From: a virus
Lineage: Duplodnaviria; Caudoviricetes
Direction: 5' to 3' (one strand)
IMG/VR virus record: IMGVR_UViG_3300042110_000398
Location: 1 to 36,783 of that record
DNA length: 36,783 nucleotides
A model generated the notes under the pieces. It worked only from the letters and a program-made list of their open reading frames with translations, was not told the DNA's origin and made no database searches. Both the position numbers and the translations under genes were made by a program. Shown here one piece after another: positions 1 to 36,783 of the stretch; positions within the stretch are counted from its first letter, which is position 1, and every line of letters begins with the position of its first letter.

Positions 1-1
1 T

Positions 2-502
2 GTCACGGACAAGGTGAAGATATGGTCTCCGACCCTGAAAGCCCTTGTCGACACCGAGTGGGTGAGGGAGAGATACGGAGTCCTGCCCCTGAACCTATGC
101 GTGGCAAGGTGCTTTGCGGGAGATTCTTCAGACTCTCTACCCGGACTCGAAGGCGTCGGGATACGTACTCTAGTGAAGCGCTTCCCTCAGCTCGCTGATG
201 ATAGGCTGGTCGACGTAGAAGAAATCATAGAATGCGCTAAAAATCATCCACAGGCTTCAAAATTGAAGGTGATGAAGTCTATAATCGATGGAGCTGAAGT
301 CGCCAAGAGGAACTGGCGGCTTATGAACCTCGACGTTTCCAACCTGAGCGGTAACCAGGTCGGTAAGCTCAACTCCACGATGGAGATAGAAGTTCCGCGC
401 GGCAACAAGATGGAACTCATTCGAACACTCGTGGGGAGAGGTGTAAAAACCTTCGACATTGATAGATTCTATCTCCAAGCAACCGTCAATCTACAAAAGT
501 GA
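2..502 (+). CDS. 5'-3' exonuclease / flap endonuclease (T4 RNase H / PolA N-terminal type), 5'-truncated by the window edge
   Basis: H3TH motif AGDSSDSLPGLEGVGIRTL; the frame is open from position 2; directly upstream of the helicase. Confidence 0.8.
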   Translation, partial: VTDKVKIWSPTLKALVDTEWVRERYGVLPLNLCVARCFAGDSSDSLPGLEGVGIRTLVKRFPQLADDRLVDVEEIIECAKNHPQASKLKVMKSIIDGAEVAKRNWRLMNLDVSNLSGNQVGKLNSTMEIEVPRGNKMELIRTLVGRGVKTFDIDRFYLQATVNLQK

Positions 503-1893
503 GCGAATTGATGAGTGAAGCCAGCAGTGAGGCTCTGTTCAAAGGGTATGGACGCAAGTTCCAGGAACAGATCTTCCAAGGACTTCTTACGGATCATAAC
601 TGGGCATCCCAAATTTCGGAGGTGATGAGCCCTGATTACTTTGACCTCAGGTATCTCGCGTACCTCACGGACAAGTACTTCAAGTACTACGCCAAGTATA
701 AGTGCTTCCCGACCCTCCAGCTCCTCATCACCATCATCAAGGACGAACTGAAGGAACAGTCGAACGCGGTCCTGAAGGAACAGGTCGTTGAGTACTTGAG
801 CCGGATGCGTTCCTCCCCGGACATGGGTGATATTGTCTACGTGAAGGAGAAGTCGCTTGACTTCTGCCGGAAGCAGGCAATGAAGGAGGCACTTGAGAAG
901 TCTGTCGAGCTCATCTCGAAGGACAAGTACGAGGAAGTCGTTGACATGATGAAGAAGGCTGTCTCCGTGGGGATGACCTCTTCGGTGGGCCATGACTTCT
1001 TCGAGGATGCAGAGGCTCGATTCGTGAAGATCAATCGACTTGCTTGTCCGACTGGTATTGAAGAAATTGACGAGAGGACCGTTCTCAATGGCGGTCTGGG
1101 TAAGGGCGAGCTCGGTGTTATTGTGGCGAACACCGGCGTCGGCAAATCTCACATGCTTGTCCAGCTCGGTGCCCATGCACTTCGCCTTGGGAAGAATGTC
1201 GTTCATTACACTTTCGAGCTCACAGAGACTGCGGTCGGAATTCGTTACGATTCGAATCTTACCAACATCGCATCGAATGAGATTCAAGACTCGAAGCAGG
1301 AAGTCCTCGAAAAGTACAAGGAGATGGAGCTCGGTAGACTCATCATCAAGGAGTACCCGACCGGCGCAGCGACAGTGGGGACCATCAGAAGCCATCTAGA
1401 GAAGCTTGCGCTTCGAGGTTTCGTCCCCCATGTTCTCCTCATCGACTACGCAGACATCATGCGTTCGACAAGAGAGTACGATGCTCTCCGGCTTGAGCTG
1501 AAGCTCATCTATGAGGAGCTTCGTAACCTTGCCATGGAGAGGGCCATCCCGATCTGGACCGCGTCCCAGGCGAACAGGGACTCTTCAAATTCCGACGTGG
1601 TCGGGCTGGAGAACATGTCGGAGTCTTACGGAAAGGCAATGGTCGCCGACGTGGTGCTTTCTCTTTCACGCAAGGCAACAGAGAAGGCAACAGGCGCCGG
1701 CCGGCTGTTTGTCGCAAAGAATCGAGCAGGGAGGGATGGCATTCTCTTCCCAGTACACATTGACACGGCAAGGTCTAAGATCAAGGTCCTGGATGAAAAT
1801 TCGTTGACTCTTCAGGAAGCAATCTCGCAGGATGACAATGACAGGAAGAAGCTCATGCGAGACAAGTGGAACCAAGTAATGGGAGCGAAGTGA
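499..1893 (+). CDS. dnaB: Replicative DNA helicase, DnaB / T4 gp41 family
   Basis: Walker A GELGVIVANTGVGKS, Walker B LLIDYAD, WTASQANR, KNRAG arginine finger; start is GTG 499 or ATG 511. Confidence 0.92.
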   Translation: MSELMSEASSEALFKGYGRKFQEQIFQGLLTDHNWASQISEVMSPDYFDLRYLAYLTDKYFKYYAKYKCFPTLQLLITIIKDELKEQSNAVLKEQVVEYLSRMRSSPDMGDIVYVKEKSLDFCRKQAMKEALEKSVELISKDKYEEVVDMMKKAVSVGMTSSVGHDFFEDAEARFVKINRLACPTGIEEIDERTVLNGGLGKGELGVIVANTGVGKSHMLVQLGAHALRLGKNVVHYTFELTETAVGIRYDSNLTNIASNEIQDSKQEVLEKYKEMELGRLIIKEYPTGAATVGTIRSHLEKLALRGFVPHVLLIDYADIMRSTREYDALRLELKLIYEELRNLAMERAIPIWTASQANRDSSNSDVVGLENMSESYGKAMVADVVLSLSRKATEKATGAGRLFVAKNRAGRDGILFPVHIDTARSKIKVLDENSLTLQEAISQDDNDRKKLMRDKWNQVMGAK

Positions 1894-4373
1894 TGGACGA
1901 AATAACGCGACAGATCGCGCTTGAGCAGACATCGAAATACTTTGAGGGTGACGAGCTCGCCCCTGATGTCTTCATGAAGTACGCTCTAAGGGATGCTGAA
2001 GACAACCTGCTGGAGACCAATCCGGACCAGATGCATCGTCGACTCGCGAAGGAGTTTGCCCGTATTGAGGCAAAGTATCCGAACCCGATGAGCGAAGACG
2101 AGATCTACGAGCTCCTGAAGGACTTCAAGGACGTCGTCCCCCAGGGTTCTCCGATGTCAGGAATCGGAAATTACTACCAGCTGCAGAGCCTGTCGAACTG
2201 TTTCGTGGTGGATCAGCCCCACGACAGCTACGCGGGAATCCTCTTCACGGATCAGGAGCAGGTCCAGATCATGAAGCGTCGCGGTGGCGTCGGCTTCGAT
2301 GTCTCCACGATCCGACCGAAGGGTCAGCCGACTTCCAACGCTGCCCGTACTACCGACGGCATCGGTGTCTTCATGGAGCGCTTCTCCAACTCCTGCCGAG
2401 AGGTAGCCCAGGGCGGTCGTCGTGGCGCCCTCATGCTGACGATCGACTGTCGCCACCCAGAGATTGAGACATTCATTGACATCAAGCGTGACCTGAAGAA
2501 GGTGACAGGCGCGAACATCTCTATCCGTTTCACGGACGAGTTCATGCGGGCGGTTGAGGGTAACACTGACTTCATGCTGCGCTGGCCTGTCGAGTCAAGT
2601 CCCGAGGACTCTGAGATTTGCAGGGCTGTCAACGCTAGACAGATTTGGGACAAGTTCGTGGATGCCGCGTGGTCCTCTGCTGAGCCTGGTGCTCTCTTCT
2701 GGGACACCATCGTAAACCAGGGTATTGTCGACTGTTACCGTGACGTTGGCTACAAGACGATCTCCACCAACCCGTGCGGAGAGATTCCTCTCAGTCCTTA
2801 CGACTCCTGTCGACTGATGGTTGTCAATCTCACGTCATTCGTGAATCATCCGTTCGGTGATAGTCCCACGTTCGATTTTGCGAGATTCGATGAGGTCGTG
2901 ATGAAGGCTCAGCGTCTCATGGATGACCTTGTCGATCTTGAGATTGAGTGTGTGGATCGAATCCTCGAGAAGATCGAGAAGGACCCGCAGCCAGATCACG
3001 TGAAGCGGATTGAATGGGATCTCTGGCACAAGATCCGCGCGGCTGGCAAGAACGGTCGACGAACAGGTCTTGGGATCACGGGACTTGGCGATGCACTCGC
3101 TGCAATGAACATTCGCTACGGTGACGAGTGCTCCATCACGGTCACTCGTGAGATTTACAGAGCTCTTGCCATCGGTGCTCACCGCTCCTCTCTCATCATG
3201 GCGCAGGAGCGCGGTGCTTTCCCGGCATTCAATTTTGAGAAGGAGAAGGATCACCTCTACCTGAAGAAGGTGATGACAGCCTGCAACGGTGACAGCTACG
3301 ATATGTGGAAGACCACCGGTCGGCGCAACATTGCTCTCACTACCACGGCTCCCGTCGGATCGGTCTCCTGCCTCACTCGGACAACATCCGGCATCGAGCC
3401 AGCTTTCCTCCTCTCCTACAAGCGTCGTCGCAAGATCACTCAGGGAGACCTCGTCTCCAGGGTAGATTTCGTTGATCCGATGGGCGACAAGTGGCAAGAG
3501 TACGTTGTCTACCATCACTGGTTCAAGAAGTGGATGGATCGTACGGGCAAGACCGACCCGAAGGAGAGTCCATACTGGGGCGGCACTGCGAATGATATTG
3601 AATGGGAGAAGTCCGTTGATATCCAGGCGGCGGCGCAGGAGTGGATTGATCACTCAATCTCTAAGACGTGTAACCTCCCCAATTCTGCCACGAAAGAGAT
3701 CGTGAATGACGTCTACCTGAAGGCCTGGAGGATGGGCTGCAAGGGTTTCACGGTCTACCGTGACGGATGCAGGACAGGCGTGCTCGTCCAGAATGACGAA
3801 CCGAAGAAAGTCGAGGAGGGGAGAATCACTCCCAAGCGTTCGAAGACTCTTCACTGCGACATTCACCGTGCAAATATCAGGAACGGAGAGAGCACTGAAT
3901 CGTGGCTAGTGCTGGTTGGTCTCAGCGATGGCAAGCCTTACGAGGTGTTCTGCGGCATTCCTGAGAATATTGAGATCCCGAAGAGATACAAATCAGGGTC
4001 ACTGGTCAAGAATGGTAAGAGGGACGGAGTGGCAACCTACAATCTCATGGTACCTGTCGGTGACGATGAGAACCTTGTCTTCAAGGATGTGGTGAACCTC
4101 TTCGACAATCCCACGCAGGGAGCCTTCACGAGGACCATCTCTCTTGCTCTGAGACACGAGGTCCCGCTTCAGTACATCGTCGAGCAGCTTCAGAAGGACA
4201 AGAACAGTGACATGTTCTCATATGCCAGAGTAATCGCAAGAGTTCTCAAGGGGTACATCAAGGATGGTACAAAGTCAAGCGAAAAGGGGTGCCCTGAGTG
4301 TGGTAACTCAGAGCTCGTCTATCAAGAGGGGTGCCTCTCTTGCAAGGCGTGTGGCTTCTCCAAGTGCAAGTGA
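1893..4373 (+). CDS. nrdJ: Class II (adenosylcobalamin-dependent) ribonucleotide reductase
   Basis: TNPCGEIPL, TAPVGSVS..TTSGIEP, DHSISKTCNLP, KGFTVYRDG; C-terminal CPECG..CLSCKACGFSKC; no small-subunit gene adjacent; ATG 1893 overlaps the helicase stop (TGATG). Confidence 0.9.
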   Translation: MDEITRQIALEQTSKYFEGDELAPDVFMKYALRDAEDNLLETNPDQMHRRLAKEFARIEAKYPNPMSEDEIYELLKDFKDVVPQGSPMSGIGNYYQLQSLSNCFVVDQPHDSYAGILFTDQEQVQIMKRRGGVGFDVSTIRPKGQPTSNAARTTDGIGVFMERFSNSCREVAQGGRRGALMLTIDCRHPEIETFIDIKRDLKKVTGANISIRFTDEFMRAVEGNTDFMLRWPVESSPEDSEICRAVNARQIWDKFVDAAWSSAEPGALFWDTIVNQGIVDCYRDVGYKTISTNPCGEIPLSPYDSCRLMVVNLTSFVNHPFGDSPTFDFARFDEVVMKAQRLMDDLVDLEIECVDRILEKIEKDPQPDHVKRIEWDLWHKIRAAGKNGRRTGLGITGLGDALAAMNIRYGDECSITVTREIYRALAIGAHRSSLIMAQERGAFPAFNFEKEKDHLYLKKVMTACNGDSYDMWKTTGRRNIALTTTAPVGSVSCLTRTTSGIEPAFLLSYKRRRKITQGDLVSRVDFVDPMGDKWQEYVVYHHWFKKWMDRTGKTDPKESPYWGGTANDIEWEKSVDIQAAAQEWIDHSISKTCNLPNSATKEIVNDVYLKAWRMGCKGFTVYRDGCRTGVLVQNDEPKKVEEGRITPKRSKTLHCDIHRANIRNGESTESWLVLVGLSDGKPYEVFCGIPENIEIPKRYKSGSLVKNGKRDGVATYNLMVPVGDDENLVFKDVVNLFDNPTQGAFTRTISLALRHEVPLQYIVEQLQKDKNSDMFSYARVIARVLKGYIKDGTKSSEKGCPECGNSELVYQEGCLSCKACGFSKCK

Positions 4374-4425
4374 AGAAGACGAAATCGAAAAGGCTATTCA
4401 CAACCTAACACAACCGGGGTACGCA

Positions 4426-5028
4426 GTGAACTTTATTGCAGACGTTTCTCAGCACATCAAGGCAGTCGAGCTTCGAGTCGACCCGATCATCATCCGAGTC
4501 AACAAGTTCGACGAGGACTCCGCGAAGGAATTCACGGACGCGATGAGCCGCGCACAGAACACGGGCCAGTCGGTGATTCCGGTCGTTATCGACTCCTACG
4601 GTGGTCAGGTCTACTCCCTCATGGCGATGATCTCGGCGATCAAGGCCTCCCGAGTTCCGGTGGCCACCATCATCGAGGGCAAGGCAATGAGCTGCGGAGC
4701 GATCCTATTCAGTTTCGGAGCCGAGGGGAAGCGTTACATGGACCCAGACGCGACTCTCATGATCCATGACGTCTCCAGCAGCGCCTGGGGGAAGGTCGAG
4801 GAGATCAAGGCCGACGCGAAGGAGGTCGAGCGCCTCAACAAGAAGGTCTACGAGATGATGGCTCGCAACTGTGGCAAGCCCTCGGACTACTTCCTGAAGA
4901 TGGTCCATGAGCGCGGACACGCAGACTGGTACCTCGACGCCAACGATGCGAAGGGTCACAACCTCGCCAATGAGCTCCGCATTCCAACCCTCACCTGTAA
5001 GATCGATCTCAATTACACTCTGGACTAA
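4426..5028 (+). CDS. clpP: ClpP-family serine protease
   Basis: IDSYGGQV, GKAMSCGAIL (catalytic Ser), LMIHD (His), DWYL; start moved to GTG 4426 (GGGGT upstream) to avoid overlapping nrdJ. Confidence 0.85.
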   Translation: MNFIADVSQHIKAVELRVDPIIIRVNKFDEDSAKEFTDAMSRAQNTGQSVIPVVIDSYGGQVYSLMAMISAIKASRVPVATIIEGKAMSCGAILFSFGAEGKRYMDPDATLMIHDVSSSAWGKVEEIKADAKEVERLNKKVYEMMARNCGKPSDYFLKMVHERGHADWYLDANDAKGHNLANELRIPTLTCKIDLNYTLD

Positions 5029-5030
5029 GC

Positions 5031-6065
5031 ATGAACATCGTAGCCGAGTACATCTGGCAGGACGGAAGCCATCCGACTCACAAGCTTCGCAGCAAGACGA
5101 AGGTCTTCCGTTACGACAACCAGAACAAGCCTTTCGGGATTGAGGACATCCCGCGCTGGACTTTCGACGGTTCTTCCACGGGACAGGCGACAGGCGACAA
5201 GAGCGACTGTCTTCTCATACCTGCAAGTTTCATCCTCGATCCCACTCGAGAGAAGAATCATGAGAGAATCCATATCCTTGTCCTCTGTGAGGTCTTCACC
5301 GCGGATCTGAAGCCCCACGAGTCAAACACTCGCAGCAAGCTTCGTGAAGTTGTTGAGAAGACCCTTGACCACGAGCCCCTGTTCGGTATCGAGCAGGAGT
5401 ATACGATGTTCAAGGACGGCCGGCCCCTCGGCTGGCCCACGGGCGGATACCCTCCTCAGCAGGGTCCCTTCTACTGTGGTGTTGGATCCGATGAGGTCTT
5501 CGGTCGGGAGCTTGTCGAGGAGCACATGGCAGCATGTCTCGATTCCCGCATCGTCCTGTGTGGTATCAACGCTGAGGTGATGCCGGGACAGTGGGAATTC
5601 CAGATCGGCACCGCCGACGCCCTCACGGTCTCTGACCATCTCATCTTTGCTCGTTGGCTCCTCTACCGGATCGGCGAGAAGCATGGGATCACCGTGAAGC
5701 TTGATCCGAAGCCTGTCGCTGAGCTCAACGGGGCCGGTGCTCACACCAATTTCTCCACGAAGAGGATGCGTGAACCTGAAGGAATCCATGCGATTGAGGA
5801 AGCTTGCGAGAGACTTCGCTCTCGCCACGAGCATCACATTGCTCGCTACGGTCACGGTATTGAGCTTCGTCTCACTGGTCACCACGAGACGTGTTCCTAC
5901 CGAGAGTTCCGATGGGGAGTGAGTGATCGGGGGGCCTCGATTCGAATCCCGTTGCACGTTGCTCAGGAGCAGAAGGGTTACCTCGAGGACCGCCGCCCAT
6001 GCGCGAATGTCGATCCGTACGTCGTCACTCGTCTCCTGCTTGAGACGGTCTGCGGAGTGGAGTGA
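5031..6065 (+). CDS. glnII: Glutamine synthetase type II
   Basis: WTFDGSSTGQA, FGIEQEY, GPFYCGVG, NAEVMPGQWEFQIG, NGAGAHTNFST, RLTGHHET, RGASIRIP, YLEDRRP; 344 aa fits GSII. Confidence 0.93.
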   Translation: MNIVAEYIWQDGSHPTHKLRSKTKVFRYDNQNKPFGIEDIPRWTFDGSSTGQATGDKSDCLLIPASFILDPTREKNHERIHILVLCEVFTADLKPHESNTRSKLREVVEKTLDHEPLFGIEQEYTMFKDGRPLGWPTGGYPPQQGPFYCGVGSDEVFGRELVEEHMAACLDSRIVLCGINAEVMPGQWEFQIGTADALTVSDHLIFARWLLYRIGEKHGITVKLDPKPVAELNGAGAHTNFSTKRMREPEGIHAIEEACERLRSRHEHHIARYGHGIELRLTGHHETCSYREFRWGVSDRGASIRIPLHVAQEQKGYLEDRRPCANVDPYVVTRLLLETVCGVE

Positions 6066-6469
6066 AACCAGCTAAAGTAGAGCTCCTGGCGAAGGTTATT
6101 GCGTGGAGGTTTTTCTCCATGCTGTACGGCTTCACAATAGCTTTCCTCTTCACCAACAACGTTTCTGAGTCGGCAGGAATAGTCTTCCTGACCGGCTCCA
6201 CCCTCACGATTCTGCAGTGGGGATTTGAGATATTCTGGGACAAATTTGCCAGACTGAGGATTAGAAATGCCCTTTCAAGAGAACAAGGTCGAGCTCATTG
6301 GTTGGTACGGTGGAGACGAGGCTCACGCCCTCTCAGCGTGGACGAGCACAAGCAGGGACATCAGTCTAGAGAAGAGGAAGAGAATTCCAGAGCTCCTGAA
6401 GATGCTCGCGGAGAACGGACACGAGACTCCGTTCGAGAAGAGCTCTCTCCACTTCCTCGTGACGGTTGA
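6062..6469 (+). CDS. Small membrane protein, DUF2061-like, with a 3' extension overlapping thyX
   Basis: LAKVIAWRFFS followed by two hydrophobic segments and FEIFWDKF; GTGA overlap with the glnII stop; last 203 nt overlap thyX. Confidence 0.55.
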   Translation: MKPAKVELLAKVIAWRFFSMLYGFTIAFLFTNNVSESAGIVFLTGSTLTILQWGFEIFWDKFARLRIRNALSREQGRAHWLVRWRRGSRPLSVDEHKQGHQSREEEENSRAPEDARGERTRDSVREELSPLPRDG

Positions 6470-6935
6470 CACTGCAACCCACATCCACCTCCTGAAGCAC
6501 CGCATCGGTGTCTCCATCAACGCAGAGTCCGCGAGGTACAAGGAGCTGAAGGACGACAAGTACGTGGTGCCGGATGACTGGCCCACTGTCGAGAAAGCGA
6601 AGTACATCGCGTTCATGGAAGACGCGATCATGCGCTACCATGATACGCTTGATCGCCTTGTGAAGAGTGGGATGGACCGAAAGCGGGCGAAGGAATCTGC
6701 ACGATTCTACCTGCCCTATGGCAATCAGGTGACGATGGACATCATGTTCAACTGGCGTTCTTTCAATCACTTTCTCAACCTGCGAATGAAGAGCGATGCG
6801 CAGAAGGAAGTGAGGGAGATCGCTGAGAAAATGCTCAATATAGTCGCTGGCATTCCAACCAACCCCTTCAAGCACACTATCGAGGCTTTCGGCCTTGCGG
6901 GAAGGGTCGAGGAAAGATTCCACGCGCCTTACTGA
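6267..6935 (+). CDS. thyX: Flavin-dependent thymidylate synthase
   Basis: GHETPFE, KHRIGVSINAESARY (RHRx8S variant), ESARFYLP, NWRSFNHFLNLR, AQKEVR. Confidence 0.92.
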   Translation: MPFQENKVELIGWYGGDEAHALSAWTSTSRDISLEKRKRIPELLKMLAENGHETPFEKSSLHFLVTVDTATHIHLLKHRIGVSINAESARYKELKDDKYVVPDDWPTVEKAKYIAFMEDAIMRYHDTLDRLVKSGMDRKRAKESARFYLPYGNQVTMDIMFNWRSFNHFLNLRMKSDAQKEVREIAEKMLNIVAGIPTNPFKHTIEAFGLAGRVEERFHAPY

Positions 6936-6944
6936 AAAAGCCGT

Positions 6945-6951
6945 ATAGTTA
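6945..6951 (+). promoter_or_regulatory. Candidate late-promoter element ATAGTTA
   Basis: ATAnnTA in the intergenic gap 39 nt before the endolysin; same heptamer as at 31515. Confidence 0.4.
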
Positions 6952-6990
6952 TCGATGAGCAGGAACACAAGGTCCTGCGAAGGATGACAA

Positions 6991-7791
6991 ATGCCGCCAG
7001 TGAGTCTCGTACCAGTCGATCTTTCAATCGCGTCGTCATACAACAAGTCTGGAGGGACGGGTGGTCCCAGGGCTAACCTCACTCCGCTTGCCAAGCTCGG
7101 CAAGGCTGGAGTTGCTCACCCCGAGATGGCGCCGGCCCTCAAGGCGCTCTCAGATGCGGTTACCGCTGCTGGTGGGGATCTTCGCATCACCGAGTGTCAC
7201 AGGGACGTTGCGGTGCAGAAGAGTGCAAGAGCCAAGTACGATAACTGGGTGAATGCCGGCAAGCCTGCACCAGGCTCTGCAGGTTGGAACGCGTCCACGA
7301 TGAAGAACGCTTTCGTGGCTCTACCGGGTCGCTCGGGACACAATGCTGGGCGCTCCATCGACGTGCACCTCTCGGAGCTCAAGTTCCCCGGCCTTCCGGC
7401 CAACCAGCAGCTCGACAAGCTCTGGGAGCTTGCAATCCCACTCGGCTGGAAGCCGATCATCAAGACTGCCGATGAGGGCGCGAAAGAGGCCTGGCACTTC
7501 GATTTCTGGGGGGAGCTCACCGGCGTCCTCAACCGTCTCGGCTACGAGCAGGCTGCACTCTGCGGTGCCCTCCTCGTCGGTCACGGAGACCTCCAGGGAT
7601 TCCCCGCAGTCACGCAGGCCCTCCTCTGCAGGGCCGGATTCGACATCGGAAAGATCGACGGAGCAATCGGACCCAAGAGCATCGCTGCTCTTTGTCTGGC
7701 CCTCGGTCTTGCCGAGACGGTCGTGAAAGCGAAGGTGGCTGCCGGTGACGAGTCAATCTGGCCCGCCCTCCTCGCTCTCCCCGCGAAGTAA
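6991..7791 (+). CDS. Endolysin: M15-family Zn peptidase with a C-terminal peptidoglycan-binding domain
   Basis: ITECHRD..Q, ALPGRSGHNAGRSIDV (SxHxxGxxxD), EAWHFD; C-terminal LCRAGFDIGKIDGAIGPKS PG-binding-1-like motif. Confidence 0.8.
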   Translation: MPPVSLVPVDLSIASSYNKSGGTGGPRANLTPLAKLGKAGVAHPEMAPALKALSDAVTAAGGDLRITECHRDVAVQKSARAKYDNWVNAGKPAPGSAGWNASTMKNAFVALPGRSGHNAGRSIDVHLSELKFPGLPANQQLDKLWELAIPLGWKPIIKTADEGAKEAWHFDFWGELTGVLNRLGYEQAALCGALLVGHGDLQGFPAVTQALLCRAGFDIGKIDGAIGPKSIAALCLALGLAETVVKAKVAAGDESIWPALLALPAK

Positions 7792-7810
7792 CAAGGAAAG
7801 GTCCACAGGA

Positions 7811-7838
7811 TTGTAAAGTCTCCGACAAGATTTATTAT
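7811..7838 (+). promoter_or_regulatory. Possible sigma70-type promoter
   Basis: TTGTAA-16 nt-TATTAT in an intergenic gap, followed by a GGAGG RBS for the MBD4-like gene. Confidence 0.4.
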
Positions 7839-7857
7839 CTTGATACGGAGGTGAAGC

Positions 7858-8310
7858 TTGTGGACTCCCCCAAAGTACGGACTAATCCAAGAGAAGTACT
7901 GGCCTGATCCCTGGAAGATCCTTGTCTGCTGTCTCTGTCTCAACCTCACCACGAGGAAGCAGATGGAGCCGGTGGTGGAGAGGATGTTCCAGCGGTGGCC
8001 TGACGCGAAGTCGCTCTCAGAAGCTGATGAGGCAGAGCTCACCGAGGTCATCCGCACCCTCGGCATGTGGAAGAAGCGCGTCAACACCCTGAAGAAGATG
8101 TCGGCGCAGTATGACCGGGGCGAGTGGAATGATGTCCTCCAGCTCCACGGTGTCGGGAAGTACGCCTCAGACGCTTATCGGATCTTTGTCCTCGGTGACT
8201 GGCGCAATGTCCAGCCGCAGGACCACGCGCTCAATGACTATCATGATTTCCTGAAGAAGCACTACGGAGAGTCGGACCACCCTTCCGCCAATCACAACTT
8301 CACCTGTTGA
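7858..8310 (+). CDS. MBD4-like HhH-GPD mismatch DNA glycosylase (T/U/5hmU:G)
   Basis: WTPP..LIQE...DPWKILV..LN, HhH LHGVGKYASDAYRIF, VQPQDHALNDY with the catalytic Asp; matches my recollection of the MBD4 glycosylase domain; no Fe-S cysteines; TTG start behind GGAGG. Confidence 0.82.
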   Translation: MWTPPKYGLIQEKYWPDPWKILVCCLCLNLTTRKQMEPVVERMFQRWPDAKSLSEADEAELTEVIRTLGMWKKRVNTLKKMSAQYDRGEWNDVLQLHGVGKYASDAYRIFVLGDWRNVQPQDHALNDYHDFLKKHYGESDHPSANHNFTC

Positions 8311-8383
8311 CGGGAAGACACAAAAGTTTCACAAATTGTGTTCTCTGTTCATCCGATGAATTAAAAAGAACAAGGAGGCTGGA

Positions 8384-8593
8384 ATGACCAATATCGAGCT
8401 TGCAACAGTTCATACGGCTCTTCGGCTTGCACGTGAGCGTTGTGACAGCGAGGCAGGGTCGACGCCTCGTGATTGGGAGATCACCGCGCTGGCCAACATT
8501 GAGAATATGCTCGCTGAGGTCAACAGGACACCCCGTGATCAGTGGCCCGCTCTCATGGGATCTTTCAACGCTCGAAAGTGGCATTCGAGCTAG
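8384..8593 (+). CDS. Hypothetical protein
   Basis: 69 aa ORF with a strong AAGGAGG RBS; fills the gap. Confidence 0.65.
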   Translation: MTNIELATVHTALRLARERCDSEAGSTPRDWEITALANIENMLAEVNRTPRDQWPALMGSFNARKWHSS

Positions 8594-8606
8594 AGGAAGA
8601 GAAGAC

Positions 8607-8876
8607 ATGTTTCCGCTCTATCTCTTGCTCAACTTTTCTTTCGCCGACACCCTCGTCGGTACCTGTCGATTCTGGGGTGATGAGCCCCACTACATCTCCG
8701 CGGTAGGAAATTTCTCTGCCCATCACCAGGGAGATCTCCGAAGGACGGGCTTTGTCGGAGCCACCGAGGTGTGGGAGGGGACAGGACCCGTGTGGGTCAT
8801 CTACACCGCAGAGAGCGCAAAGTCGAAGTACCAGTTCCGAGTCAACGGAAGCCTGCAAACCTGTGATCAATTTTAG
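8607..8876 (+). CDS. Hypothetical protein with a hydrophobic, signal-like N-terminus
   Basis: In-frame ATG 8607 (MFPLYLLLNFSFA) after a purine-rich tract; 3' part of the 8400..8876 ORF. Confidence 0.55.
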   Translation: MFPLYLLLNFSFADTLVGTCRFWGDEPHYISAVGNFSAHHQGDLRRTGFVGATEVWEGTGPVWVIYTAESAKSKYQFRVNGSLQTCDQF

Positions 8877-8885
8877 GGAGACGCC

Positions 8886-9677
8886 ATGCCCGAGGGTCCC
8901 GAAGTCGCAAACTTTGTCCGTTCCATCAACAGCTTCCTCGGTGAGGGTGACAAGCTCCTGTCGGTGACTCCCTTGTCCGGTCGCTACACCAAGAAGCCTA
9001 TCGAGGGACTTGTCAACGTCCAGTTCCCACTGACTATCGAGAGTGTGAATTGCAAGGGTAAGTTCATCTACTGGACATTCCAGGGAACCGACACTGTCAT
9101 CTTCAATACCCTGGGAATGTCGGGTGCCTGGTCGAATACCCCTCGACACGCAAGGGTGAAGTTCGAGACATCCGAGGGAGACCTCTACTTCAACGATGCC
9201 CGAAACTTTGGCACCCTAAAGTTCACCGACCGGAATGCCCTGAAGGACAAGCTCCTCTCACTGGGTCCTGACATGCTCAATGAGAACGTGAAACCGATCG
9301 ACTTCAAGATTCGGATGTGGCAGCATCCCAAGCTCACCCTTGCCGAGGCCCTCATGAACCAGGGCATTGTCTCCGGTGTCGGGAACTACCTGAAGGCGGA
9401 CTCTCTCTGGATGGCGAAGCTCAGTCCACACCGTCTCGTGTCAGAGTGCACGGTGGATGACCTCGATCGTCTCCATGAAGCGGTGAGGTCGGTCATCAAG
9501 ACCGCCTACCTCAATGGAGGCTCCACCATTCTCACCTACAAGGGGTTCGACGGAGAGAACGGAAAGCACACGATGCTCGTCTACGGTCGGAAGAAGGATC
9601 CCAACGGTGAGGAAGTCGTCTGTCAGGAGACAAAGGATGGTCGGACGACATGGTGGGTTCCTCGAGTCCAACACTAA
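8886..9677 (+). CDS. Fpg/Nei-family DNA glycosylase/AP lyase, zincless-finger type
   Basis: N-terminal MPEGPEV, KGKFIY, LGMSG, DARNFG, LGPD, H2TH MNQGIVSGVGNYLKADSL, C-terminal GRTTWWVP without four Cys. Confidence 0.9.
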   Translation: MPEGPEVANFVRSINSFLGEGDKLLSVTPLSGRYTKKPIEGLVNVQFPLTIESVNCKGKFIYWTFQGTDTVIFNTLGMSGAWSNTPRHARVKFETSEGDLYFNDARNFGTLKFTDRNALKDKLLSLGPDMLNENVKPIDFKIRMWQHPKLTLAEALMNQGIVSGVGNYLKADSLWMAKLSPHRLVSECTVDDLDRLHEAVRSVIKTAYLNGGSTILTYKGFDGENGKHTMLVYGRKKDPNGEEVVCQETKDGRTTWWVPRVQH

Positions 9678-9717
9678 ACTTCTTTGACTGACTGCTTACA
9701 TTTTGACAGGAGAAACA

Positions 9718-9924
9718 ATGAGACTCTCAGACAATTCAATTTCCGCGATAGCGCGGCTTGTTCAGATGGCAATCCTCACTGGGACCGATGTCGTCGATAA
9801 CCTGCGGCTCATGCGGCTCGTCCAGAGCGGTGACATCCTTGAGCCTGATGAGGAGTTCCTGAAGGGATTCGAGGAGTCCATTCAGAAGATGCTGGAGACT
9901 GCGAATGAGCTCGGCTCCCGGTAA
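9718..9924 (+). CDS. Hypothetical protein
   Basis: ATG 9718 behind AGGAG; 68 aa. Confidence 0.65.
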   Translation: MRLSDNSISAIARLVQMAILTGTDVVDNLRLMRLVQSGDILEPDEEFLKGFEESIQKMLETANELGSR

Positions 9925-10297
9925 GGAGTGCTCCCTCGAGGAGATGTTCCGGCTCCGTGTAGAGTTCATGGAGGCCCTGAAGGACCGAATCCCTGACGTC
10001 TACCCGCAGTGGCCCATTGATCCGACAGAGAAGCGCAATCAGGCCCACGTGAGGGACATTGCACTTCGAGGAGTCGAGGAGATGTTCGAGGCGCTCCAGC
10101 ACCTGAAGAACTCGAAGCCCCATCGACAGACTCACCTCCCTGACTTTGACAGGGAGGCCTTCCTCGAGGAGACAGTCGACGCATTCAATTACTTCTTCTC
10201 AGTCCTCGTCCTCCTGGGAGTCGACGCCAACGAGCTCCTTGAAGCGTACAAGAAGAAGCACAAAACGATAAAGAGACGCCTCGAAGACGGTTACTAA
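9905..10297 (+). CDS. All-alpha NTP pyrophosphohydrolase (dimeric dUTPase / dCTPase / MazG superfamily)
   Basis: EEMFEA...KPHR...EETVDAFNYF, the ExxE..ExxD metal-binding pattern. Confidence 0.75.
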   Translation: MSSAPGKECSLEEMFRLRVEFMEALKDRIPDVYPQWPIDPTEKRNQAHVRDIALRGVEEMFEALQHLKNSKPHRQTHLPDFDREAFLEETVDAFNYFFSVLVLLGVDANELLEAYKKKHKTIKRRLEDGY

Positions 10298-10320
10298 CTT
10301 TCGCGATCAGATATTTTAGA

Positions 10321-10354
10321 ATAGGGCTCGGGTATTGCTACCTGAGCCTATTTT
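10321..10354 (+). terminator. Rho-independent terminator
   Basis: Imperfect stem ATAGGGCTCGGGTA / TACCTGAGCCTAT with loop TTGC, followed by a T-run; ends the replication/repair block. Confidence 0.7.
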
Positions 10355-10361
10355 CTATTTA
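10355..10361 (+). promoter_or_regulatory. Candidate late-promoter element CTATTTA
   Basis: nTAnnTA 20 nt before the first fibre gene, immediately after a terminator. Confidence 0.4.
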
Positions 10362-10381
10362 TGCGCGAGGTAAACCGCTAG

Positions 10382-12868
10382 ATGCCCGTCCAGCTTACAA
10401 AGAAAGAAGCTAGGGACACAGATTTTCTCACGCTGAAAAGTAAGTCAACCGGCGAGATAGTCAGAATTATCTCGCCGCACGATTTCTATGTCGGCATTGA
10501 GGGTCTGAAGGCATCCGATGTCAGGGTGGTGGGAGACGTCCACGTCACCGGCTCCCTCTACGTGAAAGGGGGAGTCTCTGGTTCTCTCAAGCTGCCTGAC
10601 GGATCACTTGCAATCACCGCCGGCTCCGGAATCTCTGTAACTGAGACAGGAGCCGGCGGAGTTGAGATTGCGACTACGGGTGGCGGATCTGGCGGTGCTC
10701 CTGATAACGCCTCGTACGTAGTCATAACCTCTAACGGTGATCTTACTTCAGAGAGGGTGCTGGCAGGCACAGCGGACAGGATCACCATCACTGACAACGG
10801 TGCAAACTCGACCGTTGTGATAGACGTCGGCAGTGACGTTTACGTTGTCGGCGGTAGCGACGTCTCGCTTTCTGACGGTGGCACCGGTGCATCCGACGCT
10901 GCCACAGCACGTTCGAACCTCGGAGTCACGGCGACAGGTGCCGACACAACATACGCTTTCCGAGCGAATAATCTCTCAGACCTTGGTTCCGCGTCCACCG
11001 CCCGTACGAACCTGGGGCTTGGGACGATAGCGACTCAGAATTCGAACAACGTGTCCATCACCGGCGGCGTCATTCAGGTGACGAACATCACCGGATCGCT
11101 GACAAAGCTCACTACAGGTAACGACTACCTGAGAGCTGGCACGAATGTCACCCTCACGACTGGTTCTGATGGTTCGGTTACGATTGCTGCTCCTTCTGTG
11201 GGCGGGGCTCCCACTGACGCAGACTACCTCGTTGTCGGTTCTACTTCAGCTGGCAGTCTCAGCAATGAGAGAACCCTCACAATCGGAAGCGGACTCTTCG
11301 CGACCGACGGGGGTTCAGGCGGCTCCTACACGCTGAAGGTCCTTGACTCTGCCGTGGCTTTCCTCACGGGAGCAGAGTTCAGCGGTCCCGTCACCGCCTC
11401 AAACCTGAGATCCACGAATCTCGTGTCCACGAGGCTCTCAGGTTCTCTCACTCGGCTCTCTAACGGTGACCCTTACCTTGTCGCTGGTTCGAACATCACC
11501 ATTACCACGGGATCTTCCGGGGCAGTGACGATTGCGGGCAGCGGTCTCGTGGGTAACACGTCACCCTTCCTCCTGCACTCGGGAGATGCCTCACTCCCGC
11601 AGGCTCTCGTCCTCACTCACGGGGCGGGTATTGACATCATCGAGGATGGGTTCGGCAATTTTGTCGTCGTTGCGGACCTTGTCGAAGGGAACAACATCAC
11701 GATCACGGAGCTCCCAGGCGGTGAGCTCGAGATCTCTGCTGACGTTTCAGCCGCAGCAGACCCCGACGCCCAGTACCTCGTCCTCTCTGCGACGGGCTCT
11801 CTCACCAACGAGAGGGTCTTCACTGCCGGAACAGGTATCAAGGTTAATGACGCGGGTTCAGGCGGAAACTTCACCGTCTCGGTAAGAGACGATGTCGTTG
11901 CAACGATAAGCGGATCTACTTTCACCGGTCCGGCGAAATTCCAACAGGGTCTCTCAGGATCACTCACTAGTCTCTCCAACGGTAACCCTTACCTCGTAGC
12001 AGGTAACAGCATATCTCTGGTGACGGGATCAGGCGGAGAGATAACGATCTCTTCGACTGCGGCAGGTGCAGACGCCGGGGCCTCATACCTCGTACTCTCC
12101 ACGACATCCTCACTCAGCAACGAGAGGGCGTTCACGCCCGGGACAGGACTCTTCGCCACTGACGGTGGTGCAAGCTCTTCATACACACTGTCAATAAGCG
12201 ACTCAGTGGTCGCTACGGTTTCAGGCTCGACCTTCACGGGACCCGTGAAATTCGAACAAGGCCTATCAGGTTCTCTCACCACGCTCTCTGACGGCACTCC
12301 GTACCTCATCGCCGGGTCCAATGTCACTATTGCCACGGGGTCGTCCGGTGCGGTGACAATCTCCTCGACAGCTGGGGTCACCACCCAACTGTCACTCGCA
12401 GAAATTCCAGGCGGAACCGTAGACGGTTCCAACAAGACATTCACGCTCGCAAACGCTCCGAGTCCCTCGTCATCCCTCATGCTCTTCTACAACGGGTTGC
12501 TGCTGAGCCAGGGGTCCGGATACGACTACACGCTCGCTTCAACCACGGTGACATTCGAGCCAGCGGTCGATGCGCCTGACACAGGCTCATCGCTTCTTGC
12601 TCTCTATTCATACGCTCCGGCTGTAGCGGTTATCAGGTACTACACGCTGATGGAAGCTGTCTCCTTCAGCCTTGTCGGACCCAGCTACGAAGCAGTCCTC
12701 GTCGACGCCCCCAGCCCGTCGTCCTCGGTGATGCTGTTCATGAACGGTCAACTGCTGAAGCAGGGGGTAGCTGAAGACTTCACAGTTTCGGGTGACACGT
12801 TGACTCTCAACTTCACAGAGTTCGTGTCAGAATCCTCGTTCTACGCCACGTATGAGAGAGCGTCTTGA
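10382..12868 (+). CDS. Repeat-rich virion fibre / tail-associated protein (828 aa)
   Basis: G/S/T-rich; tail-fibre motifs GGTGASDAATARSNLG and NNLSDL..ASTARTNLGLG; alternating internal repeats; two C-terminal (F/Y)xNGxLLxxGxDYT-type domains. Confidence 0.7.
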   Translation: MPVQLTKKEARDTDFLTLKSKSTGEIVRIISPHDFYVGIEGLKASDVRVVGDVHVTGSLYVKGGVSGSLKLPDGSLAITAGSGISVTETGAGGVEIATTGGGSGGAPDNASYVVITSNGDLTSERVLAGTADRITITDNGANSTVVIDVGSDVYVVGGSDVSLSDGGTGASDAATARSNLGVTATGADTTYAFRANNLSDLGSASTARTNLGLGTIATQNSNNVSITGGVIQVTNITGSLTKLTTGNDYLRAGTNVTLTTGSDGSVTIAAPSVGGAPTDADYLVVGSTSAGSLSNERTLTIGSGLFATDGGSGGSYTLKVLDSAVAFLTGAEFSGPVTASNLRSTNLVSTRLSGSLTRLSNGDPYLVAGSNITITTGSSGAVTIAGSGLVGNTSPFLLHSGDASLPQALVLTHGAGIDIIEDGFGNFVVVADLVEGNNITITELPGGELEISADVSAAADPDAQYLVLSATGSLTNERVFTAGTGIKVNDAGSGGNFTVSVRDDVVATISGSTFTGPAKFQQGLSGSLTSLSNGNPYLVAGNSISLVTGSGGEITISSTAAGADAGASYLVLSTTSSLSNERAFTPGTGLFATDGGASSSYTLSISDSVVATVSGSTFTGPVKFEQGLSGSLTTLSDGTPYLIAGSNVTIATGSSGAVTISSTAGVTTQLSLAEIPGGTVDGSNKTFTLANAPSPSSSLMLFYNGLLLSQGSGYDYTLASTTVTFEPAVDAPDTGSSLLALYSYAPAVAVIRYYTLMEAVSFSLVGPSYEAVLVDAPSPSSSVMLFMNGQLLKQGVAEDFTVSGDTLTLNFTEFVSESSFYATYERAS
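11087..12370 (+). repeat. Protein-level alternating repeats in the 828 aa fibre
   Basis: Four copies of GSLTxLxxGxxYLxAGxN(V/I)xxxTGSxGx(V/I)TI interleaved with DAxYLVxxxxxSLxNERxxTxGxG(L/I) units; boundaries approximate. Confidence 0.8.
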
Positions 12869-13083
12869 GGACCTACTTCACCAGCGACATCACGCTAGCT
12901 GCATTTCTTGTCATGAAAGGCGTCCCACTCCTTGAGTCTAACCGAGGAGGAAAGAGGTTCGAGTTCCTCTTCGATTCCACGAATTTCGACACCGATTCAC
13001 TCGTCTCTGAATACGTAAGGCTAGAGTACTCGAAGTTCGACTCCTCGATGAGACTCCTGAAGAAGAGACTCTATGGGCAATGA
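12865..13083 (+). CDS. Small hypothetical protein (DUF5659-like)
   Basis: YFTSDITLAAFL..KG..FEFLF; TTGA overlap with the upstream stop. Confidence 0.55.
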   Translation: MRTYFTSDITLAAFLVMKGVPLLESNRGGKRFEFLFDSTNFDTDSLVSEYVRLEYSKFDSSMRLLKKRLYGQ

Positions 13084-13114
13084 CCCAGTCCGGTAGACAA
13101 GCAAAAGGTGACAC

Positions 13115-15271
13115 ATGCCACAGGCAACTCAACTCAGGTTATCACAGATCACGGGATCACTCGGGACTGGTACCGGGCAGATTACGGACCAGAACAGTGC
13201 CGTAGCAACAGGCTCGGCAAACCTATCTGACATCGGGGGCATCCTATCGAATATCGCCTCCGCTATCAAGAGAATCCACGGCCACGACTCATTCACCGAG
13301 GCCGCGGCAGGAATCTTCAAACAGCCCCTCACGGTAACGGGCTCGGTCACCCTCAAGGACGGAAGCGGAAACCCGCAGGTCGTCCTCGGCAACGTAACGG
13401 GGATCATCAGCGGCTCCGGCGCCCTCCAGGTCGGTGGGAAGGCGACAATAAACGGACCCGCGGAACTCACCGGCTCGGTCTTCCTGAAGAATGTGGCTGC
13501 TGCTCCCACGGCGGGCGCTACCGAGGCCGTCATCTACGCCAGGGCCGGCACTCTCTACTTCAAGAATGCGGGCGGCACTGAGAGCGCAGTGGGTTCGTCT
13601 GCAGCCGCAGGAGCGAATAATCAAGTTCAGGTCAACAGCGCTGGGGCTTTCGGCGCCTCGACCAATCTCTGGTACGACTCTACTACGGGTCTCTACATCA
13701 CAGGAACCCTTACGACATCGGGAGTCTCGACCCTCACGGGAGACGTAACTTTCGGCGGTAACATCTTGGCGGACGCAGATGAAACAAAGACCATCTTCGG
13801 AACTGTCACCACTGCAGGTAACACGATAACCATCGGCGGTGGCGGAACGGTGGTCACGGCCGGGGACCTCAAGGTCGGAGGAAACGACATCCAAGCGTCA
13901 GATGGGAACGCAAATATCACCCTCACCTCGAACACTCTCACTGCTTTCGCTGGTGACATCAGGGTAAACGGCAACGACATCCAAGCCTCAGACGGAAACA
14001 CCAACATCACACTTACGTCGAACACCCTCACCACAGTGGCCGGTGATCTCAAGGTCGGTGGCAATGATATTCAGGCCTCTGACGGCACAGTCGCTCTGAC
14101 ATTCACGGGAGCAAATGTCGCAGTGGCCGGTGACCTCACAGTAACGGGCAATGACATCAAGGCCTCCGGCGGCACCACGGTCCTCACCCTTAACGGGGCG
14201 AACGCTACTTTCGCAGGAGCGGTGACAGTCGGAGGTAACCTTTACGTCCAGGGTACCACGACGGAAGTCTCCTCAACTGTGGTGGTCATCAACGACAGGG
14301 TCATCCAGCTTGGGACCGGCTCGACCGTGGCCACAGACACCTTCGAGCGCGGTGTGAGGTTCCTCTACGGAGACGGCGCTTCTGTCCAGACAGGGTTCAT
14401 GGGTTACACCAGGGACACCAACTACTTCGTCTTCGCGGACCAGTCCACGGAGTCTCCCACCGACCAGTTCACGATTAACCGGACGGCGCCCATCTCGGCC
14501 TCGAACGGAAGGTTCGGTTTCATCGACGTTGGAGGCTCCGGAGCGGGTGTCTCAAACTCGAACATCAACACGATTGGAAGCAACCCGTTGACGCTCCTCG
14601 CCGGAAACAACAACATCACGAACGTCGCCAACGTCTTCACGGTGTCAGGCACGGCAGGAGGCACACCGAGCATCAGACTCGTGGACTCGAACATTCAGGT
14701 GAGAGACGTCAACGACGGCGGCCAGCAGTTCGCTTTCACGAGCGGAGACGGTTCTTCAACGAGGGGCAAGCTCGAGACCGCATCCGGCGCGACACCGGAC
14801 CTCATCCTCAGCGGTGGGCAGAACGTGGACATCGACGCTGGCGGTACGGTGAGGTTCCAGACCGTTCACATGGGAGCTGCGCTCAAGTCACTCACCCTTG
14901 CTTCCGGTGAGGTCACACAGTTCAACACGAACTTCAACTCCGCGGTCTCCATCTTCCAGGCGATGAACACCCTCAGGGCGGTGAAGGCGGTGAAAGTCAT
15001 CGACTCGACCTATAACAACGGAACGATACTCTCGGCCTCCGCGATGGTCACGGGCGACGGCACCGCGTTCAACACTTGGTGGACGACAAAGGCCGTCGCT
15101 GATGTCGCAACCCGCAATGACAGGGTCTCGGTCTACTACAACGGCCAGCTCCTCCTCTCCCAGTCGTACTCGGCTTCCAACTACGACTACACGTTCAACC
15201 ACACGAGCGCCGACGTCACCTTCAACTTCTCAATGACGACTGACGACATCGCGATCGTGAAGGTCGAGTAA
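13115..15271 (+). CDS. Virion fibre protein (718 aa)
   Basis: G/T/S/N-rich beta repeats, GGNLYVQGTTTEV fibre motif, C-terminal VYYNGQLL..YDYT domain. Confidence 0.7.
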   Translation: MPQATQLRLSQITGSLGTGTGQITDQNSAVATGSANLSDIGGILSNIASAIKRIHGHDSFTEAAAGIFKQPLTVTGSVTLKDGSGNPQVVLGNVTGIISGSGALQVGGKATINGPAELTGSVFLKNVAAAPTAGATEAVIYARAGTLYFKNAGGTESAVGSSAAAGANNQVQVNSAGAFGASTNLWYDSTTGLYITGTLTTSGVSTLTGDVTFGGNILADADETKTIFGTVTTAGNTITIGGGGTVVTAGDLKVGGNDIQASDGNANITLTSNTLTAFAGDIRVNGNDIQASDGNTNITLTSNTLTTVAGDLKVGGNDIQASDGTVALTFTGANVAVAGDLTVTGNDIKASGGTTVLTLNGANATFAGAVTVGGNLYVQGTTTEVSSTVVVINDRVIQLGTGSTVATDTFERGVRFLYGDGASVQTGFMGYTRDTNYFVFADQSTESPTDQFTINRTAPISASNGRFGFIDVGGSGAGVSNSNINTIGSNPLTLLAGNNNITNVANVFTVSGTAGGTPSIRLVDSNIQVRDVNDGGQQFAFTSGDGSSTRGKLETASGATPDLILSGGQNVDIDAGGTVRFQTVHMGAALKSLTLASGEVTQFNTNFNSAVSIFQAMNTLRAVKAVKVIDSTYNNGTILSASAMVTGDGTAFNTWWTTKAVADVATRNDRVSVYYNGQLLLSQSYSASNYDYTFNHTSADVTFNFSMTTDDIAIVKVE
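13859..14212 (+). repeat. Four tandem 87-90 nt coding repeats (AGDLxVxGNDIxASDG...)
   Basis: Units of 30, 30, 29 and 29 aa, recognisable in both DNA and protein. Confidence 0.9.
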
Positions 15272-15288
15272 AGAGAGTCCAACTCACT

Positions 15289-15322
15289 CTGCGCCCAGGT
15301 TTATCCTGGGCGCAGTTGTTTA
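15289..15322 (+). terminator. Hairpin terminator
   Basis: Perfect 11 bp stem CTGCGCCCAGG / CCTGGGCGCAG with loop TTTAT, followed by TTGTTT. Confidence 0.75.
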
Positions 15323-15341
15323 AAATTCTCGAGGAGGCAAT

Positions 15342-15689
15342 TTGTCACTGAGAGAAGCGATAGAGACTGTCGAGAGGACCTTGACAGCGGCGAGACGTGA
15401 GGCGATCGAGGCAGAGATAATCCTGCCGACTGCGGAGAACATCCTCGGGGAGGTCATCAGGCTCCGAGACGACCTGAGGGAGAGGACCGATGGGATGGAC
15501 TCCGGAGGTGCTCTCTCGGTGTACGAGGCCTCGATGGATAACATGCGCAAGTGGGCAGTCGCGGAGACCGAGAGGTGCAGGATCCGCCCACAGGCTCTGA
15601 GAGAGCGTGAGAGGACGCTCGAGTCGGTGCTAAATTATCTTAGATCGCTTGATGTCCCAAGGGAGAGCGACGAGGAGACAGGAACATGA
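15342..15689 (+). CDS. Hypothetical helical protein
   Basis: TTG start behind GAGGAGG; 115 aa. Confidence 0.65.
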   Translation: MSLREAIETVERTLTAARREAIEAEIILPTAENILGEVIRLRDDLRERTDGMDSGGALSVYEASMDNMRKWAVAETERCRIRPQALRERERTLESVLNYLRSLDVPRESDEETGT

Positions 15690-15949
15690 TTTTTGCAGCT
15701 GGAGTGACACTACTGGCGGGTTACCTCTCGGGTGTCCTCTTCTCTTACCTCGACAAGGTCTACACGAAGACTTTTGCCACGAGGCTCGAGGCCGTCACGA
15801 GGTCTCGAGAGGTGAAGAGGGACATGAAAGTCCTCAGGGAACAGGTGGACCGTGAGACTCGGAGCGTCTTCACTTGGCCACTCGGCGTGGCACTTGTCCT
15901 CATTGAGAGGTACCAGAAGAAGCAGGAAGCCGGCGCGGGTGATAAGTAA
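15686..15949 (+). CDS. Small membrane protein
   Basis: N-terminal hydrophobic helix and VFTWPLGVALVLI; ATGA overlap. Confidence 0.6.
   Translation: MIFAAGVTLLAGYLSGVLFSYLDKVYTKTFATRLEAVTRSREVKRDMKVLREQVDRETRSVFTWPLGVALVLIERYQKKQEAGAGDK
15942..15948 (+). promoter_or_regulatory. Candidate late-promoter element ATAAGTA
   Basis: ATAnnTA 16 nt before ATG 15965. Confidence 0.45.
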
Positions 15950-15964
15950 TCTCGGGAGCAAAAG

Positions 15965-16222
15965 ATGCAAGAGAAAGCCCTGAGGGTTCTCGTGAGAGGA
16001 ATTATCCGCGAGACACTTGAGACCGAAGCAGTCGAGGATTCCGATCTCGACGAGGTCGGCTACAAGAGCCTCACCCAGGCCCAGGCAAAGAAGCGGTACG
16101 AAAAGCTGAAAGAGAAGTACCCGAAGTGGAAGGACCGCCTGAAGGCTTTCTCGTGGGCCTCGGACCCTGAGGCCGCTCTCGGCGGACTACGGGCGAAAGC
16201 GAAGGGACAGGGGAGGAGCTGA
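15965..16222 (+). CDS. Small protein with an LRxLxxxIIRE leader and basic C-terminus; candidate internal head protein
   Basis: MQEKALRVLVRGIIRETLE, acidic linker, K/R-rich tail. Confidence 0.55.
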   Translation: MQEKALRVLVRGIIRETLETEAVEDSDLDEVGYKSLTQAQAKKRYEKLKEKYPKWKDRLKAFSWASDPEAALGGLRAKAKGQGRS

Positions 16223-18120
16223 TGCCACCGGCGACGAGGATCAGGGGAATACAGATTGCCGATAACACCGTCACTGCCGCGGACATCGACTACACGCTTG
16301 ACGACGCCTACGACAACGGGGGCTCGGGAGCCGGTAGGACAATAACCGCGGACGTGGGACCGGTCGTCATCGACACACTCGGGGATGGCGGGACAGGGCT
16401 GGTTGTCACAGGGACCGTAACCGCAACGGGTGAAATTTCCGTCTACGGTAACATCCGCGCAATGAACTCCTCGGGTGATGAGGGCGGAGAGATCTTCCTC
16501 AACAAGGCTGTCACCAACACGACTCTCAACGGGGGCGTCACGATCGACGTCTACCAGAACAAAATTCGATTCTTCGAGCAGGGTGGGACAGCCCGAGGCT
16601 ACTTCCTCGACATCACGAACGGCGGCGGCGCCGCATCGACAAACCTTGCCGCGGGCGGCGGAACACCGGGCGGATCGGATACGCACGTTCAGTTCAACGA
16701 CGGTGGGTCTTTCGGGGGACAAAGTTCTTTCACGTTTAACAAAACAACGTCGCTTGCTTCCGTCGCCAATTTTGTCGTGACAGGATCTGCGGTGGGCTCG
16801 TTGGTAACCTCCGGCACGTTTCAGGTGAAGGATGGGTCCGGGGGCGTAGTAGGAAGCATTTCAGCAGGCGGCGTGATCAGCGGATCAGGTGACCTGCAGG
16901 TCGGCGGCAACATCACGGGATCGAACCTTCGGCTTACGGGTGACATTGCGGTAATCGGCGGTGACCTCACGACAACGGCGACGACATTCAACTTCCTCAA
17001 CTCGACTGCTACGACCATTAACTTCGGGCAAGCAGCTGCAACTGTCAACGTCGGTGCTGCCGCGTCAGTTGTCGCTGTTGGACAAGATCTCAACATCGGC
17101 GGTGGCGGAAGTAAGCTGAGACTCGGTACATCGCAACAGCTAACGATGCTGTGGAACACGAACGCCGCGATAACGAACGGTTCGGGGCAGTTCCTCATAC
17201 AGCAGCAGGTCCCCAACGCCAGGCTTGAGAACCACATCAGCGGCACCACGGGCGCAGGAATGTTCAGGGTGAGGAATTTCACCACGAACAACTCCACCTT
17301 CAGGGACCTCCTCGAGGTGAGGGCCGACGGATCGATCCTGATTGGCTCTGCGTCAACAGGCGGTCCCGGTCTCTCTAACACGACTATCAGCAACGACCTC
17401 TTTCTCAGCACGGGAATAGTCGCTGTAAACACCGACGGCACCGACATCCAGCTCGTGTCGAGCGGTAACGCAACTATCAAGCTCGACGCGAACAACAACG
17501 CAGCGGGTCATTTCTTTGCGGTCAGGGACTTCAACAACGTGAACCAGTTCAGGGTCACGGAGACAGGAAACGTCGACATCCAGGGAGACGTCACGATCAC
17601 GGGATCAGTGCTCGCCACGACGACTACGACGACTTTCAACCTCCTCAACACTGCGCTCACGGGGACCCTCAACATCGGTGGAGCCGCCACGAACGTCTTC
17701 CTCGGCTCCAACACCTCAACCGGCACGATGGCGGGTGACCTCACCGTCAACGGAAGGACAGGCTTCGGCGCGGTAGTCGAGAGGGTTTTCAACTCGAACT
17801 CGAGCACGGGCGTGACTCCCTTTAACCTTCTGGCGCAATCTGTCTTCTACGTCAACAACCCGAATGGTGACATAACCGCGAACTTCACGAGCGTCCCTAC
17901 CTCGAACCTGAGGGTGCTCACACCCACGGTCATCCTTTCGCAATCTGCGACACCGAGGGTTGTGAACGCAGTGCAGGTCGACGGTGTGGGCCAGACAATC
18001 AAGTGGGCGAACAACGTTGTCCCGACAGGCACTGCAAACAAGCAGGAGGCCTTCGGTTTCAGCCTCATCCGGTCCGGATCTCTCTGGACAGTACTCGGTC
18101 AGATGACCTCATACGGTTGA
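16222..18120 (+). CDS. Virion fibre / receptor-binding protein (632 aa)
   Basis: PGGSDTHVQFNDGGSFGG fibre motif, G/T-rich beta repeats, C-terminal IKWANNVVPTGTANK..FGF domain; TGATG overlap. Confidence 0.7.
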   Translation: MPPATRIRGIQIADNTVTAADIDYTLDDAYDNGGSGAGRTITADVGPVVIDTLGDGGTGLVVTGTVTATGEISVYGNIRAMNSSGDEGGEIFLNKAVTNTTLNGGVTIDVYQNKIRFFEQGGTARGYFLDITNGGGAASTNLAAGGGTPGGSDTHVQFNDGGSFGGQSSFTFNKTTSLASVANFVVTGSAVGSLVTSGTFQVKDGSGGVVGSISAGGVISGSGDLQVGGNITGSNLRLTGDIAVIGGDLTTTATTFNFLNSTATTINFGQAAATVNVGAAASVVAVGQDLNIGGGGSKLRLGTSQQLTMLWNTNAAITNGSGQFLIQQQVPNARLENHISGTTGAGMFRVRNFTTNNSTFRDLLEVRADGSILIGSASTGGPGLSNTTISNDLFLSTGIVAVNTDGTDIQLVSSGNATIKLDANNNAAGHFFAVRDFNNVNQFRVTETGNVDIQGDVTITGSVLATTTTTTFNLLNTALTGTLNIGGAATNVFLGSNTSTGTMAGDLTVNGRTGFGAVVERVFNSNSSTGVTPFNLLAQSVFYVNNPNGDITANFTSVPTSNLRVLTPTVILSQSATPRVVNAVQVDGVGQTIKWANNVVPTGTANKQEAFGFSLIRSGSLWTVLGQMTSYG

Positions 18121-18124
18121 TCAG

Positions 18125-18664
18125 ATGTTCGGAAGATTCTCATCATTCGCTGGCTCTCTGTCTCCCGTTCCAAAAGCGAGAGTGCAGTACAGGTACTACC
18201 GCTGGTCCGTGACAAAGGCTCGGGACATCACACAGGACCCTGGTTGGCCCGTTGGGATGATTCAGGCCTCTGAGGTCGAGCTCTTCTACGCTGGGACTTC
18301 GATTGGGATCACTGGTGCGACATGCACGAATCCCGGTGGGTACAACCCGGCGGGTGAGGATCCCACGAAAGCCAATGACGGTTCCGTGCTCACCAAGTGG
18401 CTTGACCAGAGCGGCAACGGTGGGATCTACGGTGCGGTAAAGTCTTGGAAGCTCCTGATCGACTTCGGGGCTAGCACAAAGAAGGTTGCTGACGCCTTCA
18501 GGTACGCCACTGCGAACGACGTGAACGGGCGGGACCCAGTGCGGTGGACTTTTGAGGGAAGCAACGACAATGTCAACTGGACGACTCTTCACACCCAGGC
18601 CACTGACGCCACGATCACCACGAACCGTCAGACATTCACCCAGCTCTTCTACTTCGGGGTGTGA
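18125..18664 (+). CDS. Discoidin / F5/8 type C-like carbohydrate-binding protein
   Basis: YRYYRW, DGSVLTKW, ANDVNGRDPVRWTFEGSNDNVNWTTL. Confidence 0.65.
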   Translation: MFGRFSSFAGSLSPVPKARVQYRYYRWSVTKARDITQDPGWPVGMIQASEVELFYAGTSIGITGATCTNPGGYNPAGEDPTKANDGSVLTKWLDQSGNGGIYGAVKSWKLLIDFGASTKKVADAFRYATANDVNGRDPVRWTFEGSNDNVNWTTLHTQATDATITTNRQTFTQLFYFGV

Positions 18665-18712
18665 AACTTCCCCGTAGACTTTACATCTCGAATCGTGAGG
18701 CCATTAAATTAA

Positions 18713-19741
18713 ATGAGTTCAATTAAAGAACTTCGCCAGTTGATAAGGGTCTACCTCGCTGAGGGCGGCTTGAAACTTCCTCCTGAGCACCGTAGAGACC
18801 TCACTCCGAGCATTGTCAGAGAGGCGAGCAGTGTCTACAGAGAATTTTTAAAAGGGTTCAACGCCTGGCTCGAGTCGAGAGGTAAGAAGCCTCTCGAGCC
18901 CATTCGTCCGACCGGCTCCTCGACTTACGCGGAGCGTGACGAGAGGGAGAGACCTGACGCTACTTACGGCGACATCGACTACCTCGTCTCCTTCCCGGTC
19001 GAGTATACGGACCCCGACCTCAACGTGAGGAGGAAGGAGGAGGCCGCCGCCGTGAAGGAGTACACAGAGCTCCTCACCGATTACCTCACCACAGCACGTC
19101 CCTCGATGGTAGACGTGGACCTCACTGTCGGTGGACACCCCCTGATGATCATCGTGAAGGTCCCTTCCGGTGGACTTGCACAGGTCGACACTGTCGTGAC
19201 CCACCCAGCCTACTCAGAGTGGATGAGGGGCAGGTACACCCCAGAGCGTGGCATCAAGGGCTACGTCACTGGGAACCTCTACAAGGCCCTCGGTGACTAT
19301 CTCGTGCTCACAATCGGGACCGAGGGCGTGATGGCCCGTCTCAAGGACGGTGAGAGGGTCCCGTCAAAGTTCAGGTCCGGCGTCACCTACCGCTCGATAT
19401 CCACTGACTTCAGGAACTTCTTCAGGGACATCGCGGACTATGTCATTGAGGGGGCCTACGTCGCTGACCCGCTCCTCGAACAGTACCCGGGAATGGACCC
19501 TGATAATGTAAATGTGAGCGACCTTGCTTATGGTATCATAGGACTCGCTCGGACAATGGAGAGAGCCGGAGAGGTGGACGCCACCGAGATGCTCCGGAAA
19601 ATCCATGAGTCGTTCATCGAAGGGATGGATGACAACGTTCTACGGAAGCTTTCGAAAGAGATCTCGCCTGAGCAAGAGGCAAAGATGCGGAAACTGAACG
19701 TAACGCAGGGAGAGAGGGTCCGCCAGATTTTCGGAGTCTAG
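18713..19741 (+). CDS. Pol-beta-superfamily nucleotidyltransferase-like protein
   Basis: PTGSS...YGDIDYLV and a downstream AQVD third acidic residue; leader LRQLIRVYLAE. Confidence 0.55.
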   Translation: MSSIKELRQLIRVYLAEGGLKLPPEHRRDLTPSIVREASSVYREFLKGFNAWLESRGKKPLEPIRPTGSSTYAERDERERPDATYGDIDYLVSFPVEYTDPDLNVRRKEEAAAVKEYTELLTDYLTTARPSMVDVDLTVGGHPLMIIVKVPSGGLAQVDTVVTHPAYSEWMRGRYTPERGIKGYVTGNLYKALGDYLVLTIGTEGVMARLKDGERVPSKFRSGVTYRSISTDFRNFFRDIADYVIEGAYVADPLLEQYPGMDPDNVNVSDLAYGIIGLARTMERAGEVDATEMLRKIHESFIEGMDDNVLRKLSKEISPEQEAKMRKLNVTQGERVRQIFGV

Positions 19742-19742
19742 C

Positions 19743-20381
19743 GTGAACTGGTTCACAAGCGACCAGCATTTCAACCACGAGAACATTATCAAGTACTGCT
19801 CCCGCCCCTTCGAGTCACTGGGAGCGATGAACGCCGCAATCATTGAGCGGTGGAATGAGACGGTCAGGGACGAGGACACTGTGTACGTCGTGGGTGACGT
19901 GTTTCTCGGAGATGCAGGGGCGGGAGCGGGGATAGTGAGGAAGCTTCGTGGGAAGAAGGTCCTCATCAAGGGAAACCACGACAGGTCGCACCGGACGATG
20001 CTCGAGTCTGGATTCGACGAGGTCTGGCAGCGGAAGTCGATTGAACTCCTTGATGGGAGGAAGGCGCTTCTCTGTCACAAGCCCCTCCCCGAGTCGGTCA
20101 TCAACCACGTCGATCTCCAGGTCCACGGTCACCGGCACTCAGGTCCCATTGTCTCTGGCAAGAGGGTCAACGTGTGTGTCGACCTCTGGGACTATCGTCC
20201 GGTCTCTGAGGAGGAGATCATCGGTCTCCGGCTCGGTTCTCCTCGACCCGATCACGTGAGCGTCGAGGTCACCGCAGAGTTCGTGAAGGTCACTGCATCG
20301 GTGCGGAAGGAGGACTATGAGGGACTCCTCGACCACCTACAGGGTTACTCTCGTACAATCTGGGACATTCGAGAAGAGTGA
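19743..20381 (+). CDS. Calcineurin-like metallophosphoesterase
   Basis: FTSDQHFNH, VVGDV, KGNHD, LCHKP, VHGHRH. Confidence 0.88.
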   Translation: MNWFTSDQHFNHENIIKYCSRPFESLGAMNAAIIERWNETVRDEDTVYVVGDVFLGDAGAGAGIVRKLRGKKVLIKGNHDRSHRTMLESGFDEVWQRKSIELLDGRKALLCHKPLPESVINHVDLQVHGHRHSGPIVSGKRVNVCVDLWDYRPVSEEEIIGLRLGSPRPDHVSVEVTAEFVKVTASVRKEDYEGLLDHLQGYSRTIWDIREE

Positions 20382-20394
20382 ATGGAGGTTACCA

Positions 20395-20625
20395 ATGGCG
20401 TTATCGCTTGAGAACCAGAAGCTAATCCGTGAAAGGGCAAAGGACGCAGGGGATCACCTGAAAGGGAAGCTACCGCCCTGCAAGTTCCTGAAGCAGAGGA
20501 ACTCTTACGCTCACATCTGGGAGCGTCTGAAGTCCCGCCTCGGTCGTTCTTACAAGGACTGTGACGACAGCGAGGTCCCACGAATTCTTGAGATGATTGA
20601 GTGGTACAAGAACAACCCATGTTAG
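20395..20625 (+). CDS. Hypothetical protein
   Basis: ATG 20395 behind GGAGG; RNSYAHIW motif. Confidence 0.65.
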   Translation: MALSLENQKLIRERAKDAGDHLKGKLPPCKFLKQRNSYAHIWERLKSRLGRSYKDCDDSEVPRILEMIEWYKNNPC

Positions 20626-20634
20626 GAGATTGAG

Positions 20635-20838
20635 ATGGAAATCGGTACGAAGGTGAAGGTCATCAATGAGGGCGGTAACGTGTGCGCAGTTGGAACCTAC
20701 CAGGGATCAGGCCTCCCTGCTCGTAGTCTCAATGCCCAGTACCCGCACCTGCAGCACTACGCGATATTCGTGGAGAACCAGATGCGGTACTACCCGACTG
20801 GCTTCCACACCCTCGTGAAGGCAGGCCCGAACGATTGA
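20635..20838 (+). CDS. Small hypothetical protein (possible SH3/KOW-like barrel)
   Basis: AGGAG RBS; MEIGTKVKV start. Confidence 0.6.
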   Translation: MEIGTKVKVINEGGNVCAVGTYQGSGLPARSLNAQYPHLQHYAIFVENQMRYYPTGFHTLVKAGPND

Positions 20839-21032
20839 AGAAGGGCGACATCGTCAGGTTCACTCTTCACCCTGATGACGGCTTGTACGTGGTCGTGAAA
20901 GGTCCGTATGAGTCGTCATTTGTTGTGACAAAGTACCTCACCGAGACGAGACTTGTCGTGGACCTCTACGGTGAGGAAGGACTCCTTGAGAGAGTCCCGC
21001 CAACCTCGCTTGAGATTGTGACAAGGTCTTGA
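20835..21032 (+). CDS. Small hypothetical protein (possible SH3/KOW-like barrel)
   Basis: TTGA overlap; MKKGDIVRF start. Confidence 0.55.
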   Translation: MKKGDIVRFTLHPDDGLYVVVKGPYESSFVVTKYLTETRLVVDLYGEEGLLERVPPTSLEIVTRS

Positions 21033-21057
21033 ACAACTCGACGCAGAATTCTACAGT
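21029..21057 (+). promoter_or_regulatory. Possible sigma70-type promoter for the dnaE operon
   Basis: TTGAAC-17 nt-TACAGT followed by an AAGGAG RBS. Confidence 0.45.
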
Positions 21058-21075
21058 ACCTCACAAGGAGTAGCA

Positions 21076-24000
21076 ATGTCAAATGTTCCTTCCCGTTTCG
21101 TGGGTTTACATTCTCATGACGGGTTCAGTGTTTATGACGGGCTCGGCCTCCCACAGGAGCATATCGACTTCTGCGTTGAGAATGGTCTTGACGCATGGTC
21201 GATGACGAATCACGGACACATGAACTCCTTCGGCCACGCCTGGCTTCATGCTGACAAGATGAAGAAGGCAGGTGGGAATTTCAAGCTCATCCCTGGGTGT
21301 GAGATGTACCTCCATCCCGACCTGGAAGAGTGGAGGAAGGACGCTCGAGCTGCCAAGGAAGACGGTGGTGGAAAGCGTCGGAAGAAGAAGGAAGAGGAGC
21401 TTGCGACCCCGCTTGTCGCGGTCGTGGACGGGAATGACGAGGCGGTTGACGTCGGGCTTGACACTGCGGCTTTGACCGTTGAGAACGAGGAAGAGACGAA
21501 GTCCAACAAGTTCTACAACCCCGTGAATCGTCGACACCACCTCGTGGTAATTCCGAAGACTTCAAAGGGTCTGGAGCGCCTCTTTGGGCTTGTCTCTCGA
21601 TCCTACGCTGAGGGTTTCTACAGGTTCCCTCGAATTGACTACAAGATGTTGAAGGAAGCTGCACAGGGTGACTTCTTCGTTTCGACAGCCTGCATCGGCG
21701 GTCCTCTCGCCTGGGAGACCTTCCAAGAGATTCAGAATGTCGAATTCGAGAACCTGAACTGGCGTCTCCTCAATGACCCGTCCCTGATGGAGCGGACCCT
21801 TTCCCGTATCGGTGAGACTTACGGTCGGCTCACCGATGCCGTCGGCCGTGAGAACCTCCACCTTGAGATTCAGTTCAATCGACTTCCAGCTCAGCACCTG
21901 GCAAACCGAGCTCTCATCGAGTTTGCTCGGAGGGAGGGTCTCACTGAAAAGCTCGTGGTGACCTGTGACTCTCACTATGCCCGTCCGGAGCACTGGAAGG
22001 AGCGTGAGATCTACAAGAAGCTGGGGCGTCTTGCTTTCGAGACTTTCAACCCAGACTCTCTACCGAAGTCGAGGGAGGATCTCAAGTGTGAGCTCTACCC
22101 GAAGAATGCGAAGCAGGTCTGGGAGACCTACATGGAGACCCGTGGAGACGCGGACTTCTACGATGACGTGATGGTGAAGGAAGCTGTTGAGCGGACCTGG
22201 GACATTGCTCACAGCACCATCGGTGACGTCCAGCCTGATCGTTCCGTGAAGCTCCCGACTTATGTCATCCCAGAGGGCAAGAGCGGCATTGAGGCTCTCA
22301 CCGAGTCCGTGAAGGAGGGCCTGAAGAAGAAGGGTCTCCACACGAACAAGGAGTACGTCCAGCGGGCCATCTACGAGCTGAAGGTCATTAAGGACAAGGA
22401 CTTCGCTTCCTACTTCCTCACGATGAAGGAGATCCTCCAGACCGCACGTGAGAAGATGTTTGTCGGTCCTGGTCGAGGCTCCGCGGCAGGAAGCCTTGTC
22501 TGCTACGTCCTTGGAATTACCGACGTAGACCCGATCAAGTACGACCTCCTCTTCGAACGTTTCCTCTCTCCTGACCGAGAGGGCCTGCCTGACATTGACA
22601 CGGACGTTGAGAACCGCGATCTTCTCCTTGAGCTTCTTCGAGGAAGGTTCGGTGATGAGAACATTGTTCCGATCTCGAATTACAACACCTTCAAGTTGAA
22701 GTCCCTCATTCGAGACATCTCGAGGTTCCACGATATTCCCCTCGAAGAGGTGAATGACGCTCTTCGAACCGTGGAGAGGGATGTCGTCAACAATGTCCGA
22801 AAGGCAGGTGACGACAAGAACCTCTTCGTGCTCACTTTCGAGGACTCTTACGAGTACTGCAAGTCCTTCAAGGACTTCATCGACAAGTACCCGCAGATCG
22901 GGGAGAGCGTGAAGGTCCTCTTCCGGCAGAACAAGGCGCTTGGTCGACATGCCGGTGGTGTCATCGTCTCTGAGAAGATCGCGGAGCGGATGCCCCTCAT
23001 CGCGGCAAGAGGTGAGAGCCAGACTCCTTGGGTCGAGGGAATGAACTACAAACACCTTGAGATGCTCGGGTGGGTGAAGTTCGACCTTCTCGGTCTTGAA
23101 ACTCTCCGAATCATCAGGAAAGCTATCGAGCTCATCCTACAGCGTCACCATGGTGTGAAGAACCCGACGTTCGCAGAGGTGAAGGACTGGTTCGACAAGA
23201 ACATGGCGCATGAGGTGATCGACTTCAATGACCAGAGGGTCTATGAGAACGTCTACCACGAAGCGACAACTCGAACCCCGGGCGTCTTCCAGTTGACATC
23301 TGCCGGAGCCCAGAAGCTCTTTCAGAAGGCGAAGCCGAAGTCTATCGTCGACATTGCGACTCTGACATCGATTTACCGACCTGGCCCCCTCGCCGCAAAG
23401 GTCGATAAGCTCTACCTTGAAGCGAGAGCGAACCCACGGGACATCGATTACAAGCATCCGCTCATCAAGCAGGTCCTCGAGCCCACCTTCGGGTGTATCA
23501 TCTTCCAGGAACAGCTGATGGCACTATGCAATGTGGTTGCCGGTTTCCCGAAGTCCGAGTGTGACAAGGTCCGAAAGAACATCCTGAAGCGCCAGGGAGG
23601 TAACCCTGAAGAGTCGATGAAGAAGGCGAAGGCGATGAAGGACAACTTCGTCCAGGGTTCCGTGAAGAACGGGGTGAGGGAAGACATCGCTTCGAAACTC
23701 TGGGACGACATCCTCTTCTTCGCAGGTTACGGATTCAACGCTTCTCATGCCGTGGCTTACGCAATCGACTCTTACTACTGCGCATGGCTCCTCACCTACT
23801 ACGAGGCAGAATGGCTCTGTGCCTATCTCGAGTCGATGATCGGGAATCCTGAATCGAGAGCTGAAGCAATCGCCGCGGTGAAGAGCTTCGGGTACGAGGT
23901 CGGAAAGGTGGACGTCAATGAATCCACGAATGACTGGACAATCTCCAGCTCGAGGAAGGCTTTCATTCCGTCCTTCTCGACTGTGAAATCGGTGGGCTCT

Positions 24001-24666
24001 GCCGCCATCGAAGAGATCACGGAGCTCCGGCCCTACATCGACATCAAGGACCTCTTCTACAATCCTGATGGAAGCTGGAAACACAGCAAGTTCAACAGGA
24101 AGGGGATGGAGGCCCTCATCAAGCTGAAGGGTTTTGACTCGATGAACATTGTCGGTCCTGACAAGTTCTTCTCTTCCTACAAGCACATGCACCACGTGGT
24201 GATCGAATCGGCAGAATTTGTCCGAAAGCACTCGAAGAGGGATCCGTGGGTCGGATACAAGAAGATGGTTGAGCTTGCGACCGAGACACATGGGATGGAG
24301 GAGTGGACGAAGAAAGAGTCAGCCCTCTTCCAGAGAGAGCTTGTCGGAGATGTCGACGCCTACAGCCTCATGACCGCCGAGACGAAGAAGAAGCTTGAGG
24401 AGAATGAGGTGAGGCCCATCGATCAATGGGAGATTCTTGACCTCTACTGGTTCATGGTGAAGGGATCTGTCGAGAAGACCACGAAGAAGGGCAAGCCCTA
24501 CCTCCTCCTTGAGGTCGCTGGAGTCGACGGTACAGCGAAGAGGATGTACCTCTGGGACTGGGACGGCAAGACAAATTTCGAGCCCTACACCATCTGCATC
24601 GGTGAGGTAGACAAGTCGGACTTTGGTTTCGCTTCTAAGCTTCGAAAGATGAAAATCCTGGGATGA
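21076..24666 (+). CDS. dnaE: Family C DNA polymerase (DNA polymerase III alpha-like)
   Basis: PHP domain LHSH..YDG; GPGRGSAAGSLV; LLFERFL..R..LPDIDTD; GRHAGG; KFDLLGL; FAGYGFNASHAVAY; C-terminal OB fold. Confidence 0.95.
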   Translation: MSNVPSRFVGLHSHDGFSVYDGLGLPQEHIDFCVENGLDAWSMTNHGHMNSFGHAWLHADKMKKAGGNFKLIPGCEMYLHPDLEEWRKDARAAKEDGGGKRRKKKEEELATPLVAVVDGNDEAVDVGLDTAALTVENEEETKSNKFYNPVNRRHHLVVIPKTSKGLERLFGLVSRSYAEGFYRFPRIDYKMLKEAAQGDFFVSTACIGGPLAWETFQEIQNVEFENLNWRLLNDPSLMERTLSRIGETYGRLTDAVGRENLHLEIQFNRLPAQHLANRALIEFARREGLTEKLVVTCDSHYARPEHWKEREIYKKLGRLAFETFNPDSLPKSREDLKCELYPKNAKQVWETYMETRGDADFYDDVMVKEAVERTWDIAHSTIGDVQPDRSVKLPTYVIPEGKSGIEALTESVKEGLKKKGLHTNKEYVQRAIYELKVIKDKDFASYFLTMKEILQTAREKMFVGPGRGSAAGSLVCYVLGITDVDPIKYDLLFERFLSPDREGLPDIDTDVENRDLLLELLRGRFGDENIVPISNYNTFKLKSLIRDISRFHDIPLEEVNDALRTVERDVVNNVRKAGDDKNLFVLTFEDSYEYCKSFKDFIDKYPQIGESVKVLFRQNKALGRHAGGVIVSEKIAERMPLIAARGESQTPWVEGMNYKHLEMLGWVKFDLLGLETLRIIRKAIELILQRHHGVKNPTFAEVKDWFDKNMAHEVIDFNDQRVYENVYHEATTRTPGVFQLTSAGAQKLFQKAKPKSIVDIATLTSIYRPGPLAAKVDKLYLEARANPRDIDYKHPLIKQVLEPTFGCIIFQEQLMALCNVVAGFPKSECDKVRKNILKRQGGNPEESMKKAKAMKDNFVQGSVKNGVREDIASKLWDDILFFAGYGFNASHAVAYAIDSYYCAWLLTYYEAEWLCAYLESMIGNPESRAEAIAAVKSFGYEVGKVDVNESTNDWTISSSRKAFIPSFSTVKSVGSAAIEEITELRPYIDIKDLFYNPDGSWKHSKFNRKGMEALIKLKGFDSMNIVGPDKFFSSYKHMHHVVIESAEFVRKHSKRDPWVGYKKMVELATETHGMEEWTKKESALFQRELVGDVDAYSLMTAETKKKLEENEVRPIDQWEILDLYWFMVKGSVEKTTKKGKPYLLLEVAGVDGTAKRMYLWDWDGKTNFEPYTICIGEVDKSDFGFASKLRKMKILG

Positions 24667-24695
24667 ATGAGTATTATCTCAATGAAGGAGAGCGT

Positions 24696-25763
24696 ATGAA
24701 CATCGGTTACAGCTTCTGGGGATATCTCACGCCCTTTGAAGAGAACAATGTCGTGGCCACGCCTGACGGTGAACGCGGTAATCGTGTCGACTTTGTCGAT
24801 GAGATGCTGAAGCGTGGACACAAGGTCACGAGGCTTCAGATTCAACGTGATGAGAAGCCATACAAGAATGTCGAGCTCCATGCCGACGGCGGTTTTCCGG
24901 ACGTTGATGTCGCTTACTTCGAGTGGCGATGGCCGACATGGAAGAATGACGTCACCGTCGGTGGAGACAGGGCTTCCGAGCCTGACTACCGCCGTCAGAT
25001 GGCCTGTCTGAATCACTACCACCGTAAGGGAGTTCCGATCATCATCCACGACGGTGATCTGAAGATGACTCCTGCCGAGGAGGAGATGTTCCCAAATGCA
25101 GTCCTCAGTGACGCATGTGTGAACCCCCGTGTCCAGACAAGGAAGCGCTTGACCCTTCCCTGGTGTAACTACCTCAATCGACGCCTGAAGACTGTCGAGT
25201 ACTCTTACAACTACACCTACGTGGGTAACAACTACGAGCGTGACCAGCAGTTCAAGAAGTACTACGGACTTCCCGCCAGGGGTCTGCGAGACCGAGGAGT
25301 GCAGACGATTGTCTATGGGAACTGGCTTGACAGGAGTCCTGAGAGACGAGACCCTCACCATCTCTTGAGGGAGAACCCATACGTCTCTTTTGGCGGTCGA
25401 CTGGCGTACAACGAGATCTTTGACGCATTCAACCGCTCAATCGCGGTAACGCACATCACGAAAGACGAGTACACACCCTTCGGCAACATCACAGGTCGTT
25501 TCATGGAGGGCGTGATGTCTGATGTCGTGGCTCTTATTCCGAGTGAATACGTCCACGCTCGACCTGTCGGTCTCGGAGAGTTTGTTGTGGACAGTCCTGA
25601 GGACGTTATCAGGTGCGTCAATGTCCTCAACAATATGTCGGCAGTTGATCGTCATCAAATTGTTCAGGAGCAGGAAAGGGCTCTTCGAAAGGTCGTGGAT
25701 ATCCGGCCTGAGCACAGGGTCGACATCATCGAGGCTGTAGCAAAGGGAGAGATCAAGGCATGA
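24696..25763 (+). CDS. GT-B DNA glycosyltransferase, T4 beta-glucosyltransferase-like
   Basis: By-eye colinearity with T4 Bgt as I recall it: TPDGE (PSSE), IIHD (LFTD), VYGN (FFGN), SIA..I..EY..NITGRFME..SDVVALI (AIA..NY..FITLRVWE..SDAVMLI); ATG 24696 behind AAGGAG (alternative start 24663). Confidence 0.7.
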   Translation: MNIGYSFWGYLTPFEENNVVATPDGERGNRVDFVDEMLKRGHKVTRLQIQRDEKPYKNVELHADGGFPDVDVAYFEWRWPTWKNDVTVGGDRASEPDYRRQMACLNHYHRKGVPIIIHDGDLKMTPAEEEMFPNAVLSDACVNPRVQTRKRLTLPWCNYLNRRLKTVEYSYNYTYVGNNYERDQQFKKYYGLPARGLRDRGVQTIVYGNWLDRSPERRDPHHLLRENPYVSFGGRLAYNEIFDAFNRSIAVTHITKDEYTPFGNITGRFMEGVMSDVVALIPSEYVHARPVGLGEFVVDSPEDVIRCVNVLNNMSAVDRHQIVQEQERALRKVVDIRPEHRVDIIEAVAKGEIKA

Positions 25764-26281
25764 GCGTTCTAGTGGCATTCGAAGGGCCGGACATGTGCGG
25801 CAAGACTGAGATAGCCAGAGAGCTATCTCGTCAGCTCGGAGTCAATGTCTATAAGAACTCGGGAGAGTGGACTACGGACCTGAAGAGCCCAGACTACTTC
25901 AAGAACCTTCTCGTGTTCGGCGGTACCTTTCTAATCGATTTTATCAGTCAGGTCAGGCCTCAAGCGATTCTTGACAGATACTATCCGTCGGAGTGGGTCT
26001 ACTCACGTCTCTTCGACAGGGAAACTGACAACGACATCCTCCGCAGGATTGACGAAAAGTTTGCAGAATCCGGTGGGAAGATTGTCCTCTTTCGCAGGAA
26101 GAGCTATAATGGGATTCAAGATGACCTGCACAGCTACATCGACGAGAAACTTCTGATGAGGCTTGACGCTCTCTACGAAGACTTCTCTAAGTGGACGACC
26201 TGCCCGGTCCTTACTGTCTGGGTCGATGACGAAGACCTCAATCGTGAAGTGAGTGAGATCCGGGAATGGCTGAACGCATGA
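25760..26281 (+). CDS. dNMP kinase (thymidylate-kinase-like)
   Basis: FEGPDMCGKT P-loop; ILDRYYPSEWVY; ATGA overlap. Confidence 0.85.
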   Translation: MSVLVAFEGPDMCGKTEIARELSRQLGVNVYKNSGEWTTDLKSPDYFKNLLVFGGTFLIDFISQVRPQAILDRYYPSEWVYSRLFDRETDNDILRRIDEKFAESGGKIVLFRRKSYNGIQDDLHSYIDEKLLMRLDALYEDFSKWTTCPVLTVWVDDEDLNREVSEIREWLNA

Positions 26282-27234
26282 AGTCCTACGACAGTTTCAC
26301 ACGAGCCTACGTAGACCTCTGTCGTCTCATCAGAGATGAACATGAGTTTGAGTCGGCCCCTCGGGGGATGAAGATAAAGGAGAGCCTCGGTGTCCAGTTT
26401 CGTATCAAGAATCCTCGCGACCGTCTCCCTCTGGTTGCGGCTCGAAACTTCTCGGCCGCGTACTTCGTTGCGGAAACGCTCTGGTACCTGTCAGGATCCG
26501 ATTCCACTGCATGGATCTCCCGGTACGCTTCCTTCTGGAAAAATATCACAGACGACGGTGTGACGGCGAACTCCGCCTACGGTGCTCGAATCTTCCGTCC
26601 GCATGACAGGATTGCTAACAGAGGAATTGTGCAGTGGGATTACGTGAAGGAGGAGCTCCGGAAGGACCCTGACTCCCGTCGAGCTGTCATCCACATCAGG
26701 ACACCTGACGACTCTCTCCACGCTGTGAAGGATGTCCCGTGCACTCTCGCCCTCCAGTTCTTCATCCGTGAGGGCAAGCTTCACCTCCACGTCAACATGC
26801 GTTCCAGCGACATCATCCTCGGGATCGCTTATGATGTCCCTGCGTTCACCACGATGCAGGAGATCATGGCGAACGAGCTGGGTGTCGGTCTCGGTGAGTA
26901 TGTCCACACATCGAACTCTCTTCACTGCTATGAGAGGGACTTCGAGATGCTGGACGCTATAGCGAATGACGACGATGCAAAGGGCTGTCAGATGGCTCCC
27001 TTGCCGGAAGTCTTTCCCACAGAGAAGCTTCTTGCGTACGAGCAGATGGTTCAGGGGCTGACCGAGTCCGAGCTGAGAGACGGGGTCCACGAGATGGGAA
27101 GGGAAGAGCAGCTCGTGAGAGACTGGACTCTCGTCCTCGGAAGCTTCAGGGCGAGGAAGCTGAAGGACGATCGACTTGCGAAGATCCAGCTCCTCTCTAC
27201 CACTGACAGAGTCTACCACTTCTACAATAGGTGA
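26278..27234 (+). CDS. ThyA-fold enzyme, predicted dCMP hydroxymethylase (or methylase)
   Basis: AETLWYLSG, DSRRAVI, DVPCT (catalytic Cys), MRSSDIILGIAYD with Asp at the position of dUMP-specifying Asn177, SLHCYE; ATGA overlap at 26278 (alternative start 26266). Confidence 0.8.
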   Translation: MKSYDSFTRAYVDLCRLIRDEHEFESAPRGMKIKESLGVQFRIKNPRDRLPLVAARNFSAAYFVAETLWYLSGSDSTAWISRYASFWKNITDDGVTANSAYGARIFRPHDRIANRGIVQWDYVKEELRKDPDSRRAVIHIRTPDDSLHAVKDVPCTLALQFFIREGKLHLHVNMRSSDIILGIAYDVPAFTTMQEIMANELGVGLGEYVHTSNSLHCYERDFEMLDAIANDDDAKGCQMAPLPEVFPTEKLLAYEQMVQGLTESELRDGVHEMGREEQLVRDWTLVLGSFRARKLKDDRLAKIQLLSTTDRVYHFYNR

Positions 27235-27237
27235 AAC

Positions 27238-28236
27238 ATGAGAGCACTAGTTACCGGGGGCTGCGGGTTTATCGGCTCCAATTTGACACATGAGCTTGTG
27301 AAGAGAGGATGGAAGGTCGACATTGTAGATGACATGTCGAACGGTTTCTTGGAGTTTCTTGATGGGCTTGACATCAAGGTCGTCCCAGGATTTATGCTCC
27401 CCCAGTACGAAGAGAAGTACGAGTCTGCCCGTGATGACAGCCTTGTCCTTGTGATCCAGGACGACATTGAGTCGAAGGACGTCCTGCGTCGGATAGAAGC
27501 CGGTAAGTATGACAGGGTCTTTCACCTCGCGGCGAACCCAAGGATCTCCTACACTGTTGAGCACCCTGCCAACACTTTCGACATCAACGTGACTCGAACT
27601 GTGAAGATGCTCGAGAGCGTGAACCGCGCTCCTCACAAGGTCCGATTCATCTTCTCATCGACGTCCTCGGTCTACGGCGACGCGAAGGACCTCCCGACTC
27701 CCGAGTCCCAGGAGAAGGCTCCCCTCTCTCCCTATGGCCTACAGAAGCTCACGGTAGAGGAGTTCCTGCGGCTCTCACACAGGCTTTACGGCACTGACTC
27801 AGTATGTCTTCGTTACGCGAATGTCTACGGTCCCCGGCAGTTCGGAAATTCTCCCTACTCCACGGCGATCTCGGCCTGGTGCCAGAAGATGAATGACGGT
27901 GAGCCCCTCCGTTCTGATGGGGACGGTGAGCAGACGAGGGACATGGTCTTCGTGGGAGACGTAGTTCGTGCGAACATCCTCGCTGCAACGAGAGAAGAGG
28001 GCTTCGACGGCATTGCGATGAACGTTGGCACAGAGACGAGAGTCTCGAACAACCACATCCTCGGTCTCTTCCGGCAGAAGTTCGGTGAAGTGAAGGTCAA
28101 CCACGCGCCCACTCGACCAGGCGACGTGAGGAACACACAGCTCAGTATTTCCACCGCAAACTCGCAGCTGGGATACGTACCACAGGTCGCCCTCGAGGAG
28201 GGTCTTGCTAGAACCTGGTCGTGGTGGGGTCTCTAA
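27238..28236 (+). CDS. NAD-dependent NDP-sugar epimerase/dehydratase (extended SDR, GalE/WbpP-like)
   Basis: VTGGCGFIG, FHLAA, FSSTSSVYG, SPYGLQK (YxxxK), RYANVYGPRQ, GDGEQTRD, RPGDV. Confidence 0.9.
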   Translation: MRALVTGGCGFIGSNLTHELVKRGWKVDIVDDMSNGFLEFLDGLDIKVVPGFMLPQYEEKYESARDDSLVLVIQDDIESKDVLRRIEAGKYDRVFHLAANPRISYTVEHPANTFDINVTRTVKMLESVNRAPHKVRFIFSSTSSVYGDAKDLPTPESQEKAPLSPYGLQKLTVEEFLRLSHRLYGTDSVCLRYANVYGPRQFGNSPYSTAISAWCQKMNDGEPLRSDGDGEQTRDMVFVGDVVRANILAATREEGFDGIAMNVGTETRVSNNHILGLFRQKFGEVKVNHAPTRPGDVRNTQLSISTANSQLGYVPQVALEEGLARTWSWWGL

Positions 28237-28643
28237 TGGCAGCGGCAAAGGAGTCTTGGAGAAGCAAGTCATCGAAGGAGAGCAAGCCCTGGGGTGACAC
28301 CACAATCTGGCACACGTTCCAGACGATACACGGCAAGGTCATCACGATCCACAAGGGACACAGGACGAGCCTCAAGTACCACACGATCAAGAATGAGGTC
28401 TTCTTCGTCCTCCGTGGTCTCATCAAGGTCACTCATGGAAACTCGAAGACCCTGAAGGACAGCGAGAAGCACCCTTACCGAGTGAGCATCCTGAAGCCCG
28501 GTGAGATCCTCATGGTACAGTCAGAGTGTCCCTATCGAATCGAGGCGCTTGAGGAGTCCGAGATCATCGAGGTCGGCGACCGCTCTGACAATGAACCCGT
28601 TCGACTGGAGGACGACTATGGGCGTGCGAAGAAAGAGTCCTGA
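28236..28643 (+). CDS. Cupin, mannose-6-phosphate isomerase type II-like
   Basis: KPWG, RTSLKYHTIKNE, IIEV, VRLEDDYGR; TAATG overlap. Confidence 0.75.
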   Translation: MAAAKESWRSKSSKESKPWGDTTIWHTFQTIHGKVITIHKGHRTSLKYHTIKNEVFFVLRGLIKVTHGNSKTLKDSEKHPYRVSILKPGEILMVQSECPYRIEALEESEIIEVGDRSDNEPVRLEDDYGRAKKES

Positions 28644-29488
28644 ATCTTCTTTAGCGCAGTCCCTGCTTTCACTTCGAGATCGGTCACCCTGACTAACCTG
28701 ATGGAGTGAGACATGAACCATGAGTCCTGTCTTCTGTCTTGCTCCCACTTTCCAACTCTACCAATGTCTCTCGGTTTGCTCGACTCTCTTATCTCCTCAA
28801 TTGGCTTGTCGAGTCCATGCCAGTAGACACCGTCGAGCTGCACGTAGGTATCGATAGAAGGGATATAGAAGTCAATGGGCCAGCGGTTGACTCTCTTTTG
28901 CCGGACAATGTTTCCGAACTCGGATGACAGGGTCTCTGCGAAAGAGTTCTCGATCTTTGATGACCACTTTTGAGGAGACTGCATCATGAGAGAACAAAGT
29001 TTTTCTTGCAAGTGGGGTTGATTGCGAGGGTCTCTCTGGCCGTACTTCTTCATCCATGTGACCTCTCTCTTTGCTAGCATCTCTGGTGATTGGAAAGTCT
29101 CAGCGTGTCCGTATTTTTCCAAGTGAGTCCTCTTTCTCTTCTCTTTGAACTCCTCACAGTGAGATGGGTTCTCTACTCCATACCTTTCAAGAAGAGTCTT
29201 CTTGATCTTGTCCCTTGTCTCCTTGAGCTGCATCGGGTTTTCTACTCCGTGAATCTCAAGCATCTTCTTCTTGGTGAGGTTGTACCCCTCCCTTCCGACC
29301 CTGATGGACTCACCCCTGCATCTTCTACTGCAGAAAGTCAGTCCGCTGGAGGAATGACTAGCGTTAGCAGGTCTCTTGTCATAGGTGGTCTTGCAAAAAT
29401 CGCATAGATATCGAAGGATGACGTTGACCTGTTTCGACTGTTCGCCGTTCTTCTTGACCCTTGGGATCTCGATCCTCTCTATGAACAT
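28616..29488 (-). mobile_element. Free-standing homing endonuclease-like gene (Zn-binding N-terminus, YGVENP repeats, Vsr/DUF559-type nuclease domain)
   Basis: CDFC..FCSRRC; repeats HGVENP / YGVENP / YGHAET / YGQRDP; IDFYIP..VQLDGVYWHG; own AGGAG RBS; the only credible minus-strand gene. Confidence 0.72.
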
Positions 29489-29503
29489 TTCGTCTCCTGC
29501 TAT

Positions 29504-29510
29504 TAGATAT
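29504..29510 (-). promoter_or_regulatory. Candidate late-promoter element ATATCTA (minus strand)
   Basis: ATAnnTA 15 nt before the endonuclease ATG. Confidence 0.4.
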
Positions 29511-29566
29511 TCTCAACATTGATGTGGAGTGGAAAGACTATGATAAAGAAGTCACGGAAGTCCAGG

Positions 29567-30118
29567 ATGAACAAAGAGTTTATAATGTATGTGGGTCCGA
29601 TGTGGTCGGGCAAGACGACTCGACTCACCGCGGCGGTCGAGCGGCACCGCATCAGGCAGACTGATGTTCTCTGTTTCAAGCCTGATATTGACGGCAGGTA
29701 CGCGGCAAGCTCCATCGTCACCCACTCAGGCTCGAGAATGGACGCCCTCTCCGTGAGTAGGGGCGACCAGATCCTTCAGCATGTCGCGGACCACAGGCCC
29801 GAGGTCATCGCGGTCGACGAGGCGTTCATGATCGAGGGCTGCGCCGAAGCCCTCATCAACATCTTCAAGCGTGGCGTCTCTGTTTACGTCTCGTCGATCG
29901 AGCTCTCTGCGAACCTGAAACCCTTCGGTGAGGTCGAGAAGATGATGCCCTTTGCCACGAGGGTCGAGAAGTGCACCGCGGTCTGCGTTTCATGTGGCGA
30001 TGATGCGGCTCTTACTCACCGGAGGGTCCCATCTCTTGAAGAGATATCCGTGGGTGGGGCTGACAGCTACGAGCCGATGTGCTGGACATGTCATCCACTT
30101 GTGAAGCTCGAGGACTGA
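29567..30118 (+). CDS. tdk: Thymidine kinase (type II)
   Basis: GPMWSGKTT, FKP.ID.RY, IAVDEA, C..CG, VGGADSYEPMCWTCH; ORF is open upstream to 29519. Confidence 0.9.
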   Translation: MNKEFIMYVGPMWSGKTTRLTAAVERHRIRQTDVLCFKPDIDGRYAASSIVTHSGSRMDALSVSRGDQILQHVADHRPEVIAVDEAFMIEGCAEALINIFKRGVSVYVSSIELSANLKPFGEVEKMMPFATRVEKCTAVCVSCGDDAALTHRRVPSLEEISVGGADSYEPMCWTCHPLVKLED

Positions 30119-30179
30119 ATAGTTTGCTCTGGCTATTTCCGAATCCCACAGAGTGAATTAACAGGACATAGGAGCACCA

Positions 30180-31016
30180 ATGATCGTCGAACCCTCTTCT
30201 GTCGATCTCGTAATCTATCACGCGAACTGTACCGACGGATTCGGGGCGGCCTATGCAGCCTGGAAGCTCCTCGGTGACAGGGCCGAGTACCACGCCGCGA
30301 AGTATGGTGAACCTCCGCCTGACGTGAAGGGCAAGAATGTCGTGGTCCTCGACTTCTCCTACGACAACGCGACCACCAAGCGACTCATGAAGGAGGCGAA
30401 GGGTTTCCTCATCATCGACCACCACAAGTCGGCGATGGTCGAGCTCCACGACGTCTCCTGCACCCGCTTCGATATGACGCACAGCGGAGCGATGCTCGCC
30501 TGGAGCTTCTTCCACCCAGGGAAGGAGGCTCCCCGGATGATCAAGTTCATCGAGGACCGTGACCTCTGGAAGTGGGAGATCCCGTACTCGAAGGAGTTCT
30601 CCGCGGCCTTCGACATGGTGAAGTTCGACTTCGAGGAATTCGACAAGTACCTCGACGACTCGGAGGTCGACAACGCCCAGGAACGTGGAGCTTACATCCT
30701 CGCCTACTCGAAGACTGTGATATCGAAGATCTCGAAGAACGCCTCCTCCCGGAAGCTCGGTGGGAAGGACGTCCTCGTGGTGAACTCACCCCACTGGATG
30801 TCGGAGATCGGAGCGGCCCTCTCCCCCAAGTGCGACTTTGCGGTGATCTGGTACTATGACCACGAGACGAGACAGGTGAAGGTGAGCCTCCGAGCCCACC
30901 ACGACGACTCGGACGTGAGCGAGGTCGCGAAGAAGTACGGGGGCGGCGGCCACCGGAAGGCCGCCGGTTTTGCCCTCCCGCCCGACACCAGCATCGAGAC
31001 GATATTCGACAAGTAG
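30180..31016 (+). CDS. DHH/DHHA1 phosphoesterase (NrnB-like)
   Basis: YHANCTDG, VLDFS, IIDHH, EDRDLW, SLR, GGGGHRKAAGF. Confidence 0.88.
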   Translation: MIVEPSSVDLVIYHANCTDGFGAAYAAWKLLGDRAEYHAAKYGEPPPDVKGKNVVVLDFSYDNATTKRLMKEAKGFLIIDHHKSAMVELHDVSCTRFDMTHSGAMLAWSFFHPGKEAPRMIKFIEDRDLWKWEIPYSKEFSAAFDMVKFDFEEFDKYLDDSEVDNAQERGAYILAYSKTVISKISKNASSRKLGGKDVLVVNSPHWMSEIGAALSPKCDFAVIWYYDHETRQVKVSLRAHHDDSDVSEVAKKYGGGGHRKAAGFALPPDTSIETIFDK

Positions 31017-31023
31017 TCACGGG

Positions 31024-31515
31024 ATGACATCTGTGACACAGGAAATCCTGCCAATGGATATACCCAACAATGACTTTCTGGATCATCTGAGGCTACCCGT
31101 GGAACATCACCGTACACCCTGGGACCAGGTTTGGATCGAGACCGCCAAGATTCTAGCGGGGAGGTCATACGACCCGAGGTTCAAGGTCGGCGCAGTGATC
31201 GTCACCGAGGACAACACGCAGGTCCTCGCGGTTGGGTACAACGGCGATCACAGGGGCGGACCAAATTCCGTGGAGTCCACTGAGCCCGGCCAGTCTGGCT
31301 TCATCCACGCAGAGATCAACGCCCTCATCAAGTGCGACTTCAACCACCCGAAAGCGAAGAAGATGTACCTCACCCTCTCTCCCTGTCGCCAGTGCGCGAA
31401 GGCGATCATCAACGGTGGGATAAGGGAGGTCGTCTACGACGCTGAATACCGTGACACGAGCGGGATAGAGCTCCTTAAGTCGGTTGGGATTGTGGTCCGG
31501 AAACACGGTTCGTGA
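31024..31515 (+). CDS. dCMP deaminase
   Basis: VGAVIV, GYNG, HAEINAL, LSPCRQCAKAI; start ATG 31024 or 31054. Confidence 0.88.
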   Translation: MTSVTQEILPMDIPNNDFLDHLRLPVEHHRTPWDQVWIETAKILAGRSYDPRFKVGAVIVTEDNTQVLAVGYNGDHRGGPNSVESTEPGQSGFIHAEINALIKCDFNHPKAKKMYLTLSPCRQCAKAIINGGIREVVYDAEYRDTSGIELLKSVGIVVRKHGS

Positions 31516-31521
31516 TAGTTA
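31515..31521 (+). promoter_or_regulatory. Candidate late-promoter element ATAGTTA
   Basis: ATAnnTA 16 nt before ATG 31538. Confidence 0.45.
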
Positions 31522-31537
31522 TTCTCGAGGACTAAGC

Positions 31538-33385
31538 ATGCCGTCCATTATGGGTGAGCTCATTCGCGAGAGCTCAAGAAAGAATATTGACGCTTATTCT
31601 CTGAGGAAGAATAGACTGACCTATCTTCTCGAGGCTGAGGGCGCTGACGAGAAGAAGGTAGACACAGCGATGCAGAAATCTGCAAAGTCGCTGAAGACAC
31701 TGGCTGGATCCCTGAAGGATGGGATGCCCGAGACAAGCGTTCTTGTAGCAAAGGCTGGTGAGAATCTCACGAAGGCCATTGCAGCTGGTGAGAAAGACGA
31801 AGAGTCAGCAGCGCTTTTCTCGCTCTCGAATCAATTTGGCGCCTCCCTTCTCTCCATGCTTAACAGCATAAACTCAGCGCTTGAGACTGATGAGGGGTCA
31901 GCGGAATCTTCTATCGTCAAAACTCTTGGCGGAGATGACGAGCTAAAGAAGATCATTGAAAAGACTTTCAAGCCCTCTCCGAGCTCAATAAAGCTCATTC
32001 AGCAAGCCAATGAGCTTGTTGCAAAAGCAAAGGAGATCACGAAAGCCGGCGCTGCATCAGGCGCGGTGGACGCGAAGTCTGAGGCTGACGAGGCCGAGGG
32101 TCGAGGCAGCGAGGATGTCTTCGAGATGGAGGACGTCAAAGACGTTGACGAGGGGCTCTTCTCGAACATTGGAAATTTCCTGAAGGGACTCTTCAAGCAG
32201 GTTCCAACAGACGCAAAGGGTACCATCAAGAGTCTTATGCCGCTCTTTGGCGGTGGGAACATTGCGAAAGCCCTTCTCAATGACCTGAAGAAGGAAAGCC
32301 TCACCGGTGCATCATTCGGTGACACTCTTAAGGCAATAACACCGTCCCTCAATGACCTTTCACCAGGCACATCAGAGAAAGTCGAGCCTCCCGCAGCAGG
32401 TGGGGGAGGAGAAGGAGGCGGTTCAGAGGGAGCCGCAACACCAGCTGCAGGAGCGTCTGTGGCTGCAGACAATCCTGATTTTGCGAAGGCAGTTGCAGCC
32501 GCAGTGGAGAAGGCTCTTGGAGAAAGGGGCGCTGGGGCTGCTGCAGCAGTGAGAGACATTGGAACTGGAACTGATCCGAAGAAAGCGACTTCCGGGCTTG
32601 ACGATGAGACGAAGGCACTGATGAAGGTGCTCCTTTCTCGTCTTGGCAGTGAGGGCGCTGATGCCGACCCCAAGGCAGTCGTTTCTGCCGCAGCTAAAGA
32701 GTCTGGTGCTGCTGAGGGCGGTGGTGAGGGGGAGCTCAAGTACTCGAAGTACATTGACGCAGAGAAGATCAAGAAGGTCGCCGGTGACAAGGGACCGAAA
32801 GCAGTCGACTCCCTCCTCGCAGGAAGCGAGGACCTGCGTAAGAAGCTCGGCATCAAGGATTCGAGAAATCGCGGCGGAAGGTTGGTGAGAGAGTCGATGT
32901 TCTCCCTCATGTTCGAGGAGGTCGACGCCGACGCCGTGAAAGCTATCAAGACGGGCCTGAAGAAGGACGAGATCGGAAAAGAGCTTAGCGACGACGAGGC
33001 CAAGGAGATTGCCCAGTCAATTGCAGACAAGGCTGGCGGAGCGACGAAGGAAGGAGGCGGAGGAGACGAGAAGTCACTCTCAAGTCTTCTCTTTGTCGAG
33101 AATGATCCCGAGGACAAGTCAAAGGGTTACAGGCTAAGGAAAAAGATTGAACCAGGCTCGAAAACTGGCAACATAAAGATGTACCTCGATCGTATCGCTG
33201 GTGAAGAGGGCAGTGGAAGGTGGCACGATGTCGTGTCAAAGCCCAACTCCGCTAACAGGAAAAATTTCATGACTGACCTCCAAAAACTTGCTGATGAGTT
33301 GAAAGGCGTCAAGCTGGAGTCTAATTCGAATGACAACGATGTCATCCTCGAACGCTGGCAGCGTCTTGCTGGACTGAAGGACTGA
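31538..33385 (+). CDS. Large A/G/E/K-rich protein; candidate internal head/core protein
   Basis: ATG 31538 behind GAGG; repeated hydrophobic-Glu motifs; C-terminal ERWQRLAGL. Confidence 0.6.
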   Translation: MPSIMGELIRESSRKNIDAYSLRKNRLTYLLEAEGADEKKVDTAMQKSAKSLKTLAGSLKDGMPETSVLVAKAGENLTKAIAAGEKDEESAALFSLSNQFGASLLSMLNSINSALETDEGSAESSIVKTLGGDDELKKIIEKTFKPSPSSIKLIQQANELVAKAKEITKAGAASGAVDAKSEADEAEGRGSEDVFEMEDVKDVDEGLFSNIGNFLKGLFKQVPTDAKGTIKSLMPLFGGGNIAKALLNDLKKESLTGASFGDTLKAITPSLNDLSPGTSEKVEPPAAGGGGEGGGSEGAATPAAGASVAADNPDFAKAVAAAVEKALGERGAGAAAAVRDIGTGTDPKKATSGLDDETKALMKVLLSRLGSEGADADPKAVVSAAAKESGAAEGGGEGELKYSKYIDAEKIKKVAGDKGPKAVDSLLAGSEDLRKKLGIKDSRNRGGRLVRESMFSLMFEEVDADAVKAIKTGLKKDEIGKELSDDEAKEIAQSIADKAGGATKEGGGGDEKSLSSLLFVENDPEDKSKGYRLRKKIEPGSKTGNIKMYLDRIAGEEGSGRWHDVVSKPNSANRKNFMTDLQKLADELKGVKLESNSNDNDVILERWQRLAGLKD

Positions 33386-33387
33386 AA

Positions 33388-33876
33388 ATGAAGAAGAACA
33401 ATCGCGTGCTTCAGATAATGAGAGAGGAGTACCGCTCCCACCTCCTCGGCGTCCTGAAGGAAGTCAATGTCTTCGACTCGAGGGGAGAGCTTGTCATTAG
33501 CCAAGACCTGAAGGTCATCCATGAGCCTTCGGGATATGAGTACACCGTTGACTCGGTGAAGGGCAAGGACGGGAGCGCAGAGATAACCCTCAGGATGCCC
33601 GAGGTCCCTCGTCCCTCTGCGAAGTCTCCTGATTCCATTGAGTCTCCTGAAGAACCTGCTCAGCCTGCGGCCAGCCTCGAGGACGAAGAGTTCCCGCAGA
33701 TAGATCTCGGCGAGGATGACGATGACGATGAGGACGACGACGAGGACTCAAAGGTCGACGTCGGTAAGAAAGCCTATCCAAAGGAGATTGAGGCTCCTGA
33801 GGAGGACGAAGAGTCCGAGGGCGATACATTCATCGTTGACCAGAAAGAATTCGAAAAGCACTACAAGGAGGCCTGA
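33388..33876 (+). CDS. Acidic hypothetical protein
   Basis: LQIMREE leader; poly-Asp/Glu tract EDDDDDEDDDED. Confidence 0.65.
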   Translation: MKKNNRVLQIMREEYRSHLLGVLKEVNVFDSRGELVISQDLKVIHEPSGYEYTVDSVKGKDGSAEITLRMPEVPRPSAKSPDSIESPEEPAQPAASLEDEEFPQIDLGEDDDDDEDDDEDSKVDVGKKAYPKEIEAPEEDEESEGDTFIVDQKEFEKHYKEA

Positions 33877-34607
33877 TGCCGACAGAGAGCATCATCCATA
33901 AGATCGTGAAGGAGGCAATCGCTGAGGTGAAGCCCCGCCCCGCCCTGGTGACCAGACAGCATGAGGCCGTTGAAACACCGTCTCCGAAGAACGAGGCCTA
34001 TGTCGTTCAGTCGAGAAAGTTCGCCAACCAGACCGAGGCGCTTTCCGAGAAGACGAAGCTGGCCCACCAGGAGCTGCTTGACGGTTACGTGAAGGCCCTC
34101 AATGAGGTCTCCGCCCGACTCGACTCTGTCTCACGTGATGACGTGAACCCGAACACTTCAGACTTCAGGAGCCTGAAGATTGACGAGGTCCACAACATCA
34201 ACGCGGCTTTCCTCCACGGTCTCTACTTCGAAAACATCGGCGACATGAGCTCGCAGGTCACCACGGACTCTCTCACTTACATGCGTCTCGAGAGGGACTG
34301 GGGGACTTTCGACGCTTGGCAGAAGGACTTCATCGCCTGCTGCCTCGCTGCTCGGAATGGGTGGGCAGTGACGTGCTACAACACGTTCCTCAATCGGTAC
34401 ATCAACGTCGTGGTTGACCTCCACTCGGGCAACATCCCGTTCGGCTGCATTCCTGTCATCGTGATGGATGTGTGGGAGCATGCTTACTACAGGGACTACC
34501 TGAAGGACAGGAAGTCTTACGTCTTCGCGATGATGAAGGAGCTCAAGTGGCTCCGCATCGAGGAGCGATTCGAGAAGGCAGAGAGAATTGCGAAGGTGCT
34601 AAAATGA
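33876..34607 (+). CDS. sod: Fe/Mn superoxide dismutase-like protein with an N-terminal extension
   Basis: Ligand motifs AHQEL..GYV, LHGLYFEN and DVWEHAYY; WGTFDAWQKDF; GW. Confidence 0.85.
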   Translation: MPTESIIHKIVKEAIAEVKPRPALVTRQHEAVETPSPKNEAYVVQSRKFANQTEALSEKTKLAHQELLDGYVKALNEVSARLDSVSRDDVNPNTSDFRSLKIDEVHNINAAFLHGLYFENIGDMSSQVTTDSLTYMRLERDWGTFDAWQKDFIACCLAARNGWAVTCYNTFLNRYINVVVDLHSGNIPFGCIPVIVMDVWEHAYYRDYLKDRKSYVFAMMKELKWLRIEERFEKAERIAKVLK

Positions 34608-35107
34608 GACCCAGCCTGAAGAGACTCATGTTCGAGGAGGCCGAGGAGGTCTCAACACAGGAGCGCCCAGACAATGAAGAGTCTGTCGACCGCCAGATAC
34701 TGAGGGCGATCATGGACGCTGAACGCAATGCCGTACAGGCAGGAAGGGCCCAAGAGACAATGACGCCCATGGAGGCGGTGAATCGGCGCAGTCTCAAGTT
34801 CATCTTCGAGGCAGAGGGTGAAGAAAGTGGGGAGACTGATAAACCTCCTCTCGATGTTGGTACATTTGCAATGGAGGTGATGAGGGTCATCAAGAATTTT
34901 GACACTCTCCTCGACATCCCCACTGTCATCCTCAACAAGGCAAAGACCTACATTGCGCAGAAGTACGATAAGAAGACAGCCGACGCTTTCATGGAGCTCA
35001 TACAGAATGAGTATGACATCACTGTGGGCAAGGGCGGCCTCCAGCCTGACAATGAGTATGAGGTCATGTCCCACACTGCTGTCGGAGCGCGTACGCCGAG
35101 TGCCTGA
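34604..35107 (+). CDS. Hypothetical protein with two SLKxx(x)FE motifs
   Basis: ATGA overlap at 34604; SLKRLMFEE and SLKFIFEAE. Confidence 0.65.
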   Translation: MRPSLKRLMFEEAEEVSTQERPDNEESVDRQILRAIMDAERNAVQAGRAQETMTPMEAVNRRSLKFIFEAEGEESGETDKPPLDVGTFAMEVMRVIKNFDTLLDIPTVILNKAKTYIAQKYDKKTADAFMELIQNEYDITVGKGGLQPDNEYEVMSHTAVGARTPSA

Positions 35108-35355
35108 TGCTTGCCCGTAAGGCAATCCACGTGCAGGTGAGCGAAGACGCCCACGCTTCCTTCAGGAAGCTTTGCATTGATCACAAGGTCACGATGCAGG
35201 AGGTCGTCGAGCACTTTGTCCTCGGTCTCCTGGACGAGAAACCTGAGATTGTCTCGATACTTCAAGAGATCTCCAAGTCGAAGAAGTCAAAGACGATAAG
35301 ACGGATATCGAGTGTGGAGTACGACGCGATCTATGACGCCATCAACAAGGAATGA
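35107..35355 (+). CDS. Ribbon-helix-helix-like DNA-binding protein
   Basis: RKAIHVQVSEDAHASFRKLCIDHKVTMQEVV beta-alpha-alpha pattern; TGATG overlap. Confidence 0.6.
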   Translation: MLARKAIHVQVSEDAHASFRKLCIDHKVTMQEVVEHFVLGLLDEKPEIVSILQEISKSKKSKTIRRISSVEYDAIYDAINKE

Positions 35356-35356
35356 C

Positions 35357-35587
35357 ATGTTCGGGCTCTTTTTCAAGTCTGAGTCGAAGAGAATTGAAGA
35401 GCTTGAGAAGCGGGTCAAGGAGCTCGAAGAGGGCCTGGGCATCACCATCAGGCTCATGAAAGCCCAGTCAGAGGCCCTCATGTCGCTCACTTCCGAAGTC
35501 GTGAAGCTGTCAGAGGCCCTGAAGGTCTTGGTCTCTGAGAAGGGATCCACCGCGAGGAAATCGAAATCTGGGGACTACTTTCACTGA
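35357..35587 (+). CDS. Small coiled-coil protein
   Basis: ATG 35357 behind AAGGA; heptads IEELEKRVKELEE. Confidence 0.6.
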   Translation: MFGLFFKSESKRIEELEKRVKELEEGLGITIRLMKAQSEALMSLTSEVVKLSEALKVLVSEKGSTARKSKSGDYFH

Positions 35588-35604
35588 TTCGGTGAGCAGG
35601 CTCC

Positions 35605-35611
35605 ATAATTA
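35605..35611 (+). promoter_or_regulatory. Candidate late-promoter element ATAATTA
   Basis: ATAnnTA 16 nt before ATG 35628. Confidence 0.45.
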
Positions 35612-35627
35612 CAGGGACGGAGTCAAC

Positions 35628-35978
35628 ATGATCATAGACGAAAAGGCTCTCAGGAGACTCCTCCGAGAGGTCGCAATCACGGGAGACGCGAGCGCGGGCA
35701 GGAGCGGCCGTGATGACAAGGACGTGGCTTCGACTACGGTCCCGACACCGCTTCCCATTTCACCGTCTCTCCACTCTGCGACGCAGCTGTCTTCGGAGAG
35801 ACCTCCTATCGAGGACCCGAGCTACATCCCGGGGAATCACATCGAGCTCGGAAGGGCGATGCAGGCGCTTGGGGAGCTCGTTCCTGACAGGAATGTGAAG
35901 CAGTTCTACCTCATGCTCCTGAAGCTCTACGCGAGGATCCCAAGAGACCCGGTTGTCGGAGAAGGAAAGAGGGCATGA
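35628..35978 (+). CDS. Hypothetical protein with an LRRLLRE leader
   Basis: ATG 35628 behind GGAG; MIIDEKALRRLLREV. Confidence 0.65.
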   Translation: MIIDEKALRRLLREVAITGDASAGRSGRDDKDVASTTVPTPLPISPSLHSATQLSSERPPIEDPSYIPGNHIELGRAMQALGELVPDRNVKQFYLMLLKLYARIPRDPVVGEGKRA

Positions 35979-36319
35979 AAGTCTCCGCTCTCCTCAACGA
36001 GTATTTCGAGAGGCCTGGTCCCCGCAGGTCAAGGATCTTTGAGGGACCGGCCAGCGATCTGCCGGTGAGCGTGAAGCAGAAGGTCTGGAGCAGGGACGAG
36101 AAGGGCACGGGACGCCTGTACGAGTTCTCCCAGAGGGAAGACATGAAGGACTTCGTGCAAGCCGCCCTCGACTTTGACGATGAGACGGGCACGGGTTTCA
36201 AGTTTGAGATTGAGGGACAGAGGGTCCACATCACCCTCGCGGTCGGTGAAGGTTACCGCTCTTCTGACTGGAGCATGGCGATGCTAGACTCGATATACTC
36301 TGAGATCACAGGGAGGTGA
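35975..36319 (+). CDS. Hypothetical protein, possible degenerate pterin-4a-carbinolamine dehydratase (PCD/DCoH) fold
   Basis: W....R.YEF.....DFV.......E.....V.ITL......D....LD spacing, but the catalytic HHP is absent; ATGA overlap. Confidence 0.4.
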   Translation: MKVSALLNEYFERPGPRRSRIFEGPASDLPVSVKQKVWSRDEKGTGRLYEFSQREDMKDFVQAALDFDDETGTGFKFEIEGQRVHITLAVGEGYRSSDWSMAMLDSIYSEITGR

Positions 36320-36320
36320 C

Positions 36321-36644
36321 ATGGGAGAGAACGTCTTCATGTCAGAGGGTCTCGAGAGCATCCTTCCAAGTGACTTCCTCGATTCGATATCCACGACTTC
36401 CCCGTCTTCAATAAAGACAGGGACAACGAAATTTGTCTCCCTCTACACGGTGGAAGGAGTGGACAGATTCATTGTCGAGTTCCTGACTGAGCACGACAAT
36501 GCGTTCAAGGTCTTACAGACGAGCCTGCACAAGACCATCAGGCTCCCGCAGTACTTCGGAGAAGTTTCACTGACCATCGATGGGATAGAGGTGAAGGACC
36601 CAGGTCCGACCCTCTCCCTGAGAGGGGTTGTCACGTATAAGTAA
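36321..36644 (+). CDS. Hypothetical protein
   Basis: GGAGG RBS; 107 aa. Confidence 0.6.
   Translation: MGENVFMSEGLESILPSDFLDSISTTSPSSIKTGTTKFVSLYTVEGVDRFIVEFLTEHDNAFKVLQTSLHKTIRLPQYFGEVSLTIDGIEVKDPGPTLSLRGVVTYK
36637..36643 (+). promoter_or_regulatory. Candidate late-promoter element ATAAGTA
   Basis: ATAnnTA 14 nt before ATG 36658. Confidence 0.4.
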
Positions 36645-36657
36645 GTAAGAGGTCCAA

Positions 36658-36783
36658 ATGAATAACGAAGACAATGCACCACAGAATTTTGAGTTTGACA
36701 AGTTCATGCAGGACATTGTCACCAAGGAGAGCAGGAATCACACTGAGGACGTGAAGCCTGAGGAACTGACACCTCAGCGCCAG
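36658..36783 (+). CDS. Hypothetical protein, 3'-truncated by the window edge
   Basis: ATG behind GAGG; 42 open codons (MNNEDNAPQNFEFDKFMQDIV...). Confidence 0.55.
   Translation, partial: MNNEDNAPQNFEFDKFMQDIVTKESRNHTEDVKPEELTPQRQ

What the first reader, a model, noticed from the sequence alone, without database searches (positions are those of the whole stretch)
21076..28643. Polymerase-coupled glycosyl-hydroxymethylcytosine DNA hypermodification operon with its own sugar-donor enzymes
Seen: dnaE, a GT-B glycosyltransferase, a dNMP kinase, a ThyA-fold enzyme, an NDP-sugar epimerase and a cupin sit in one tightly coupled run (ATGA/TAATG overlaps). Established: T4 makes hm-dCMP (gp42), phosphorylates it (gp1), incorporates it with a family B polymerase and glucosylates DNA from host UDP-glucose (Agt/Bgt). 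Inference: this phage uses the same logic with a family C polymerase and supplies a dedicated nucleotide-sugar, so the base is probably hmC carrying a non-glucose sugar (Gal, GalNAc or another epimer). I do not recall this combination being characterised, but I could not search the literature.
Basis: partly seen in the sequence, partly recalled or inferred. Interest (0 to 1): 0.9.

Follow-up and report, generated by a model that had tools for sequence, protein, structure and literature searches.

The report
Jumbo-phage sugar-coated hydroxymethylcytosine gene block
An uncultured freshwater jumbo phage carries, directly behind its bacterial-type DNA polymerase gene, a T4-like gene set that likely replaces cytosine with hydroxymethylcytosine and likely attaches a sugar, but the neighbouring sugar-epimerase and cupin genes also stay in relatives that lack this sugar transferase, so they are not shown to be its private sugar supply.

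Summary
All six genes are real, co-oriented and closely packed.

The core reading holds. The ThyA-fold enzyme has the residue signature of a dCMP hydroxymethylase, not of a thymidylate, CMP or 5-hydroxy-dCMP synthase, and a separate ThyX covers dTMP. The glycosyltransferase is GT-B, and T4 beta-glucosyltransferase is its only significant PDB sequence match. DnaE, kinase and synthase accompany it in 50-52 of 58 distinct viral loci.

The 'dedicated sugar donor' claim fails the reverse test. Only 15 of 49 distinct loci with the orthologous epimerase carry this transferase. Epimerase and cupin belong to a fixed downstream block, while the slot behind dnaE swaps between at least five cytosine-modifying modules. 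The cupin lacks canonical metal ligands.

A galactose-type sugar is my best guess (about 0.5). The transferase shares two motifs with sister enzymes encoded beside UDP-galactopyranose mutase, but glucose remains possible.

Non-glucose cytosine glycosylation with phage-made donors is published (RL38JI, RB69/DLP3, Pyle et al.). This scan has already reported the same module on other DNA several times. New variant of a known kind.

The parts
21076..24666 (+). DnaE-type (family C) DNA polymerase with PHP domain; inferred to incorporate hm-dCTP
   Evidence: Pfam PF02811/PF07733/PF17657/PF14579; TIGR00594 over cut-off; acidic catalytic motifs at residues 505-510 and 668-674; best cultured-phage matches about 26-30% identical
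24696..25763 (+). T4-BGT-related GT-B glycosyltransferase (longest ORF starts 24663); predicted DNA hmC glycosyltransferase
   Evidence: Profile A1 hits only T4 BGT in PDB sequences (E 7.5e-7); AF2 pLDDT 94; VIA-align top Z 21.7 to BGT but tied with BshA/PimA/AGT; D132, R279, E282 (numbering from 24663) conserved at 1.00 (rounded) in 143 homologues and aligned with BGT D100, R269, E272
25760..26281 (+). dNMP-kinase-like P-loop protein; inferred hm-dCMP kinase
   Evidence: phrog_761 thymidylate kinase E 1.6e-10; YorR E 9e-5; family profile hits RL38J1 gp214 at E 4e-10
26278..27234 (+). ThyA-fold enzyme with dCMP 5-hydroxymethylase signature (longest ORF starts 26266)
   Evidence: Best PDB match MilA E 1e-41; T4 gp42 28% identical, E 4e-18; R138/D156/C159/S180/D182/D190 (numbering from 26266) equal E. 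coli R126', L143D, C146, S167, D169, N177D
27238..28236 (+). UDP-hexose/HexNAc 4-epimerase-like SDR; clade-core gene, possible but not dedicated donor supplier
   Evidence: Best PDB match 4zrm 'UDP-glucose 4-epimerase' E 2e-51, then 6wjb/6dnt, WbgU, WbpP; same position in 34 of 49 distinct loci lacking this GT
28236..28643 (+). Cupin with degenerate metal site; role unknown, not tied to the GT (longest ORF starts 28221)
   Evidence: Cupin fold, no specific sugar-isomerase match; Lys and Tyr in 86 of 86 at two canonical His positions; present in 15 of 58 GT loci
28616..29488 (-). Homing endonuclease, optional insertion between cupin and thymidine kinase
   Evidence: PHROG homing endonuclease E 1e-14; empty allele in 2 of 4 runs
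29519..31515 (+). Thymidine kinase, DHH phosphoesterase and dCMP deaminase: rest of the fixed downstream block
   Evidence: Pfam PF00265, PF01368/PF02272, PF00383; syntenic in relatives with and without the GT
6267..6935 (+). ThyX thymidylate synthase; frees the ThyA-fold gene from dTMP synthesis
   Evidence: PF02511 E 7e-36
9905..10297 (+). MazG-like nucleotide pyrophosphohydrolase; candidate dCTPase (T4 gp56 role), specificity untested
   Evidence: phrog_12184 E 6e-15; homologue within the flank of 26 of 78 GT loci

Best explanation
The phage likely makes 5-hydroxymethyl-dCMP with its ThyA-fold enzyme, likely phosphorylates it with the adjacent kinase, likely builds it into DNA with its DnaE polymerase, and its T4-BGT-related transferase is predicted to add a sugar to the hydroxymethyl group after replication, which would shield the genome from host nucleases. 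The sugar is most likely galactose-configured: about 0.5 in all (Galf about 0.25, Galp or GalNAc about 0.25), against glucose about 0.3 and others about 0.2; these odds are my judgement. The epimerase can supply UDP-Gal or UDP-GalNAc, but it is an inherited core gene of this phage clade, not part of the swappable modification module. The cupin is probably not in the pathway. Shown: gene content, order, active-site residues, fold and co-occurrence. Inferred: every chemical step.
For: Synthase: N177D (dCMP), L143D (hydroxymethyl), no D169N, and Arg/Ser at the MilA K133/A176 sites (diagnostics from PMC13326640 sections 24 and 28, and PMC5175136 passages). 65 of 67 neighbouring synthases share all six residues; the other 2 are truncated. 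ThyX and dCMP deaminase are in the window. GT: T4 BGT is the only significant PDB sequence hit and the top VIA-align row. The family aligns end to end with BGT, with conserved D132/R279/E282. Of 58 distinct GT loci, DnaE is in 52, kinase in 51 and synthase in 50, including complete 44-61 kb phages. For galactose: the sister GT clade has UDP-galactopyranose mutase (Glf) between synthase and GT. Glf is in 10 of 15 GT-bearing and 0 of 34 GT-less epimerase loci. The window's GT shares the loop at residues 36-41 and Gly278 with all 9 Glf-clade GTs shown, whereas 6 of 9 members of its own clade differ at both. An RGP-type mutase lies one to three genes upstream of the GT in another branch.
Against: No chemistry was tested. 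By structure BGT is tied within 1 Z unit with BshA, PimA, a sucrose-phosphate synthase, AGT and PglA, and Foldseek ranks LPS enzyme WaaG first and BGT third. The N-terminal half of the BGT alignment is low-confidence (global hhalign P 64%). There is no Glf in the window. Among 8 records of the window's own GT clade (14-51% complete), 1 has Glf; it lies in a separate glycan cluster, and that phage's GT has the other loop. The shared loop may simply be ancestral. The epimerase diverges far more than the GT or synthase between the two closest phages (62% against 91% and 96%). The same GT family sits in actinomycete chromosomes without any polymerase, so a nucleotide or small-molecule acceptor cannot be excluded.
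Confidence: 0.75

Rival explanations
1. Plain glucosyl-hmC as in T4. The GT uses host UDP-glucose, and the epimerase serves the phage's other glycan pathways (virion or host-surface glycans).
For: The closest characterised relative is T4 BGT. Five of 5 complete small phages with this GT lack any SDR epimerase. Four of 5 large related genomes carry separate GT4/GT2 clusters with further SDRs. The epimerase persists in records without this GT that are 77-100% complete. NAD-dependent epimerases are among the ten largest structure clusters of huge phages (passage in 10.64898/2026.10.24.761521).
Against: Glf, RGP-type mutase and UDP-xylose-synthase-type genes recur beside this GT family (13, 4 and 6 of 58 loci), which a glucose-only family would not need. 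The window's GT shares motifs with the Glf clade.
Confidence: 0.25
2. One reading: epimerase and cupin are dedicated enzymes that make a special donor (for example UDP-GalNAc) for this GT.
For: Tight packing. The orthologous epimerase is in 27 of 58 GT loci, nearly all of the jumbo clade. A small residue (Thr300) at the inferred gatekeeper position would admit N-acetylated substrates (rule from 10.1101/2020.09.22.308395 passages). Epimerase-dependent phage GTs are published (10.1101/2023.12.21.572611).
Against: 34 of 49 epimerase loci lack the GT, and the cupin is in 24 of those 34. On the epimerase tree the modifier changes between near neighbours; starred branches force at least 4 changes for the Glf-less GT label. 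The cupin lacks two His ligands, and 14 of 80 cupin-anchored loci with a close cupin (149 bits or more) show none of the cassette genes.
Confidence: 0.15
3. The GT acts on a free nucleotide (hm-dCMP or hm-dCTP) or a non-DNA acceptor, and the DNA carries plain hmC or a sugar added before replication.
For: Structure matches include small-molecule GT4 enzymes at equal score. The family occurs in actinomycete operons that look like nucleoside biosynthesis clusters.
Against: The only significant sequence-level PDB relative is a DNA enzyme. A bulky glycosyl-dNTP passing a replicative polymerase has no precedent that I recall.
Confidence: 0.1
4. The synthase makes 5-hydroxy-dCMP (RL38JI/RB69 type) or 5-methyl-dCMP rather than hm-dCMP.
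For: The kinase is related to RL38J1 gp214, and RL38JI also pairs a TS homologue with a GT and Glf (PMC13326640).
Against: D169 is kept in 65 of 65 complete neighbours, while RL38J1 gp216 has Asn there. L143D argues against methyl.
Confidence: 0.07

Closest known systems
T4 glucosyl-5hmC pathway (gp42 dCMP hydroxymethylase, gp1 kinase, gp56 dCTPase, beta-glucosyltransferase, gp43)
   Same: ThyA-fold synthase with L143D/N177D (28% identical to gp42), BGT-related GT-B, a kinase, dCMP deaminase and a candidate dCTPase; in T4, bgt and gene 42 also lie next to the polymerase gene.
   Different: Family C instead of family B polymerase; YorR/TMPK-like kinase; ThyX for dTMP; GT only about 16% identical to BGT in structure alignment; relatives add mutases beside the GT.
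Rhizobium phage RL38JI galactosyl/glucosyl-5-hydroxycytosine system (PMC13326640)
   Same: Kinase, GT and TS homologue are adjacent; the kinases are homologous; a phage UDP-galactopyranose mutase is proposed to supply a galactose donor.
   Different: RL38JI's synthase is a D169N hydroxylase; its gp215 and gp237 do not match this GT profile (gp151 not tested); no Glf in this window.
Epimerase-paired phage DNA glycosyltransferases, subclass II of Pyle et al. (bioRxiv 10.1101/2023.12.21.572611)
   Same: 5hmC carrying Hex, HexNAc or HexA, with activity depending on a neighbouring epimerase; the paper also notes GT-B enzymes beside thymidylate synthases, DNA polymerases and epimerases in metaviromes.
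   Different: Those use a post-replicative methylase plus dioxygenase route, and the paper places all its tested GT-B enzymes in subclass III. Here hmC would be made before replication, and the epimerase is not exclusive to the GT.
RB69/DLP3 arabinosyl-5-hydroxycytosine (PMC13326640)
   Same: Phage-encoded donor synthesis for a non-glucose sugar; DLP3's clustered kinase gp78 also matches YorR.
   Different: Different base chemistry, different donor enzymes, T4-like phages.
MilA CMP hydroxymethylase (PMC5175136)
   Same: Best PDB sequence match of the synthase (E 1e-41).
   Different: The window enzyme has Arg/Ser where MilA has Lys133/Ala176, the pair whose exchange switches MilA to dCMP.

Membership tests
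dCMP 5-hydroxymethylase (T4 gp42 type) | ThyA fold with catalytic Cys146 | tested here: met
   PF00303; C159
dCMP 5-hydroxymethylase (T4 gp42 type) | Asp at E. coli N177 and acidic residue at L143 | tested here: met
   D190 and D156 (rule from PMC13326640 section 24)
dCMP 5-hydroxymethylase (T4 gp42 type) | Deoxyribose determinants Arg126'/Ser167 | tested here: met
   R138 and S180 (PMC5175136 passages)
dCMP 5-hydroxymethylase (T4 gp42 type) | Makes 5hm-dCMP | not testable with these tools
   needs an assay
5-hydroxy-dCMP synthase (RB69 gp48, RL38JI gp216) | D169N | tested here: not met
   D182 retained; gp216 has Asn
MilA CMP hydroxymethylase | Lys133/Ala176 | tested here: not met
   Arg/Ser
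T4 beta-glucosyltransferase family | GT-B fold | tested here: met
T4 beta-glucosyltransferase family | Profile-level homology to BGT | tested here: met
   E 7.5e-7 against PDB sequences, C-terminal third; hhalign P 88%
T4 beta-glucosyltransferase family | Passes a curated BGT family model | tested here: not met
   Only PF13524 at E 0.008, below cut-off; no PHROG or NCBIfam hit
T4 beta-glucosyltransferase family | BGT is the clearly closest fold | tested here: inconclusive
   Z 21.7 (rmsd 3.7, 299 aligned) tied with GT4 enzymes; Foldseek rank 3
T4 beta-glucosyltransferase family | Asp at BGT D100 and Arg/Glu at R269/E272 (roles recalled; a D100A structure is listed) | tested here: met
   D132, R279, E282 conserved at 1.00 (rounded) in 143 rows; the D132 match rests on a low-confidence global alignment
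T4 beta-glucosyltransferase family | Transfers glucose to hmC in DNA | not testable with these tools
   needs an assay
T-even glucosyl-hmC system | Family B replicative polymerase | tested here: not met
   DnaE; the window is a fragment, so a second polymerase elsewhere is not excluded
T-even glucosyl-hmC system | dCTPase | tested here: inconclusive
   MazG-like gene at 9905-10297, specificity unknown
Epimerase-dependent DNA GT clusters (Pyle subclass II) | GT and epimerase travel as a pair | tested here: not met
   15 of 49 epimerase loci have the GT; 27 of 58 GT loci have the orthologous epimerase
Epimerase-dependent DNA GT clusters (Pyle subclass II) | Methylase plus TET-like dioxygenase make hmC | tested here: inconclusive
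   None among 42 window ORFs scanned; genome incomplete
UDP-hexose 4-epimerase (GalE/WbpP) | Extended SDR with TGxxGxxG, Ser/Thr, YxxxK and Asn | tested here: met
UDP-hexose 4-epimerase (GalE/WbpP) | Substrate group (Glc/Gal versus GlcNAc/GalNAc) | tested here: inconclusive
   Thr300 at the inferred gatekeeper; no NCBIfam model passes its cut-off
Type II phosphomannose isomerase-like cupin | Cupin barrel | tested here: met
Type II phosphomannose isomerase-like cupin | His-His-Glu-His metal site (pattern recalled; first His read from the MncA alignment) | tested here: not met
   Lys 86/86, His 68/86, Glu 86/86, Tyr 86/86

The most novel reading that the evidence does not exclude
This clade of freshwater and marine DnaE jumbo phages keeps an exchangeable 'cytosine modification slot' behind its polymerase gene. 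The version here uses an undescribed BGT-related family that prefers furanose donors and puts galactofuranose on 5-hydroxymethylcytosine, a base I found in no paper searched. The same enzyme family would also give actinomycetes a cellular deoxy-hmC glycosylation and carbamoylation pathway.
Probability: 0.25. Interest if true: 0.7.

Novelty: new variant of a known kind. Interest (0 to 1): 0.45.

Why it matters
If right, a bacterial-type family C polymerase replicates a fully hmC-substituted genome; I found no described case. An unannotated BGT-related family, absent from 50,697 cultured-phage records by tblastn with four queries, would extend sugar camouflage of DNA to many uncultured phages and offer new hmC-labelling enzymes. 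The practical lesson is that an epimerase next to a DNA glycosyltransferase is not proof of a dedicated donor. The swappable slot gives a natural series for testing which gene sets the sugar.

Tried and rejected
Cultured relatives: tblastn of four family members against the phage collection found nothing.

Promoter and terminator scan of 20300-31600: chance level (6 against 4.4+/-2.1; 8 against 7.7+/-2.8).

Palindrome avoidance: mild and uninformative, since C-free TTAA is also under-represented.

PADLOC: 0 of 8 proteins matched.

Cupin fold search: generic cupins only, with a phosphomannose isomerase at rank 37. The single-sequence PDB search gave nothing.

BFVD fold search: top rows unnamed.

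RL38J1 gp215 and gp237 as family members: rejected.

The alternative slot GT (alignment A4) as a relative of this GT: rejected (P 0.4%).

Actinomycete epimerases as orthologues: rejected. They are about 30% identical with a different motif set, which I read from recall as UDP-glucuronate 4-epimerase type.

I first read the 22 'kinase-only' loci as unmodified phages. That was wrong: the protein is a kinase fused to a minimal TS domain, so those phages may also modify cytosine, and a different DNA GT elsewhere in them is not excluded. The script label 'hmU-type' is also wrong: the two such synthases aligned carry the dCMP signature.

The MazG count (37) comes from a chained cluster and was dropped in favour (26 of 78). 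L052 fell out of the gene set, so the 58 distinct loci come from 77 of 78.

The GT tree is the quick tree and the position of T4 BGT on it is unreliable.

Iyer et al. 2013 (PMC3763556) was not available. From recall it may already predict such TS plus GT neighbourhoods. Supplements were not read; the contig tables of Pyle et al. may include this GT family. A search for a paper giving BGT residue roles found none.


Full report
Observation. The six genes are present as described, on one strand, from 21076 to 28643. Two ATGA overlaps and one TAATG overlap are well supported. Synthase and epimerase are separated by 3 nt, and the GT probably starts at 24696 rather than overlapping dnaE. The window is the whole record held, 36,783 bases. 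Its closest IMG/VR relatives are fragments whose completeness estimates imply genomes near 340 kb (83 kb at 24%, 172 kb at 51%), so about nine tenths of this phage is unseen. The six runs holding half or more of the sampled words are freshwater metagenomes, two of them possibly the source. Four others were laid and hold the stretch; in two of them a variant lacks the homing endonuclease between cupin and thymidine kinase.

The base. The ThyA-fold protein matches MilA best among solved structures (E 1e-41) and T4 gp42 at 28%. Published diagnostics can be read directly. PMC13326640 (abstract, sections 24, 27, 28, 29 and passages of 25 read) gives N177D for dCMP, L143D/E for hydroxymethyl products and D169N for 5-hydroxy-dCMP synthases. 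PMC5175136 (passages read) gives Lys133/Ala176 for CMP against Arg/Ser for dCMP. The window enzyme has Arg138, Asp156, Cys159, Ser180, Asp182 and Asp190, the dCMP hydroxymethylase set, and 65 of 67 neighbouring synthases agree, the other two being truncated. A ThyX, a dCMP deaminase and a MazG-like pyrophosphohydrolase are in the window, which fits a T4-like rerouting of cytosine nucleotides. The kinase is YorR/thymidylate-kinase-like and homologous to the kinase in RL38J1's modification cluster. Activity is inferred, not shown.

The transferase. It has no curated family and 111 homologues in the protein search. A profile of 82 of these sequences finds T4 beta-glucosyltransferase as its only significant PDB match (E 7.5e-7). 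The model is a confident GT-B (pLDDT 94). VIA-align ranks BGT first (Z 21.7, rmsd 3.7, 299 aligned) but tied with several GT4 enzymes, and Foldseek ranks the LPS enzyme WaaG first, so the fold alone does not decide the acceptor. Pyle et al. report similar mixed hits for GT-B enzymes proven to act on DNA (section 8 read). Across 143 phage and bacterial homologues, Asp132, Arg279 and Glu282 are conserved at 1.00 (rounded) and align with BGT D100, R269 and E272 (their roles are recalled). Context is the stronger evidence. Among 58 distinct viral loci (from 77 of the 78 fetched), DnaE occurs in 52, a kinase in 51 and the synthase in 50, across jumbo phages and complete 44-61 kb phages.

The donor enzymes. 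The epimerase is an extended SDR closest to structures labelled UDP-glucose 4-epimerase and to WbpP/WbgU. A threonine at the inferred gatekeeper would admit N-acetyl sugars (rule from passages of 10.1101/2020.09.22.308395), so Gal and GalNAc cannot be separated. Searching outward from the GT, the orthologous epimerase appears in 27 and the cupin in 15 of 58 loci, which looks like support.

The reverse search undoes that. From epimerase and cupin profiles I took 160 loci (the best 80 of each; the epimerase scan covered only 6 of 64 parts of the collection). Of these, 68 hold the orthologous epimerase and 27 of the 68 the GT. After removing near-copies, 15 of 49 have the GT (10 with Glf). Of the rest, 22 have only a kinase fused to a minimal TS domain, 5 a synthase with an unrelated GT4-like enzyme, 4 a cassette with HMUDK-helical and DNA-methylase-like genes, 1 a synthase with a carbamoyltransferase, and 2 are other or truncated. 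The cupin is in 38 of the 49, including 24 of the 34 without the GT. Whole-record searches found the GT in 0 of 20 such records, three of them 78-100% complete, and in both positive controls. On an epimerase tree the slot content changes between close neighbours. Five of five complete small phages with the GT have no SDR epimerase. Four of five large genomes carry separate GT4/GT2 clusters that could use the epimerase's product. The cupin has Lys and Tyr at two canonical His positions and no specific structural match. So epimerase and cupin are inherited neighbours of a variable slot. One caution: the kinase-TS fusions keep Cys and the dCMP Asp in 23 of 23, so those phages may also modify and even glycosylate cytosine with some other enzyme, which would give the epimerase a DNA role throughout the clade.

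Which sugar. The genes that track this GT are ring-contracting mutases. Glf sits within a gene or two upstream of the GT in the sister clade and in two further branches, and an RGP-type mutase in another. No GT-less epimerase locus has Glf within the flank fetched (0 of 34). The window's GT and its two closest relatives share the 36-41 loop and Gly278 with the Glf clade, while six other members of its clade differ. That these residues face the donor is inferred from BGT. Against this, the window has no Glf, and only 1 of 8 incomplete records of its clade has one. That copy is 61-65% identical to the sister clade's Glfs but lies in a separate glycan cluster, in a phage with the other loop. I put a galactose-configured sugar at about 0.5, glucose at 0.3 and others at 0.2.

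Comparison with what is known. The logic is T4's. Non-glucose sugars with phage-made donors are established for RB69/DLP3 (arabinose) and RL38JI (galactose, with a mutase proposed) on 5-hydroxycytosine (PMC13326640). Epimerase-dependent Hex, HexNAc and HexA transfer to 5hmC is shown by Pyle et al., who also note GT-B genes near thymidylate synthases, polymerases and epimerases (passages and sections 8 and 9 read). Iyer et al. 2021 (passages and section 19 read) describe DnaE jumbo phages, and epimerase/cupin clusters for surface glycans, without linking DnaE to glycosyl-hmC. A synthase plus carbamoyltransferase pairing is known (PMC8670742, passages). My searches (listings only unless named) found no paper on this GT family or on a family C polymerase with hmC; the library lacks most subscription journals. 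Earlier notes of this scan describe the same module on other genomes, and the kinase-TS fusion. I had reached the Glf and fusion results before seeing them, and they are not independent evidence.

Verdict. A real, well-supported predicted glycosyl-hmC pathway; a new variant of a known kind. Interest 0.45.

Noticed in passing
L080-L159 (GTDB contigs), e.g. L114:5332-13298, L111:4400-11772: The same GT family (25-31% identity) sits in a conserved chromosomal operon of actinomycetes (79 of the 80 loci kept, plus one Anaerolineae; 133 matches in all). It comes with a ThyA-fold synthase that mostly has the dCMP hydroxymethylase signature (61 rows with Ser, 16 with Gly at S167, 3 MilA-like), a carbamoyltransferase (78 loci), an SDR epimerase (74 of 81), a small kinase, a SAM methyltransferase, an APH-like kinase and a His phosphatase, and no polymerase. 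It could be a cellular DNA hypermodification or a deoxynucleoside antibiotic pathway, and deserves its own study.
   Followed up: partly
L169:5955-6863, L170:7064-7972 and about 20 more: A 302-aa kinase fused to a minimal TS-fold domain fills the slot behind dnaE in 22 of 49 distinct loci. Cys and the dCMP Asp are kept in 23 of 23; position 169 is D 13, N 5, E 5. Pfam misses it.
   Followed up: partly
L161, L166, L176, L279, L299; L165; L167, L168, L269, L278: Other slot contents: an unrelated 425-442 aa GT4-like enzyme; a carbamoyltransferase with an ATP-grasp protein; and a cassette with HMUDK-helical, DNA-methylase-like, FkbM methyltransferase and inositol-1-phosphate synthase genes.
   Followed up: partly
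L060, L067-L078: Complete 44-61 kb phages carry kinase, GT, synthase and DnaE with a GT47-like second transferase and often a radical SAM gene, and no epimerase in 5 of 5 tested: candidate di-glycosylated hmC in small phages.
   Followed up: partly
L160 (G004:99000-116000): A separate glycan cluster beside structural-looking genes: two GT4-like enzymes, Glf, epimerase, UDP-glucose dehydrogenase, GDP-mannose dehydratase, another SDR and a DegT aminotransferase.
   Followed up: partly
L026, L028, L029, L034, L035, L047; L056, L059, L063, L064, L066: UDP-xylose-synthase-type SDRs (type read from recalled motifs) or RGP-type mutases near the GT suggest pentose variants in other branches.
   Followed up: no
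window 28616-29488 (-): Optional homing endonuclease; the empty allele exists in the same populations.
   Followed up: yes
window 27238-28236: The epimerase is only 62% identical to that of L001, while GT, synthase and DHH are 91-96%; possible recent exchange or altered selection.
   Followed up: no
window 5031-6065, 4264-5028, 7858-8310, 8886-9677, 33876-34607: Auxiliary genes: glutamine synthetase, ClpP, HhH-GPD and Fpg-type DNA glycosylases, and an SOD C-terminal domain protein.
   Followed up: no
window 18713-19741 and 31484-33385: Large ORFs with no Pfam, PHROG, NCBIfam or PADLOC match.
   Followed up: no
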